63,257 nt of DNA from a virus. Taxonomy: Duplodnaviria; Caudoviricetes. Positions 1-63,257 of this stretch are shown here, piece after piece (the stretch's first letter is position 1; each line of letters opens with the position of its first letter). Where the stretch lies: IMG/VR virus record IMGVR_UViG_3300020129_000255, positions 1 to 63,257 of that record. One strand, given 5' to 3'. The notes beneath the pieces are model-generated. The model saw only the letters and a list, made by a program, of their open reading frames with translations, was not told the DNA's origin and ran no database searches. The position numbers and the translations under genes were made by a program.

Positions 1-127
1 GGTGGGCCATCTCATCTCGGCAACAAGAGCAACCCTCTGACCGCATGTAATCGGCAACCGCTTGGCGAATAGCTTCTAGTTTAGGTTTCACGTCTCCCGC
101 TCCAGTGCGGCAAAGGCCGCGTCATAC
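1..127. repeat. End overlap, identical to 63131..63257 (circular assembly)
   Basis: First 127 nt are repeated exactly at the end of the window. The ORF at 63018..63221 continues through the junction. Confidence 0.95.
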
Positions 128-342
128 TCTCTAGCCAACTGAATACGCTTCAATCCTCCACTGCCGCCAATCACTCCATCGCGCATCGCCTGCCCAGCGC
201 GGAGCAGTGGCCCAAGCCGTTCTTCCAGCACCAGTGCACAAGCATCGTTGGTGTCGTTGCCAAGCCCGACAGCTTCCATAACTTCGTCAACGCACTCGGC
301 GGCTACCCTCTCCAGCGCCTTGCCCACCCTATCGTTGCTCAT
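88..342 (-). CDS. Hypothetical protein
   Basis: Start MSNDRV overlaps the stop of the upstream gene (ATGA coupling). Confidence 0.6.
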   Translation of the reverse strand: MSNDRVGKALERVAAECVDEVMEAVGLGNDTNDACALVLEERLGPLLRAGQAMRDGVIGGSGGLKRIQLAREYDAAFAALERET

Positions 343-683
343 GGGCGCGGCTCCTTTGGGTCGAACCATTTGTTTTTTATCAAGTGGCCTATGCGTGTCA
401 CTGTTCCGCCGACTCCGTTGGTGACGGCGCGGCAATGTTGCCCCTTAAGTTTTTCCCATGATTCGACTTCGAGCACTCGCAAGATGGCTCCAATAAACTC
501 CATACCGTAAGCCGTGCCTACGCGCCGATTTTTCTCGGCGTTCCACTCGTCAAGAGCATAGCCACCAAATCCGCAGCTCCACCCATCACCTTCTAGCATG
601 AGGTAACAGGAAAATATGCCGTGGTCCTCAACACCCAGCGTAGTGCCAGTAATTTTCACGTTCTCAATTCGTGTCTCGCTCAT
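339..683 (-). CDS. Conserved phage hypothetical protein
   Basis: Start MSETRIEN follows a GGAGG RBS. The TLGVEDHGI...GFGGYALD...WEKLKG pattern is familiar from phage early genes. Confidence 0.75.
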   Translation of the reverse strand: MSETRIENVKITGTTLGVEDHGIFSCYLMLEGDGWSCGFGGYALDEWNAEKNRRVGTAYGMEFIGAILRVLEVESWEKLKGQHCRAVTNGVGGTVTRIGHLIKNKWFDPKEPRP

Positions 684-689
684 CGCCCC

Positions 690-1018
690 TCCTGCCCCTT
701 TATCGCTGCCTCGCCCTGTGCTATGCTCCGAGCCATGCCAAGACACAGACTGCGTTTCTACGTGTACCGTCTCTTCTTTGCGCTCATCGGTCGGCTGCCG
801 CGGATCTCGAAGCTGAAGGTGAAGTAGGGAACAGTCCTTAGCGAACTGTTCCGAGTCTGCCGAGGCAGATGTTTGGATGAAGAAGATGCTGTAGATCAGA
901 ACGTCTGGTATGTCGTTCCCTTTGACTTCCTTACCGTGGGACCGTCGTGCTGATGCTGGGCCTGTGTGACCGTGGCACATGCCAAGGTCAACGTTACGAT
1001 TAGTAAGATGACTCTCAT
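690..1018 (-). pseudogene. Frameshifted secreted-protein gene
   Basis: MRVILLIVTLTLACATVTQAQHQHDGP (signal peptide) stops after 40 codons. Protein-like sequence (VKGNDIPDVLIYSIFF) continues in another frame. Confidence 0.4.
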
Positions 1019-2015
1019 ACTGCTCCTTTCGCTACCCGTGGGTAGTCGTGTTGTTTTACGTACGTAGTACCATACATTTGTCGCACGGATTTGTCAAGGG
1101 CAATCGTCAGCTCGTGCGTGAGCATAACTTTGTCCCCGGAAGACCAGTCTTTCGTCAGGAGCGTGATTGCCCCTGGCGATGCGGGAACGTAGGTCTTAAC
1201 GTTCATCGTCGTTCTCACGCTGCGCACAGCTTCGCGCGTCCCGCAGCTCTGCAATGTCGTCGTCTAGGCCGAAGGTTCCTAGGAACACGTCAGCGTCATC
1301 TTGGTCCACGTGGCGCAGTTCGCGCTCCAGCATGCGTAGGTTGCGTAGCTGGTTAGCTTGCGTTTGGCGTCTACTTATCATCGTCGTCCTCCTGCGTAGC
1401 ATCCATATCATCCGTGTCTAGTTCGATGTCTAGCTCACGGTCATACCAGGCCTTAGCCTGCTCCTGCGTCTGAAATGGCCCCGTACGGATCTGTCCACCG
1501 GCCTCCACCACCCACCACCCGCTGTCGGTCAGTTCCCATTTGCGTACGGTATCGTCCGTCATGGCGTCACCAGCACTTTCGTGGTCGTAATGACCTTGCA
1601 GAGGTCTTCGATGTCGGCGGTGCCGAGAGGGGCAGGTTCGATCGTGGGCTCATCCGAGGGCCTGCGTCCACGTCGCACGTAGAAGTGGTCCGGCCAAAAC
1701 TCGGCGATCTGCAGGGCGTCGTAGCCGTCGTACGTCTGCTGGAATAGCCGTAAGGCTGCCAAGATCGTAGCCACGTCTGAGTCGTCAAGGTGGCGAATAA
1801 CCGTCTTACCCCTCATTGACGTATCCCCCTCGCTCCAGCGTGTCCGCGAAGTCCACGAGGCGCGCATCGAAGATGGCCGTGGCCCGGCCGATGCAGACTC
1901 CCTGACCGTGCAGGCCCAGGGCGGCGTAGGCTTTGCCGTACGTCTCGTAGGCAATGAGGTCTAGCATTTCATCGACCTGGATACGTGCTCGTTGCTCATC
2001 AGTTTGTCGTGTCAT
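1015..2015 (-). other. Run of five small coupled early genes (1015-1206, 1196-1381, 1371-1562, 1559-1816, 1806-2015)
   Basis: Overlapping start/stop tiling on the minus strand with purine-rich RBSs. No recognisable function. Confidence 0.65.
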
Positions 2016-2362
2016 ACGTAGCCTCTCCTGTAGGCTTATCGTTTCATAAATCGTTTCGCGTTTCGAGTTAAGTTGCTGAGAAAGCAGAACGTATTGTGGT
2101 GCAAAATCGTTTCATGTCGCGTTCCCATGACCATAGTACGTAACATGGCCATGTTATTCTTTGAGCCAGCGGTAAATCAGTATCCGTACGAGTACGATTG
2201 CTAAAAGGAAGACGCAGCCACCGTACTCGGTCATGCTGCACCCCAATTCGTACCCTCAATGCCGTACAGATTCTCGATTGTGTCCTGTGACTCAGGCACG
2301 TGCGCGAGGAAATGAGCCCTCGTACAGCTGTGCCTGGTGGTCGAGATAGACTTCAGTGATGC

Positions 2363-2671
2363 CTACTTCCCTTGAGATTCGCATGATGCTGCCTCCTGTA
2401 ATTTCGGCTTTGCTGAAACCTGATAGCTCGGCAACGGTTTGCCAACGCGTATGTATTCGAGTTCCCACGCCCGCATCCGGCGTGTGCGCTCGTAGCCTGA
2501 TTGCCTGCGCGAGACTGCGTGCGTAGCGCAGTATATGTATCCTTTCTCGCCGATGTGCGTGACCGGGTTCGTGCAATCCCGTTTCATGTCGCACCGTGTA
2601 TTCATAACTTCATCACTCCTAAATTCCACGCGCCTAATTGGCCAATTCCTAATTTCTTCTTCGTTATACAT
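2363..2671 (-). CDS. Hypothetical protein with C/H cluster
   Basis: Start MYNEEE after an AGGGAG RBS. Contains C-x5-C...C-x2-H. Confidence 0.6.
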   Translation of the reverse strand: MYNEEEIRNWPIRRVEFRSDEVMNTRCDMKRDCTNPVTHIGEKGYIYCATHAVSRRQSGYERTRRMRAWELEYIRVGKPLPSYQVSAKPKLQEAASCESQGK

Positions 2672-2672
2672 A

Positions 2673-2975
2673 TCAGTTTCTCCCTTCAGCTTTGGCGATT
2701 GCGGCTTGTAATTCCTGAATAACAGTAATGCGATACGCGCCTTCAGTGTTTGGCAAGCGTTTAAGGGATTCGAGTGCATCTTTGGCAGATTCCAGCAATT
2801 CCGGCGCCGCCGCTATCAGGCGAGCGTTCGCCACAGTAAGCGTATCCGATTCTCCACCTAGATATGCTCCACTAATCAGGCAATCCTCATCTATCCTCAC
2901 ACTAGCGGATTCGGGAGTATGCTCAACAACTTTCCACGGTCCCGGCGTATACCCCACCTTGTTTATCGTACTCAT
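2673..2975 (-). CDS. Conserved phage protein (TPGPW...ANARLIAAAPELLE family)
   Basis: Hallmark motifs of a widespread phage early-gene family. AGGAGG RBS. Confidence 0.85.
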   Translation of the reverse strand: MSTINKVGYTPGPWKVVEHTPESASVRIDEDCLISGAYLGGESDTLTVANARLIAAAPELLESAKDALESLKRLPNTEGAYRITVIQELQAAIAKAEGRN

Positions 2976-3220
2976 GCTGCCTCCTGTCCAAACACAAATA
3001 CGTATCCGCGTTTGTGGCTACCACCAATGAGTGTGCCTGTCCAATGCATCTTGGCACACAAAGCCTCTGCTGCCTTGCGATGGACCGCTTCGCCTGACAG
3101 TTCATACGGGTAGCTGATCGTCACCTTGTTTCCATCCTCATCTGCCGCGCTAATCCGACTGCCCTTGTAGTTTGTTGGTCCATGGTACTTCGTAAAGATT
3201 GCTTTCATAACATCCTCCAT
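2972..3220 (-). CDS. Conserved phage hypothetical protein
   Basis: TKYHGPTNYKGSRISA...GYVFVF pattern is common in phage early regions. True start may be the Met at 3208. Confidence 0.8.
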   Translation of the reverse strand: MEDVMKAIFTKYHGPTNYKGSRISAADEDGNKVTISYPYELSGEAVHRKAAEALCAKMHWTGTLIGGSHKRGYVFVFGQEAA

Positions 3221-3276
3221 TTAGCGTCGTGAGTGCGACGTTGGCCATCTTCCCGGCGTAGCCTGCCAAGAACGTG

Positions 3277-4315
3277 TTACTTACCCCAGCTTCGTACAAC
3301 AATAGCGCTGTTATACCCGTCGTGATTTACCAGCGAATCCTTTACATCTTGCGCTGTAATTGGCGCGCCACCATCGCATTGCTTGTTGAAAAATACAATG
3401 TCAATTTGCTTTCCATTCAAACGTACTTCCCAAGCCTGCTGTTTCATCTCAATACCCTCCATGCTGCCCACCATATGAGATGGGCAGGAGCAAGGTACTA
3501 AAAGCAAAGAGCTACCGTACTTGTAGAATCTCAAACCTAAACGTATCCTGATTCTCCGCAATTACCCGCTTGCAATCCCGTACACTTCCCGCACGCCATT
3601 CCGTAGGATCTGCCGCATACTTCGCCTCATATCCCACTAACTCGCGTTCGCAGCCCGCGAGCCACTTTGTGTGCTGCCCACGCGCCTCCGCTACGTACGC
3701 ATTCGCCTCCGCCTGACTGCCGGCATACTTTGGTTTGCGCGATGTGTCCCAATGCCCATAAGACGACGTGAGAACCGCGAATACGGGCCCGTTCCATTCG
3801 ATCACGGCGTTACAGTGGTTTAGCTTGGCGTCGCGCCGTTCGCGTGCGGCAGAGCCGGGCAATAATTCGCGGTACTCTCCCTCTGCCAAGTAGTAACCAT
3901 CTCCCATATCACGCTCCGTATTCTGCATGCGGACCACGTAGTACTTGGAATTCTCGATTCGCGTACGCTTCGCTGGCGAATAGCCCGGTTTAGCAAACGT
4001 CCTAACAGCTGTGAGTGTGTCCATTGCGATGCCTCCTAAGTGTGCCTCATAGGACATCCCGTAGGATGCCCGAGAGAAACACTACGCTTCGAGTGCCCAA
4101 TACGTCTGTGCCTGATACTTGACCGCCGTACCGCCGACTGGTTCCAGCACGCTACGCATTCCCAAGAAACGATAGTAATAATCATCTCGCCGCGCCTTAG
4201 AGAAAAGCGTGTTCACGGCATCTTGCTCTGTGTCGGCGGTAACGTTAGCCACCACCTCCCGGACTTCGCCAGTGCTACCGTTTAACACCTGTACGGTTAT
4301 GCGTTTCTTATCCAT
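3277..4315 (-). other. Three early hypothetical genes (approx. 3277-3450, 3512-4024, 4082-4315)
   Basis: Minus-strand ORFs with GGAGG RBSs. Confidence 0.6.
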
Positions 4316-4324
4316 ACGATCCTC

Positions 4325-4696
4325 CTAAAGATGCGCCAATCCTGTAATACGCGCCTGCTCTGGTTCAAACACCACATACACATCCGAATAAGTACAACCA
4401 TCCACTACATCGCGCACGATTACGCCATCATATTCTGTATCGTTGTGGAAATTGGATAGAACCGCTTCGTTTGCTAGTTCGCGCACTGGCATACGCTTTG
4501 CCGCGTCGCCATCAAATACCATTGGATTGTGTAGACTCAATTCACAACGCAGTACGCGCGGTCCGTAGAATACCGCATTCTCAGGATTCGACGTAAAGTA
4601 CAAGTATCCTGAGTGTTGCTGAGTCATCATTGGAGGTACGTCTAGCGCGAATTGCTTAAACTTGCGCTCCGTACCGTGATAGGCAACGATTGTCAT
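4325..4696 (-). CDS. ADP-ribosyltransferase-like protein (ART-PolyVal type)
   Basis: AYHGT, YLYFTS...A..YG, YDGVI and YVVF..EQ motifs. Confidence 0.7.
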   Translation of the reverse strand: MTIVAYHGTERKFKQFALDVPPMMTQQHSGYLYFTSNPENAVFYGPRVLRCELSLHNPMVFDGDAAKRMPVRELANEAVLSNFHNDTEYDGVIVRDVVDGCTYSDVYVVFEPEQARITGLAHL

Positions 4697-4781
4697 AGAT
4701 GCGCCAATCTCAAACAATACATCACCACCCCAGCTATAAATCCCGTACCTACGAGTGTGCATACAAGGCGAGAGAGAAGAG

Positions 4782-5153
4782 TTAGCACGAGACCTCCAAG
4801 GGATTCTTTGCGTAGACACCAACTACTTCCCACCGTATGTCCGCGTTAGGCTGTAAGGTCTTATTAACGTCTACCGATTGCCGCGCAAAGTCGCGCGCCA
4901 TGCGTTCGCTGGCGAACGGGGAGGACACGTGGCGACGTGTGCCGCCTAGCAACGTACCTTCGGAATGGAGTGTTACTACGGCAACGTAGGCGTTAGGATT
5001 GATTGCTTCGGCGTACAGTTCGCCTTGGAAACGACGATACGGCATTGGGGCCTTGCGGCATGCGTTCTTATGGGATGATGCTGTGACTTCTGCTATCGTT
5101 CGTCCTTCGGGACTCCAGACTACGCGGTAGAGACCTTGCATTGAATTGCTCAC
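4782..5153 (-). CDS. Hypothetical protein, first gene of the leftward early operon
   Basis: ORF lies directly downstream of the promoter at 5203-5230. Confidence 0.65.
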   Translation of the reverse strand: MSNSMQGLYRVVWSPEGRTIAEVTASSHKNACRKAPMPYRRFQGELYAEAINPNAYVAVVTLHSEGTLLGGTRRHVSSPFASERMARDFARQSVDVNKTLQPNADIRWEVVGVYAKNPLEVSC

Positions 5154-5202
5154 TTTCCCGCTATGACGGTAGCGTGCCGGTTGCGATGCTTAATATACGT
5201 CG

Positions 5203-5230
5203 AGTGTACGTCTGTCAGTTCTAATGTCAA
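5203..5230 (-). promoter_or_regulatory. Sigma70-type early promoter
   Basis: TTGACA-16 nt-TACACT on the minus strand. Confidence 0.65.
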
Positions 5231-5362
5231 GAGGAAAGTGACGTTCGAGCGAAAATAAATTTGCTGGGATGGCAAGAGGATTGCTTGGCTACGCCACCGC
5301 TACGTATTGTGTCGGATGAGACACAGCCACCATTAGTAGGAGTGTCCGCGAGGCGCGCGCGG

Positions 5363-5400
5363 AAGGTTAAAATTTCACCCAAAGGTTAAAAATTCACCCA
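5363..5400. repeat. 19-bp tandem repeat (AAGGTTAAAAWTTCACCCA x2), each copy quasi-palindromic
   Basis: Two adjacent copies with one mismatch, in the divergent intergenic region. Confidence 0.85.
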
Positions 5401-5970
5401 CGGCGCATAGCGTACAGCTGGCGATCCGGTGGGAATTGTGCCAGTCACACAATTACGTAGCCCAATAACCATAATAGAATCAGTAATCTAAGGACAGTCG
5501 CGAGGGCAGTCGCCTAGCGTGGCCGCATGCGCGCTGGCCAGGCGCCGGCCGGCGGGGGAGGGAGGTAGGGGGCACCCATGGGGTAGGAAGGCCGAGGCCC
5601 CGGGGGACCTCCCGCGCGATACTCATCCCACTGATTTTTCAGCTATTTAGACATCAGTAGGCTTAATCGAAACGGGCTCAAGCCCCGAATCCGCCGATTC
5701 CCCCGCATCTACCTGAGCGCGCGACGCTTACGCCCCCGCTTACACGTGCTGCCGCTCGTCCAATGACAAATCACACGTCTCCGATAGTCCTAAAGTTCTG
5801 CGTAGTACCGCACTATCCCTAGCCCTACGTTTCCTCGTACACTAGACCTGCCGAGCCACGGTGCCAACCCCGCACCGACAACCCCCACGGGGAAAGGTGA
5901 GGGCTCCGGGCGCAGCCATTCACCCCGTCGGTCTTTCCGGCGAGCGAAGCGAGTCCGCAACGCGAAGCGT

Positions 5971-6408
5971 ATGCAACTGAATCCCAAACTCCCACTCCAC
6001 GACCGCTTCCAAGCCCGACTCGCCGCCCAGGCGATCGTGCGGAACCTCTTCGATCCGCGGCGCACCGTCGCCGAGCTCCGTCCCGATCTCCGCACCTACT
6101 CCCACTTTTTCGCAAAGCTCCTCGACACCCCCGAAGTCCAGCATGAGGTAGAAAAGATTATGAATCGCACCGAGCGCAACGCCGCAAGGTTCCTCGACAA
6201 GATGTGGGATTGGCTGGAGGCCGACTCCGTGGGCGACAAGGATGTGGCCGAGAACAAGCGCACCGCGGCGCGCATCCTAGCCAAAGGCTACATCAGCGAA
6301 AAAGCTAGCAAAGACGCTCCCACTCAGCCCATGCGCATCGAAGGTCTCGACGGCGATGCTCTCGACAAACTCACCGCTGCTCCCGTGCAGCGCGAGAAGG
6401 TGCAATGA
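5971..6408 (+). CDS. Putative terminase small subunit
   Basis: Helical 145-aa ORF at the head of the late operon, upstream of TerL. Call is mainly positional. Confidence 0.6.
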   Translation: MQLNPKLPLHDRFQARLAAQAIVRNLFDPRRTVAELRPDLRTYSHFFAKLLDTPEVQHEVEKIMNRTERNAARFLDKMWDWLEADSVGDKDVAENKRTAARILAKGYISEKASKDAPTQPMRIEGLDGDALDKLTAAPVQREKVQ

Positions 6409-6614
6409 TGATGATCTCCCGCCTCGGCGGCCCCAGCCCCATCCGCCCGGTTTCCGAGCTGATGCATCCAAACGCAGGCTTCGCTCCCCAATCCAACCTG
6501 CTGCCTGGACGCGAGCAGCTCGCCCAGCCTCAGCTCGACGTGCAACAGCCCCCGCGCAGCTTCGCCCAACTCGGTCAGGCCCCACTCCGCCCGTTTCTCT
6601 ACTCCAGCTACTGA
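6405..6614 (+). CDS. Small Pro/Gln-rich protein
   Basis: ATGA-coupled to the upstream gene and fills the gap to TerL. Confidence 0.6.
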   Translation: MMMISRLGGPSPIRPVSELMHPNAGFAPQSNLLPGREQLAQPQLDVQQPPRSFAQLGQAPLRPFLYSSY

Positions 6615-6615
6615 C

Positions 6616-8232
6616 GTGCCTGTGGCCGACACTAACGAGCTCGTCCAAGAGCGAATTGAGCGCCTCCTGCCATCGCAACGCGAGTACCTCTTCGCCCCGG
6701 AAAAACAACGAGTCTTCTGCGCCGGCTACGGCGTGGGGAAGACCCGCATCCTCTGCCTCGCAGGCATGCTCTTCAGCTGGGCCGGTCGCCAGAACTTCGG
6801 CTTCATCGGCCGCGCGGACGGCAAGGCCCTCCAGACCACAACCTACCAAATGCTGATGGACGAGATCATCCCCTCGTCGATGGTGGTCGGCAGACCGAAG
6901 TCTCACGGACAGTTCGGCAAGATCATCACGCTGCGCACGCGCTTCCCCGGGGTGACCTCGCAGATCTACCTCGACTACGTCGTGGACAAGACCACTGGAC
7001 GCTCGCATTTGGCCGGCGGGAACTGGGGCTGGTACGCGATCGACCAGATCGAAGAGATCCAGCGCGCGCACTGGGAGAAGCTGCTCGGCCGCCTGCGCCG
7101 CACCTACTACGATCCCGACTCGCGCACGCAGCGCCCGTTCCGCTACCATGCCCTTGGCGTCGCCAACCAGCAGGGCCACGACTGGATCTTCGAGGACTTC
7201 TTCCAGGGCGGCGACTACATCTTCGATCTGCGCGCCGAGCCCAAGCGCTTCTTCAAGACTGTCCGACGGGACAACCGCTTCGGCATCGTCACCCGCTCCG
7301 ACGAGAACCGCATGTCGAATGGAGGCTTCGCCCCGGACGACTTCTTCGACGAGCTCCGCATCTCCCTCAGCCCGCAGATGCAGGCGCGCATCCTCGACGG
7401 CTCCTTCGACGACTTCTCAGGAAAGATCCTCCCCGACTTCAATCTCAGCTCGGTCCACAACGTCGAGCCCTTCGTCGTTCCGAACCACTGGGGCTGGTAC
7501 ACAGGCATCGACCCAGGCGGCTCGGCCCCGTGGGGAATCCCCGTCATCCGCGTAGACGAACACGGCAACAAGATCATGGTGAGCGATGCCCCGGAGGTGT
7601 ACCGCGAACTGAACCTCAACCCGAACAAGGCCATCGCGTGGATCAAGGCCAACGTTCCCGTGGAGCTCTCGCGCTTCGTCATCGACTACCAGAACAAGGG
7701 CGCCATGATCCAGATGCAGGACGAAGGCATCCAGTGCGAGCCCGCGAACAAAGACGTCTTCCCCGGACTGATGAAGCTGCAGAGCGAGTTCTACGTCAAT
7801 CCGAAGCGTGCCCTTCCCGACTGGTACGTACGCACCCAGCCGAAGGAGCGCGTCGCGGCTCTGCAGGCCAAGGGCTCTCCCTCGGTCTACGTCTTCAACA
7901 CCTGCAAGTACGCCCGCAAGGAGCTCGACGACTACATCTGGAATCCGACGAAGCCGAACGAGCCAAAGGGCAACCAGGCTGACCACCTCATCGACCCACT
8001 GCGCTACGTACTGGTCACGAACCCACAGGCAGCTGCTCCCGTCTTCGACGACCCATTCCGCGAGATGCGTCAGTCCGATCCCACGAGCGCCGCGCACGGC
8101 GACCGAGTAGCCCGCGAGCTCCGCCGGCTGCGCCTCCGTGACTATGCCCACGAGGAGCAGATGTGCGAACCTTGTGATGGCGGCATCGTGAGCGACCGTC
8201 CTGTCTTCATCTCTGACTTCTCAGGTAACTAA
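6616..8232 (+). CDS. terL: Terminase large subunit
   Basis: Walker A AGYGVGKT, Walker B variant YAIDQIEE, RNase H-like GIDPG and C-terminal DHLIDPLRY. Confidence 0.93.
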   Translation: MPVADTNELVQERIERLLPSQREYLFAPEKQRVFCAGYGVGKTRILCLAGMLFSWAGRQNFGFIGRADGKALQTTTYQMLMDEIIPSSMVVGRPKSHGQFGKIITLRTRFPGVTSQIYLDYVVDKTTGRSHLAGGNWGWYAIDQIEEIQRAHWEKLLGRLRRTYYDPDSRTQRPFRYHALGVANQQGHDWIFEDFFQGGDYIFDLRAEPKRFFKTVRRDNRFGIVTRSDENRMSNGGFAPDDFFDELRISLSPQMQARILDGSFDDFSGKILPDFNLSSVHNVEPFVVPNHWGWYTGIDPGGSAPWGIPVIRVDEHGNKIMVSDAPEVYRELNLNPNKAIAWIKANVPVELSRFVIDYQNKGAMIQMQDEGIQCEPANKDVFPGLMKLQSEFYVNPKRALPDWYVRTQPKERVAALQAKGSPSVYVFNTCKYARKELDDYIWNPTKPNEPKGNQADHLIDPLRYVLVTNPQAAAPVFDDPFREMRQSDPTSAAHGDRVARELRRLRLRDYAHEEQMCEPCDGGIVSDRPVFISDFSGN

Positions 8233-8247
8233 CCGGGTGCTAACCAG

Positions 8248-8556
8248 ATGCGATGGCCTTTCGTCTCTGCGAAGTACGCAGCCTTCCTAGAACAAACTGT
8301 GGAACGCCTCACGCGCGAACGCGACGAGCAGCAACGCCGCGGCGACGCCGCCATGGACCAGCTGACGTCGAGGTTTGGGTTTGAATCCCTTTCCCCGTTG
8401 CCCGCCACCGCAGGTGGCGCTGCTCGCACTGCGACGTCTACGACGGCACAGGATGAGATCGCCAAGTACCTTTCCGACCAATTCGAGGACCCCCACGCCG
8501 GCATGATCTCTGAGGAGATTGTCCGTCTTGCCGAAGCCGAGACTAAGACCAACTGA
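8248..8556 (+). CDS. Hypothetical coiled-coil protein
   Basis: ORF between terL and portal. Confidence 0.7.
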   Translation: MRWPFVSAKYAAFLEQTVERLTRERDEQQRRGDAAMDQLTSRFGFESLSPLPATAGGAARTATSTTAQDEIAKYLSDQFEDPHAGMISEEIVRLAEAETKTN

Positions 8557-8558
8557 CC

Positions 8559-10934
8559 ATGACATCCCTCTTCTCTTCCCTCCTGGGCAAGCTGACGGGA
8601 AAGCCGCAGCAGCCCGATCGCAGCAGTGCAACGTTACCAACGAACGCCCCGTCTGACTCGGCCTCCGGGCCGGACGAGTCCTTCGACCCGTACGACATCA
8701 AGGACGAACGTGCACGAAAGAAGGTGAAGGACCGCATCGAGGAGTCGCATAAGAAGGCGACGAACCGACGGTGGATGTTCGAGCTCACCTGGCTCAGGAA
8801 CGTCCTCTACTACCTCGCCATCCAGTGGGTCCGCGTGGACTGGCCCGGGCGAGAGGTACGGAATCTTAGCCTTCCCGGCAACTTTCCTCGCGCCATCACG
8901 AACACCTTCGGTAAGGTCAACAGCGATCTCATGTCTGCCATCACGCAGGGTGAGGTCCCCCTCACGCCGCGTCCGTCTACCGATAATCCCGACGATGTGG
9001 CCACTGCCGAGGTCGGTGAGCGCCTGCGCGAAGTCATCGATGAGGAGATCGGTACGAAGTCGATCAAGCGTGACCTCGGGTTCTGGCTGGTGCTTACGGG
9101 GAATGCCTTCGTCCTGCCGTACTACGATTACAATCCGATGTACGGGACGAAGGACGTTAGTCAGTACAAGTGCACAGCCTGCGGCGCGCAGACCTTCGAT
9201 CCCACGAAGCCATGCTCCTGCGGTGGCCCGCCTCTGCCCCCGCCTCAGCTCGACCCCACTCAGCCTGCTCCGCAGCCACAGCCTCCGTATGTGCAGACTG
9301 GCGTCGTGCCGCTGCCGATCGGGAAGCTGTGTAACGACGTTCTGTCGCCCTACGAGATCTACTGGGATAACACCATCCGCCTGGCCACGGGCCAGCAGCG
9401 TTGGTTCCAGCGGCCGCACCGTTACGACGTCATGGATGCGAAGGCCCTCTGGCCGGACTACAAGGACAAGATCGCCGAGGACATGAGTGACCCGATGAAG
9501 GTCAGCAGGAACTACCTCATCGCCATCGCCTACGCGGGCAGTTACCTCTCCGGCGTCACTGGCAGCGGCGAGGCCTCCGCGCGAGAGAACAGTAAGAAGC
9601 AGGTCACCGCCTGGGAACACTACGAGATGCCCTGTGCGGAGTACCCTCAGGGTCTGCGCGCGGTGCAGATGGGAGACCTCATCCTTGAGCTCGGTCCCCT
9701 CCCTACGGAGTGGGGCGCCGGTCAGACGAAGGGCCAGAAGTTCCTTCCGCTCGTCCACTTCTACGGCGAGGTCAGCGGAGGAGCATGGGGGAAGCCTCGC
9801 GCCAACGATCTCTGCAGCATCCAGGCCCGCCGGAACATCATTGCCTCGAACCTCCAACTCACCGCGCAGCGCACCGGCAGCCCGAAGCTACTCGATCCCG
9901 TAGGGTCCGGCCTGCAGGCTGTGACCGGCGAAGCTGGACAGGTCGTCCGGTACAAGCCAATCGTCTTCGGGGGCACCACCGCCGCGGAGCCCCACTACCT
10001 TGAGGCAGCGCTCGGGAACGTCCAGCCGCTCGTGCTCATGCTGAAGCAGCTCGACGATGAGATGGAACAGATCGCGGGAACGCGGTTCGTGCAAGGCGGT
10101 GACGTGCCGTCGGGCGTTAGCGCTGCCTCCGCGTTGGCCTACCTCGGGGAGAAGGCCACGCAGTCCATCGCACCGATGAAGGAGGTGTGGGTCGAGTCTT
10201 GGAGGACGGTCTACCGCTACGACATCGAGCTCGCGCGCCAGCATTGGACGGATGAGCGCATCCTAGCCATCCTCGGACAAAATAAGCAGTGGCAGTTCCA
10301 GAAGTTCAAGTCTGCCGACCTGAAGGGTGCGGTGGACATGCGCATCGACTACGACGCCATGTTCCCGAAGTCGCAGGCCACCGAGCGCGCCAACATCATG
10401 GCCCTCGCCCAGATTGGCGCCATCCAGCCGGCCATGGACCCCGAGCAACGGTACGCGGTGCTAGAGGTCTTCGGAGCCACCAGCCTCAAAGAGAGCATCG
10501 ATCGCGCTCGCCAGCAGGCCATGCGGGAGTGGCAGAACTTCCTCAACGACTCAACGTACCAGCCGGTGCTGTTGCCGATGGTGCAGGACGCCGCGGCGCA
10601 CCTCATGCAGCACAAGCTTGACGCCACGAGTCAGGAGTTCGAGGACCTGTACCGCACGAACCAGCAGCGCGCGGATGTCTGGATAGCCCACATCCAAGCC
10701 ACCCAGACGGAGATCCTGGTGCAGTCCATGCCGATGCCGGGGGCTGGTGGTCCTACCCCTCCGTCCCCGTCGGACGGGGCCGCAGGCCCCCACGCAGGCC
10801 CTCATCCTGGGCACGTTGCGGGAGCGCAAGCTGGGAGCCAGGCTGGTCCGGCTAAGGGTAACCTCCTCAACGCAGCGCCAATCCGCAAGGGCGAAGCGGC
10901 AGCACAGGAACCTGGCTCTGTGCCTGGAGCCTGA
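8559..10934 (+). CDS. Portal protein (P22-like) with Zn-ribbon insertion
   Basis: 791 aa following terL, with portal-like segments (PSTDNPDDVATAEV, VLSPYEIYWD, SAASAL) and a CxxC...CxC insert. Confidence 0.85.
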   Translation: MTSLFSSLLGKLTGKPQQPDRSSATLPTNAPSDSASGPDESFDPYDIKDERARKKVKDRIEESHKKATNRRWMFELTWLRNVLYYLAIQWVRVDWPGREVRNLSLPGNFPRAITNTFGKVNSDLMSAITQGEVPLTPRPSTDNPDDVATAEVGERLREVIDEEIGTKSIKRDLGFWLVLTGNAFVLPYYDYNPMYGTKDVSQYKCTACGAQTFDPTKPCSCGGPPLPPPQLDPTQPAPQPQPPYVQTGVVPLPIGKLCNDVLSPYEIYWDNTIRLATGQQRWFQRPHRYDVMDAKALWPDYKDKIAEDMSDPMKVSRNYLIAIAYAGSYLSGVTGSGEASARENSKKQVTAWEHYEMPCAEYPQGLRAVQMGDLILELGPLPTEWGAGQTKGQKFLPLVHFYGEVSGGAWGKPRANDLCSIQARRNIIASNLQLTAQRTGSPKLLDPVGSGLQAVTGEAGQVVRYKPIVFGGTTAAEPHYLEAALGNVQPLVLMLKQLDDEMEQIAGTRFVQGGDVPSGVSAASALAYLGEKATQSIAPMKEVWVESWRTVYRYDIELARQHWTDERILAILGQNKQWQFQKFKSADLKGAVDMRIDYDAMFPKSQATERANIMALAQIGAIQPAMDPEQRYAVLEVFGATSLKESIDRARQQAMREWQNFLNDSTYQPVLLPMVQDAAAHLMQHKLDATSQEFEDLYRTNQQRADVWIAHIQATQTEILVQSMPMPGAGGPTPPSPSDGAAGPHAGPHPGHVAGAQAGSQAGPAKGNLLNAAPIRKGEAAAQEPGSVPGA

Positions 10935-10987
10935 GCCTACGGCTCTATGCAAGAATGAACGGATTCGTGTACGTTTGAGTTGACATT

Positions 10988-11164
10988 ATGCCGGCCGTAT
11001 CTATAGCGCAACGGAAGCTGATGGGTGCCTGCGAGCACGGGGCAGGTTATGCCTCCTGCCCGAAAGGGATGACGAAGGAGCAGATGCATGACTACGCCTC
11101 CACCCCTGATAAAGGTTTGCCCAAGCGTGTCTCAAAGTTTAGCAAGATGGGCTCTTCGAGATGA
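10988..11164 (+). CDS. DUF3008-like small protein (58 aa, absent from the ORF track)
   Basis: Hand translation MPAVSIAQRKLMGACEH...MTKEQMHDYASTPDKGLPKRVSKFSKMGSSR. ATGA-coupled to the next gene. Confidence 0.75.
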   Translation: MPAVSIAQRKLMGACEHGAGYASCPKGMTKEQMHDYASTPDKGLPKRVSKFSKMGSSR

Positions 11165-11364
11165 CCTTCGGACAGCACGATGCGAAGTTGCCGATGTCAA
11201 CTGTCGGCTTCGAGCATCCCGCGAAGGGTAAGCAACACTGTTCTATGTGCGTTCATTTTCTTCCGAAACATAATCGCTGCGAACTCGTGGCAGGAATCGT
11301 AAAGGCCCAAGATTGGTGCACAAGGTACCGTGCGAAAGGCCGCGAGACGTTAGGAGCTAAATAA
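11161..11364 (+). CDS. HiPIP-like iron-sulfur protein
   Basis: C-x2-C-x2-F...C-x2-V-x-G...W-C four-cysteine pattern of high-potential iron-sulfur proteins. Confidence 0.75.
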   Translation: MTFGQHDAKLPMSTVGFEHPAKGKQHCSMCVHFLPKHNRCELVAGIVKAQDWCTRYRAKGRETLGAK

Positions 11365-11369
11365 GAGAC

Positions 11370-11765
11370 ATGCCCGCCTACAATTCCCTTATCCCCGCCC
11401 CCAGCACCTCCCGCGGCATCGCGGACCCTCTCTGGACAGCTGAGACCCCTACGCCTGGCAACGGTACGACTGCGGCCTCGCAGCAGTACGGTATGGTCTC
11501 ACGGCCCGGCGTCCTTGGGACGCCTTTCAGCGTGCACGGGAAGTTTAGCGGAGCGCCGGGTGTGTTTGAGATCGATGTGCAGGTTGCGGACACTGACTCA
11601 GACACTGAGTACCAGACGATCTCTGGTGGACTCATTAGTACTGTGGACTCCACGAATAACACGTTCCACTTCGATGCGACGACTACGAATGCGCGTTTCA
11701 TGCGGCTCCTGATGCGTTCACGGACGAATTCTGTGAGCATCACTGCAACGGTGACAGCGGGATGA
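11370..11765 (+). CDS. Small beta-sandwich virion protein (head decoration or fibre anchor candidate)
   Basis: Thr/Ser-rich beta strands (EIDVQ..D...YQT, ARFMRL). No signal peptide, no Cys. Confidence 0.6.
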   Translation: MPAYNSLIPAPSTSRGIADPLWTAETPTPGNGTTAASQQYGMVSRPGVLGTPFSVHGKFSGAPGVFEIDVQVADTDSDTEYQTISGGLISTVDSTNNTFHFDATTTNARFMRLLMRSRTNSVSITATVTAG

Positions 11766-13405
11766 TGAAGCGTACAGTACTCTCGACGTTACTTTTGACG
11801 CTCCTGTGTGCGGTTGGTGTACTTGGCCAGACGCCTCCGGGCGGGTATGGACCGGGAAATGGCAGTAGCAGTAGTGGCGGCACATCCACTTCCAATGGCT
11901 CCGTTGGCGCCGTGTTCAACGTCCTAAATTATGGCTGGGTTGACGACGACACTACCGACAACTGCGGTTCGCCGGTTACGAACTTCATGGCGGCGGTAAA
12001 CGGCTACACTGGCCCGGGAATCGCACAAGCGATCATCCCCGAGGGTACATCCCTCAAAGCCTACAAGCTGAATAGCTGCAACATGATTTTCACCATCCCG
12101 GTGGATATCCATGGGTTTGGAACAATTGATTGTGGCACTGGAGTAACGACTGCGTTCTGCATTCAGCTTGGCCCTACAGGGTTAGCCAACTTCACCAACG
12201 CCCAGACCCCGCCTTACAAGTTGCAGGACATCGGATTAGCCGGATGTCTCAACGTCACCGTAGCCTGCATTGGTTCTCCGGTATGGGTATCGAATCCGCA
12301 AATTATCCGCGTTCATTCGCAGAATACTGGAGCAGGAAATGCGGCTCTAAACGCTTGCACCAACTACTTCATCAGCTTTGATGGCCACAACAACGCTCCG
12401 CAGGTCATTGATACTGTCTACTGGAACACGGACAGCACAACAGGCCGATGCTGGATGATTAACAACCGCACGGCAGCGTCAGGCGGAACAAACTCCGGCC
12501 TATTCGAGCACAACACCGTCGTAGCTGCAGGCGCAGCGCCAGGTTTCACCGCTCCATGCGGTGCTATTGGGCATAGCGAACTAGGTTCTGCCACTATTCT
12601 GAAGGGCAACCAGTTCTATGGATTCGGCCAGCCGATTTTGCTAGTCAACCCACAATTCGGGGTGATGATTGCTTCAAATCAGGTTGACCAAGCTGGATGC
12701 ACCACAGGAGTTGCTTCTGCAGACATTCAGTACGGCACAAGTGGCAACTTGGCAGTCGGGCAAATCACCATCACGAATAATTATTTCCCAGGCGGTGCTG
12801 GGCACGCCGGTAGCGCTATTGCGTTGTCCACTGGTTCTACCAGCGCCCTATCCAGCATCATTTTCAATGGAAACATAGCATCGGGCAGCGCGGTAAAGAA
12901 CGTCATCGCTGCCGGTGCACCACCGACTTGTACCGGCGATTGCATCATCACGAATAACGTGAACTTCGCCGCAGATAGCGCAGTTATTAATTGGCTCCAT
13001 CCAGTTTTGAGTACCAGCATTGGGGGGCAAGTCACTCAGGCGGCAGATGTGGCAGCCCAGCAATTAGTCGCGTCAGTGCCAGCGTCTGCGGTGTATCGCG
13101 TCTCTTGCGAACTGAAAATTACCCAAGCCGCCACCACTTCGAGCACTCTACCAGCTTGCTTCATTGGCTACACGGACGCTGACACTAGTACCGTGCTGAC
13201 CAAAATGATTACGCCGAACTGGGCAGCCACTACGCCAAGTTGCTCTGGCGGCACGACGAACACAGTAGGAAATAGTTGCGGTGGACAGGCTGCGGTAACG
13301 GCCAAGGTTGGCACCGCAATCAGCTACTCGACTTCAGGTTATGCCAGCAGCGGAGCCACTCCTATGCAGTTTACCATTCGCGGGCGAGCGGAGAAATTAA
13401 ATTGA
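11762..13405 (+). CDS. Signal-peptide-bearing beta-helix spike/fibre protein
   Basis: Sec signal MMKRTVLSTLLLTLLCAVGVLG|Q, tailspike-type start FNVLNYGW..D..TD, Asn-rich coils, 16 mature Cys by hand count. Confidence 0.75.
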   Translation: MMKRTVLSTLLLTLLCAVGVLGQTPPGGYGPGNGSSSSGGTSTSNGSVGAVFNVLNYGWVDDDTTDNCGSPVTNFMAAVNGYTGPGIAQAIIPEGTSLKAYKLNSCNMIFTIPVDIHGFGTIDCGTGVTTAFCIQLGPTGLANFTNAQTPPYKLQDIGLAGCLNVTVACIGSPVWVSNPQIIRVHSQNTGAGNAALNACTNYFISFDGHNNAPQVIDTVYWNTDSTTGRCWMINNRTAASGGTNSGLFEHNTVVAAGAAPGFTAPCGAIGHSELGSATILKGNQFYGFGQPILLVNPQFGVMIASNQVDQAGCTTGVASADIQYGTSGNLAVGQITITNNYFPGGAGHAGSAIALSTGSTSALSSIIFNGNIASGSAVKNVIAAGAPPTCTGDCIITNNVNFAADSAVINWLHPVLSTSIGGQVTQAADVAAQQLVASVPASAVYRVSCELKITQAATTSSTLPACFIGYTDADTSTVLTKMITPNWAATTPSCSGGTTNTVGNSCGGQAAVTAKVGTAISYSTSGYASSGATPMQFTIRGRAEKLN

Positions 13406-13602
13406 GCAAACTAACATCAGCACAACGTAATGCGTTGCCGAGCAGCGATTTCGCAATTCCTAGCGAACGGAAGTATCCGATCGAAGATGCTAGTCATGCG
13501 CGGAACGCTCTCGCTCGCGTCAGCCAGCGTGGCACCCCGGCACAAAAGGCTACGGTGCGCAGTAAGGTCCGCGGAAAGTTCAGCAAGATGGGAGGCGAGT
13601 AA
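13402..13602 (+). CDS. DUF6582-like small basic protein
   Basis: TTG start. RNALPSSDFAIPSERKYPIEDASHARNALAR motif. Confidence 0.8.
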   Translation: MSKLTSAQRNALPSSDFAIPSERKYPIEDASHARNALARVSQRGTPAQKATVRSKVRGKFSKMGGE

Positions 13603-13607
13603 CCGCC

Positions 13608-13853
13608 ATGTTCATGCAGAAGCAGCACACAGCAGATCTCACGGTCCACAGTGCCCTTCCGGCGCGGGCCAGCATCTCCAGTCCGGCCAGCACAATTCCC
13701 GCGAACCTGACGCAGACGAACTCCGCGGATAGTGGTATTCCCGCGAAGCGGAAGCTCGCGCGCGGTCATCGCATCTTCGAGATGGAACAACACAAGCAGG
13801 GCTTGGGACAGAACGGCTTTAGCAGGCTTGGGGATAAGAACGAGAACTTCTAA
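13608..13853 (+). CDS. Small hypothetical protein
   Basis: Tiles the late operon and ends GFSRLGDKNENF. Confidence 0.6.
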   Translation: MFMQKQHTADLTVHSALPARASISSPASTIPANLTQTNSADSGIPAKRKLARGHRIFEMEQHKQGLGQNGFSRLGDKNENF

Positions 13854-13879
13854 TCGAACGTTTGGGGGAGGGGACAGGT

Positions 13880-14833
13880 TTGAGCAAAGAGACAAAATGC
13901 ATCTGGACACTGCAAGTTGACAACTATCGCCCAGACATCTGCGAGCTGACGTTTCCTGCTATGCAGAAGTGGGCAAAGAAGATTGGTGCTGAGTTCAATG
14001 TGATCAGCGAGCGGAAATGGCCGGATATGCCGCCGGTGTACGAGAAGCTCCAGCTCCATACTCTAGGCAAAGACTACACGTGGAACATCTACCTCGACGC
14101 CGATGCCATCGTCAACCACGTCGAGATGTTCGACCCTACGGACCACTTGGGTAAGGACCAGGTCCTCCACTGGGGCGCGGACATGGCGGGAAACCGCTGG
14201 TCGTATGATGACTTCTTCCGCCGCGACGGCCGGCACATCGGCAGCGGGAACTGGTTCACCGTGGCCAGCAACTGGTGCCTCGACCTCTGGCATCCGCTCG
14301 AAGACATGACGCTCGTCGAGGCCGCGCAGCGTATCCATCCGACGATCAATGAGCAGCGCAACGGCATCAAGCCGGAGCATCTCATTGACGACTACACGCT
14401 CTCGCGGAACATAGCGCGCTACGGTCTGAAGCTGTTCACGTTTGTCGATTTGCTGAAATCAGTGAATCGCTCGGAGGAGGCGGTCAATACGTACTTCTGG
14501 CATACGCATCTTCTCGACCCGGATCAGAAGTGCGTGGCCATCGACGAGATCCTTCGGCGTGACTGGAACGTTTCACCGTCTCCGTGGGATGCTGCGCTCC
14601 AGTTACTGAAGCTGCAGAGCATTGGCTCTGAGCTGTCCTCGAATGACTACGTCCGTTGGCTCCAGCCCACACGCTTCATCGCACGCGACGGCGACACGAT
14701 CTACGTTGAGGTTCCGACTGCGGAGCATAAGACCGTACTGAGCAGCGGACACATGGGCAAACTGCTGAAGCATCGCTTGCCGAAGATGACACTCGAATTT
14801 CGATTGGCTGGGAAGCGTCTCGTCGCAGTCTAG
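13880..14833 (+). CDS. GT-A glycosyltransferase fused to a DnaA N-terminal-like domain
   Basis: YEKL...YLDADA (DxD) GT-A signature. C-terminal WDAAL...ELS..DY.RWLQP......DTIYVEVP resembles DnaA domain I. TTG start after a GGAGG RBS. Confidence 0.75.
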   Translation: MSKETKCIWTLQVDNYRPDICELTFPAMQKWAKKIGAEFNVISERKWPDMPPVYEKLQLHTLGKDYTWNIYLDADAIVNHVEMFDPTDHLGKDQVLHWGADMAGNRWSYDDFFRRDGRHIGSGNWFTVASNWCLDLWHPLEDMTLVEAAQRIHPTINEQRNGIKPEHLIDDYTLSRNIARYGLKLFTFVDLLKSVNRSEEAVNTYFWHTHLLDPDQKCVAIDEILRRDWNVSPSPWDAALQLLKLQSIGSELSSNDYVRWLQPTRFIARDGDTIYVEVPTAEHKTVLSSGHMGKLLKHRLPKMTLEFRLAGKRLVAV

Positions 14834-14900
14834 CCAGAACACGGTGCACCCGTGAGTAACGTTCCTCGGTGCTGACAAGGGGACGAATGAAGGTGACGCA

Positions 14901-15359
14901 GTGATTACGATAAAGGAAACGAAATCTTCGCTCATTACGCTGTCCCAGAAGGGCTCCTCGTCTGCCGTGGACAACATCGACTGCGAGATCATCCCGTTCG
15001 ATGGCTTCATCGATGCCATCATCGCTCAGTTTGGCGTGGCCGGCACCGACGGCACGGGCGCTCCGACGCAGGACGTCCTCTACGACATTAAGAAGAACGG
15101 TACGTCCATCGTGGGTGCGACGAAGATCACTTGGGCGCACGCTGCGAACGCTGCGGCTCCGTCCAGCTACGGCACCCTCGTAGGCGTGGCTCCGATTGCC
15201 GTACTGAAGGGCGACGTGCTCTCCCTGCAGTGCACCCAGATCCTTAACGGAACCTCCCCGACCCAGCCGCTGAACGCCTGCTTCCGGCTTCGCGTCTCGC
15301 GCGCTCGTGGCGGCGCCGTCCCCGCACAGATCATAACCGGCAGCGTGTCGGAGATCTAA
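14901..15359 (+). CDS. Putative capsid decoration/minor head protein
   Basis: Beta-sandwich pattern (PFDGFI, YDIKKNGTSI, KGDVLSL), located upstream of the scaffold gene. Confidence 0.6.
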   Translation: MITIKETKSSLITLSQKGSSSAVDNIDCEIIPFDGFIDAIIAQFGVAGTDGTGAPTQDVLYDIKKNGTSIVGATKITWAHAANAAAPSSYGTLVGVAPIAVLKGDVLSLQCTQILNGTSPTQPLNACFRLRVSRARGGAVPAQIITGSVSEI

Positions 15360-15375
15360 GCACAACACAGAGTTT

Positions 15376-15448
15376 CGCCTGCTACTCAGGCGATGCAGTC
15401 AGACAAATGGCAGTCCCTTTCGGGCTACTCCCGAGAGGACAAGGTGAC
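15376..15448 (+). promoter_or_regulatory. Two stem-loops with identical CUACU loops in the scaffold leader
   Basis: TCGCCTG-CTACT-CAGGCGA and CTTTCGGG-CTACT-CCCGAGAG. Confidence 0.65.
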
Positions 15449-15453
15449 AATAG

Positions 15454-16431
15454 ATGCTCGACAGCAGCACAGTAGATATGGCGCCAGCACCGGAGGCTAC
15501 TCCCTCGGCACCTGCGGCGCCCAGTACTCCAGCACCGGCGGCGGCGTCCCCGAGTGCGGCTCCTGCTCCCTCGGCGCCAGCGGGCTCTACTAGCCCGTCT
15601 GCGTTCCTTGAGATCAACGAGCGGACAAAGTACTTATCGAAGGAAGACGCCGTCCGTGGTTACCAAGAACTTCAGAATACCCTTGCTGACCTGAAGAAGT
15701 GGGAAAGGCTGTGGGACGACCCTGCAAAGGGCGGCTACGGCTTTGCCAACATCAAGTCAGTCGATCAACTCGTACCCATCCTCGATCACTACCTCCAGTT
15801 GACCCAGCAGGCGCAGGGTTCCGCCCCCGCGGCCGCAGGCGCTCAGCCGGCAGGCAGTGACCAGCTCTCTCCCGAATGGCAGCAGTACATCCGTACTCTG
15901 CAGGAGAAGGCTGGCTTCGTCACGAAGGATGATCTGCAGCAGCTCCAGCAGAGCATCCACGCGGAGAAAGAGGAAGCTCGCGTCAGTGCTGCGGTGGATC
16001 ACGGCACGAAGATGCTGGCCGCAGAACTGAAGGAGGCCGGTCTCCCTGAGGATGCCGAACTCCTGAAGGAAGTCGGGAACGTCGTCGGCGCCAAGATGGA
16101 TAACCTGAGCTACAACGCCCAGGGTCAACTCATCACTGGCTCTCCGGTTGAGCGCTTCCTGAACGGGAACGAGTCGGAGCGACGGGCCATCATCAAGGAA
16201 CAGTTCTCCACCTACCTGAAGTTTGCGGATACCTACGCTAAGTCGAAAGATGCAACGTACGCCAACCAGAAGACCTCTGCTCTGGCGAACACACCTCGTC
16301 CTCTCCCTCAGAGCGGTGCCCCCGCTCCTGCTCCCGCCAACCCGAAGTCGCGTGGTTTCGGTGACCCCACCGAACTGAATCGTCGAGTGAAGGCTGCGAT
16401 GGAGGCAGAAGCAAGCCGCCTAGGCGGATAA
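15454..16431 (+). CDS. Capsid scaffolding protein
   Basis: Ala/Pro-rich N-terminus, helical core and short C-terminal helix, directly before the capsid gene. Confidence 0.8.
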   Translation: MLDSSTVDMAPAPEATPSAPAAPSTPAPAAASPSAAPAPSAPAGSTSPSAFLEINERTKYLSKEDAVRGYQELQNTLADLKKWERLWDDPAKGGYGFANIKSVDQLVPILDHYLQLTQQAQGSAPAAAGAQPAGSDQLSPEWQQYIRTLQEKAGFVTKDDLQQLQQSIHAEKEEARVSAAVDHGTKMLAAELKEAGLPEDAELLKEVGNVVGAKMDNLSYNAQGQLITGSPVERFLNGNESERRAIIKEQFSTYLKFADTYAKSKDATYANQKTSALANTPRPLPQSGAPAPAPANPKSRGFGDPTELNRRVKAAMEAEASRLGG

Positions 16432-16455
16432 CGGACGTAACCCAGGAGATCAGCA

Positions 16456-17739
16456 GTGCCACTTACAACCAGCCTCTATTCCGCAGCCATGCGCTCGGTC
16501 TACGAGGAAAAAATCCGCGAACAAGTGAACAACACGAACATCGTGTCCAAGTTCCGCAAACAGAACAAGGACGACGTTCGCTGGCAGGGAAATGAAGTAG
16601 TCGTTCACCTGCACACCAGCCGTAACTACTCCGGCGTGAAGTCCACCGGCGAGTCCGGCTTCCTCGGCGTGGCCGGCAACCAAGGCTACAGCAAGCTGTC
16701 CATCCCCATACGCGACCTCAAGGCGCGCTTCGGAATCACTGCCGAAGTCATCAACGCCTCCGAGACCGCGAAGGGCGCGGCCGCACCGGCCCTGACCCGC
16801 GAGATGGAAGGCTTGGCGAAGGACGTCGAACGCCAGTTGAACCGTCAGCTCTTCGGTTTCGGTCAGGGCACTCTTGCCCTCGCCGCATCCGGCACGGGCG
16901 CCACGGTCCAGACTGTGAACAACCCCGGCGGCGTGGCTGGCACAACCAACCCGACCCGCTTCATCAAGGCCGGGATGTACGTTGCCTTCACCGCAACCGA
17001 CGGGACGAACGTCCGCGTGCAACAGGTCTCCAGCGTGAACAACGCCAACAACAGCATCACGTTGGCCAACTCGCTGACCTCGAACACCGGCGACCTCATC
17101 TCTGTCGGCACCGTCTCGGGCAGCACGAACGCCAGCTCCTTCAACAAGGAGATGATGGGCCTCTTGGGCATCGTGGATCAAACCACGTACGTGTCGAACC
17201 CGTTCGGTATCGATCGCAGCGCCTCCGCCAACTCCATCTACTTCTCTGGTGTCTACACCTCACAGGGCGCCCTCTCTGAGGATCTCCTGTACCGCTACAT
17301 CGACAACCAGGAAGAAGTCAGCGGCGAACGTGTGGATGCCTTCTTCTCACACTTCTCCGTCCGTCGTGAATACCTGAAGCTGACCCAGGCCGATCGCCGC
17401 TACACCGGCGCCGACCTGCGGAACCCGGATGCTGGCGTGGACCTGGGAGAGACCCCGGTCTTCGGTGGCTCCGCCAAGTGGATGGTGGACAAGGATGCTC
17501 CCTACGGCACCCTTCTCGGTGTCGTGTCCGACCACCTCTTCGTGATCTACCTGAACGAAGGGCAGTGGGAAGACTTCGGTGGACGTGGACAGGGCGAAGT
17601 GCTCCGTTTCGTCGCCGATAAGACCGACTACGAAGGTGTCTGGTACATGATGCTGAACGCCTACTCGGATCGCGGCAACGCGCACTTCCGGGCAGACGGA
17701 ATCACAGCCTCTGTGACCTCGGGCACGTTCGCAGACTAA
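16456..17739 (+). CDS. Major capsid protein (HK97 fold)
   Basis: 427 aa after the scaffold, strongly biased codons, good RBS, and capsid-like segments (LNRQLFGFGQG, EMMGLLGIV, MVDKDAP). Confidence 0.9.
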   Translation: MPLTTSLYSAAMRSVYEEKIREQVNNTNIVSKFRKQNKDDVRWQGNEVVVHLHTSRNYSGVKSTGESGFLGVAGNQGYSKLSIPIRDLKARFGITAEVINASETAKGAAAPALTREMEGLAKDVERQLNRQLFGFGQGTLALAASGTGATVQTVNNPGGVAGTTNPTRFIKAGMYVAFTATDGTNVRVQQVSSVNNANNSITLANSLTSNTGDLISVGTVSGSTNASSFNKEMMGLLGIVDQTTYVSNPFGIDRSASANSIYFSGVYTSQGALSEDLLYRYIDNQEEVSGERVDAFFSHFSVRREYLKLTQADRRYTGADLRNPDAGVDLGETPVFGGSAKWMVDKDAPYGTLLGVVSDHLFVIYLNEGQWEDFGGRGQGEVLRFVADKTDYEGVWYMMLNAYSDRGNAHFRADGITASVTSGTFAD

Positions 17740-17753
17740 CAACTTTCCGGCTG

Positions 17754-17780
17754 GGGGCGGTGCTACTCACTGCCCCTTTC
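17754..17780 (+). terminator. Hairpin with CUACU loop after the capsid gene (weak terminator or processing site)
   Basis: GGGGCGGTG-CTACT-CACTGCCCC followed by TTT. Confidence 0.55.
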
Positions 17781-17790
17781 CGCAGTCCTC

Positions 17791-18246
17791 ATGGAGGGAC
17801 AGAACGTAATGGATCTGAAACAAGCTGTCATTCGAGTGAACCAAGACCCCGAGCTGCTGGATAAGCTGCGCCGCTTCGAGCGGGGGAAGGGTCTGATGCA
17901 ACGGCTCCGCAAGGATGCCTCCGGGCGCGAATACCTAGAGGCCCAATTCAATGGTGTCCCGTACACCTTCTACCTCGACCAGTCGCGCGTGTTCCCGCTG
18001 GACGTGGCTAAGAGCCTTGTGCGTTCCAGCCAGGTGGCTCTCGACATTGATTGCCCCAACTGTTGGGACCCGAAACAGAAGCATTCCTCTGGGCGCACCG
18101 CCGCAGGCACCTGCCAGGAGTGCAGTGGCAAGAAGAAGAAGTTCGTCGGGGACTTCCTCCCCATCTTCGAGATCGAACGCGAATACGACGCCATGCTCGT
18201 GGACCCGCTAGCTGTGGCTCCTCGGCCTGTCGATGCCGAAGCATAA
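17791..18246 (+). CDS. Hypothetical protein with CxxC..CxxCxG zinc finger
   Basis: CPNC and CQECSG motifs. Confidence 0.7.
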   Translation: MEGQNVMDLKQAVIRVNQDPELLDKLRRFERGKGLMQRLRKDASGREYLEAQFNGVPYTFYLDQSRVFPLDVAKSLVRSSQVALDIDCPNCWDPKQKHSSGRTAAGTCQECSGKKKKFVGDFLPIFEIEREYDAMLVDPLAVAPRPVDAEA

Positions 18247-18848
18247 TGGACCCAAACACATTCGAGCAGGCGCTCCGCAACTCAGACCCTCAGCTCTCTC
18301 TGCGCTGGGGGAGCACCATCCGGTGCTGGATCGTAGAGCGTTCCTGCCAGATTGAGCCTGGCCTCCGCACGACCATCCTCCGCCAGGCTCGTCAGGCGCA
18401 GCGCCTGCTGGGCAATCCAGCGGTACCGCGGCAACGACGGGACATGGCTATGAAGTCGGTGGAGGAAGGCATCTCAGCAGCCTCCGGCCGGCGCATCGTG
18501 GTCTGGACGAACCAGCTCGACAACAGAGTCTTCAACGCCCTGTGGATGGGCGACCTCCAGCGGCACGGGATCGATGCCATCGACCAGAAGCAGCTCGCCA
18601 ACGAAGCCAAGCAATCCGAGGGCTTCCGCAAGGATCTCGCCGAGACCTCGCGTGAGGTGGACAACGTCATCCACTTCGCGGTCAACCGTCAGAGCGCAGC
18701 GCTCCCCCATGGGAAGGCCAACCAGATCGTAGCCAACGTCTTCGGCAAGGAATACCACAAGGGTCAACTCTACTCTCTCCCGACCATTGTGGACCCGACG
18801 GCGCCTAAGCCAAAGAAGAACGCAAAGATCACCGTAGCATCGAGGTAA
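18246..18848 (+). CDS. Hypothetical phage protein
   Basis: Start MDPNTFEQ is TAATG-coupled. DPQLSLRW...WIVER pattern. Confidence 0.7.
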   Translation: MDPNTFEQALRNSDPQLSLRWGSTIRCWIVERSCQIEPGLRTTILRQARQAQRLLGNPAVPRQRRDMAMKSVEEGISAASGRRIVVWTNQLDNRVFNALWMGDLQRHGIDAIDQKQLANEAKQSEGFRKDLAETSREVDNVIHFAVNRQSAALPHGKANQIVANVFGKEYHKGQLYSLPTIVDPTAPKPKKNAKITVASR

Positions 18849-18854
18849 CTAGCT

Positions 18855-19577
18855 TTGAGCACAGTGCTCTCAGGTCAAGACATCCTAGACCGCATCCGCG
18901 TTAGGCTCGGAGGCCTGTCGAACGCCTTCACCGTCGAAGAGCTCCTCAGCTTCGCAGAGGACGGCGTCCAAGAGGTCTGGGCTACGCTGAAGTCTTTCGA
19001 TGCTGAGTACTTCGGCCAGTTCTCGCAAGACAGCGATTCGGCCACAGAGGACACCTACTTCGCAGACCTGCTGCCGTCGAAGCGCGAGTACGACCTTCCG
19101 CCCTCGTGCCGTGAGATCCGCGCCATTGAGTGCCTGACGACTAGCTTCGAGAGCTGCATCTTCGAGTACCGCCGCGGAGACGATCCCGTCTTCCAGAGCG
19201 CTCGCCGCGACGCCACCGCCTCCGGCAGCACAGCCAGCGCCAACGCAGGCTCCTCTCTCGGCAGCTACTACTACACCGTCTTCGGCAATCAGCTGGTGCT
19301 AGCGCAATATCCCGAATCCACGCTGAACGTTCGCATCTGGTTCATTCAGAACATCAATCTCCTCTCAGTCGAGACCGAACTCGACACCGTCCTCTACCCA
19401 TTCGCTGGGAAGATCGTAGATTACGCAGTCCAGAAGGCCATGGCCTCCACGCGCGACGTGCAGCTCACCGTGCAGTGGATCGCCCAGTGGAAGATGAGCG
19501 TGCAGACGCTCGGAGAGGCCAGCGTTCCGCGCAGCAGCGGCAACCCAATCTTCATCGTTGACTACCAGGGCGGGTAA
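18855..19577 (+). CDS. Head-tail adaptor protein
   Basis: ILDRIRVRLG, EYDLP and IVDYA pattern, positioned before the nozzle gene. Confidence 0.75.
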   Translation: MSTVLSGQDILDRIRVRLGGLSNAFTVEELLSFAEDGVQEVWATLKSFDAEYFGQFSQDSDSATEDTYFADLLPSKREYDLPPSCREIRAIECLTTSFESCIFEYRRGDDPVFQSARRDATASGSTASANAGSSLGSYYYTVFGNQLVLAQYPESTLNVRIWFIQNINLLSVETELDTVLYPFAGKIVDYAVQKAMASTRDVQLTVQWIAQWKMSVQTLGEASVPRSSGNPIFIVDYQGG

Positions 19578-19579
19578 CC

Positions 19580-21751
19580 GTGTCCCAGCCCGTCAACCTC
19601 AGCAAGTACAATCTCGTCACTGGCGAAAATACCTTTGCCTCTCCGGCGAGCACTGATCCCGCCGACGCTCGCAGACTGCAGTCGCTCATTCCCTCAGTGA
19701 ACGGTGAGATGGGCCGCGAGACTCCACCCATCCAACTCGGTGCCCTGACGCTCACCGACCCCACCCGTCAGGTCCGCGTCTTCCATGAGTTTCGTCATCA
19801 CGACGGCTTCGGCGCCTTCACCACACATTTTTTCGCAGCCTCGAACGATTCCCTGTACCGCACCACCAGTATCTTCCCTACGGCCACGTGGACGAAGGTC
19901 CTGACGCTCACTGACTATCCCGTCCTCGTCAACATCGACAACACTCTGCACATCAGCGACGGTACGAGCAGTTGGATCTTCGACGGCACCTCGATCGTCC
20001 AAGAGGGCCTGCAAATTCCTCCAAATGCTCCTACTATCTCCGTGACCGCAGGTACGGGCTCGTCACTCATCCTCTCGAACAGGTACTACCGCTGCACCTA
20101 CGTGGATGACACTGCCACGCGCAACACTCACGAGTCCTCTGGTACCGGCATCTCCGCGGGAACCGGCGCAGTCAACGTCACTGGTGGTCAGATCATCGTC
20201 TACCAGGAGCCCGGCACCATCACCACAGTGAGCGGCAGCCCAGCCATCGTAGGCTCTGGCACTAGCTTCTCCTCGCGCCACGTCGGGATGAAGCTCCGCA
20301 CCGCGGCAGTCACAGGCGTCATCCTGACCGTGACCGACGCCACGCATCTCACACTCGATACGAACGCTGGCTCAAACACTGCTGCGCAGCACTTCACCAT
20401 CGCTCCACAACGCGCCACGAAGTGGAACATCTACGGCTCAGGGAGCGAAGAGGACAAGCTCTGCTTCTTCCTCGCGCAGGTCGATCTCGGCACGTTCAGC
20501 TACACCGATACCTCACCGATGATCGGTACCTCAGGCTCCATCTTCGCCAACATCAACACTCCGCTCCGTAACGATCCCCCGAATGCCACGCGCGTCGAGG
20601 ATGTCTTCCAACGCCGCATCTGGCGCCGGAACGAGCAGTTCCCCACCTTCTTCACGAACTCAGCCTACGAGGAGGTGCTGTCGCAACAGGCTGGTTACCC
20701 GTACGAATGCGTTCCCGGCATCGACGACAACACAGCCTCTCCTGACGTCATCGACGAGAACAGCTATCCCGATCAGTCTGCTGAGATCACTTGCATACGC
20801 GCTCACGGCGACGCCCTCTTCATCGGCACTGAGAAGAACGTCATTCCTCTCTACGGGCAGTCCCTCGCGGACTTCTCCCTCAGCAACGTCAACGCCTTCT
20901 CCCTGGGCATGGCCGGCAGACGCCTCTCCATCTCCACACCCTTCGGGCTCGTCTTCTTCACCTACGACAAGAAGCTCTACCTCTACCCAACGCAGATCAG
21001 TCAGTTCGCCACTGCGTACGGCGGTGAGCAGACCACATCTCTCATCGAGCTCGGCAGACCGAAGCGCGACGAGTTCGAGCAGGTGGACGGCAACGACTTC
21101 CAGACTGCCTCCCTTGTCTTCTACAACTACGGCCGACGGAACTGGCTCGTCTTCAGTTATCGCCGCAAGGACCAAACGTACGTTACCTGGGTCTTCGACT
21201 TCGAGGCCAAGGGCTGGTTCCAGCTCCAGCAAGGCTACCTCGGCATCGGAGTCTTTGAGGTCACAAAGGGCGAGCGCGTCCTCGTCGGAGCCACGGCGAA
21301 CGATGGCAACGGTCACAGCTCAATCGTAGTCATCGACGACCTCACGGGCACGTATACGCTGCCGAATGCGAACTACCCCGTCGGGACGTACCGCCAGTAC
21401 ACAGACTTCGGGAAGCCTGGCTCCTACTTCCTGCTGAAGGGCGTGCAGTACGAAGTCAGTGACCCCACGATGGTCGTGAACGTAGCCATCTGGCTCGATC
21501 CCTCTAACCCGGATAATCCTGGTGATCCAACCATCCCGAGCCTTAACATGACGCGGAAGACGATCGGTGCGAAGACTCAGTCCGGCGCTGAGATCCCGAG
21601 CAACCGCTTCCACGGCACCGTGAGCAGCGACACCGGCGGCACCTGCCAGCGTGTCCTCGTGGAGTTCATGGTCGGAGCCAGCATGGTGAACGGCACGCTC
21701 CGTGGCATCAAGATTGACGCAGACGAGCTGGAGGCAGATCCAGTCCTATGA
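19580..21751 (+). CDS. Tail nozzle/DNA stabilisation protein (P22 gp10-like)
   Basis: 723-aa beta-rich protein after the adaptor, with propeller-like segments (TWVFDFEAKGW, TDFGKP). Confidence 0.75.
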   Translation: MSQPVNLSKYNLVTGENTFASPASTDPADARRLQSLIPSVNGEMGRETPPIQLGALTLTDPTRQVRVFHEFRHHDGFGAFTTHFFAASNDSLYRTTSIFPTATWTKVLTLTDYPVLVNIDNTLHISDGTSSWIFDGTSIVQEGLQIPPNAPTISVTAGTGSSLILSNRYYRCTYVDDTATRNTHESSGTGISAGTGAVNVTGGQIIVYQEPGTITTVSGSPAIVGSGTSFSSRHVGMKLRTAAVTGVILTVTDATHLTLDTNAGSNTAAQHFTIAPQRATKWNIYGSGSEEDKLCFFLAQVDLGTFSYTDTSPMIGTSGSIFANINTPLRNDPPNATRVEDVFQRRIWRRNEQFPTFFTNSAYEEVLSQQAGYPYECVPGIDDNTASPDVIDENSYPDQSAEITCIRAHGDALFIGTEKNVIPLYGQSLADFSLSNVNAFSLGMAGRRLSISTPFGLVFFTYDKKLYLYPTQISQFATAYGGEQTTSLIELGRPKRDEFEQVDGNDFQTASLVFYNYGRRNWLVFSYRRKDQTYVTWVFDFEAKGWFQLQQGYLGIGVFEVTKGERVLVGATANDGNGHSSIVVIDDLTGTYTLPNANYPVGTYRQYTDFGKPGSYFLLKGVQYEVSDPTMVVNVAIWLDPSNPDNPGDPTIPSLNMTRKTIGAKTQSGAEIPSNRFHGTVSSDTGGTCQRVLVEFMVGASMVNGTLRGIKIDADELEADPVL

Positions 21752-22236
21752 CGACACTCCCAACCATCACCGGCCCGGGGAACCTCTACTCAAATCTGAA
21801 GCTCTGGCAACAGACCATTAATCCTGTAGTCAACGCCCCGCGGCCACCACGCTCCCCGTTCAACTTTTCAGCGAAGTCCGTCGCGGCCACGACCGGCATC
21901 CTGCTCAGTTGGGAACTGGTGAAGGGCGCTGACGGCTACAAGATCTACTTCTCCGACAACGGAGACTTCAGCTCGCACTCGCAACTCCTCATTCAGATCA
22001 CGAACGTCGCCCAGACGAACTACTTCGACAACATCGGCGTCACAGGGCAGAAGCGTTGGTATCGCATCAGCGCCACCACGGGGACCGCCAACGCCCCGCA
22101 GAGCGTCGAGGGCACTCAGTCCGCTCCAATCTCAAACAGCACTGGCTCAGGCACCACGTCCCAAGACAACACCAGTCACACCAGTGGCTCCGGTGGCTGG
22201 AACAAGACGCGCGTCGGGCAGGATGTGGGCTTCTAA
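21748..22236 (+). CDS. Fibronectin type III-like virion protein
   Basis: P..F...ILLSW...ADGYKIY...YFD...WYRISA pattern. Confidence 0.75.
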   Translation: MTTLPTITGPGNLYSNLKLWQQTINPVVNAPRPPRSPFNFSAKSVAATTGILLSWELVKGADGYKIYFSDNGDFSSHSQLLIQITNVAQTNYFDNIGVTGQKRWYRISATTGTANAPQSVEGTQSAPISNSTGSGTTSQDNTSHTSGSGGWNKTRVGQDVGF

Positions 22237-22239
22237 CGT

Positions 22240-22728
22240 ATGTTCGATAACCAGGTACGCACGCCAAACGCAGATGACATCGAGCAAGTGGAGAAGTGGA
22301 GACGCCTCTTCCGCGAGGCCGACCTAGAGGTCCCGAACGGCTACTCTGGGGACGGCGTGGCCACCGCAGTCTCAGTCACGCCAGATGGCGCCCTGACGGG
22401 CGCGCTGACGGGGACGATGGTGCTGGCAGTCTCGCTCGACCCGTTCGTCAAGAATCCTGAGGCCCCTTCGGGCGACGTGCTCGCAGCCCTCTTCGCCCTG
22501 ACGAATGCCCTAGAGTACCAAGCCAGCCTCTGCGGCGCAGTCGATGCCTACATAGCCATCCCGAACCTGCTCCCGCAGTACCAGCAGTTCGTGGAAAAGA
22601 AATGCGGCTTCGAGCAGACCGCCCAGGCGTGCCGGATTTACCGCAGATGCATCGCGCGCAGCTCCGTTCCTTCCCCGGTGGGGTTTTCCCCTGCGGAGCA
22701 GGGTGGCGAGAGCGTATCCGCGACCTGA
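22240..22728 (+). CDS. GNAT-fold-like virion assembly protein
   Basis: VR...DDIEQV start and KKCGF end, positioned before the ejection genes. Confidence 0.45.
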   Translation: MFDNQVRTPNADDIEQVEKWRRLFREADLEVPNGYSGDGVATAVSVTPDGALTGALTGTMVLAVSLDPFVKNPEAPSGDVLAALFALTNALEYQASLCGAVDAYIAIPNLLPQYQQFVEKKCGFEQTAQACRIYRRCIARSSVPSPVGFSPAEQGGESVSAT

Positions 22729-22755
22729 CGAAGCCAGTTACAATAGAGGTGACGG

Positions 22756-22962
22756 ATGTACCTCACACCGTTCGTCGATGCCACGAACCTCAATCGATGC
22801 CAGGTCTTCCTAGACCTGACCATGGTCCGCGCAGTGCAGAGCTACGACGCCGGGCCGAAGCCGACGACACTCATCTTCCAGCAGGACTCCGACCTCCCTT
22901 TCCAAGTCGAGGAGAGTGCGGATGAGGTAGTTGCACGAATCCACGAGGCCAAGCAAAAGTGA
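22756..22962 (+). CDS. Small hypothetical protein
   Basis: GAGGTG RBS. Ends VEESADEVVARI. Confidence 0.65.
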   Translation: MYLTPFVDATNLNRCQVFLDLTMVRAVQSYDAGPKPTTLIFQQDSDLPFQVEESADEVVARIHEAKQK

Positions 22963-23492
22963 ATTGGGCATACATTGCAGGGTTCTTCGACGGTGAAGGA
23001 AGTCTCTATAAGAACGGGACGAAGTGTCCTGATGGAGCAATTTCTTATACCATTAACATTCCTCAAGCTCAGTCACGTAAAATTATTCTTGAAAAAATCA
23101 AGGATTTCATCGAAGAGCGTGGTGTGAAGTGTGCGATTCATGCGCGGTATCGTGGTATTCCTCGAACACCGAATCACGAAATTATGTGGAACTTGCGAGT
23201 GAGTGCGCGTGAAAGCGTAAAGATTGTTATCGAAGGAATGCTGCCGTATCTTGTTGCGAAAAAGTTGTTTGCGCAAGATGTATGGCGTTTCTACCGTATA
23301 TACCCAACACTTCGTGGTCGAGCTCGTTTTATTGGAAACGTAGCTAAAAAATTAGATGGACCAAAAGTACGAGAGATACGTTCTCGCTTAGCTAGTGGTG
23401 AACGTGTCGGTGACGTTGCAAAACAGTTTGGTGTGACACACACGACAATCTGCGGCATTAAAGACGAACGTCTTTACGGATGGATACAATGA
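22959..23492 (+). CDS. LAGLIDADG homing endonuclease with C-terminal HTH
   Basis: WAYIAGFFDGEGS motif, C-terminal VAKQFGVTHTTI HTH, and visibly AT-richer DNA. Confidence 0.9.
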   Translation: MNWAYIAGFFDGEGSLYKNGTKCPDGAISYTINIPQAQSRKIILEKIKDFIEERGVKCAIHARYRGIPRTPNHEIMWNLRVSARESVKIVIEGMLPYLVAKKLFAQDVWRFYRIYPTLRGRARFIGNVAKKLDGPKVREIRSRLASGERVGDVAKQFGVTHTTICGIKDERLYGWIQ

Positions 23493-24208
23493 AACGGGTG
23501 ACAACGAAAGCTGTCTACGACATCGAGACAATGGAATTGCTGTCGTGGGAAGGCTATTGGGTGGACGAACAAGTCGTATGTTTTGAGCAACTTAAAAAAG
23601 GGCGTGAAACGGCCCAAAAGGAAACCCAGCTCCAAATGCAGCAGCAGCAGCAACAATCTGCTCAGCAGAAGGCCGAGCAGCAGGCCGCCGATCAGATCAT
23701 CGCGCAGGACACCGCAGCTGGGAAGCCTGGCACACTCAGCCCCGCGGCTGCTGCGCAGTTCGCCTCCGACACCGACAACATCAATCGCGCCTACAACGGC
23801 ATGCGCCGAACGGCCTTTGCCGGCATGGGTGCCCGCGGCTTCGGCTCGGCTCCGTCAGGCTTCGCACGCACCGCGGAGAATGGCATCGACCTCGGTCAGC
23901 AACAGGCTCAGACCGGAGCTTTCCGCAATGCCCAAGTTAACACACAGGCCCTGAACGACAGAGCTCTCGCTGCACGCGAGGGCCTCTCCGGGCAGAACCT
24001 CGCAGGTGAGAGCGCTGCTGCGAACACCACCCTCACTGGTGCCGTGGACCAGAGCCACATGGGCAGCACGCTCGGCGACATCGGGCAAGGCATTGGCCTC
24101 GCGGCCAGCCTCGTCAACCCCGTGGCTGGTGCGGTGACCGGCATCGGCAAGGCCTTCGGTAAGCTCGGCACCTACGGCAGTACGCCTCCAGTCTGGGGAG
24201 GTAGCTGA
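23489..24208 (+). CDS. DNA ejection/internal virion protein (small)
   Basis: Leader-like N-terminus, Gln/Ala-rich body and Gly-rich hydrophobic C-terminus. Confidence 0.65.
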   Translation: MKRVTTKAVYDIETMELLSWEGYWVDEQVVCFEQLKKGRETAQKETQLQMQQQQQQSAQQKAEQQAADQIIAQDTAAGKPGTLSPAAAAQFASDTDNINRAYNGMRRTAFAGMGARGFGSAPSGFARTAENGIDLGQQQAQTGAFRNAQVNTQALNDRALAAREGLSGQNLAGESAAANTTLTGAVDQSHMGSTLGDIGQGIGLAASLVNPVAGAVTGIGKAFGKLGTYGSTPPVWGGS

Positions 24209-25635
24209 TGGGTCTCTCTGATTTTCTTAGCAAACTGAGTAAGGGCATCCAAGCCGTTGCTCCCAATCTCCAGCAGGTTGGGGAGAACATCGTCTCAGCC
24301 GCAGGCTCGCCTCAGCAGCAGCAATCCCTTGAGCAGAACCGTGAGCTTGCCCTCCGCAAGCAACAGTTGGGAATGCAACAACAGCTCCAGCAGGCTCAGA
24401 TCCAGAATGAGAATCTGCGTACCGCGCTCGGCCAGAAGCAGCTTGAGAACTATCAGACCCCGCAGCAGGCCAGTGACCTAGAGCTTTCGCGTCAGCGTGC
24501 TCTGCTTGAGTCACAACGCGAGACCGCTCCTCCGACCGATGTCGTGGCTCCGCTAGAGGGCGGTGGTTACGGTCATTACACTCGCGCATTCGATAAGAAA
24601 ACGGGTACGTACCAGACGACGCCAACGATGATCGACCAGGAGCGTGCGAATCCCGCAGCTGCGCCCGGAGCAGTAGCTCCCCCGTCTGTGATCGGCAACC
24701 TCGTTCCCCCGTCTCCGACGGTCCACACGCGCCAGCAGCTCGCGGCGACGCCTCCGAACGCTATCCTGCAGGGAGCGATGCCAGTCCCCTTCGGGCCTCC
24801 AGTGTGGGATGAGGCCACTGGGCAGTACGTGCAGAACTTTCGTCCGAAGAATGGCACCAGTGCGTTGCCTCCGACGTCTCTTAGCGGCACTCCGATCTCA
24901 GCTCTTCCGTCTACGACGACGAAACCGTCCATCCAGAAGGATCAGAACAATAACCTTGTTTCTATCCCGACCACGACTGTCACTAGGAAAGGTGCGGGCG
25001 GGCCTACGGCCGCCAATCAAGGCCGTGCTACGCTCGGCAGTGGCACAGGCGCTGCTCAGCCGGTCCTAGACAGTCAGGGCAATCAGCTCCATGCCCCGCT
25101 CGGTGCCGATGCGAAGAAGAACATTCGGCAGATCGGCAGCACTGAGGCTGTGATGAACACTCTCGTTCCCGAGATCGATGCGCGAATCGCGCAGCTCGGT
25201 GGCGACGCCAATGGCCTCTGGGACATGGCTCAGCAGCGCGCAGCCTGGGCTGAGTACCAGGCTGGGAAATCTCCAACGAACATCGACCCGACGCTGGCCA
25301 AGATCCTTCCGACCGTGGCTCAGTTACAGATCATTGGCGGCCTCCCGTACATGCAGGGCACGCGCTCCTACCAGTACCTCCAGCAGATTCAGCAACATTT
25401 ACCGAATCCTGAGAAGGACACTCCAGAACAGATGGCGAATAAGCTCCATACCGTCGCCACGACGTTGCCTCTGTTGAGGCAGGCCACACTCGACGCTGAG
25501 GGCGTTGGGACAGGCGTGCAGGGTAAGGGAGGTCCTCCGCCGCTGCCTGGTAGCGCACCGAAGATCGGTCAAGTTAAGAAGTTCCCCAACGGGAAGACTG
25601 GTGTGTGGGATGGCACCGGCTACGTGGCCCAATAA
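24208..25635 (+). CDS. DNA ejection/internal virion protein
   Basis: Gln-rich coiled N-terminus and C-terminal GKTGVWDGTGY module. Position fits. Confidence 0.65.
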   Translation: MGLSDFLSKLSKGIQAVAPNLQQVGENIVSAAGSPQQQQSLEQNRELALRKQQLGMQQQLQQAQIQNENLRTALGQKQLENYQTPQQASDLELSRQRALLESQRETAPPTDVVAPLEGGGYGHYTRAFDKKTGTYQTTPTMIDQERANPAAAPGAVAPPSVIGNLVPPSPTVHTRQQLAATPPNAILQGAMPVPFGPPVWDEATGQYVQNFRPKNGTSALPPTSLSGTPISALPSTTTKPSIQKDQNNNLVSIPTTTVTRKGAGGPTAANQGRATLGSGTGAAQPVLDSQGNQLHAPLGADAKKNIRQIGSTEAVMNTLVPEIDARIAQLGGDANGLWDMAQQRAAWAEYQAGKSPTNIDPTLAKILPTVAQLQIIGGLPYMQGTRSYQYLQQIQQHLPNPEKDTPEQMANKLHTVATTLPLLRQATLDAEGVGTGVQGKGGPPPLPGSAPKIGQVKKFPNGKTGVWDGTGYVAQ

Positions 25636-27818
25636 TGCCTGACAAGGTCTATCTCGACGACAATGGGAATCCTAAGCCGCCGGCTGGTGCTGGTGCAAAA
25701 GTTTACCTCGACGACAACGGGAACCCGATTGGTGGTGGCTCGCAGCAACCCCAGTCCCAGATTGGTCAGTTTCAAACTCACCCAGGCAGCCCTACGTACA
25801 ACGCCCGTACGGGTAACCTTCCCGAAGACAGCGACCTCCCTGCCCCGGACTCTGCGAAGGGCATTGCGCGTCAGCTCATCATGCCGTTGGCGGTCGGCGA
25901 CAAGCTCCGCGCAGGGGCACGCTCGCTGGAAGCCCAGAACGACATCTCTCGGCGGGCGGCGCTGCGCGCCGGGCAACCGGGGACGAATGGAGGGCTTGAC
26001 GCTCTCCGCGGCTCAGCAGCCGATGCGCTCCGTATGGGCAGCGATGCGCTCTCCCCGAAGGGCATTGCCCTCACCGGGGCAACGGTGGCCGCACCGGAGG
26101 TCGTGCTCCCCCTGATGGGAGCCTACGGTGCCAGTCAGGCTGCTGGCGGCGCAGCAGACATCGCTCAGCACGGGGCGAATCCGCAAAACACACGCGAGGC
26201 CCTGACCGGGGCAGCCACGCTTGCTGGCTCCGGGGCGGGAGCGCTCACGCCCGGCGTAGGTGCTGCTGGGCGACAGAAGATCTCCGACTTCAACACGTTG
26301 CGCTCGAATCTGGCTCAGAAGGTCGTCCAACCGCTGGTCTATGAGGGCCTGGGTGAGGCCGGAGCCGATGCGCGCATGGGGGTGAACCCTGAGGCAGCCA
26401 TCACGAACGAAGGTCTTGTCGGGACGAAACGGGGCCTGCTCGGGAAGACTCAGGACCGAACAGCGCAGCTCAAATCGGCCGCAGACAACATCCTGCAGAC
26501 GCATCCCAATGCCTCGCAAACGATCGACGCGGCTCCGATCATCGACCAAGAGATCGACCGGGCCATCGCGGGACAGCAGAGACTCGCAGGAAGTACCGAA
26601 CGCCTAGAGAACTTGCGCACTGCGCTGAAGTCTCAGTACGGGAACACGTCCGGCACGCCGTTCGAGATGAACAATTTGAAGACTGAGATCCAGCAGGCGG
26701 CGCAGAACCTCGGCGCTTACCGGAACTCGCAGCCGATCGAGTCGAGCGTCGCGGACGCCATGGGCAACGTGGCTCGTGGGCTGAAGAATCAGGTCAACGC
26801 AGCCATTCCCGAGGTGCCCGGCGTTACTCCTGGCATCGCAGATCTCAATGAGCGCATGTCTAACCTGATCGATGCTCAGGGTGGGCTGCAGCGCAACATC
26901 GTCGCGGACAAGGGAAGGTCGGTCTTCGGTGGCGGCCTGCACGGAGCGACCTCGACGCTGCTGAATCGTACCCTTGGCTCGGCGCCAGTGCGCTCAGGGC
27001 TCGCCCGGGTGCTGAATCTCGGCCTCACAGAGGACGTACCGCCCCCGCAGGCCATGACTCCCCCTCCAATCGTGCCCTCGCCAGCTCTCCTGCGTGGACC
27101 TGGAGGTCCTCCGCCCTCAGTTCCGCCTCAATTTCGCGTCCAAGCAGCTGGAACCACACAGAATCCGTCAGTTTTGACGCAAAACAGGTCGGTCCTGGGT
27201 CAACAGGGCATCCGCGGCCTCCTGCCGGCGCCGCCGAGCACCGTACCGCCTCCCGTGCCGCCTGAGTTCGCCTCGGAGGCCACCGGAACCGTCCAGCCCC
27301 CAGCCCTACACGTCACTGGAGGCCAGACTCAGCCCGTCCCCATGGGTCCCCGTCGTCCTCCCGCCCCGCAGGGGCGCCCGGCTCTATCCGGCCCGACGTC
27401 GAGTGTGCCATCATCAGTCGAGGGGACGCCTCCTCCTTCGGGCATCTCGCCCCAGCCGTCCGGTACGGCACTTCAGAGCGTCAGCGCGTCCCCAAATCCT
27501 CCATCGCAAGCGATGCCGCCTCCGGCTCCCGTCAATCCGCAGGAGGCCGCAGATCTCAGTCAGCAACTCGGCCGTCAGATCAGTCCAAACGAAGTTCCGG
27601 GCATCCTTCGTAGGCTCGCCGTAGAGCGCAATGTGAACCAGCGTCTCGCGCCGCCGGTTACGGTAAAGACTGACAGCATGGGTATCCGTTGGGCTGAGTC
27701 ACCCGAAGGGTATCGTGTGAGCATCCCTCGCGGCGTTCCTGACTCGGACATTCCTGTCTACGCACAGCAGAAGCTCGCAGAGCAACAACGTATTCATAGA
27801 GGTCTTCTCGCACAATGA
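25635..27818 (+). CDS. DNA ejection/internal virion protein (large)
   Basis: Ala/Gly-rich helical protein with duplicated KVYLDDNGNP and a Pro-rich tail. Confidence 0.65.
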   Translation: MPDKVYLDDNGNPKPPAGAGAKVYLDDNGNPIGGGSQQPQSQIGQFQTHPGSPTYNARTGNLPEDSDLPAPDSAKGIARQLIMPLAVGDKLRAGARSLEAQNDISRRAALRAGQPGTNGGLDALRGSAADALRMGSDALSPKGIALTGATVAAPEVVLPLMGAYGASQAAGGAADIAQHGANPQNTREALTGAATLAGSGAGALTPGVGAAGRQKISDFNTLRSNLAQKVVQPLVYEGLGEAGADARMGVNPEAAITNEGLVGTKRGLLGKTQDRTAQLKSAADNILQTHPNASQTIDAAPIIDQEIDRAIAGQQRLAGSTERLENLRTALKSQYGNTSGTPFEMNNLKTEIQQAAQNLGAYRNSQPIESSVADAMGNVARGLKNQVNAAIPEVPGVTPGIADLNERMSNLIDAQGGLQRNIVADKGRSVFGGGLHGATSTLLNRTLGSAPVRSGLARVLNLGLTEDVPPPQAMTPPPIVPSPALLRGPGGPPPSVPPQFRVQAAGTTQNPSVLTQNRSVLGQQGIRGLLPAPPSTVPPPVPPEFASEATGTVQPPALHVTGGQTQPVPMGPRRPPAPQGRPALSGPTSSVPSSVEGTPPPSGISPQPSGTALQSVSASPNPPSQAMPPPAPVNPQEAADLSQQLGRQISPNEVPGILRRLAVERNVNQRLAPPVTVKTDSMGIRWAESPEGYRVSIPRGVPDSDIPVYAQQKLAEQQRIHRGLLAQ

Positions 27819-29857
27819 GAAAGCGTTTCCTACTGGCACTACTTGTGATGCTCCTGCCGACTCTGGCATGGGCACAAACAGCTACGGTCACGGGACATAT
27901 GGTCCTGCCGTCGGGCTCAGCACCGACTAACTCCAAGGTCTGTGCCACGCTGCTCAACTACAAGCCAAACTCTCCGCATGTGGTCGGCACGGGCACCATT
28001 GTGACTCCGTCGGTTTGCGTGACGCCCGCGGCTGATGGCTCATTCTCGACTTCGCTCATTGAGAATGCGAACATCTCTCCCGTAGGGACGTACTGGCGCT
28101 TCGACTTCTATGCGAATGGGGTGCAGCAGAGCAGTAGCACGTTCTTGGTCAACCATTCCCCATTCAACATCGACACTGAGATTCCGCTCTCTGCGATCCC
28201 AGGGGCGGGACCGAATCAGCTCATCGTGCAGGTCTATCCGTGCGTCGTTCCTGTGGCCTCGCTGACTTGGACTTGCGCGCATAACTTTAACGATCCCACT
28301 GTCTTCGTCGAGACGTTCGATGGGAACTCGAAGCAGGTCTACCCCGACTCAATCGATACGTCGAACATAAATACGACTACGATCCACTGGGTCACTCCGC
28401 AAGCCGGCAAGGCCCTCATCATGCATGCAGGGAACATTGCCCTCACGACGACTCAGCCGAATGCGGTGCTCCAGAATCCTCTCGCTGGCCAGACCATCCA
28501 AGGACCATCTCTCGGTGTGAACACTCCAGCCACGTTCTCCGGGCCGACCACCTTCTCCGGTACCACTTCGATCGGAGCGTTGAACACGACTGGTCCTGTG
28601 GTAAACACGGGAAGTATCACAAGCGCAAAGGACAACGGTGTGGTGTGGGTGGACGGGGTGACGTACACAACTATCGCCGCCGCCTACGCTGCGTTGCCAT
28701 CCACTGGTGGCTGCGTCCACGTTCCGCCGAACTATGCTGAAACGTTGAGCGCGAATCTCGTACTGAACAAGTCATTCTCGTGTCTGTACTTCGAGGGACC
28801 GGCTACGATCACACAGGGCACGTTCTTCGTCTCAATTCCCTCGCCTACGACCAACGTAGCCATTAGGGGAGCAATTCCCTTTGGCTCCAACACGGCAGGC
28901 GGCCCGGGTGTTGTCTTCGTCTACACTGGCACTGGCGCTGCGATCCGTGTCGGGGACTCTTCGGCGACGACAACATCTATCCACCTTGGAGACATTGCGG
29001 TCAAGATTAGCACTGCCGACGTGGCGGCGGAGGGCATCCTTGCGACGCGCACGCAGTCCTTGGAATTGACGCGCCCGCGAGTCTTCGGTCTTCTCACCGC
29101 TAATTCACAGAATCTCATTCATCTTGACGGAACGTCAAGCGCTCCTGGCTCAGCGAACACTCACATCGAGGAGCCGTATCTGTCTAATGGTCACAAGGCC
29201 ATCGTAGTTACCGGCGACATTGTTTTGAATAACCACAACCAGCTTGTTGGCGGCCTCATTACCGGCATTGCAGACTCAGGCAGCATCGGCATAGACGTTC
29301 AGACAGGTGCAGGCTTCACCTGTCTCGGAACTGACGTTGAGAATTACGAGACTGGTTACAGCGTTAGCTCAACCTCAAATCGTGCCTTTAACGGTCTCGA
29401 CTGTCACACTGGCGAGGGCACCACGACCTCATTCAAGTTCGGCGCCTCCAGTCTGCAGAACTTTGTAATCACTGATTCTCAGGTTGCTATCAACGACCTC
29501 GGTACGGGTAACACCGTTTGGGCGACTGGAACAGGGCTCAACGCTCAGGTGAATGTGCCTGGCACGCTGGCGGTTGCTGGCGTCACGAATGCCACGGGCG
29601 ATCAGCTCTTCAATACGTCAACGACCTGTACCACCGCAGCCTCTGCTGGTGCCGTCTGCACCACCGCAGCGATCACTCTACCGGTGGCCTACGCAGATAC
29701 GAATTACCGCGTCAGTTGCACCGGCTTAGCGCCTACGAACGTTCCCGTGGTCGAATCTGTCGCCAAGTCAAACTCCACTTTCACCATTAAGATCGCGGCC
29801 CTCACTGCAGCTGCTGCTACCTACGCTTCCTACGACTGCAGGGTAGGACATAACTGA
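27815..29857 (+). CDS. Tail fibre/spike with Sec signal peptide
   Basis: MRKRFLLALLVMLLPTLAWA|Q, fibre-type N-domain (DGSFS...ISPVGTYW), WT..HN...V...D module, beta-helix, C-terminal LPVAYADTNY domain, 12 Cys. Confidence 0.8.
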   Translation: MRKRFLLALLVMLLPTLAWAQTATVTGHMVLPSGSAPTNSKVCATLLNYKPNSPHVVGTGTIVTPSVCVTPAADGSFSTSLIENANISPVGTYWRFDFYANGVQQSSSTFLVNHSPFNIDTEIPLSAIPGAGPNQLIVQVYPCVVPVASLTWTCAHNFNDPTVFVETFDGNSKQVYPDSIDTSNINTTTIHWVTPQAGKALIMHAGNIALTTTQPNAVLQNPLAGQTIQGPSLGVNTPATFSGPTTFSGTTSIGALNTTGPVVNTGSITSAKDNGVVWVDGVTYTTIAAAYAALPSTGGCVHVPPNYAETLSANLVLNKSFSCLYFEGPATITQGTFFVSIPSPTTNVAIRGAIPFGSNTAGGPGVVFVYTGTGAAIRVGDSSATTTSIHLGDIAVKISTADVAAEGILATRTQSLELTRPRVFGLLTANSQNLIHLDGTSSAPGSANTHIEEPYLSNGHKAIVVTGDIVLNNHNQLVGGLITGIADSGSIGIDVQTGAGFTCLGTDVENYETGYSVSSTSNRAFNGLDCHTGEGTTTSFKFGASSLQNFVITDSQVAINDLGTGNTVWATGTGLNAQVNVPGTLAVAGVTNATGDQLFNTSTTCTTAASAGAVCTTAAITLPVAYADTNYRVSCTGLAPTNVPVVESVAKSNSTFTIKIAALTAAAATYASYDCRVGHN

Positions 29858-29859
29858 TA

Positions 29860-32800
29860 ATGAGAATACACTTGAAAATACTGTCTGCTTTGCTGCTGCT
29901 CGTAGCGACGTCAGTCTCCGCGCAGACTCAGCACGACCGCATCGCATCGCGTGGTACCTCGACTTTCGACACCATCGCCAACACGCAGACCCTGAGCATG
30001 GTAGGCAATACGCCTAACGTCGCCGGTGGGAACGTCTTCCAGACAGCGAACGGCGGTCCGACCACTGTGACTAACTTCCTGGGCGGCGTAGATACGCAGC
30101 GCATCAGCATCACCTGTGGAGAGACGAACACGACGTTCCAGAATAACTCGAACATCGTCACCACAGCCGGCGTGGATCTGCCCTGCACGGCTAACCTTGT
30201 GGTGCAATTCCTCTACAACCCAGGACTCGGGAAATGGTTACAGGTAGGCAGCGGGAACAATGGCGGCGGTGGTGCCAGCCCTGCGGGAAACAACGGAGAC
30301 CTTCAGTCACGGAATGGTTCAAACCTATCTGCTAGCAGCATCAACGACAACGGGAGCACGGTGAGCGTGTCGCGGGACTCCCACTTCAAGGGTCCAAACC
30401 CATACTATGACATTACGAACTACGGTGCTCGACCGAGCCCGTGGGCAGCGACTACCTGCACGATGACAAGCGGACTAGCCACCGCCACGCTAGGCAGTGG
30501 CACAGGCATGGTCAACGGAGACGGTGTAGTGTGTCGCGGAGCAGGCGCGACCATGACTCTCTCGACGCCGGGGGCTCCTACAGTAGTAGCAGCGAACACA
30601 GCTACTCCAACTGGTACAGGTAGCGTTGTAGCGAACAGCTCCGGCGCCACGACCTATCAATATCAGATCGTCGCGCGCACCATCGGAGGCGGATACACCC
30701 CGGCTGGCTCCGTGACCTCCATCTCTAACGGCCCAGCAACTCTCGGGCAGAACACGAACAACATCTCCTCTTGGACACGCTCGGGGAACACCGTAACCGT
30801 CACAACCTCTGCTGCACACGACCTTGTTGCGGGAGCACAAGTCATCGTCAACACCGGGGACTTCTCGATTCTCGGTACGTACAACGTTGCGACCGTCCCC
30901 GACAACACGCACTTTACGTATGTAGCTGGAATGTCTACGGCGAACAATGCTTCGGCCTCTGGCAGTGGTGGAAGCATCATCTACTTCCGGGCAAACCACA
31001 TCACCTGGGCTGCGGTTACGAATGCTTGGTCATACTTCATCTACGGGCGCACTGCGGGCTCGATGGCTCTGATTGGTGTCAGCTTCCCAGAGAACACGAA
31101 TAGCGATGTAACCTCAGACCCGTTGCACAACAGCTTTGATGACTTCGGCTCTACCATGACTGCAGCTCCGTCGCTGCCGGAATGGGTACCAAGCACGCCG
31201 CCAGTATCCGCGAAGAACGATGACCTAGTGACTACGATCGTCAGTGGTGCGGGAACTACGAGCGTTACCCTGGCAGCCAATGCGTCTAACTCGGTTAGCG
31301 GCACAGTTTTCAAATCAGACGTCACCGCAAACATTCTCGCGGCAGTTACCGCTGCGGGACGCAACGGCACGGTCTACATTCCCGCGGTGGCCAGCGGCGG
31401 CAGTTTTAACACAGAGACCGTTCTTAACTTTCAGACATTCCCCAATAACGTCAGTGTCATGCAAGCGGGAGCCGTCACACTAGGAGACACTCTAACTTGG
31501 ACCGGAACGCTAAATTGGACAGGTCGAGCCCAATCCCCGCAGGGAGCACCAACGTTTTCGTTTGCCTCCTACGTAAACCTGACAGGGACTAACGCATACC
31601 CGGTCCTCTACGCGAAATTCCAGTCTATTCGGCTGTCCTACGTGAATGTTGGTGGCGGGCAGAACGGCGTCATCTTCGTGCAGGATAGCAATGGGCTGAT
31701 CCCGGCCAGCAGTTTCGACCACGTGGATATGTCTACCTCCGGTGCGGGCGATTGGCTCGGGCGGCACATCGTCATCCGCGAAAGCATCAGCGGGAACGCC
31801 GGGTACACATTTACCTACCTAACGATGGTACCGGGAAGCCCGTCTTCGCAGACTCCTGTGTTCATCCATACGAGGAATGGAGGTAGTCCCTACGGGTTTG
31901 ACCACATCTTTTTGAATAAGCGTGGAATGTACTTTGGCGGTGGCGCTCAGGCCACGATTGACTGGATCTACGAGCAGGGGGCGCTGATCACTCCGAAGAT
32001 CATGGTCCAGAACATCACGGGTGGCAGCGCAACCATTTCCCTGGACATTCGCAACTCTATCGAAGACACCACATCGCAACCGATTGTTGGTTATGGTGGC
32101 GCTCTCAATGGTCAAATCAAGATCACTGGCTCTAACGGTCTTCCAGGGCAACCGACAGTTGTCGGCCCTGGGAACGTCGTCGTTCTATTTAGCTCTGTGT
32201 CGGGCGCGGGTAACTCAAGTTCAGTTGGGCAGAACGTTGGCACCGAGGCATCTCCGCAGTTTCAATTCGCCATTGATGGCGTTCAGAGCCTGCAATCGGC
32301 TTCTGTTCCGATTAAGAACTTAAATTCAGGTCTGGCCATCGGCAATCCTTACCAGGTCTATGTGAACTCAACTGTGCAGGCTGCACCGACTTGTGCGGTG
32401 AGTGCTGGCGGCACGGTTCCCGTGGATACCTTTAGTTTCAAAGTGGCACCTGTGTTTGCCTCAAACGGTGAAGGACCAATCTCGCCACCGTCTGCTACTT
32501 GCACCACGTCCGGTGGAAACCAAGTCATCACCGTAACCTGGACTACCGTACCTGGGGCCATCGGTTACGACCTCTACAAAGCCTCAAGCGGTAGCCCGAA
32601 CTCATACTTCTCATTCCAGTGCAACGCCCCATGGGTGACACCTGGAACTGCTACGCAGTACGTGTGGTCAGGAGCTTCGCCGTGTGGCGGCTCGATTCCC
32701 GCCTCTGCTGGCAGCGGTCCTACGTACCTACTCTCGAACGAAGTTGGCTCGGCAAAGTACGCAGTCGTGGGTAACGGATTCGAGACTGACATTACCGCTC

Positions 32801-34437
32801 CGTCTGCGACAGCGCTACGGACGCATACATTGATGAACGCAAGCGGACAACTGAGCCTAATCTCCCCGAATCATAACCCAACGACTCCCTTCCCGCGTTT
32901 CAACCAACCTCTGGTTGACGCGAGCGGGCGTTTCGTAATGAACGTCCCGCCGATGAGCGTGTTCGACGGCTTCAATCGCGCGAACGGTTCCATCCAATCA
33001 GGTAACCCGAACTGGACCATCGTGCAAGGCGGTTTCAACGTTTCCTCGAATGCCACGCAGAACAACAGTGGCGGGCAGAGCCAAGCAGTCTACACGGGAG
33101 CCAGCTTCCCCATAGATGATATGTGGGTTTCTGCGAAGATTGCAGTGGTGCCTACGAGCACCACCCAGATCGCCGTAATCGCCCGAGCCTCTGCATCTGC
33201 CAGCACGGCGTACCAATGCTTCGCCGTGGCGACTGGCTTGAGTCTGAATAAGGCGGTTGCAGGCGTCTTCACTCCGCTGCAAACCGTGGCGCTAAGTTGG
33301 AACGTTGAAGACGTTCTCACAATCAACACGAACGGTACAACCATATCGTGTTACGTCAATGGTGTTCTGACAGCGCAACAGACCGACGCTGCGATCGGCG
33401 TCGGAGGCTTCCCAGGGATCTGGGGCTTCGCAAGCGGCGCCGGAGGATTCAAGGCCTGGTCAGCAAGCGTTGGAGGCGTCAGCCTCAACACCCCGCAAAC
33501 TTGGAATGCCCTGCAGTCCGCGGGCGCCAGCGGCGGCTTCGATGCCAGTGCTTCGACACTGGTCAACGGCTGGCGTATGCCGAACATTTCAGGCGGTACG
33601 CCAAGCACAAACGGATCATTTCTCTACGACTCTACCACGGGGAACATCAAAGCCTTCGCTAACGGCTTGGGTAACTTCATTCCCCCACTGCCGACTTCCA
33701 TCACTCCAACGAACAACGATTGTGTGAAATGGTCTGTTTCCGGTAGCAACATCACGCTTAACACGGCCGGCGCAGCTTGCAGCACAGGCCTTGGTGATCC
33801 TGGCGGGAACGGTATTCTTGTCAGAACAGCACTGAATGCTACGGCTGCACGTACACTGCAGTCCTCGGCTAACGGGGCAGTGACCTGGACCAACGCAGAC
33901 GGCACGGGTGGTAATCCTGTCCCCGTTGTGGTTTTCCCATCGAAGGTTTATCTCGATGCGGCTCTCTGCAACAACGCCACCGCAGGCTCTGCATGGAACC
34001 TACCAACTGGTGGAGCTCCTACGCCCAACTGCAACACTGGTACGAACGTCCAAGAGGCCACACTCGACTTCGCAGACACAAACTCCGCACAGTTCAGCTA
34101 CCTGCTGCCTTCTGACTGGACCGGCGCTATCGATGCGCGCTTCCTCTTCTTCGACTCCAGCACCTCGGGCACAGTCATCTGGAATATCGCCACCGCCTGC
34201 ACTGGCGTAGGCGGCTCCGCGAACGATGACACTGCCTTCAACACGGCCAGCGCAGCCGGCACCGTGACTCTCGGCTCACCAACGAACGCGCAATGGACTG
34301 CATCGGCAACTGGTATCACAACGAGCGGTTGTTCCGCAGGGAACGGCATCACCTTCAAGGTTAGCCGAGCCACTGACTCAGCTGCCGGCGTTGCCCGGCT
34401 GAAAGGAGTCGAATTGACCGTTAGACGTTCACTCTGA
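29860..34437 (+). CDS. Large multidomain fibre/adhesin with Sec signal peptide
   Basis: MRIHLKILSALLLLVATSVSA|Q, DITNYGA beta-helix start, FN3-like and lectin-like (DGFNRANG) modules, 16 Cys. Confidence 0.8.
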   Translation: MRIHLKILSALLLLVATSVSAQTQHDRIASRGTSTFDTIANTQTLSMVGNTPNVAGGNVFQTANGGPTTVTNFLGGVDTQRISITCGETNTTFQNNSNIVTTAGVDLPCTANLVVQFLYNPGLGKWLQVGSGNNGGGGASPAGNNGDLQSRNGSNLSASSINDNGSTVSVSRDSHFKGPNPYYDITNYGARPSPWAATTCTMTSGLATATLGSGTGMVNGDGVVCRGAGATMTLSTPGAPTVVAANTATPTGTGSVVANSSGATTYQYQIVARTIGGGYTPAGSVTSISNGPATLGQNTNNISSWTRSGNTVTVTTSAAHDLVAGAQVIVNTGDFSILGTYNVATVPDNTHFTYVAGMSTANNASASGSGGSIIYFRANHITWAAVTNAWSYFIYGRTAGSMALIGVSFPENTNSDVTSDPLHNSFDDFGSTMTAAPSLPEWVPSTPPVSAKNDDLVTTIVSGAGTTSVTLAANASNSVSGTVFKSDVTANILAAVTAAGRNGTVYIPAVASGGSFNTETVLNFQTFPNNVSVMQAGAVTLGDTLTWTGTLNWTGRAQSPQGAPTFSFASYVNLTGTNAYPVLYAKFQSIRLSYVNVGGGQNGVIFVQDSNGLIPASSFDHVDMSTSGAGDWLGRHIVIRESISGNAGYTFTYLTMVPGSPSSQTPVFIHTRNGGSPYGFDHIFLNKRGMYFGGGAQATIDWIYEQGALITPKIMVQNITGGSATISLDIRNSIEDTTSQPIVGYGGALNGQIKITGSNGLPGQPTVVGPGNVVVLFSSVSGAGNSSSVGQNVGTEASPQFQFAIDGVQSLQSASVPIKNLNSGLAIGNPYQVYVNSTVQAAPTCAVSAGGTVPVDTFSFKVAPVFASNGEGPISPPSATCTTSGGNQVITVTWTTVPGAIGYDLYKASSGSPNSYFSFQCNAPWVTPGTATQYVWSGASPCGGSIPASAGSGPTYLLSNEVGSAKYAVVGNGFETDITAPSATALRTHTLMNASGQLSLISPNHNPTTPFPRFNQPLVDASGRFVMNVPPMSVFDGFNRANGSIQSGNPNWTIVQGGFNVSSNATQNNSGGQSQAVYTGASFPIDDMWVSAKIAVVPTSTTQIAVIARASASASTAYQCFAVATGLSLNKAVAGVFTPLQTVALSWNVEDVLTINTNGTTISCYVNGVLTAQQTDAAIGVGGFPGIWGFASGAGGFKAWSASVGGVSLNTPQTWNALQSAGASGGFDASASTLVNGWRMPNISGGTPSTNGSFLYDSTTGNIKAFANGLGNFIPPLPTSITPTNNDCVKWSVSGSNITLNTAGAACSTGLGDPGGNGILVRTALNATAARTLQSSANGAVTWTNADGTGGNPVPVVVFPSKVYLDAALCNNATAGSAWNLPTGGAPTPNCNTGTNVQEATLDFADTNSAQFSYLLPSDWTGAIDARFLFFDSSTSGTVIWNIATACTGVGGSANDDTAFNTASAAGTVTLGSPTNAQWTASATGITTSGCSAGNGITFKVSRATDSAAGVARLKGVELTVRRSL

Positions 34438-34445
34438 GGTTACAG

Positions 34446-36413
34446 ATGACACGACTGTTCCGCTTACTCTTCATTCTACTCACCATCGCAGCCATCCCCG
34501 CAGTAGCATCCGACATCTACGTAGCTCAGTCCTCCGCCGGAGGTAACACGGGGGCAAACTGCGCCAATGCACGCGCCGGAAGCTCACTCATCGCCGGCGA
34601 TTGGGTAGCTGGAAACACCATCCACTTGTGCGGCACCTGGACCGGGGCTGCGAATCAGTCTCCATTCATAACCGCACTGGGTAACGGAAGCGCTGGCAAC
34701 CCCATCACCATCTTCTTCGAGGCTGGCGCAATCCTCCAGGCGCCGTACTTCCTAAACTCGCAGGGTGGGACTCAGGGCGGCGCGATCACCCTCCAGAGCG
34801 GGCGTAGCTGGATCGTCATCGATGGGAACAATAAGCAGGGAACCATCCAGAACACTGCGAACGGTTCGTCGCTCGCCAATCAGCAGACCTCAGCAGGAAT
34901 CTCAGCGTTCGGCTGCAGCAACTGCACCATCAAGAATCTGAACATTTTTAACATCTACGTGAACGTCGCGGGCAATGGAACCATCGGGGATAGCAGCCTC
35001 GTCATAGCGGTTGATTTCAGCGGCTCTAACTGGACTGTCTCCGGCAACCTGATCCACGATTGCGGCTGGTGCCTGCGGACGGACTACGCGAACGGCGACA
35101 CTAACTACAGCATCTTCAACAACGAGATCTATAACCAGGGCCACGGTTATGCCTTTGCCACTGCCCACGCTGGAAGCCCGAATTGCACCTCACCGTGCCT
35201 GCTCTTTCACGACAACTACATGCACGACACGGCCAACTGGGATGGAGTTCCGCCATACCCAGCCGGATGCTTCTCGCACCAAGACGGCATCCACATGTTC
35301 GGAACGGGCACCAGCACTGCTGGTGACATCTATGTCTACAACAACAAGTTCTCTGGGAATTGGGGAAACTGTCCCACAGGGTTTGTCTACCTAGAGAGCC
35401 TCTTGCCTGCGAATACATATTTCTTCAACAACGTCGGCATTGTGAACTCGAACATCGTCAACTCGAATGGATGGTTCGGACTATTCAGCGCGCAGAACAG
35501 CGGTCAAGCCCTCGTCACCGACAACACCATCGTGGGCCAGACCAGCTCCGACAACTCGCAATGCTTCAGCATCGGGGCAATGAACAACGTCACGTTCAAG
35601 AACAACGTGGTGGCTCCCTGCGGCACCGGGCTCCAATTCAAGACCTCAAACACTGGCACGACCAAAATTGATTACAACTTCTACGGAGCACAGAACGGCT
35701 CAAACGGTATGATCTGGCACGGTTCGTTCTTCACGTATACGAACTGGAAGACCGCCTGCTCCTGCGATGCACACTCCCTGCAGAACAACAATAACGGTCT
35801 GCTCAACTCAGACGGCACTCCTACGCCATCTTCACCATTCATTCTCGAAGGAGATAACCTCGGCTCTCTCGCATCGGGGAACCTTGCTCCGTTGCAGAAC
35901 GATACCACTGCTGGGAACAATCGCACCGCGTTGACGCGGCCTGCTGCGGCCTCTTGCACGTCGCAGGGCACGCTGCCTTGCTGGGACATTGGTGCATTTC
36001 AATTTGCAAGCTCGGCGCCAGCGCCAGCGCCAGATCCTGCCCCGATCGTAATTGCCGCGGTCCCACTCCCGACACAACCAGCTTCGCCCGTCATCGTCAG
36101 CGTCTCCCCGACGAAGACCTACGTAACAAAGAACGGCTGCTCGCAAGAGGGCACGAAGTGGCTGAACCCCTGCGTCTTCGCCCTGACCTGTACCAGTTGC
36201 GATGGCACCACGCAGGTCACTCTCGACGGCTTCGCCGTCGGACAAACCTATGCCAACGGGGTGATGACTGTGAGCGTGCCTCTCAGCGTCCTGCCGGTGC
36301 CGAGCCAGATCACGCTCCATAACTTCGCCGCCACGAATCCCACGATCTCTGTCCCCGTTCTGACCCGCTCCGTAAATCCTACCCCCTCCCGGCTGCTTGT
36401 CCTAGCCAAATAG
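34446..36413 (+). CDS. Secreted right-handed beta-helix protein (candidate depolymerase)
   Basis: MTRLFRLLFILLTIAAIPAVA|S, IYVAQ...TIHLCG, HQDGIH, WDIGAFQF, 20 Cys. Confidence 0.8.
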   Translation: MTRLFRLLFILLTIAAIPAVASDIYVAQSSAGGNTGANCANARAGSSLIAGDWVAGNTIHLCGTWTGAANQSPFITALGNGSAGNPITIFFEAGAILQAPYFLNSQGGTQGGAITLQSGRSWIVIDGNNKQGTIQNTANGSSLANQQTSAGISAFGCSNCTIKNLNIFNIYVNVAGNGTIGDSSLVIAVDFSGSNWTVSGNLIHDCGWCLRTDYANGDTNYSIFNNEIYNQGHGYAFATAHAGSPNCTSPCLLFHDNYMHDTANWDGVPPYPAGCFSHQDGIHMFGTGTSTAGDIYVYNNKFSGNWGNCPTGFVYLESLLPANTYFFNNVGIVNSNIVNSNGWFGLFSAQNSGQALVTDNTIVGQTSSDNSQCFSIGAMNNVTFKNNVVAPCGTGLQFKTSNTGTTKIDYNFYGAQNGSNGMIWHGSFFTYTNWKTACSCDAHSLQNNNNGLLNSDGTPTPSSPFILEGDNLGSLASGNLAPLQNDTTAGNNRTALTRPAAASCTSQGTLPCWDIGAFQFASSAPAPAPDPAPIVIAAVPLPTQPASPVIVSVSPTKTYVTKNGCSQEGTKWLNPCVFALTCTSCDGTTQVTLDGFAVGQTYANGVMTVSVPLSVLPVPSQITLHNFAATNPTISVPVLTRSVNPTPSRLLVLAK

Positions 36414-36418
36414 GCCCA

Positions 36419-36616
36419 ATGCAAACTGATACCACGTTCCACGTAGCAAACCTCATCGTCATTGCTGTCATCGCGTGGAAGGTCATCCGCGCAGCCAACC
36501 GCGTTGAAGATGTCCTCAAGGACTTCCCTCCGCACCGACACTCGAATGGGCACATCTTGTTCCCGAAGGGCTTCGAGCCGACGCGCGTACAAGAGATGCA
36601 CCTACACGAGGACTGA
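36419..36616 (+). CDS. Small membrane protein (holin/antiholin candidate)
   Basis: One hydrophobic segment, directly before the endolysin. Confidence 0.5.
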   Translation: MQTDTTFHVANLIVIAVIAWKVIRAANRVEDVLKDFPPHRHSNGHILFPKGFEPTRVQEMHLHED

Positions 36617-36619
36617 ACG

Positions 36620-37066
36620 ATGCCTCCAACAGCCGACGTACTCATAAAGTTGGCAGTGGACACTGCAAAGCAGTTCAATCTCGATCCCCCTCTCGTGTGC
36701 GGACTCGTGGAGCAGGAATCCGCGTGGAATCCCTGGGCTATGCGCTACGAGCCGGCCTTCTTCGCACGGTACGTCGCCCCGCAGTACACGAACAACAAGA
36801 TCTCAGCCACTGAGGCCTACGAAAGAGCGTTCAGCTTTGGCTTGCTCCAACTCATGGGCCAAGTAGCCCGGGAGATCGGCTTCCCGAAGCAGTTCCTGTC
36901 GGAGCTCTGCGATCCCGCGACCGGCCTGTTCTGGGGATGCAAGGAGCTCCAGCTGAAGCTCGACAAGGCCAAAGGGGACGTGACGCAAGGTTTGTTGCTG
37001 TTTAACGGTGGAAACGATAAGACGTACCCAACGCAGGTGCTGGCACGAGTATCCAAGTACGCATGA
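36620..37066 (+). CDS. Endolysin, SLT lytic transglycosylase
   Basis: EQESAWNPWA.RYE catalytic Glu motif, SFGLLQLM and FNGG...Y. Confidence 0.9.
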   Translation: MPPTADVLIKLAVDTAKQFNLDPPLVCGLVEQESAWNPWAMRYEPAFFARYVAPQYTNNKISATEAYERAFSFGLLQLMGQVAREIGFPKQFLSELCDPATGLFWGCKELQLKLDKAKGDVTQGLLLFNGGNDKTYPTQVLARVSKYA

Positions 37067-37302
37067 CGTTTGATACCATCAAGAAGGTGACGGAAATGTC
37101 TCACATAATCGCCTACATCCAAGCTCATCCCTACGCCGCCGGCATCGTCACGATGTGGGGCGTCAGTGCCTTCGTCAGCTCCGTCCACAACATGATCGCC
37201 CCGACGGATAAGTCCGGCAACGCCTATCGCATGGTCTACGCAGCCCTGCAAAGCATCGCCGCCAACGTTGACAAGGTTCCATTCAAGTTCCAGTCCAAAT
37301 AG
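37063..37302 (+). CDS. Putative holin
   Basis: Small hydrophobic protein after the endolysin. Confidence 0.55.
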   Translation: MTFDTIKKVTEMSHIIAYIQAHPYAAGIVTMWGVSAFVSSVHNMIAPTDKSGNAYRMVYAALQSIAANVDKVPFKFQSK

Positions 37303-37317
37303 GAGAATAAATCGAAA

Positions 37318-37866
37318 ATGAAATTAGCAATCAAGTCCCTACTCTCGTTCGTGCTCGTCGCAGCTCTCATCATCTCGGGATGCAGCTTCGCCTCGGGCAT
37401 CCAGCAACTCGAACGTTACGCCCCGATTGGTCTGAACGCTTTCAGCCAAGTCGTGGCCATTCTGCTGGAGGCCGGCGTAATCAAAGTCGGCACTGCGTCG
37501 AACCTGAATGACGGCGCCTCGAAGGGCACTGCTGTGCTCGCAGACCTACAGGCAGCGCTCACGGCATACCAAGCCTCGCCCTCCCCGGACAAGCTGACCG
37601 CGGTGCAGAATGCGCTCAACGCAGCCTCCGCCACGCTTAGCCAGTTCGCAGCGGATCTCGGCGTAGCCAGTGGTAACAAGGCCGTCGTGGCAGCGCAGGC
37701 TGGGCTGCTCGTCATCACCACTACGTTAGCGTCTATCTCGGCAGCCATGGCCCCGAAGGCTTCGCTCTCGAAGGTGGCCAAGGCCAGCAAGCTCGACGTC
37801 AAGTCTTTCCGCAAACAATTCAATTCCGTGATGCTCGCTCACGGTTATCCGCAGCACACAATCTAA
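37318..37866 (+). CDS. Lipoprotein, spanin candidate
   Basis: Lipobox IISG|C, helical body, second hydrophobic segment followed by a Lys-rich tail. Confidence 0.65.
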   Translation: MKLAIKSLLSFVLVAALIISGCSFASGIQQLERYAPIGLNAFSQVVAILLEAGVIKVGTASNLNDGASKGTAVLADLQAALTAYQASPSPDKLTAVQNALNAASATLSQFAADLGVASGNKAVVAAQAGLLVITTTLASISAAMAPKASLSKVAKASKLDVKSFRKQFNSVMLAHGYPQHTI

Positions 37867-37871
37867 GCCCA

Positions 37872-38672
37872 ATGAGCCTCCCACTGAGTCGCGGCGGCCG
37901 TAGGTATCTCCCCAACCCGATGCCCGCGGATCACCGCGACTTCAGTGTCTCTCGCGTCAAGCTGTACTCAGCAGCTTTCGCCCTGCCCGAGAGCGTCTTC
38001 CTCGACGAGTGGCTCGGCCCAGTGCGCGACCAAGGCAACGAAGGCAGCTGCACTGCGCAAGCATCCGCAGGAGACCTCGACTTCCAGCTTCGCAAGTACG
38101 ATCAGCGATTCCGCTCGAATCCCGACTCAGCCCCCACCATCTCAGCCCAGTTCATCTACCGGATGTCGCGCGTCATGGACGGCTCTGCGTCGTCAGACGC
38201 CGGCAGCGATGGGCGCACCACCTGTAAGGTTCTGAACCAGTACGGAGCCTGCACAGAGGCCTCCTGGCCCTACGTGGCCGGAGACATCCTGCGCGATCCC
38301 ACACCTGATGAGCTCGCGGAGGCGCTGCGTTACCGCCTCGGGGCCTACCACTTCCTCTACACCGTAGACGACATGAAGCGGTGCATCGCCAGCGAGTACT
38401 GCTTCCGCCTGGGCATGGCAGTGTACGAATCGTTTGAGGAGAAGACAGCCGCCACGACGGTCTACCAGCCGAAGCACGGGGAAGCCTTGCTCGGCTACCA
38501 CGAGACGCTCGTGAAGGGCTTCGACAACAAGAAGTTTGGCGGAGCATTTAGTGTTCGCAACTCCTGGGGGAAGGATTGGAGTGTGAGTGGGGACTACTGG
38601 CTACCGTACTCCGTAGCGGCCGACAAGAAGATCTTCAGTGACGCAGTCATCCAACATTACGGTCATTGGTGA
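37872..38672 (+). CDS. Papain-like (C1) cysteine peptidase
   Basis: DQGNEGSCTA (oxyanion Q, catalytic C), GYHET (H) and VRNSWG (N). Confidence 0.92.
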   Translation: MSLPLSRGGRRYLPNPMPADHRDFSVSRVKLYSAAFALPESVFLDEWLGPVRDQGNEGSCTAQASAGDLDFQLRKYDQRFRSNPDSAPTISAQFIYRMSRVMDGSASSDAGSDGRTTCKVLNQYGACTEASWPYVAGDILRDPTPDELAEALRYRLGAYHFLYTVDDMKRCIASEYCFRLGMAVYESFEEKTAATTVYQPKHGEALLGYHETLVKGFDNKKFGGAFSVRNSWGKDWSVSGDYWLPYSVAADKKIFSDAVIQHYGHW

Positions 38673-38679
38673 TTCCCCG

Positions 38680-38934
38680 ATGCAACAGCCTCCGCAGTGG
38701 AACACGTTCGGCTCGATGATGTGGTTCGTGCTCTTCTTCATCGTTCTCGGCTACGAAATCTTTGCTGGGATCAATCACGGAAAGCACACTCCGATGCTGA
38801 CCCAGTTAGTAGTTAGATACATCCCTCAACCATTCACGCTGGCGTTTATCGTTTGGCTGTTTTTCCACTTCCTCGTCCGCTACAACAACTCGACCTACCT
38901 CAACTGGCTCCGCTCCGGTGGCGCTGGTGGCTGA
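38680..38934 (+). CDS. Two-TM membrane protein
   Basis: Two hydrophobic segments. Confidence 0.7.
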   Translation: MQQPPQWNTFGSMMWFVLFFIVLGYEIFAGINHGKHTPMLTQLVVRYIPQPFTLAFIVWLFFHFLVRYNNSTYLNWLRSGGAGG

Positions 38935-39127
38935 CGACGACGAGATCATCGAACGCACCCTTCCCCTCCATCAAAGCAGTGAGACTGGCGCTTGGCTTGG
39001 ACCAACGTGGATTCCGTGTGCAGGCTGTGGCCAGCCAGTGAGACGCCGACCTGGGAATGTCTACGGCTGCGGTCTCTGCTGGACATTCGAGGCGATCGCT
39101 ACGCCGGTGAACGATGTCCGCCCTTAG
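38927..39127 (+). CDS. Small Zn-ribbon protein
   Basis: CAGC...CGLC. Last ORF of the late operon. Confidence 0.5.
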   Translation: MADDDEIIERTLPLHQSSETGAWLGPTWIPCAGCGQPVRRRPGNVYGCGLCWTFEAIATPVNDVRP

Positions 39128-39202
39128 GCTCTTCGTCATCAGTGACGAGCAGCAAGACAACGATGGCGATCAGCAGCACGCCGGCTAGGAAGGGGTCCAC
39201 GC

Positions 39203-39820
39203 TCAATCCTCCAGCGTCGCTGCGCGCATGACCGCCTCACGATTACTCGGTCCAGGCACTGCCGTCAGCTCATCGAACCGTTCCATGAAGATCCGCTCTG
39301 CGACCCGCGGCAGGTAGCCCACCAAGGGCGCCATCTCGTAATCGAGACCACCACTCGGGTACGTGGCCCTCGCCTCGGCGCTCGACACATCCTCATCCCA
39401 AGACAAGTTGGTCATCAGCTGGTCCTTCTCCGTTAGGAGCATGATGTTATCCGCACCCTTGACCTCCTTCGGAGGTGGCCACGGGAAGCGGAACTTCGCA
39501 GCAATGGCCCGCATGATCCGCTCCTCCACTTCGTAGTACGGCGGCCCCACGGGTGTCAGCATCTTCACCGGCCGGGAAATGTCCGAGACGTAGGCCTCGC
39601 TGGCGTCGTGCAGCAGCCCCACTAGGCGACTCGGCGCCGAGACCAACAGGCTCACGTGCACAGAGTGCTCCGCCACGGAGTAGAACCTCCGCGTATGGCC
39701 CGTGTAGCGGCATTGCTGCGAGAGCGCGTGCGCGATGTCGATAATGTCGATCTCATCCGGCTGCGGATCGAGGAGATGGAAGCGTTTCCCCGTGTACGTC
39801 TCCACCCAAGGGCTGCTCAC
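39203..39820 (-). CDS. HD-domain 5'-deoxynucleotidase (YfdR/YfbR-like)
   Basis: DIAHALS..CRY.GH...YSVAEHS...LLHDASEAY. Confidence 0.9.
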   Translation of the reverse strand: MSSPWVETYTGKRFHLLDPQPDEIDIIDIAHALSQQCRYTGHTRRFYSVAEHSVHVSLLVSAPSRLVGLLHDASEAYVSDISRPVKMLTPVGPPYYEVEERIMRAIAAKFRFPWPPPKEVKGADNIMLLTEKDQLMTNLSWDEDVSSAEARATYPSGGLDYEMAPLVGYLPRVAERIFMERFDELTAVPGPSNREAVMRAATLED

Positions 39821-40335
39821 AGCCGCCCTGCCTTTTTAGCCAGCATGGCCCCAACGTAACTAAGGTAGTTAATTGCGTCACCGATCGTGTCTTCGATCGA
39901 TTCATCTTTAACGTGCTGAGTAGCGTTAGGCCGCAGCAGGCTGCACAGACGCATCAGCTTGTCCGACAAACGCACCAGGATGCCGGTCTCAGGGGTCGGT
40001 ACGATGCCGAGCATCGCAGCAACGCGCAGGTTGAACAATGTGTCACCCGATTCCTGCTGAGCTCCATTGTAGTCCCCACCCTTGGCAATCAGGATGCCAT
40101 CGAGCTTGACGAACAGCTTCTTCCGGTACTCGATCAGTTCTTCTTTGCTGATCGGAGCGCCGTACGGATACGTAAATGTCGCAGCAATTTTTTGCTGAAC
40201 CTTACCGAGACCGCCTTCCCCCAACGGAAATCCGCCTATTTGTTGACCGGGCAGCTCCAATCGCGACACCGCCTTCGCCGCCGGCCAGGCCATCTGTTCC
40301 TCACTGCACAATGTCTTCGCTAGAATATCCGTCAC
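39817..40335 (-). CDS. DUF1599/nucleotide-modification-associated (MazG-like fold) protein
   Basis: K..DY...VRLSDK..RL...DESIEDT..D..NY. Confidence 0.8.
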   Translation of the reverse strand: MTDILAKTLCSEEQMAWPAAKAVSRLELPGQQIGGFPLGEGGLGKVQQKIAATFTYPYGAPISKEELIEYRKKLFVKLDGILIAKGGDYNGAQQESGDTLFNLRVAAMLGIVPTPETGILVRLSDKLMRLCSLLRPNATQHVKDESIEDTIGDAINYLSYVGAMLAKKAGRL

Positions 40336-40607
40336 GTTGCGTCACCCCCAAAACGTTTCTGATTCACTTCCAAGAGCTCACGGTACTCGATGCGCGCCAA
40401 CACACAGACCGCGTACAGGTCGAGGCTGGGCTTCGTCAGCCACACGCGGGCAGCTTCGCGTAGCGCCTGTGGGTCCTCTTTGGCCCCATGGGGCAGCTTC
40501 GTCCCAGCAGCTTCCTCTTGCGCGCGCAGGAGAACGTTGCGCCAAAGGTGGATACCGCTTCCGTAGTAGTCCGTTTCGCTGTAGCCAAACGACTCGGCAT
40601 CAATCAT
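40332..40607 (-). CDS. Conserved phage hypothetical protein
   Basis: LWRNVL..A...A..WL...VC.LA pattern. Confidence 0.7.
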   Translation of the reverse strand: MIDAESFGYSETDYYGSGIHLWRNVLLRAQEEAAGTKLPHGAKEDPQALREAARVWLTKPSLDLYAVCVLARIEYRELLEVNQKRFGGDAT

Positions 40608-40616
40608 TTTCCTTTC

Positions 40617-41504
40617 TCATCGCATCGTCACTTCCCAGTGTCCGTTCTTTTCGAGTATGCAACGAATCATCATTGTGTCAGTCGGAGACATCCCAGCAAC
40701 CTCAGCGTAAGAGCCCCAATGTTCAAGGAAGCTGCTCGACATCCCGCCACATATCTTCTGTAGGGCAGTAGAGTCACCCTGACGTCGCGTACGCCAATCC
40801 CAAAGCAGCAGGGCGTCATGGAGATGCCCAACGAGATACAGCTGCGAATCCCCCTCTTGCATGACTCGATGCACCATCTGGGCCTTTGATCCCTTCGTCC
40901 CCGCTGCGCCTTTCCCGTGGAACAGCTGCACGCCGAAAGGCTTATGGTCACCATAGTGGATATCGATGAGCTGCTTCCCTGCGGAGTAAGGGATACCCAG
41001 CCACGAAGCTATGAAGCTCCCCGCATCGAAGTCCTTGATCCGACGCTCGTGATTCCCGCCGACGTAGCCGATGATGCGATGCCGGGCCGGCGCCATCAGC
41101 TCAATGAAGTGATACGCCTGCGCCGTCGGCTCGAACTTGTTGTCGTAACTGCTGGCCACACTCATCTTCGTAGCCGCATCAATCATGTCACCACCCCAGA
41201 GCCAGAAGCGATTCGGCTCGGAGAGCAGCCAGTCACGATACTCGACGAGTTTCTTCTCCTGACAGGAGACCGCGCCGAACTGTACGTCTGTAAGGTGACA
41301 GAGTTCGATGTTCTTATAGCGTTTACTGTCTACTCGTACGGTTACGCGCTTGACCTGGTCACCGTACACCATGCTCCCAGAGATGGCAGCCTGGGGCTTC
41401 GGCGACTTGTCCAGCACCGCAGCGATGCGCGCCGCCCAGTCGATCGTAGTCTTCCGCTCAGCGAGCTGGAGACTCTGCCCACCGCTGACAATGACTCCTT
41501 TCAT
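40617..41504 (-). CDS. Calcineurin-like metallophosphoesterase
   Basis: DxQxG, GDMID, GNHE, HG and GHLH motifs. Confidence 0.88.
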   Translation of the reverse strand: MKGVIVSGGQSLQLAERKTTIDWAARIAAVLDKSPKPQAAISGSMVYGDQVKRVTVRVDSKRYKNIELCHLTDVQFGAVSCQEKKLVEYRDWLLSEPNRFWLWGGDMIDAATKMSVASSYDNKFEPTAQAYHFIELMAPARHRIIGYVGGNHERRIKDFDAGSFIASWLGIPYSAGKQLIDIHYGDHKPFGVQLFHGKGAAGTKGSKAQMVHRVMQEGDSQLYLVGHLHDALLLWDWRTRRQGDSTALQKICGGMSSSFLEHWGSYAEVAGMSPTDTMMIRCILEKNGHWEVTMR

Positions 41505-42010
41505 AGTGTAATCTCCCAAGTGGATTTACCAGGGACAGCCATTTCGATGAGGCGTTTGCGACGAGCATGACCATACTCCCGAGCTGCTCTTAAGCCTGTT
41601 TGCACATCTCTTTTAAGCGCTCTAAGATGAGCTTTTGTTGGTTGCCCATGCGGTTTGTTTATACAAGAACCGCACTCTTTTGACCCGGAAATAACATACA
41701 TAGACCTATTTGCTCGACGTTCTGGATGCCGTTTACAAGGAATAAATTCTGACTGCCAACGCTGTTCTCTTTTAGGACGAGTTTTTAATAAAGATTTCTT
41801 AGTAGCCGATGACGCGCAATAACTACAATAATTTCGACTTCTCTCTGCTCGCCGATTAGGATGATTAAAGCAAGGAATAAACTTTGAATCCCACAATTCT
41901 TTTCGTTTATTACGATACTCTTTATTACAAACAGAACATCCAGTAGTACCGCGAGATCTATAGCTCGGTAACACCGTATTCGGATGTAGCCGACAATATC
42001 GCACACTCAC
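41501..42010 (-). CDS. Basic protein with three C-x2-H...C-x2-C zinc-finger repeats
   Basis: YCRLHP, FIPCFNHPNRRA and FIPCKRHPERRA, each followed by CxxC. AT-rich insert. Confidence 0.7.
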   Translation of the reverse strand: MSVRYCRLHPNTVLPSYRSRGTTGCSVCNKEYRNKRKELWDSKFIPCFNHPNRRAERSRNYCSYCASSATKKSLLKTRPKREQRWQSEFIPCKRHPERRANRSMYVISGSKECGSCINKPHGQPTKAHLRALKRDVQTGLRAAREYGHARRKRLIEMAVPGKSTWEITL

Positions 42011-42324
42011 TTCTGCTTACCCCCACGCTTGACCGCTCGGGTCACAGCCTCGTTCCACACGACACAATCGTTAACCGCTTCCTTCATGCTGTGGCGCACA
42101 GCCACGAGGATGCGCCAATCTGGGTGCCCGTCGCGGTACTCGACCTTCCCGCGGGCCTCGTACGTCACCGGCCCAGTCTCGTACTCGATCGACATGGCCG
42201 TGCAGCTCACGTGACGAATCTCCGTCAACACGGGCGGAAGCAGCTGATCGTCTGGCCTCGGCTGAGGCAGGACGGAAGGACAGCTCAAGGCGGCCAAGCA
42301 GCTTAACGTTACCAGTCGTCTCAA
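42007..42324 (-). CDS. Putative secreted hypothetical protein
   Basis: Hydrophobic N-terminus. GGAGG RBS nearby. Confidence 0.55.
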   Translation of the reverse strand: MRRLVTLSCLAALSCPSVLPQPRPDDQLLPPVLTEIRHVSCTAMSIEYETGPVTYEARGKVEYRDGHPDWRILVAVRHSMKEAVNDCVVWNEAVTRAVKRGGKQK

Positions 42325-42361
42325 TCCATCCTCCCGTTGCGTGGTAGGCTAGAATACACGA

Positions 42362-42390
42362 ATACTCTCACACGTACACTCTAATGTCAA
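42362..42390 (-). promoter_or_regulatory. Putative sigma70 promoter
   Basis: TTGACA-17 nt-GAGTAT (weak -10). Confidence 0.45.
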
Positions 42391-44270
42391 CTCTTTAGTT
42401 TGCTCAAATTACACCAATCCATCCCATACTTCACCTCGACGGGCACACACAGCCCACCCATCTCCGGCAAGGGGATCTCCATGCACTCCTTGATCCACGC
42501 CGCCACCTGCTTCGGCTCGTGCCTACGGTCTGCGTAGAATAGCAAAGAGTCATGCACCTGTAGCCGACAGTCAAGCTGAGGATGCTGGTCAGCGCGCAGC
42601 ATCGCTAACTTCGTCAAGTGCGCAATGGGATTACTACCTGTGAACGCCAACCCAGACTTCATCTTTTCCATGTCCCGGCCGTACAGCGCCAGGCAGTACC
42701 CAAACTCGTTCCGAATGCACCTGTCCCGCTCGATCTCCTTCGACTTCCTTCGCTGAAGGTCACGCACCCCAGGGAACCGCGAGAACAGCCTCCCGATGAT
42801 CGTATTGGCCTTCACCCGGTTCTCATAACTCGCAGACCCGAAGGCCCGCTTGGCGAAGTTCGAGCCAGTGAACGTCACCACATCCCCGTTGAACGTCCAA
42901 TCGGGATAAGCTAGCCTCACGCCCTTGGCAATCTCGTTCTGAATGCGCCCGCTTCGCAGCTCACTCCGCGTCACAAGCGACAGCCCCTCTAGGTAGAAGT
43001 TCCCATGCTGCACAGTTTTCGCAGCGGCACGCGGTCCTCCTTCCTTCAGCGCAAACGGGTCATCTGGCTGGATCTCTGCAATCTGCGCCACCCACTCATG
43101 CAGGTCCACGCCCTCGGGAGCCGTATGGCCTGCCAGGTGCAGCATCACGCGATTCTCGGCATTGCTGAAGTCGGCCTCGTACAAGTGGTACCCCTCCGGC
43201 GCCACCACAGCTCTGCGAATCCGTCCAGCCAGCGTATCCTGCGCCGGCAATCCCTTCTCCCATTTCTTCGGTCGATGGGCAATGTTCTGGAGGTTCGGAG
43301 ATCCACACGCCAGCCGTCCCGTAGACGTAAAGAACGACAGATTCGCATGGATCAGCCCATTCTCATCCACGTACCCATCGCGCTCGCCCGTGTCCGCATC
43401 GTACCTCTGCGGCTTGAACCACCTGTCCACCCCGTTCCCAAGCTGCCCGTACATCTGCAGCACCGCCAGCTCCTCATCCTCATACTCCTCGCACGCGACG
43501 TCGATCGTGCTCTGCTGAGCATTCGCCAACGCGATGCCCTTCTGCTTGAAGTGCGCCAGCACCTGCTTCGGCGAGTTCGGATTGAACGGCATGCGCAGGC
43601 GCAAGCGTTCCCCCTCCTGCCGCAGCTGCCCATCCAGCTGCTCCACGTACTTCGTATCCACCAGTAGCCCACGCTCACGCATCCCGTACAGAACCGTCGA
43701 GAGGTCGCGATGCAGCGGATACAGCTTGTCCACACCCATCAGCTTCGCCCGGCGTAGCACATGGGGCATCGCCATCACGACACTGACCGTATCTACCCCG
43801 CAGTAGAACTGCTCATCATGCTCCGGGCACGGGTTCCCCAACTCCCGACAAGACTCCCCCCAGCACTGCTTCCAATTCGGCAGGTCCGTATAGAGCGCAA
43901 CGAACGCGAACAAGTTCATGTAGCCCCTGCCGCGCTTCTCACCCTCCTCATCGCTGACTTTCCCCGAGGCCTTGCAGAGGCTGGAGTTCGTCAGCCAATG
44001 GAGCAGAATCGAATCGAGACAGTTCTCTTGCTTGACGCGAATACCCTTCGCCGCGAGCACCGGCACGTCGGCCGACATGATGTTGTGCCCAACGAACTGG
44101 GCCTCAGGGAACCTGTCAAGCAGCCGCCTAAGGTAGGGCTCACCCTCTGCGAACGGCACAGAGACCGTCGTCTTCCCATCGCTGAGCCCGAGGATCGTCG
44201 GCTCCCCGGTGCCCACGTTCCACTCAATGTCTCCGCCGAGGTATGGCTCCGGGCGAAGCGTGTCAATCAT
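42387..44270 (-). CDS. polA: DNA polymerase family A with 3'-5' exonuclease
   Basis: Exo motifs DIE, GHN...D and YCGVD; TGRL...PNLQNI; motif A ADFSNAENR; motif B R...KTVQHG..Y; motif C VHDS. Confidence 0.93.
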   Translation of the reverse strand: MIDTLRPEPYLGGDIEWNVGTGEPTILGLSDGKTTVSVPFAEGEPYLRRLLDRFPEAQFVGHNIMSADVPVLAAKGIRVKQENCLDSILLHWLTNSSLCKASGKVSDEEGEKRGRGYMNLFAFVALYTDLPNWKQCWGESCRELGNPCPEHDEQFYCGVDTVSVVMAMPHVLRRAKLMGVDKLYPLHRDLSTVLYGMRERGLLVDTKYVEQLDGQLRQEGERLRLRMPFNPNSPKQVLAHFKQKGIALANAQQSTIDVACEEYEDEELAVLQMYGQLGNGVDRWFKPQRYDADTGERDGYVDENGLIHANLSFFTSTGRLACGSPNLQNIAHRPKKWEKGLPAQDTLAGRIRRAVVAPEGYHLYEADFSNAENRVMLHLAGHTAPEGVDLHEWVAQIAEIQPDDPFALKEGGPRAAAKTVQHGNFYLEGLSLVTRSELRSGRIQNEIAKGVRLAYPDWTFNGDVVTFTGSNFAKRAFGSASYENRVKANTIIGRLFSRFPGVRDLQRRKSKEIERDRCIRNEFGYCLALYGRDMEKMKSGLAFTGSNPIAHLTKLAMLRADQHPQLDCRLQVHDSLLFYADRRHEPKQVAAWIKECMEIPLPEMGGLCVPVEVKYGMDWCNLSKLKS

Positions 44271-44298
44271 CGAAGCCTGTCGATCAACGCGAGGCCAG

Positions 44299-44865
44299 CT
44301 AAGCACGCTCCACCTCACCGCCTTCGGCGGGAACCCCCACCGGGGAGAACGGGGCTGGCGCCTCCAGGGAGTCGCGCTCACGGTACTGTCGCAGGACCTC
44401 CCAAGCCTTCTCGTCGAGCAGCGGGTCCTCGCCCTCGAACAGCTCCAGATACCGCTCAGCTTGGCGCGCCGCTGCGTACCACTCATTCGGTGGGGGCAGG
44501 GCTGGGCGCGCTGGCGCCGAGTCTGCGACTGCCAACGGGAACCCGCGGTCTTCGAGCCAGGAGACGGCCTCTCGGTAAGTCATTGCCCGTACCACACGCA
44601 CCAACGTGACCGCGTCCCCACCAGCCCCGCAACTGTGGCAGTAGAAGACCTGCTTCCCCGGGTGGACGTAGAACGTGGGCGACTGATTCCCATGGATCGG
44701 ACAAGGACCAGCCTGCTGCCGGCCAACGCGCCGAAGGCTAGTGAACGCCGAGGCCACCGAGACGATGTCCCAGACGCGGCGTGGGGTTGGCGCAGCCATC
44801 CTCCCCGTTGGGTTTGTCCCGGCCCTGGGTTTGGGCCGCAGCGGTTCGATGAATAGACCAGCCAT
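44299..44865 (-). CDS. Stand-alone CHC2 primase zinc-finger protein
   Basis: CPIH...PTF.V...FYCHSCGAGGD. No TOPRIM domain follows. Confidence 0.85.
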   Translation of the reverse strand: MAGLFIEPLRPKPRAGTNPTGRMAAPTPRRVWDIVSVASAFTSLRRVGRQQAGPCPIHGNQSPTFYVHPGKQVFYCHSCGAGGDAVTLVRVVRAMTYREAVSWLEDRGFPLAVADSAPARPALPPPNEWYAAARQAERYLELFEGEDPLLDEKAWEVLRQYRERDSLEAPAPFSPVGVPAEGGEVERA

Positions 44866-44868
44866 CAG

Positions 44869-47181
44869 TCAGTTCTGGGTAGCGATGAATACGCCGATGC
44901 CTACGAATAGACAGATGAATGCCATGATCCAAATTGGCGACAGCACCCACCACCAGCTCCAGGTGATCTCATGCGTTAACTTTAGTGTGATGAAAATTAT
45001 AAGTAACCAAGTGGGAAGACTGAAACTGCCGGTGGTGCTGGTACTCTTGCTTGTCATCGCGTGCGTCCCTCCCGGGTCATCAAAAAGAACGTCTCTCCGA
45101 ACTGTGCGTAGAACTCAGCGTCCGAGAGTGGCTCCCAGGTACGACAGTGCTGACATTGCCGCGCGGGCTTGGTCACTGGGTAAAACCTGACGAGTACCGG
45201 ACGCCAGCGATGCTTGCAGCGCGGCCGGCCAGTCCAGCGGCGCATGAGGTCAGTTAGTCCCATAGGGATGCACCTTTGCGTACAGATATTGGTAGATCGG
45301 GTCCCAATGCTTCGAGACTTCTGCGGCATCCGCGACAATTACGTCTGACTCCGAGCTGAGCCGATGGAAACGTTGCGGACACTTCCGAGCCATCCACTCC
45401 GTGCTTGGAAGCCCATTCGGGCAAACCGTGTCAAAGCTGTCTAGCTCTGCAAACCACACTTTGTACTTTGCAAATTCGGCGTTGTATTCCATCTCCATCG
45501 CATAGCTCATGGAGGGCGGTGTCGGCTTAGCGATGACCATGCCTGCGTCAAGAGCATGGGTAACCACCAGCACCATATTCAGCAAGCTCAGTGCGACGAA
45601 GAGTGTGTATAGGATTCGTTTCAACATACGTATCTCCCGTAGGGGAAGAGGTCACCCGCGCCGGATGACCCCGTCCAGTCCAATTCGCGTTCCGAGACAA
45701 GAACTCCGTAAGTAAAGGTAAAATGGAGTGCCGGGTTGATGTCGTGCCCGGTCACACGTAGTCTCCTCAGTTCGTGACCAAGGAATGTCGTTCGTAGAAC
45801 GGACGCTTCGACGTGAGGTGCCACCCCGCACATGCTTCGCAGGCGTAGACCCGCAGGTAGTCGGGAGTGTTGTCGTTGCTGCTCAGGCGAAGATGAGCCG
45901 CACGCAGAGCTTGCTTCTTGTCCTTGAAGCGTACTTTCGAGCAGACCATCACCTTCACCTTGCTTCTCATCGTTGACCCGAGCCTCCCCAGCGTACGATT
46001 ACGAATAGCAACACGAGACCAGCTAATGTCAGTAGGTAACGTCCTATGTCCCGTCCGGTTAGCTCACGCGGAGGCATCGAACAGGTCCTCGGGGTCGGGC
46101 TCGTCGATCAGAGAGTCGAGCTTCTTGTGCAGGTTGTATGAGACCACTGCGATGTAAGACAGGACGAACACTAGAGCCAAGCAAATGAAGCCGCAGATCG
46201 TAATGACTGCCATGTCCGCGGAGTCCTGCAGCTTACGCGCACGCACGTCCAGCACATCGAGCTTCATCTTGTTCTCGCTCGCCGAGGCCTGCTGAGCCAC
46301 GATGATGTCTGGGCTGAGCTTCGTCGAAGACGACGACCACAGCTCCCCGAGCTCCAGCTTCGTTCCCTTCGGGGCCGGCAGCTCGACACAAGCAGAGCCC
46401 ATGTGCTTCGGTAGGGCGATGCTGTCGGTCGAGAAGTCGCTCCGCCAGACCCATCCGTCCCACTCGTAGACGGTTCCGTTCACGCAGCGCTCTTTCGCTT
46501 CCGAGGCGGGCAACGCCGCAGTGGCCGCAGCCAACAGTATGATTGGGATCATTGAGTCACCAGCTTCATTCGCATCTTCACATCAAACTTGTTGCCCTCT
46601 TTCAGCCCGGTGACGTAGTGCGCCGCCATGAGCTGCTGACCTGGGAGATCGAGATTCGAGGCCGAGGTGATGACTGCCTCGTCCTTGTTCGGATCGACGA
46701 AGAGCAGCAGGAAGCTGATGTCGAGGTCTTTCGTGACCTGCGCCAAGTTGAGCAGCGCTGCTTCGAGTTCAGGCTTCATCGGCGTCCACCATTTCCCCTA
46801 GGATGACCGTCATGTACGTCACCAGTACGACTGAGCCCACGCATAGCCACCACCAGTCGAGGATGACTCCCCCACCGAACATCGAGGCTCCGAACAGGGC
46901 CAGCAGGTAACGTTTGACTACACGGATGTACGTTTGTTGAGTCATTTCCGGCCCTCTTGGAGCGTGATCTTCGAGGCATCATGTTCGTGGCGATACAACT
47001 TGTATATCTGCTCCAGAGCATCGAACGTAACTATCGTGCAGCCGATGCGAATCTGTTTCTTCCCAGCATTCAGCGTGATGTGGACAGGTGTGAGGTCACG
47101 TGTCACGCGCTGACAGTGGTCGGTGTCGATCTTATGGTCGTAGCTATTAACGTGCTCCGAGTAACCAGGTATGTGCCCCAT
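44869..47181 (-). other. Cluster of small early genes, several membrane or secreted (44869-45057, 45054-45266, 45250-45627, 45621-45770, 45767-45970, 46064-46552, 46549-46779, 46942-47181)
   Basis: Coupled minus-strand ORFs. 44869 has WSWWWVLSPIW; 45767 has the R.Y.C..C.GWHLT Zn motif; 45250 and 46064 have hydrophobic N-termini. Confidence 0.65.
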
Positions 47182-47936
47182 TATTCCGCCACCTTTCCCG
47201 TACGTTTCTTCGTCACCAAGAGCGCCAATATCTCATCACGCTGTTCTGGCGTAATGTAGTTCGCCGGAGCATGATAGTTCCCGTCCTCACCGAATTGGCG
47301 GTCGTACAGATCAACGAAATTCTTCAGATGCTGCTTCAACGTGAGCTTCTTCGCCTTACCCACCTTCATAGCCATCCCCCTCGCCCGTCGGTCCTCCCTG
47401 CGTTGCCGCAGGGCCTCGTTCTCGAACTCGTAATGGAGCACCCAACGATTGGCTGTACGCGGCGCGCAAAACCACCATTCGGCGGCCTTGTTCCCCGCGG
47501 TCACGAGCACTCGCTGACCGTCGCGGGCGAAGCTGAGGGCCTTCTCGAACGAGCGAAGCTGCATCGGCAGCGGAGCCGGCTCAGCATGGACCTGGTGCGG
47601 GTCGAGGCTCACGACGCCGACGTCAGCGCGGTGACGATCGTACTGACGGCAGTGGGCCTCAGCGGCCTTGCGCTCGTCGCCAGTTGGGTACTTCGTAGCG
47701 GAGCAGCGCAGCAGATGGTCTAAGAAGATGTCCTGACGGCCGAGTCCGAAGGGACGGAGTGCCCAGTTCGTGAGCTCGTCGTCATTGAGTCTGACGAAGA
47801 CGTCGGAATACGTCGGCATGTCCAGCAGAACGGTGAGCTTGGCAACGTTGGGATCACCTTGTCCAGACAGGAAGCCCTTGCCCTTGCCGTACATCGGGCA
47901 GGCTTTGCAGGTATCGGGTTGGCGTGGGGAGGTCAT
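47181..47936 (-). CDS. Degenerate family-4 uracil-DNA glycosylase-like protein
   Basis: CxxC...GQGDP.AKL, later RC and C ligands. Catalytic GEAPG is replaced by LDMPT. Confidence 0.65.
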   Translation of the reverse strand: MTSPRQPDTCKACPMYGKGKGFLSGQGDPNVAKLTVLLDMPTYSDVFVRLNDDELTNWALRPFGLGRQDIFLDHLLRCSATKYPTGDERKAAEAHCRQYDRHRADVGVVSLDPHQVHAEPAPLPMQLRSFEKALSFARDGQRVLVTAGNKAAEWWFCAPRTANRWVLHYEFENEALRQRREDRRARGMAMKVGKAKKLTLKQHLKNFVDLYDRQFGEDGNYHAPANYITPEQRDEILALLVTKKRTGKVAE

Positions 47937-47941
47937 ATGCG

Positions 47942-48154
47942 CTAATCAGTGTTGACCTTCGACGCCGGAGGAGTGCGAAGCCATTGGCGCAGCTGATCTA
48001 GGCAGCCACCGCAGATCTCTGTGTTGTCACGGAATGGGGCGAGGTTGTCGGGGTATTCGTTTTGCTGAGCCTCGATAGAGAGCCTGTAGAACTTAAGATA
48101 GACCCGCGTTTCGGTGCTTCCCCCGCAGCGATCGCACTTCTGGTACGTAGCCAT
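47942..48154 (-). CDS. Small Zn-finger protein
   Basis: CDRCG...ICGGC. Confidence 0.7.
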   Translation of the reverse strand: MATYQKCDRCGGSTETRVYLKFYRLSIEAQQNEYPDNLAPFRDNTEICGGCLDQLRQWLRTPPASKVNTD

Positions 48155-48231
48155 TCGCTTCCCCCAACAAAGTGTGAGCAGGATCAGAGACGGTCCTCGA
48201 CGAACCGTCTCCGTACCTCAACGATCACTCG

Positions 48232-48843
48232 TTACTGACTTTCCCACATGCGCTGGACGTTCTTGTAGTACTTATTGTTCGACGCAGTCACGATGTTGCT
48301 GAAGCGGCGAGCGCGCAGACGATCCGTGAAGGCGCCGTCTTTGTCTGCCGACAGGCTAACCACCACTTCGGTGTTGGTGACAACGTCGTTCAGGTACGCG
48401 CCAACTTCGTCGAAGGTGGTCGGTGCTCCGAGGTCGGTGGTGTGACCCTGTTCGGTCGCAAAGCCAACGAGCTCTTGGATCGTGCCGTCGCCCTTCGAGT
48501 TCCGTACGTTCCGAGCGTACTTCGCACGTTCGGACATGCCCGTGGTGCCGTCTTCCTTCACCGTGGGCTCATCCGAGATCGTGTTGGGATCGACCTGTGG
48601 GTTTGCCACGTACGCCGCCGGCGGGAAGATGTCCAGCCGATCTTCGAGACCAGTGTCGAGCGAACGGAACGCCACGCTGAGGAACGGCGTGCCCTTCGTC
48701 TTGCTGGTGCCGGTGGTCACGCCCGTGATCGTTGCCCGGTGCGCTTGCGGCTTTGGTGACGGCTTATCCGGTGCGGGAGTGTTGGGAAAGAAGCCCCCTG
48801 CGCCTCCCGTCTCCAGTGCTGTCTCTGTTGCTTCGTTGCTCAT
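48232..48843 (-). CDS. Putative ssDNA-binding (OB-fold) protein
   Basis: ATITGV....SK.KGTPFL...F strand pattern, downstream of the recombination ATPase. Confidence 0.55.
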   Translation of the reverse strand: MSNEATETALETGGAGGFFPNTPAPDKPSPKPQAHRATITGVTTGTSKTKGTPFLSVAFRSLDTGLEDRLDIFPPAAYVANPQVDPNTISDEPTVKEDGTTGMSERAKYARNVRNSKGDGTIQELVGFATEQGHTTDLGAPTTFDEVGAYLNDVVTNTEVVVSLSADKDGAFTDRLRARRFSNIVTASNNKYYKNVQRMWESQ

Positions 48844-49107
48844 TCTAATCGTCCTCCTAAGTTTGGGTCTACGTAGACCTTCCATCAGTTCTTCTGGTGG
48901 AATCTGCTGTCACATCGTAACGTTACGTTGCACGTACGTTCGTCACGTCACGGAGTGACTGAAAGTGTTAAAATAATCCTCGCGCCCGTTTCAGCGCGTA
49001 GTGCTCGCAACTCATGCCGTACTCCGCAGAGGCGACGAAAACTGTTATCCACCGACCAGACAGACCCTGGAACGAGTACTGCGTTCCGAAGTGGTCAGCG
49101 AGAACCA

Positions 49108-49332
49108 TCAAACGTTTACGTCTGGACGCTGAGCCTCGTACGGAACCCGACCCCTTCCCCCGGCTCGCCAGCTGCGTCCCTTGCGGCTTAAACGTTTCTG
49201 TTCTCTTTGCATCGTGAGGTGCTCGTCGCATAGCCATTGACTCATCCCCCTTGGTCGTCCACAGGTAACGCAATTCCCATCGCGGCGTTGCTTCCGCGCC
49301 CAACGCTCTCTCGGTTCGAGGGCCTTTGTCAT
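49108..49332 (-). CDS. Small basic Zn-finger protein
   Basis: G.CVTCG...LCDEH. Confidence 0.65.
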   Translation of the reverse strand: MTKALEPRERWARKQRRDGNCVTCGRPRGMSQWLCDEHLTMQREQKRLSRKGRSWRAGGRGRVPYEAQRPDVNV

Positions 49333-50243
49333 CAGCCGACCTTGCCAGCCTTCACGCGCTCCCAGAGAGCCCGCAGATCGGCCTGTTCCTTTGGCTTCAC
49401 GATGCCCTTACCCACCAGCAACTTAGACATCTTGTAACGCGCAAAACGTTCAATGTAGTACGTATCGTCTTTACCTTTTTCATCTTTCTTGACGTACGCT
49501 TCACGATCGGTCTCAGTCAACAGGACACGCTGGTTCCCGACTTTCCGAAGGCAAAGCACCCATTCGGCGTCCGCGCGTACCATCTTGCTCATGCCCTGAG
49601 GAAGATCAGGTTGCTTGAGCGTGGTCTTACCTTCTTCCCAGCTACGCTCCAACGCTACGAGGATGAGGTTCATCGGCTTCTGCAGCGCGGAGAGCTGAAG
49701 CATCTCTCGCAGGTCGTCCTTGGCGCCCTTGGACTTCCGGCGGATGTCAGCGATCTCGCGGCCGGAGGCGTCCACAGAGTTGTCATCGTTCAGAATGTCG
49801 TTGGCCTGGGTGAGATCGTCCACGACGAGCGTGCGGTTCGACAGCTCAGCCCACTCGGGCCAGATGGCCTCGGGATACATGAGCGCATACTTCAACATCT
49901 CCGATGTGTTCGCGTGGAACAGCTTGTAGCCGAGACCCTTGAGCGGCGTGGCCTGCTCCTTTTGCCGGGTCATAATGATTCGAGTGTTCTCTGGCGTATC
50001 GAAGGTCGCCGCGGTGACTGTCTTGCCGGCGTCAATATCTCCATACAGCAGGCAGCGGAACCACGGGGACGTGAGCTCGTCAGCCTCGAACTTCTGCGCT
50101 TGGACCTTCACCATCACGTGGGCGGGGATCGCCGCGGCCAGCACCTTGTTGACCTGCTGCGAGAGCGGCTGCGCCACCTGTGCGGGTACAGGCGATACTG
50201 TCACCGTCGGAGTAGCCTTACCTGTTATGTCTACTGTAGTCAT
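49332..50243 (-). CDS. AAA_24/Sak4-like recombination ATPase
   Basis: LLYGDIDAGKT Walker A and LVVDDLT Walker B, next to nuclease and SSB-like genes. Confidence 0.8.
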   Translation of the reverse strand: MTTVDITGKATPTVTVSPVPAQVAQPLSQQVNKVLAAAIPAHVMVKVQAQKFEADELTSPWFRCLLYGDIDAGKTVTAATFDTPENTRIIMTRQKEQATPLKGLGYKLFHANTSEMLKYALMYPEAIWPEWAELSNRTLVVDDLTQANDILNDDNSVDASGREIADIRRKSKGAKDDLREMLQLSALQKPMNLILVALERSWEEGKTTLKQPDLPQGMSKMVRADAEWVLCLRKVGNQRVLLTETDREAYVKKDEKGKDDTYYIERFARYKMSKLLVGKGIVKPKEQADLRALWERVKAGKVG

Positions 50244-50432
50244 CTAGCGTGTCTCCTGTCTGCGTGCGTAAATCGCATCCTGCGTCTGCTGCTCCAACGT
50301 CTCCTTGACGCTGACGTTGCCTGGGTGGTCCAGCAGGTCAGCACGTTCCAACGTGTTCCGCAGATCGGTGAGCTTCGAGACCTGGTTGGCGTGCCAAACG
50401 AGCTGAGCTTGAATCGATTCGCCTAATGTCAT
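50244..50432 (-). CDS. Small hypothetical protein (possibly leaderless)
   Basis: ATG lies 7 nt downstream of a -10 box. Confidence 0.55.
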   Translation of the reverse strand: MTLGESIQAQLVWHANQVSKLTDLRNTLERADLLDHPGNVSVKETLEQQTQDAIYARRQETR

Positions 50433-50439
50433 GTTCTGT

Positions 50440-50468
50440 ACCCTACCATCCGTACGTTTATTTGTCAA
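50440..50468 (-). promoter_or_regulatory. Sigma70 promoter
   Basis: TTGACA-17 nt-TAGGGT with extended TG. Confidence 0.6.
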
Positions 50469-51417
50469 TAGGAAACGTACGCTGCCGATACACGGCCGCG
50501 AGGCCCGCGTGGAGCACCGTCCCCACCTGCGTAGCCAACGACTCCTCCGACTTCGCATGGCCCTCGTATTCGATTCGGTGTTTCTCCGCGCAGAGGCTGG
50601 CGGTTTGGTAGGCCGACTGCGACAGAACGATTAGCTCGGGGTCCGCGATGTCTAGCCCCAACAGCTCCGCTGCTACGAAGCCCGGGTCGGTGGCGTGGAA
50701 CGCCACTGGCTTCGACGGGGGATGCGCGTGGCGCCGGCAGATGCCCAGGTGGACACAGTCGCTCCCGTACTGGTTGAAGCAATGCTTCCCCTGGAGTTGG
50801 TACGGCACCAGGCCGGAGCGGCGCATGGCGCGCAGCGCAGCTGCTTTGACCAGCAGGGCATCGCGCGTCGAGTCAAGCACGGTCTGCGGGAACGCGAAGA
50901 ATCCGTCTTCCCACCGCTTCGGCCAAACCTCGTAGGGAATGTCCTTGTTGATCGCGCGCACGATGGTCCGAGGCTCAGCAACGTTGAGTCGGACCCACTC
51001 AGATCCGTTCCAGAACTGCCCCTCGCGTTGGGCGAGCGAGTACACCGCCAGCTGCGGCCCCTGACTGATCTCTTCGAGCCAGTCGAACTCTGTCTGGCCC
51101 TTGTACGCCTGCCCATCCTTGCGGATCTGCGGAGCCTTCTTGCTCTTCCACTCGGACGACACGGGACCGACACTGTCGCGTGCAATGCGATCACACTGCC
51201 CGACGATGATGGTGTGCTCGTCGAGATAGATTGCGAATGGGGCCTCCACGAGCAGCGATGGCCACGCGCTATCCGGCCGCTTCGGCATATCCTTGATCCA
51301 AGCCTCGACCAACTTCGCGCCGGCCTCGCGCGCCACTGGGGAGACATCGCAGGCAACGATTGCGTCGAGCACTTCGCCCATTCTAATGTCCGCTTTCACG
51401 TAGGGTTTCCCGTCCAT
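50458..51417 (-). CDS. PD-(D/E)XK Cas4/RecB-like nuclease, circularly permuted
   Basis: VE.PF, GQCDRI, EWKS, QLAVY and C-x7-C-x5-C. The usual N-terminal S.S...C...GT..H block sits at the C-terminus. Confidence 0.85.
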   Translation of the reverse strand: MDGKPYVKADIRMGEVLDAIVACDVSPVAREAGAKLVEAWIKDMPKRPDSAWPSLLVEAPFAIYLDEHTIIVGQCDRIARDSVGPVSSEWKSKKAPQIRKDGQAYKGQTEFDWLEEISQGPQLAVYSLAQREGQFWNGSEWVRLNVAEPRTIVRAINKDIPYEVWPKRWEDGFFAFPQTVLDSTRDALLVKAAALRAMRRSGLVPYQLQGKHCFNQYGSDCVHLGICRRHAHPPSKPVAFHATDPGFVAAELLGLDIADPELIVLSQSAYQTASLCAEKHRIEYEGHAKSEESLATQVGTVLHAGLAAVYRQRTFPIDK

Positions 51418-52334
51418 AACTGCTTCCTATTTCGCAAGTTCCAACCAGCCTCTTGTAAGACACAAAAATGTGCTCGTTCACGCCAATTCAACTCGTTTTT
51501 CGGGTAAGGCCCAAACAGTTCAAACGATGGGCTATCACCGCGCAAACGAATTTCATCAATCAGATGTCGAGTGCAGGGGTCACCCCCACGTAGGTGTGTC
51601 TTTACCCGTGCCAACTCTAACCCAACCGTCTGTCCGACGTAACCGACAGTTCCGCTCAGATTCAGACGCGATGGACGTATTAGATAAATGTAACCCTTGC
51701 GGTCGTCGGTGTCATCTTCGTCTTCGACCTTTACGCTTACGTCTGGCTGTCGCCGTTGAGGAACTTTGCTTTTAACATACTTCACTGCGTCCAAGAGCGT
51801 CTCAAGATAGCCCTTCATTTCTCGATATGAATTCTCATTTTTTCTTGGCTGCCAGTATACGGCTGGAAAAGTTTCGTACAAACGACAAAAACACTTAGCA
51901 ACGTTAATTCTCATTCTCAGGCAAACGAGGGCCGCAGCACACCCTTTTCTTGTGGTTTGTCTAATTCTGCTGTCGTCATTATATGCATACATCCAACCCA
52001 AAATTCCTGCCCGTCGTGCACCATCACGATCTGTAAAACATTTAAGACTTAATCTACTTTTCAGAATAATAAAAAGGTCCTTTGTAACATTCTCGGGAAG
52101 AACAAAATTATCACGCGGCCAGCTAACTTCAAATCTGGGCTCCCAAGAATGATATGTAGGTTTGTCTACAAATTTCCGATCATCACCAGAGATAACGTAA
52201 TACCCGCTAAACATATAGTCAAAACCGATAGTTCCTTTTCCGTTCAAATACGGAAGCACGCCCGACACGACGAAAAGTTTATCGTCATCCTCGAAATGAA
52301 CTTGTCCGTGTATCACGTTCCGTATTCTCTCCAC
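51396..52334 (-). CDS. GIY-YIG endonuclease (C-terminal catalytic domain)
   Basis: GYIYLI...YVGQT...R..H...E...N. AT-rich DNA. Confidence 0.8.
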   Translation of the reverse strand: MERIRNVIHGQVHFEDDDKLFVVSGVLPYLNGKGTIGFDYMFSGYYVISGDDRKFVDKPTYHSWEPRFEVSWPRDNFVLPENVTKDLFIILKSRLSLKCFTDRDGARRAGILGWMYAYNDDSRIRQTTRKGCAAALVCLRMRINVAKCFCRLYETFPAVYWQPRKNENSYREMKGYLETLLDAVKYVKSKVPQRRQPDVSVKVEDEDDTDDRKGYIYLIRPSRLNLSGTVGYVGQTVGLELARVKTHLRGGDPCTRHLIDEIRLRGDSPSFELFGPYPKNELNWRERAHFCVLQEAGWNLRNRKQLWTGNPT

Positions 52335-52543
52335 GTCCCGTACGCCACCAGCTGATCAGTCGTGCGTGCCATCCCCACAGCCATCTCTCTGCCCTGCCGG
52401 GAGACCCTGCCGCGGATGGTCATCTCGTCGGCGAAGCACCGCTGGCAACGCTGCGCAGCACGGGTCTTCAGTCGCCCACAGGCGCACGGCCCTACGCGAC
52501 CTTTCCCGTGGGACTGTGTACGTTGCGTTGGGCTATGCGTCAC
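52313..52543 (-). CDS. Small Cys-motif protein
   Basis: CACG...CQRC. Confidence 0.55.
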   Translation of the reverse strand: MTHSPTQRTQSHGKGRVGPCACGRLKTRAAQRCQRCFADEMTIRGRVSRQGREMAVGMARTTDQLVAYGTWREYGT

Positions 52544-53367
52544 GCGGTACGTCCAAGAATCGCATCGAGAATCTTCCTGCCTTCTACGAATGGAACCTGC
52601 ATCCCAGCGGCGTTCTTATGCCCGCCACCACCGTACGTCTTGGCGATTGCCGACACATCCAAATCCCCGCGAGAACGTAAGCTAAACTGAATGAAGCTAT
52701 CTCCTCGCTCGAACCAGCCCATCCCAATCTCTGCATGCCGACACAACACCTCGCCGACCTCAGAAATGTTCATGTATTGAGCGTTGACGATTGCAACAGA
52801 GCGACCAGCAAGCGAGCCAAGCTGTCTCTGAGCTACAGCCTTTTCGATATAATGGTCAACGTGGAGCTTGATTGCCCTGCCCTTGTCCGCGGCCTGCTCA
52901 GGAGTAATGGTATCTAGCTCAGCCCAAGCCTCAACCGTATGAGGAAGCGCCATAATGTAGGACGATATTTCACGTGAGAGCGGAAGTTTCCAATTCCAGA
53001 GGTCTCGATCCTCCACATAACTGACCCACCAAGGACGTTCTTCCGCGAAGAGGTAATCCCACGCCAACCCAGCACCGCTTCGTCCCATATCAAAGGTAAC
53101 AAAGGGAAGACCACGCAATTCAGCCTCAGCAGTCTTGTGGTGATCGTAGATATGAAAGGACTTCGCGAAGGAACACAGCTGTTCGTTCTCGGCACGGTGG
53201 CGCCAAGAGAAGTCTACGACTAAGACATCCTTCCCGTAGACCTCTTCGTACGGTACTGGTTCACCGTAGGTCTTAGGAAGCAGCGCAGCTTCTGGATACC
53301 GACGTTTCGCTATAACCGCTGCGCCAAATCCGTCAGGACAGTCCTTATGGTAAATAATTAAGTCCAT
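52540..53367 (-). CDS. DHH/DHHA1 phosphoesterase
   Basis: YH..CPDG, VDFS, DHH, DRDLW, SLRS and GGGGH..AAG. Confidence 0.92.
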   Translation of the reverse strand: MDLIIYHKDCPDGFGAAVIAKRRYPEAALLPKTYGEPVPYEEVYGKDVLVVDFSWRHRAENEQLCSFAKSFHIYDHHKTAEAELRGLPFVTFDMGRSGAGLAWDYLFAEERPWWVSYVEDRDLWNWKLPLSREISSYIMALPHTVEAWAELDTITPEQAADKGRAIKLHVDHYIEKAVAQRQLGSLAGRSVAIVNAQYMNISEVGEVLCRHAEIGMGWFERGDSFIQFSLRSRGDLDVSAIAKTYGGGGHKNAAGMQVPFVEGRKILDAILGRTA

Positions 53368-54600
53368 ACTAGCGTCACCTCGTCAGTATCTGCTACGATA
53401 AAGATACCCTCCAACGCGGCCTCCTCCTGCCGCACCTGATGGCCAGCTTCGTCCCCCACGGGGCTGGTCATCCAAACTTAAGCTTTGACAATTGCATCAG
53501 GCGCCTGCGCCACAGCTCTCCACATCCGGTCCCGCACGGGCTGAACAGCTCGACAGCTGTCCCGATGGACGTCTACCTCGAACTTGCTGGCGAATGGCCT
53601 GCGGCAGAACGCACACACGCGATCGCTCCGGGGCCAGCTTCCCTCGGCACCGTAGGCCTCGTAGCCGATCTGGGGATACGTTTTCCAGTAGAAGTTGGTT
53701 GGCGTACGTGTCATTTGACCCTCCATCGCATCAATGATGGCCTGCTTAGTTCCTTACGAATCGCCGGCTCGAAAACAGCCAACATTCGCTCACTCATCTG
53801 TTCCGTCATTGACTTCACATGGATTTTCCGCAGGACCTCAGTGAGACGCTTGCGCACGAGCCGTGTCAACTTATGGTTCGCCAAGACCATACGCAGCATC
53901 TGCTCAGCCTCGACCGCCCGCTCGGTATGTTCAGTTAGCTTCTGCTGGAGGTCTACGTTCCGTTGACGCAAAGTAGGTTTGCGATAGCGAAACTTCTTCT
54001 GTCCATAAATTGGATACATCAGCTTCATCCAAGCACCCACGCCAGCAAGCTGGCAATAGCTAAGCCGATCAGCACCCCAACAAAGAACTCTGCGTGCTCG
54101 CTTACCTTTGACACATCAGCTCCGTATCCTCGCGCAACGGGACCAGACGGTACTCGCCTGTCAGCGTATCGCGTAAACATTGGTTCCAGCAGACGTCGCA
54201 GGGCGAATCCAGCTCATAGATGCACCGCTCCGCCGCCTGCCCGTGGGAGTAGGCTTCGCCGCAGAGGACGCACAGGTGAGCGCAGCGAAGCTCCGCTTCA
54301 GTTGACACGTTCGCTCCTCGACCTCACACGAACGAACTCATGCCAAACGTGCCGGCGCAGGTGGACCTTCTCCAGCTTATGCCGCCAAGTCCCCCTGTGA
54401 CCGGGATTGCACTGATCGCCCTCGCAGACCAGCAGCGCCCGGCGATGCTCCGGCGAGACCTCAACTTCGTTACCGTAGACCCGCGGGGTTCCGCACGCAG
54501 TGCAGCGGAAAATGGCCTCGTGCTCAGCGAGCGGTGTAGACTCATCGTCCACGCGCGGCGGTGCCTGAGGCGGTCTTGCTGGATGGCTCATTCCACTCAT
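53364..54600 (-). other. Small early genes (53478-53714, 53711-54040, 54102-54308, 54298-54600), several with Zn-finger Cys pairs
   Basis: Coupled minus-strand ORFs downstream of xis. Confidence 0.55.
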
Positions 54601-54794
54601 GCTGGCACCGCAACGGACTCACGTTTCGCTTGCCGCTTCGCTACTCGTTCTCTCACGGCCGATGCGGAGATCCGCCAGGTGTCTGCCTCTTTGTGAGCCG
54701 GCAGCTTCGCCGACCAAACCAGTCGATACAGGTAGTCGATTGAGATACCCAGCTGCCTGCTCGCCTCCGATGCCGTCAGATATTTTTCGTCCAT
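54597..54794 (-). CDS. Excisionase-type HTH protein
   Basis: YLTASEASRQLGIS...LYRL....KLPA.K....WRI (HTH_17), adjacent to attP/int. Confidence 0.85.
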   Translation of the reverse strand: MDEKYLTASEASRQLGISIDYLYRLVWSAKLPAHKEADTWRISASAVRERVAKRQAKRESVAVPA

Positions 54795-54821
54795 CCCAAA
54801 CCTCCAGTTCGAGCGTGGTAC

Positions 54822-54850
54822 AGTCTAACGTACGTTCATCCGTATGTCAA
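54822..54850 (-). promoter_or_regulatory. Sigma70 promoter for the xis operon
   Basis: TTGACA-17 nt-TAGACT. Confidence 0.75.
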
Positions 54851-54910
54851 TGCGGAAGTTTCGATGTTAGGTAGTCGCGTAGCGAATAGTGCACGCAAGG
54901 TATCACGCAG

Positions 54911-55078
54911 CGGCACGAAAAAACCACGTGCCGGAAAAGCGCAACGGGGGGAATGGGGCCTGCGGCCCCGGGCCAAGCTGTCAGGTTCTTTTGCTGGAAA
55001 ACTGGACAGGCGCGGGTGACGGCCTACCCTTCCTTCCCCGCTGGGTTTTTCCGCCGCCGCGCAGCGGTCGGCGCTGCC
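54911..55078 (+). ncRNA. Candidate structured RNA (multi-branch)
   Basis: Nested complementary stems with G-U pairs in an intergenic region (see findings). Confidence 0.45.
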
Positions 55079-55081
55079 TGA

Positions 55082-55277
55082 TTCGAGGACGTTCGAGGAC
55101 AATTTCCGAAGTCCAAAATCGAGTCCAACTGTGTCGTACGGGGCTACATTAGCCCGAATTAGGCATGACTTATCAACGTGACATTACCATGGATTAGATG
55201 GGTAAGTTAACGTCTAGCTCACCTAAGCTCTGCTTAGTCAAAGACTTAGCTTCGTTCGAGTCCACATTCGAGTCCAC
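55082..55277. other. Putative attP with arm-type repeats
   Basis: TTCGAGGAC x2 (55082, 55092), TCGAGTCCA (55119) and TTCGAGTCCAC x2 (55255, 55267) flank an AT-richer core between xis and int. Confidence 0.7.
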
Positions 55278-55354
55278 AACTGGCTGTTTGTCATCTGGAT
55301 GACCAGCTAGGTACTGGGCGCATTGTTCGAGAAGGGCTTCAAATGGGTCCATCG

Positions 55355-56545
55355 TCAGTTCACTCTCGTCGCTGGCGGTACGCCATCCAGCAGCTCGCCG
55401 ATCCACTCTGCGAAGACCTTGTTGTCGCCGGAGATGGCGTGCGTGTAGATGTTCATCGTGAGGTCTGCGTTGGCGTGGCCGAGGCGCTCCTGACGGGCCT
55501 TCATCGGGAGACCGGCTTGGTCGAGGAAGGTGGCGTTCGCGTGCCGGAAGGCGTGAAGGCCTTTGCGCGGGAGGCCAAGCTCCGCTAGGAACGGGTAGAA
55601 GATGCGTCGTAGGAAGTGATTGTACCTTACGGGTCTGCCGCGGTGCCCGAGGAACATCGGTCCGCTCGTGGCTAGTTGGGCGAGCTCGCGTGTGAGCGCG
55701 GATGATAAGTAAAACGTACGCTCCCCAGCGCGGGACTTTGTCTCGACGACCTCGCCGTTCCACAGGGAGCGGCTGACGCGGAGGGTGCCGTCTGTGGAGC
55801 AGAAGTCTTCCCATCGTAGGCCAAAGATTTCCCCTGCGCGCATGCCGGTCTCCGTCAGGATACGGTAGAGGAGGCGGTCCTGGCCAGAGCTGCGCGCGAG
55901 GATTAGCCTAATCTCCTCGATGGTGAAGTAGGGGCGGGCGCTGCGGGTCTGGCGGGGAAGGCGCAGTCTGCGAAAGGGATCGTGGGTGTCGCGGACGTAG
56001 CCCCAGGCCTCTGCTGCGCGCCACATGATGCGCAGAGTCATCAGCACGTTTCGCGCGGAGTTGGCGCCGGTGCCGTGTTCGGCGAGGTGGGAGACGAAGC
56101 GCTGAAGCGTCTCGGTGTCGATCGTGGACATCTGGGCGTCGTGGAAGTATGGGAGGAGGTGCGTGCGTAGGTGAGAGCGCATTCCGGTCACCGTGGACGG
56201 TTTGTAGCCGGTAAGCGTCGCGGACCAGCGTTCGGCGAAGTCGCCGAATGTGGAGGCGCAGCGTGGAGCGTACGTGGGCTGGTTGATGCCGGCGCGCTTC
56301 AGCTCTTCGGCCAGGCGGCGAAGTGCGAGGCGTCGTGTGGGCAGCTCGGAGAGCCGACCCAACGTGACCGCGCGCTTCACCCTGCTGACCGTTCCCTGCG
56401 AGTCCACGATGTCCTCTCGGTACCTCCCGACCCAGACCTTGTCGCGTTTGCCGATGAGGCGGACGCTGCCCTGTTGGAATCTGCGACGAGCCATTCCCGG
56501 CCTCCCGCGAGGCGAGAGCCTACCATGAGATGGTTGGTCGGACAT
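55355..56545 (-). CDS. int: Tyrosine integrase
   Basis: TGMRAGE, TKS, HAFRH, LGH and IYTH catalytic set, plus an arm-binding N-terminus. Start is 56545 or 56494. Confidence 0.95.
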   Translation of the reverse strand: MSDQPSHGRLSPRGRPGMARRRFQQGSVRLIGKRDKVWVGRYREDIVDSQGTVSRVKRAVTLGRLSELPTRRLALRRLAEELKRAGINQPTYAPRCASTFGDFAERWSATLTGYKPSTVTGMRSHLRTHLLPYFHDAQMSTIDTETLQRFVSHLAEHGTGANSARNVLMTLRIMWRAAEAWGYVRDTHDPFRRLRLPRQTRSARPYFTIEEIRLILARSSGQDRLLYRILTETGMRAGEIFGLRWEDFCSTDGTLRVSRSLWNGEVVETKSRAGERTFYLSSALTRELAQLATSGPMFLGHRGRPVRYNHFLRRIFYPFLAELGLPRKGLHAFRHANATFLDQAGLPMKARQERLGHANADLTMNIYTHAISGDNKVFAEWIGELLDGVPPATRVN

Positions 56546-56585
56546 AGTCTTTTCTCCCGTCAGATGGAAACGTAAGGTCAAGTGC

Positions 56586-57828
56586 TCACTGTACGAGCCA
56601 AGCCAGGGTGCGCAGCACATCGTGGCCGCGAGAGGAGTGGCGGCGGGCGCCGACCTCTGTGCGAAGCGTTTGGTCGCATGTGGCGCACCAGGTCTCCCGT
56701 ACGTGCTGCGGAGGAAAGACCATCGTCACCAGTTGGGATGGTCCTTCCTTAGGTAAGGCTGCTGGTACATCTATGATCGGTACGTCTACGTCTACGGCGA
56801 CTGCTTGGCGCGGCCAGGTCTGCTGCATGGTGTTCGGTCCCCCGTGTTCCCCTCAGTGCGTGTGTCGTGCGTCACAGCAAAAGAATAAGAGCATGTCTCG
56901 TACCATTACTTTCCGCAAGGAATACAGGGAATGTCGTATTTTCGTCACCATGAGAACGTAACATTTCCGTCATCGTGTGCGGCGGCACGTGTGCAGGAAT
57001 GGTTACGGTTCGCGTCATTCTGCTGCTACCAAATTAACGATGCGTTGAAGGACATCTTGGAGCTCTGGGTCAGGCGTAGCTCCGGTGTTCCATTCGCTGT
57101 CGATGGCTCCGCAGAGGGGACAGGTACGTCGGCGATGTTCCTGTTCGGCGGCCTCTTCCCGTGCTCGTTGGGCGATCAAGGCCATCGCTTCGGCTGCGGT
57201 AGGGATGCGCATGGCCTACACTTCCTTCCAGATGTAGATGACAAATTTTTTGGTGTACTCGTTCGAGCGCTGCATGAAACACAATCGCCCATATTCGCGT
57301 TTGTTGCGGCGCTTCGCTGCCATCAGGCCAGAGATCCGCTTCTTCATTTCGTCTGCGGACTCGCAGTTCCACTCCAGGTGTGGGCTGAGGCCCGTCTCGA
57401 CGCTGGTGGGCTCCAGGCGCAGAGCCTTCGTTAGGATTGCTGTGTAGGTGCCCCCGCGAGTCGTAGACTCCACCATGGTTGGTTCGGTGACCACTCGGAT
57501 TCCTGGCGGTAAGTTTAGATCAAATTGGTGCTGAATGAGACCAGTAGTTTTGGTACCGCTTCGCGCTGACATGACTTCGTATCCTCCACTAAGTTTTCGC
57601 TTATGGCCCCCAGAAGTGCCGCGGACGTTACCACGTTGCCGCCTAGGTGTCAAGTGTTAACTGAGGGTTATGCTTTACCACATCTAAGAACTCCGCCAGA
57701 GCATCCTTTCGTATGGTGACGTACTCTCTAGCGTAGGTGTCCTCGTCGCGCGAGGTGATGGTAACGTTGCCCGGCTCTTCGAGTTCATATTGGAACACTG
57801 TGCCGTCAGATGCAATGTAATTTTTCAT
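56586..57828 (-). other. Four small genes upstream of int (56586-56828, 57015-57212, 57216-57653, 57643-57828)
   Basis: Minus-strand ORFs with RBSs; two carry Cys pairs. Confidence 0.6.
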
Positions 57829-57857
57829 GTACGTCCCCTCCGTACTTCAATGTACGT

Positions 57858-57886
57858 ACCGTACCCCCGCGGACGTTAGATGTCAA
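57858..57886 (-). promoter_or_regulatory. Sigma70 promoter
   Basis: TTGACA-17 nt-TACGGT. Confidence 0.6.
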
Positions 57887-58124
57887 TAACATTTTAGTTC
57901 TATACGTACCAAAGGTGTGCAGAACGGTACAGCTTCGCGTCAGCGAAGTGTGCTGGCTCGGTCTGCGCGTACGCTCCGCGTAGCATCTAATGTCGCCCGT
58001 GTGTCATCATAGAGGAGTCGGCTGATCCCCGACCTGTCTCTCTTTGTTGAGGTCAGATTCCATGCGATGGGCGGGCTCTCCTCACAGGGCTCGTCCTATC
58101 GCTACTGTGAGGACTTACAGACAA

Positions 58125-59306
58125 GTGACCCTGCCCACTGAAGTAGCTTCACCCGCCGAAGAATCTCCCCTAGAGTTCGAGCAACGGAACCATTGGAACA
58201 ATTTGAAGGCCCATGTTGGGACTTACTACCACAATCCCGACTATGAGGCGCTGAGGTGCGTCCTCGCAGCTTGCAGAGCCCACCACCATAGCGGAGATCC
58301 CATTTGGTTGTTCGTCATCGGCCCCTCCGGGTCGGGGAAGACCGCCATCATCGTGAACTGTGCCTCGGCGCTCGATCGCACGTTCGTCGAGTCGAACATC
58401 TCTACGAAGTCACTGATCTCTGGGATGGCTGATGGGCAGAAGGCGTCGCTCCTGCAGATCATTGGGACTTCGGGCATCATCGTCTTCAAGGACTTCACTA
58501 CGATCCTGTCGAAGCGGGAGGACGACCAGCGAGAGATCATCTCCCAGTTCCGCGAGGTCTACGATGGGCGGTACAGCATCCGCACCGGCCAGCGTAGCGC
58601 AGTGTGGGAGGGGAAGATTACGGTTATTGCTGCGACGACGCCGGCCATCGAGCGTGCCTGGGCGGTCCATCGGGATCTCGGGGAACGATTCCTACAGGTT
58701 CGTTGGTTCAATGGGGACTCGCTGAAGATTGCAGAGTACGCGCGCAGCCAGAAGGGTAAGGAGAAGACGATCGCTTCGGAGATGCGGGTTCTGACGAAGG
58801 CTTTCTTCAGCCCGCAGACGGTGACGCCGGCCCTGACGGATGAGGAGGGGCAGCGGATCGACACGTTGGCGACGGTCATTGCCCACCTCCGCGGTCACGT
58901 CACCCGTGAGTCGAAGACCCGTGAGGTCATCGATACTGCCCTGCCGGAGGAGCCGACCCGCATTGCGAAGGCGCTGGACTCGTTGGTGTGTCACCATGCT
59001 GGCCTCTTCGGTCGGCCCACCACCACCCCTGCGGACTTTCAGATCGCGCTCCGCGTGGGCTTTGACTCGGTGCCCCATAAGCGCATCCAGATCATGCGTC
59101 AGCTGCCCCCGAACGAGGCCTACCTCGCCTTCCACGAGCTGATTAAGAAGACGAACCTGCCCGAGTCAACGTTGAATTACAACCTGGATGAGCTTAGCGC
59201 CCTTGGGCTGGCGCAGGTCACCCAGGACTCCCTGGGGCAGAAGCAGATCCGCATCCACCCGAACTTCCTAGGGCTATGGTTGCAGGCGACGGGGTCATCC
59301 ACGTGA
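58125..59306 (+). CDS. AAA+ replication ATPase/helicase with C-terminal winged helix
   Basis: GPSGSGKT, VFKDF, REVYDG, AATT and ERF, with wHTH-like tail LPESTLNYNLDELSALGL. Confidence 0.8.
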   Translation: MTLPTEVASPAEESPLEFEQRNHWNNLKAHVGTYYHNPDYEALRCVLAACRAHHHSGDPIWLFVIGPSGSGKTAIIVNCASALDRTFVESNISTKSLISGMADGQKASLLQIIGTSGIIVFKDFTTILSKREDDQREIISQFREVYDGRYSIRTGQRSAVWEGKITVIAATTPAIERAWAVHRDLGERFLQVRWFNGDSLKIAEYARSQKGKEKTIASEMRVLTKAFFSPQTVTPALTDEEGQRIDTLATVIAHLRGHVTRESKTREVIDTALPEEPTRIAKALDSLVCHHAGLFGRPTTTPADFQIALRVGFDSVPHKRIQIMRQLPPNEAYLAFHELIKKTNLPESTLNYNLDELSALGLAQVTQDSLGQKQIRIHPNFLGLWLQATGSST

Positions 59307-59447
59307 CAAAGCATTATTCATACTGATGCTTTTTTGCCACAACAAGTATACCCCCGTCTTGTGTAGTAGAAGAAAATAAAGAACTTATTGCTTTTTTGGT
59401 AAAAGTTAACATCTGTCAGGGCGGGAAATGTGGTGCCGATTTGTCAC
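59303..59447. other. Candidate replication origin
   Basis: AT-rich tract right after the ATPase, bounded by inverted GTGACAAA/TTTGTCAC. Confidence 0.5.
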
Positions 59448-59461
59448 GGTGATGATAAGCG

Positions 59462-59800
59462 ATGACTAAAGCGAAGCCTAAGCGAAAACGTAAGGGTAAA
59501 GCTAAGCTGTTCGTTACGGGCCTGCCGATGCCGCGGCTAGCTCGCTATTGCGTGAAGCCGGGATGCGAGCGCCGGGCTGAGCATCCTCACCACGTGACGT
59601 ATCGTCCCCCGTGCGTGGTCCTGCTGTGCTCGGATTGCCACAGAGAGATCACCGTGGTGAACATCAACGAGGCGGAGCGTACGCGCCAGCGTTTGTCGAA
59701 TCGTCACCGATGGTGGGCCTACGGGCAGTGGCTCCGGGGTGAGCTGCGTCCCGTGATGACCGCGAATGCCGAGCGGTGGCTCAGGTCGTGGAGGCCGTAG
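59462..59800 (+). CDS. HNH-family nuclease
   Basis: C-x4-C...HPHHVTY...LLCSDCH. Confidence 0.7.
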   Translation: MTKAKPKRKRKGKAKLFVTGLPMPRLARYCVKPGCERRAEHPHHVTYRPPCVVLLCSDCHREITVVNINEAERTRQRLSNRHRWWAYGQWLRGELRPVMTANAERWLRSWRP

Positions 59801-60032
59801 GCCGTAGGCTTCGCCTAGCGCAACGTCTCCCACAGCCACACCGCGGCGCCCCACAGGGCTCCGAGGGCCATCAGCAGGACCAGCGTGCCGGCGATCGTGA
59901 GGAGGAGTGTTAGCATACGGTGTGTACGAAGCGTACGCTTACGTCGCGTAGCGCGTCAATCCCGACGTTCCCGTATGGCTTGGTAGATTGCTACGCAGCC
60001 GACGAGGGTGACAAGGAGCCAGACGATGAGGT

Positions 60033-60257
60033 CTACGATTCGCATACTTGGTCATGGTTGCTGGGGTGCTGGGCCAGGGCGAACCATTCGCGTATCGATT
60101 TGACGATTACGAAGCCGCCACAGTTTAGCCCGATGCCTTCGCCATCAGCGGTGACGAATATTGAGTCGGCGTAGAACCTATCAGGGTCGCCAAACCCTAC
60201 ACGGCTCTTGCCGCGCCAAATCTCAACGTCTGTGTTCTTTACTGGCTCTTGGCTCAT
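60033..60257 (-). CDS. Hypothetical protein
   Basis: Start MSQEPV is ATGA-coupled. Confidence 0.65.
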   Translation of the reverse strand: MSQEPVKNTDVEIWRGKSRVGFGDPDRFYADSIFVTADGEGIGLNCGGFVIVKSIREWFALAQHPSNHDQVCES

Positions 60258-60520
60258 CTCTTCTCGCTCTCCTGCCGCTCGGCCATTGCGATATATCGGC
60301 AATCGTTTGGCATGTTGACCATGTTCCAGTTCTTCTCGATGAACTTCGCGCTTGGCTGTGCAGCGGAGCATTGCCGGTATATCAGCCCCTGCCTCAAGCC
60401 TCGCTCGTAGCCCTCGCGTTCACCGCTCAACCGAATCTTGTTGCAGCCGATGTTCGCAACGATGAATGTCAGCCCAGCTATAATCCCAACCGCCATTCCT
60501 AGCAATACGTTGCGCTTCAT
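60254..60520 (-). CDS. Membrane-anchored protein
   Basis: MKRNVLLGMAVGIIAGLTFIVANIGC N-terminus and AGGAG RBS. Confidence 0.6.
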   Translation of the reverse strand: MKRNVLLGMAVGIIAGLTFIVANIGCNKIRLSGEREGYERGLRQGLIYRQCSAAQPSAKFIEKNWNMVNMPNDCRYIAMAERQESEKR

Positions 60521-60632
60521 TTCTTGCTCTCCTGCTGGGTGCGCCGCCGCAGCGTTTCTATTCGCCGCAATACACACCACACGCCAACTAAGAAGCCTAT
60601 CCACAGGCCAAAGACAAACCAGTACGTGCATC

Positions 60633-61256
60633 TCACGGCTTCACCTCCGGCTCCGTAGGCTGGCCCCACTGCTCGGCCATTGCATCTGCGATTCCTTGAA
60701 AAGTTCTGCTGCGCTCTCGCCGGCGCTTCTCGATGTTCCCACCTGGGAACTGGTCTACCCAATGACGGTTGCGGCCGGTCACTCCGTCAATTCGCGGTTG
60801 CACTGGAACGGTCTTTGTTGGCTTTAAAAGTGGAAGATTCTTTAGCCATAAACAGGTTGGCTTGTGTGCCGGATGTCCGAATTGAAATGGCTGAATTATC
60901 TGGTCGGCCGGTCGATAGGCTCGCTGTGGGTACCCCCTCGGATTCTCCACTGCAATTTTCTGGAACGGAGCATCCGCGAGCAAGCGAAAGAATGTCATTG
61001 CTTCTTCGCGCTTTTCTTTGCGTCCGGGCTGCTTGAGCCACACATTGCCGGCGAGTGAAAGGTACTGACACGGCGGATGAGCAATCATCAAATCCCAAGA
61101 TCCCGTCCAGTGTAGAACGTCGATTATGCTCATTTGAAGATGAAATTCCGACCCCTGCTCGCTTGGCAGTAGGTCGCAACTCCAAGCGTCATGCCCGCGC
61201 TTACGAAAGGCTTCGCGCACAACACCACTGAACTCGCAAGCCACCAGCACCCTCAC
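60633..61256 (-). CDS. Phage DNA cytosine methyltransferase
   Basis: VLVACEFSG, WSCD, AHPPC, ENP, QP.QFG and RSRTF.GIA.AMA.QW. Confidence 0.88.
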   Translation of the reverse strand: MRVLVACEFSGVVREAFRKRGHDAWSCDLLPSEQGSEFHLQMSIIDVLHWTGSWDLMIAHPPCQYLSLAGNVWLKQPGRKEKREEAMTFFRLLADAPFQKIAVENPRGYPQRAYRPADQIIQPFQFGHPAHKPTCLWLKNLPLLKPTKTVPVQPRIDGVTGRNRHWVDQFPGGNIEKRRRERSRTFQGIADAMAEQWGQPTEPEVKP

Positions 61257-62833
61257 TTTTCCCCCTCCGGCTCCGCAAGGGCGGCCCGCAGATTCGTCAA
61301 TTCAAAGTCACGCTGCCAATCCTCGACTTCCATTGGGAAGCTATGGATAGCTGTTAATTTGTGAATCCTTGTTTTGTATGATTCTGCAATAGCCACCAGC
61401 GCACTCAGCGAAGCGCGGGGCTGTGAGGCGACAATTTCTTCTCCTTCAGGAACTAGCGTGAAGTCATGGCCGCTGAAATTAGTGACGCAAGTTAGGAGCG
61501 ACAATCTGCCAGTCGCGCAATTCGACATTCCGTAGTAATAATCATCTTGGCTATGCACAAGGCCAAAGAAGCGCCAAAGCTCACCATTCGGCCCTTTGAA
61601 TTGACGCCCAAAAAGGCTTTCCACCTCAGAGATAATTAGTCGCCAGTTTCCATAGCAGATGCATCCTGGGTCGCGGGCGGGCAGCGAAGCGCGGGGTGGG
61701 GGAGCGGCTGCGAGCGCAGCGTTTAATTTACAACGCCAGCAATACTCTGATGGATGGCCGCACGCTTCATGGTCTCCGTGGCACTTGTAGCACTTCTCGT
61801 CTGCGTGGGGCATGTGCTCCACGATAGCGGCCAGATTGGAAATAATATCGGCACGTCGCAATCGCTCGTCACGTTCGTCGGCAATCTTTTGCAGAGCGGG
61901 GTCATTCCACTTTTCGCTCTGCTCCTCAGGCTTGGCGGCTCCGGCGAGAGAACGGATATGGTTCTGCCATTTGAGTGGAATTGTTACCTCGATGAAACTA
62001 CTTTCTCGCCAGCCACAAGAGCACTGAATTACGTATCCGGTTTGCGTATCAACTTTGGATGGCCAGTGCTGCGCCGCCTTCTCAGCCATCTCTTGAGCGC
62101 CGCGTTGATATTCAGTCTCACGTACTCTCGGTGGAGCGCATGGACACTTATATGAGTGAACACGCGGTGCATACTTTCCATCGGAGTTATATTTGCTTTC
62201 GGCTTCAGCGACTCCACAAGTACACTGCGGCTCCCCGCTCTCCAGCGTGGGCGGTTTTTGGCTGGCAAAAGGTTCGATTACTTCGCAGGCTGGCCCGTAA
62301 ACAGCCAAGTCGTCGCGTGTCATGCTTTTTAGTTTGCGAATTTCCGCTGCGACGGGCGAAAGGTCGAGCTTCGTCTCTTTGAAGCGGTCAACTAAGCGAG
62401 CGGCGAACTCTAAGCCTTCGATGACGCCTTCTTCATAGCACGGCCCGTCGTGCTGGCTCTCCAGCGTGGGCTGAGGGGCGGCGGCAAGCTCTGCGTTTAT
62501 AATTCGCAGCACATCATGGCGGAAGTTTAGCGGTATCCACGACAAGCCTAAGATTCTTTCTCGCAAATCAGGAGAAATGGCGCGATTTGTGTGATAGTCA
62601 TTGAAACATAAGCAGGAATGGCCCGGCTCACCGGCTGGAACACGGCGGTCACCATTACAGGTCGGGAAGTGCTTGTACTCTTTGCGTGGCTCCTGCGCTG
62701 GCGTGGGCTGATTCGCTGGGCGGGCGGCGAGCGCACCACACTCACCTTCATGGCCCTTAGGTAGATAGCAGGTAAAATCATTCAGCCCGTAACATTTGTA
62801 GCAAAAGCGTGGCTCCGGCTTCCCGTCGCTCAT
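61253..62833 (-). CDS. Mosaic multi-module hypothetical protein
   Basis: Start MSDGKPE. Cys/His-rich modules separated by repeated PTLES and PRASL linkers. Confidence 0.7.
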   Translation of the reverse strand: MSDGKPEPRFCYKCYGLNDFTCYLPKGHEGECGALAARPANQPTPAQEPRKEYKHFPTCNGDRRVPAGEPGHSCLCFNDYHTNRAISPDLRERILGLSWIPLNFRHDVLRIINAELAAAPQPTLESQHDGPCYEEGVIEGLEFAARLVDRFKETKLDLSPVAAEIRKLKSMTRDDLAVYGPACEVIEPFASQKPPTLESGEPQCTCGVAEAESKYNSDGKYAPRVHSYKCPCAPPRVRETEYQRGAQEMAEKAAQHWPSKVDTQTGYVIQCSCGWRESSFIEVTIPLKWQNHIRSLAGAAKPEEQSEKWNDPALQKIADERDERLRRADIISNLAAIVEHMPHADEKCYKCHGDHEACGHPSEYCWRCKLNAALAAAPPPRASLPARDPGCICYGNWRLIISEVESLFGRQFKGPNGELWRFFGLVHSQDDYYYGMSNCATGRLSLLTCVTNFSGHDFTLVPEGEEIVASQPRASLSALVAIAESYKTRIHKLTAIHSFPMEVEDWQRDFELTNLRAALAEPEGEK

Positions 62834-63021
62834 GGATGCTCCTCTGTTGGTTCCCAAGCTGTCACTGAAATTGAGAGCATGATGCGAACGCGGAAATCTC
62901 TGTCGCAATCTCCGCACGTCCAATCGGTCAGCATCTCGTCTACCGATTCAGATAAGTCATTGCTTTCGCCGCAGAATGGGCACTGGACGCGCTGAACGTC
63001 ATTCGTATACGTTTCGCTCAT
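62830..63021 (-). CDS. Small Zn-ribbon protein
   Basis: CPFCG...CGDC...F. Confidence 0.7.
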   Translation of the reverse strand: MSETYTNDVQRVQCPFCGESNDLSESVDEMLTDWTCGDCDRDFRVRIMLSISVTAWEPTEEHP

Positions 63022-63221
63022 TTCCCGCTCCTTACCTGGCGCTCAGTTTCAAACTGTGAGAAGTTGTAGCCGCTTCCATCTGGATACAGCGGAACGTCTA
63101 ACAGGCCAGCTAGAGCCGCCGTGTGCTCGCGGTGGGCCATCTCATCTCGGCAACAAGAGCAACCCTCTGACCGCATGTAATCGGCAACCGCTTGGCGAAT
63201 AGCTTCTAGTTTAGGTTTCAC
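63018..63221 (-). CDS. Conserved phage hypothetical protein
   Basis: AVADYMRSEGCSCC...Y.DGSGYNF. Spans the circular junction. Confidence 0.7.
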   Translation of the reverse strand: MKPKLEAIRQAVADYMRSEGCSCCRDEMAHREHTAALAGLLDVPLYPDGSGYNFSQFETERQVRSGK

Positions 63222-63257
63222 GTCTCCCGCTCCAGTGCGGCAAAGGCCGCGTCATAC
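63131..63257. repeat. End overlap copy of 1..127
   Basis: Exact duplicate of the window start. Confidence 0.95.

What the first reader, a model, noticed from the sequence alone, without database searches (positions are those of the whole stretch)
27815..36413. Tail fibres and spikes with Sec signal peptides and fully even cysteine counts: a possible export-and-attach virion assembly pathway
Seen: the three genes in the tail-fibre position all begin with classic n/h/c signal peptides (AWA|Q, SVSA|Q, AVA|S), as does the spike at 11762 (VLG|Q). Hand-counted mature Cys numbers are 12, 16, 20 and 16, all even and mostly spaced as local pairs. The capsid protein has none. The 27815 protein still carries recognisable phage fibre modules (DGSFS..ISP.GTYW N-domain, WT..HN module, LPVAYADTNY C-domain). 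No signal-less fibre gene is evident. Established: tailed-phage fibres normally fold and attach in the reducing cytoplasm. Inference: the receptor-binding proteins are exported, oxidatively folded in the periplasm, and joined to particles at or after lysis, perhaps for stability in harsh environments. Alternatively they are secreted lysogen adhesins or depolymerases.
Basis: partly seen in the sequence, partly recalled or inferred. Interest (0 to 1): 0.85.

Follow-up and report, generated by a model that had tools for sequence, protein, structure and literature searches.

The report
Phage tail fibres carrying secretion signals
Every fibre or spike protein of this soil-bacterium phage starts with a classic export signal, as do those of dozens of relatives and one cultured phage, which suggests that these phages build their host-recognition parts outside the cytoplasm.

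Summary
The window is a complete 63-kb temperate podovirus-like genome. Its likely host is Acidobacteriota.

- **Leaders:** all four large fibre or spike genes (11762, 27815, 29860, 34446) begin with Sec-type cleavable leaders. My heuristic flags 1 of 152 large ORFs in control phage loci.
- **Conservation:** the leader is kept in 25 of 25 assessable metagenome loci, 5 of 5 viral loci and 11 of 11 homologues of the 11762 spike. Sequence conservation starts at the predicted cleavage site.
- **Cysteines:** they appear and disappear in sequence-adjacent pairs (17/20, 15/16 and 7/8 best-partner tests).
- **Cultured phages:** the lytic Acidobacteriota podoviruses Tunturi 1 and 2, which share no detectable sequence similarity with the window, have four leader-bearing spike-like proteins with 20, 10, 20 and 32 mature cysteines. 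Tunturi 3, isolated on the same host strain, has none.
- **Gene 34446:** it is a beta-helix enzyme related along its whole length to secreted proteins encoded in acidobacterial exopolysaccharide loci.

Export is well supported (about 0.8). Whether the exported proteins join virions at lysis (about 0.4) or act as free enzymes (about 0.25) is not settled. Some leaderless relatives keep the same cysteine pairs, so the pairs alone do not prove export. Nine full-text searches found no paper describing this.

The parts
27815..29857 (+). Fibre 1 (680 aa, 12 Cys). It has a Sec-type leader, a conserved two-domain N-terminal module, a variable body and a small C-terminal domain.
27815..27874 (+). Leader of fibre 1 (residues 1-20, AWA|Q). 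The start codon overlaps the upstream stop (ATGA).
   Evidence: Homology with 13 relatives starts at Q21.
27875..28444 (+). Conserved N-terminal module of fibre 1 (residues 21-210). It comprises a beta-sandwich and an FN3-like 'WT..HN' module. Cys pairs are 43/68 and 143/154.
   Evidence: AF2 pLDDT is about 85-90 here. BFVD gave 47 hits at E<=1e-3 to phage fibre-like proteins. The module was not found in 185,579 species genomes.
29860..34437 (+). Fibre 2 (1525 aa, 16 Cys in 8 adjacent pairs). Leader residues 1-21 (VSA|Q), followed by a conserved N-domain of about 110 aa.
34446..36413 (+). Secreted right-handed beta-helix carbohydrate-active protein (655 aa, 20 Cys). Leader residues 1-22 (AVA|S). 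An extra C-terminal beta-sandwich spans residues about 549-630.
11762..13405 (+). Spike (547 aa, 16 mature Cys). Leader residues 1-22 (VLG|Q). The mature N-terminal motif Q-x-P-x-G-G-Y is invariant and is followed by a Gly/Ser linker.
11370..11765 (+). Conserved 131-aa jelly-roll protein with no leader. Its stop overlaps the spike's start codon. It is present with the spike in 3 of the 4 clade members, and the fourth lacks both.
24208..27818 (+). Two Cys-free proteins (475 and 737 aa, Pro-rich) in the internal-virion/ejection-protein position, directly upstream of fibre 1.
   Evidence: The assignment rests on position only.
18855..21751 (+). Adaptor-like (240 aa) and nozzle-like (723 aa) tail genes, conserved in the three relatives.
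   Evidence: The assignment rests on position and size only; there is no PDB or Pfam match.
16456..17739 (+). Major capsid protein, 0 Cys.
   Evidence: phrog_14242, E 1e-35
36620..38672 (+). Lysis-type cassette directly after the fibres: SLT transglycosylase, a 79-aa ORF, a lipoprotein (lipobox ISGC) and a papain-like peptidase.
55355..56620 (-). Tyrosine integrase, which indicates a temperate phage.
   Evidence: PF00589, E 2.7e-17

Best explanation
The four proteins are the phage's whole set of receptor-binding and polysaccharide-degrading proteins. All four are substrates of the host Sec pathway.

Proposed steps:
1. They are transcribed with the late structural genes (inferred).
2. They cross the inner membrane unfolded and lose a leader of about 20 residues to signal peptidase I. 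This leaves an N-terminal Gln on three of the four (inferred from sequence).
3. They fold, trimerise and form local disulfides in the periplasm of a diderm Acidobacteriota host (inferred from Cys co-variation).
4. DNA-filled particles without fibres accumulate in the cytoplasm.
5. When the lysis cassette just downstream breaches the inner membrane and wall, the two compartments mix. The conserved N-terminal modules of fibres 1 and 2 dock on the tail, and perhaps the spike docks on the 131-aa jelly-roll protein (not shown).
6. Before lysis, and as free surplus afterwards, the enzymes can act on the host's exopolysaccharide. This applies above all to 34446, which may never be attached to the virion.

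Export itself I put at about 0.8. The confidence given here (0.4) is for the full export-then-attach pathway.
For: (1) The leaders are canonical and rare in controls: 1 of 152 control ORFs against 4 of 30 window ORFs of at least 200 aa, all four in fibre or spike slots.

(2) The trait is conserved while the leader sequence drifts.
- 14 of 15 homologues of fibre 1 have a leader; the one without (P0016) also lacks the N-domain.
- 5 of 5 viral loci carrying the N-domain have one.
- 25 of 25 assessable metagenome loci have one. Two of these have the leader in another frame (a frameshift). Two further loci are cut by the contig end.
- 11 of 11 spike homologues have one.
- Alignment conservation starts at the cleavage site.

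(3) All four members of the phage clade, found through the nozzle gene, have leader-bearing genes in the fibre slot.

(4) Each Cys co-varies best with its sequence neighbour: 17 of 20 (131 homologues), 15 of 16 (45 homologues) and 7 of 8 variable positions (11 homologues).

(5) Natural experiment. A classical fibre N-terminal domain starts at residue 1 and lacks a Cys pair in P0016, P0198, P0215 and 41 of 42 IMG/VR loci. The 13 versions with a leader (12 proteins plus L063) all carry an inserted C-x8-9-C. A leader can therefore sit in front of an ordinary fibre N-terminal module.

(6) The architecture is that of a virion fibre.
- The N-module is conserved and the C-terminus varies, with PF12708/PF13229 in relatives.
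- The fold matches phage fibre modules.
- The N-module was not found in 185,579 species genomes.
- The genes sit between ejection-like genes and lysis genes with 4-nt overlaps.
- No plus-strand promoter-like or terminator-like site lies in 20000-39500.
- No leaderless fibre candidate was found.

(7) An independent cultured case. The lytic podoviruses Tunturi 1 and 2 have four leader-bearing spike-like proteins with 20, 10, 20 and 32 mature Cys in local pairs. One has Beta_helix and CHB_HEX_C_1 domains.

(8) Phage late proteins are known to use host Sec during virion production, for example the fOg44 Lys44 and SAR endolysins (passages of PMC6116005).
Against: - No tailed phage is known to attach exported fibres. 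Nine literature searches found none, so this is a step without precedent.
- No SignalP run, no expression data and no virion proteomics were available.
- 34446 has no phage-type N-terminal anchor. It aligns from its mature N-terminus with cellular secreted proteins.
- Six leaderless homologues of fibre 2 (P0187, P0195, P0198, P0199, P0206, P0218) keep several of the same Cys pairs. Some have similar Cys density. The pairs therefore do not require export.
- A title and abstract seen in a search listing report a disulfide network in the tail of phage Milano (PMC10811340).
- Tunturi 3 infects the same host strain with leaderless, Cys-poor fibres, so the host does not impose the trait.
- The N-module of fibre 1 shows no detectable homology to the classical fibre N-domain (hhalign probability 0.3%).
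- No docking partner is identified.
- Parity alone is not significant (26 of 36 against 85 of 152).
Confidence: 0.4

Rival explanations
1. The proteins are exported but never attach to virions. They are free periplasmic or released depolymerases and adhesins made late in infection. They cut the host's exopolysaccharide or receptors from within, which eases release, stops progeny from sticking to debris and blocks superinfection. The virion would adsorb by its nozzle or by an unrecognised protein.
For: 34446 is related along its whole length to leader-bearing proteins of Terriglobia, Bryobacterales and other Acidobacteriota MAGs. Those genes sit among exopolysaccharide genes (Bac_transf, Polysacc_deac_1, Polysacc_synt flippase, GT2/GT4). 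Its model is a beta-helix close to GH136, PL9, PL6, RbmB and AlgG. WceF is a Tat-exported cellular enzyme with a tailspike-like fold that trims exopolysaccharide (passages of PMC7949094). Free depolymerase is a known source of plaque halos (passage of PMC6116005). Export physically separates these proteins from assembling particles.
Against: The virion would be left with no recognisable receptor-binding protein in four clade members. The conserved N-module with a variable C-terminus, and its absence from 185,579 genomes, are typical of virion-anchored fibres. Fibre-type modules are present. Leader-bearing versions of a classical fibre N-domain exist.
Confidence: 0.25
2. One gene, two fates. 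Export competes with folding in the cytoplasm. One fraction is exported and acts as a free enzyme. The fraction that stays behind is built into particles in the ordinary way, with or without its leader.
For: This needs no new assembly step. Six leaderless relatives with the same Cys pairs suggest that these bodies can fold without export. It would explain how the trait could evolve by simply adding a leader.
Against: An uncleaved hydrophobic leader would sit at the very end of the domain expected to dock on the tail. No conserved internal start codon after the leader is seen: Met12 and Met29 of fibre 1 are not conserved in relatives. Cys pairs inserted only in leader-bearing N-domains point to folding in an oxidising compartment.
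Confidence: 0.15
3. The hydrophobic N-termini are not export signals. They might act as a transient membrane tether or an assembly or trimerisation helix. Alternatively, the genes are lysogenic-conversion genes secreted by the lysogen rather than late genes.
For: No SignalP or experimental test was possible. The phage has an integrase. Leader-bearing moron genes such as lambda lom are known near tail-fibre genes (recalled, from no call).
Against: The leaders have short h-regions, basic n-regions and A-x-A|Q sites. Their sequences drift while these features are kept. No space or promoter-like site for separate expression was found. The paper annotates recombinase/integrase genes only in Tunturi 3-5, yet Tunturi 1 has the trait. 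Cellular relatives of 34446 carry the same kind of leader (93 of 131).
Confidence: 0.1

Closest known systems
Podovirus tail fibres and tailspikes (T7 gp17 slot; HK620- and P22-type beta-helix tailspikes)
   Same: They are the last genes of the structural block, after ejection-like proteins. They have a conserved N-terminal module with swappable C-termini and beta-helix bodies. HK620 tailspike is among the fold matches of 34446. The fibre module of 27815 matches phage fibre-like proteins in BFVD.
   Different: Every one carries a cleavable Sec-type leader and paired cysteines. There is no Pfam match to Phage_T7_tail or any tailspike family. That the known fibres fold and attach in the cytoplasm is established knowledge, from no call.
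WceF of Pantoea stewartii (and similar exopolysaccharide-locus glycanases)
   Same: The cellular relatives of 34446 are leader-bearing beta-helix proteins encoded inside exopolysaccharide loci. WceF is likewise an exported protein of a stewartan locus with a tailspike-like fold that trims the polymer (passages of PMC7949094).
   Different: WceF uses a Tat signal. The leaders here have no twin arginine and very hydrophobic h-regions. No sequence relation to WceF was tested. 34446 is phage-borne and has an extra C-terminal domain.
Secreted and SAR endolysins (fOg44 Lys44, P1 Lyz)
   Same: These are phage late proteins exported by the host Sec system while virions are still being made (passages of PMC6116005).
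   Different: They are lysis enzymes, not structural or receptor-binding proteins. The endolysin of this phage (SLT, 36620-37066) has no leader.
Filamentous-phage adsorption protein pIII (recalled, from no call)
   Same: A receptor-binding protein with a Sec leader and disulfides that is added to the virion outside the cytoplasm.
   Different: It belongs to non-tailed phages that assemble by extrusion through the membrane. Here the capsid, portal and terminase are those of a tailed phage.
Tunturiibacter phages Tunturi 1 and 2 (PMC11924767)
   Same: These are cultured Acidobacteriota podoviruses of about 63 kb. They have four leader-bearing, Cys-paired spike-like proteins next to the lysis genes.
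   Different: tblastn with four window proteins found no match in the phage collection that holds them. The paper's text never mentions signal peptides (listing: 0 occurrences). The paper annotates recombinase/integrase genes only in Tunturi 3-5.

Membership tests
Sec-type (signal peptidase I) signal peptide | Basic n-region, hydrophobic h-region of about 7-15 residues, c-region with small residues at -3 and -1 | tested here: met
   All four leaders meet it. The same heuristic flags 1 of 152 control ORFs.
Sec-type (signal peptidase I) signal peptide | Positive call by a trained predictor (SignalP) and experimental cleavage | not testable with these tools
   No predictor or wet test was available.
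Tat signal peptide | Twin-arginine motif (S/T-R-R-x-F-L-K), longer leader and weakly hydrophobic h-region | tested here: not met
   None of the four leaders contains RR. Mean hydropathy of the h-regions is 2.7-3.4.
Lipoprotein (signal peptidase II) signal | Lipobox ending in Cys at +1 | tested here: not met
   None of the four has a lipobox. The neighbouring gene 37318 has one (ISGC).
Virion tail fibre or tailspike of a podovirus | Gene in the late structural block after the tail and ejection genes | tested here: met
   The tail and ejection assignments rest on position.
Virion tail fibre or tailspike of a podovirus | Conserved N-terminal anchor with variable receptor-binding C-terminus | tested here: met
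Virion tail fibre or tailspike of a podovirus | Physical presence in purified virions; docking on the tail | not testable with these tools
   No proteomics was available. The supplements of the Tunturi paper were closed.
T7 gp17 family (Pfam Phage_T7_tail) | Match to the family profile | tested here: not met
   The four proteins match no Pfam family at E<=0.01.
Right-handed beta-helix polysaccharide lyase or hydrolase | Parallel beta-helix fold | tested here: met
   34446 model pLDDT 80.4. There are 40 PDB matches at E<=1e-3; the best is GH136 at 3.7e-8.
Right-handed beta-helix polysaccharide lyase or hydrolase | Catalytic residues and activity | not tested
   No residue-level comparison was made.
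Lysogenic-conversion (moron) gene | Own promoter and terminator, separable from the late operon | tested here: inconclusive
   No plus-strand site was found in 20000-39500. The scan uses an E. coli-type consensus.

The most novel reading that the evidence does not exclude
Some tailed phages of Acidobacteriota assemble in two compartments. Heads and tails are built in the cytoplasm. The entire receptor-binding apparatus is exported through Sec, disulfide-bonded in the periplasm, and joined to the particles only in the moments after the inner membrane is breached at lysis. This would be a new assembly pathway for tailed phages. It would also give the infected cell an enzyme set that attacks its own capsule from within.
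Probability: 0.4. Interest if true: 0.9.

Novelty: new variant of a known kind. Interest (0 to 1): 0.82.

Why it matters
Tail fibres of tailed phages are taken to fold and attach in the cytoplasm. Here every fibre or spike of a phage carries an export signal. The same holds for at least 25 related environmental loci and for Tunturi 1/2, cultured phages with no detectable sequence similarity to the window.

If export is real, there are two possibilities:
- Assembly is split between two cell compartments.
- These phages release a battery of free enzymes and adsorb by some unrecognised means.

Either outcome changes how receptor-binding proteins, 'auxiliary' glycoside hydrolases and host range should be read in soil viromes.

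The question is directly testable, because Tunturi 1 and 2 and their host are in culture.

The finding also shows gene flow between host exopolysaccharide-locus enzymes and phage spikes.

Tried and rejected
- **Pfam and NCBIfam** on the four proteins gave nothing useful. PHROGs gave one unnamed family on residues 146-204 of fibre 1.
- **Sequence search of PDB** with profiles A1 and A3 gave nothing significant.
- **Foldseek of the fibre 1 model against PDB** gave 0 matches at E<=1e-3. The model is poor outside residues 22-206 (mean pLDDT 53).
- **hhalign** of the fibre 1 N-domain against the classical fibre N-domain gave probability 0.3%, so there is no detectable homology.
- **Complex prediction** of the 131-aa jelly-roll protein with residues 23-62 of the spike gave no answer (score 0.00; the controls were not run).
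- **tblastn of four window proteins against 50,697 GenBank phage records** gave no match.
- **Prophage or N-module search in species genomes** found none.
- **A nozzle search with a single protein** found nothing. With an alignment it found only the three relatives already known.
- **The protein atlas** gave leads only. Viral clusters scored 0.85-0.87 for the N-module. A 'Bbp16' family was carried by 11% of one neighbouring cluster of the jelly-roll protein.
- **Model coordinates** are not exposed, so Cys-Cys distances could not be measured. Co-variation was used instead.
- **Not examined:** Tunturi 4 and 5; 14 weaker module-only metagenome loci (L092-L105); supplementary tables of the Tunturi paper, which were closed.
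- **Rejected readings:** a wrong start codon, because the leader is conserved and two starts overlap the upstream stop; Tat or lipoprotein signals, because the motifs are absent.

Full report
**What the window is.** It is a whole virus record of 63,257 bp with direct terminal repeats and 58% G+C.
- The plus strand carries a large terminase (6616-8232), a portal (8559-10934) and a major capsid protein (16456-17739, phrog_14242, E 1e-35).
- After these come a 240-aa and a 723-aa gene in the adaptor and nozzle positions. This assignment rests on position and size only; there is no family or PDB match.
- Next come three small conserved genes, a low-GC3 endonuclease-like insert, and two Cys-free proteins of 475 and 737 aa in the ejection-protein position.
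- Then come the three genes of the finding.
- A lysis-type cassette follows: an SLT transglycosylase, a 79-aa ORF, a lipoprotein and a papain-like peptidase.
- The minus strand carries a family A DNA polymerase and a tyrosine integrase, so the phage is temperate.

- Two of the four start codons overlap the upstream stop (ATGA). The other two follow it after 2 and 8 nt.
- A simple heuristic (10-residue hydropathy of at least 2.4, a basic n-region, small residues at -3/-1) flags 8 of 86 window ORFs. These are the four large proteins, the lipoprotein at 37318 and three small ORFs.
- The same heuristic flags 1 of 152 distinct ORFs of at least 200 aa from 51 unrelated viral loci. It is conservative: it missed several leaders that are plain by eye.

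**The leader is a conserved trait.**
- *Fibre 1 (27815).* 15 homologues were found. 14 have a leader. The fifteenth (P0016) also lacks the N-module and matches only the body.
  - Leader sequences differ freely. Alignment conservation starts at the cleavage site (A-x-A|Q-T-x-T-V-T-G-H).
  - In IMG/VR, 5 of 5 loci with the N-module have the leader.
  - In JGI metagenomes, 27 loci have real N-module matches. Two are cut by the contig end. The other 25 all encode the leader: 23 in frame and 2 in another frame just upstream, which indicates frameshifts.
  - 14 weaker loci that match only one short module were not analysed.
- *Spike (11762).* 11 of 11 homologues have leaders.
- *Fibre 2 (29860).* Of 45 homologues, 19 pass the heuristic, 12 more have leaders by eye, 5 are truncated or unclear, and 9 have ordinary leaderless phage N-termini.
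- *Clade members found through the nozzle gene.* A search with a nozzle alignment found only three relatives. All three have leader-bearing genes in the fibre slot: one, at least two (the second longer than 2153 aa) and three. Two of the three also have a leader-bearing spike after a homologue of the 131-aa gene. The third lacks both.

**Cysteines behave as pairs.** For each Cys of the window protein, I asked which other Cys column best co-varies with it across homologues.
- It is the sequence neighbour for 17 of 20 positions in 34446 (131 homologues).
- It is the neighbour for 15 of 16 positions in 29860 (45 homologues) and for 7 of 8 variable positions in 11762 (the other 8 are invariant; 11 homologues).
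- In the fibre 1 N-module, C143/C154 are lost together in six relatives. C43/C68 are lost together in three, with one odd exception, P0010.
- Part of this signal may come from whole domains being present or absent.
- Parity is weaker evidence. 26 of 36 non-window leader-bearing relatives are even (not de-duplicated) and 65 of 93 relatives of 34446 are even. Among controls, 85 of 152 are even, and 14 of 26 window proteins without leaders are even.

**A natural experiment.**
- A classical fibre N-terminal beta-sandwich (..ATIYSDDGVT..NP..TD..G.F.FY..G.YD..) begins at residue 1 and has no Cys pair in P0016, P0198 and P0215. The same holds in 41 of 42 IMG/VR loci; two of those are cut at the 5' end, so their starts are unknown.
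- The versions preceded by a leader all carry an inserted C-x8-9-C loop. These are P0190, P0205, P0211, P0213, P0216, P0219-P0223, the more distant P0177 and P0015, and locus L063. Many of them are close kin, so they represent few independent events.
- The experiment shows that a leader can be placed in front of an ordinary fibre N-terminal module, and that a Cys pair comes with it.

**Evidence on the other side.**
- Six leaderless homologues of fibre 2 keep several of the same Cys pairs.
- Some leaderless homologues are as Cys-rich as the leader-bearing ones.
- Paired cysteines therefore do not by themselves demand export.

**What the proteins are.**
- *Fibre 1.* The model is confident only for residues 22-206, which form two beta-sandwiches. 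It has no PDB match at E<=1e-3. It has 47 BFVD matches at E<=1e-3 to phage proteins named tail fibre, pectate-lyase superfamily or peptidase S74. Most of these fall on a module of about 70 residues.
  - The same module occurs in nine other, low-GC phage loci. There the proteins have no leader and mostly few cysteines.
  - The N-module was not found in 185,579 species genomes.
- *Gene 34446.* It is different. It has 1594 representative relatives at E<=1e-3, mostly proteins of 500-560 aa that align from about its residue 5-25. 93 of the 131 examined have leaders.
  - Three relatives in Terriglobia, Acidobacteriota and Bryobacterales MAGs sit among a priming sugar transferase, a polysaccharide deacetylase, a flippase, glycosyltransferases and sugar-nucleotide enzymes.
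  - Its model (pLDDT 80.4) is a right-handed beta-helix. The nearest folds are GH136 lacto-N-biosidases, PL9 and PL6 lyases, the HK620 tailspike, RbmB and AlgG.
  - It looks like a host exopolysaccharide-processing enzyme captured by the phage. Pantoea WceF is an analogous exported enzyme with a tailspike-like fold (passages of PMC7949094).
  - These matches also give the best host assignment: Acidobacteriota.

**A cultured case with no detectable sequence similarity.** A search for Acidobacteriota viruses led to the Tunturi phages (PMC11924767; abstract and passages read).
- Tunturi 1 is a podovirus of 63,169 bp. Its gp12, gp13, gp14 (annotated tail spike) and gp17 (annotated virion structural protein) start with leaders such as MKKFIQLALLFILPAAASA|Q. 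They have 20, 10, 20 and 32 mature cysteines in local pairs.
- gp17 has Beta_helix and CHB_HEX_C_1 domains. Tunturi 2 is the same.
- The other 11 structural proteins of Tunturi 1 that I checked have no leader.
- Tunturi 3 was isolated on the same host strain. It has 0 of 16 leader-bearing structural proteins, and its annotated fibres have 0-0.85% Cys.
- The paper annotates recombinase/integrase genes only in Tunturi 3-5 and describes lytic cycles.
- Its text has no occurrence of 'signal peptide' (listing) or 'mass spectrometry'.
- Its supplementary tables could not be opened and might hold such predictions. Tunturi 4 and 5 were not examined.

**Interpretation.**
- Export through Sec is the simplest reading of canonical leaders that are conserved in form but not in sequence, of homology that starts at the cleavage site, and of leader-linked Cys pairs. 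I put it at about 0.8.
- What happens after export is open.
- For attachment to virions:
  - the genes occupy the fibre slot;
  - the fibre architecture has a conserved, phage-only N-module;
  - no other fibre candidate exists;
  - leader-bearing versions of a classical fibre N-domain exist;
  - the genes are packed tightly into the late operon, with no plus-strand promoter-like or terminator-like site in 20000-39500 (E. coli-type consensus only).
- Against attachment:
  - there is no precedent;
  - particles and fibres would be physically separated until lysis;
  - no docking partner has been identified;
  - 34446 has no phage-type anchor.
- My odds: export followed by attachment at lysis 0.4; free exported enzymes only 0.25; split fate 0.15; no export, or lysogen-only expression, 0.1; the rest unknown.

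**Prior knowledge.** Nine full-text searches returned no paper describing Sec leaders on fibres or spikes of tailed phages. The library lacks most subscription journals.

The known parallels are:
- secreted and SAR endolysins (PMC6116005, passages);
- WceF (PMC7949094, passages);
- disulfide-rich virions such as phage Milano (PMC10811340, title and abstract in a listing; its text has no mention of cytoplasm or periplasm);
- filamentous-phage pIII (recalled).

Noticed in passing
window 22959-23492 (+); also 41501-42010 (-) and 51396-52334 (-): These ORFs have much lower third-position G+C (0.35, 0.28, 0.42) than their neighbours (0.65-0.8). The first matches PHROG families annotated as HNH endonuclease and sits inside the tail gene block. 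The relatives L003 and L005 have no homologue of it between the flanking genes. They look like inserted homing-endonuclease genes.
   Followed up: partly
window 37872-38672 (+): A papain-family cysteine peptidase (PF00112, E 2.8e-9) without a leader sits in the lysis cassette beside the SLT transglycosylase. This is an unusual partner for an endolysin.
   Followed up: no
window 37318-37866 (+): A 182-aa lipoprotein (lipobox ISGC) lies between the 79-aa ORF and the peptidase. It could be a spanin-like or exclusion protein. It has no family match.
   Followed up: no
window 11370-11765 and 11762-11854: A conserved 131-aa jelly-roll protein (72% mean column identity over three phages) always accompanies the variable spike. 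The spike's mature end, Q-x-P-x-G-G-Y followed by a Gly/Ser linker, is invariant in 5 sequences. This may be a docking pair or a chaperone pair.
   Followed up: partly
L067:1-231 and L081:1181-1481: In two metagenome loci the leader and the mature fibre domain lie in different frames. These are assembly errors, pseudogenes or programmed shifts.
   Followed up: no
L084-L086, L091 and L087-L090: These are shortened fibre variants. The leader is joined directly to the second N-domain, or only to its last strands. The N-module is therefore itself modular.
   Followed up: no
L003:12172-18507: The relative's second fibre is an open frame of more than 2153 aa that runs off the locus. It has a leader and the same N-domain as window gene 29860.
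   Followed up: partly
window 61253-62923 (-): A 556-aa protein with 24 cysteines (4.3%) and no Pfam match lies in the early region.
   Followed up: no
L017-L019: Cellular relatives of 34446 are a large family of leader-bearing beta-helix proteins inside acidobacterial exopolysaccharide loci. The family itself has no Pfam or NCBIfam name.
   Followed up: partly
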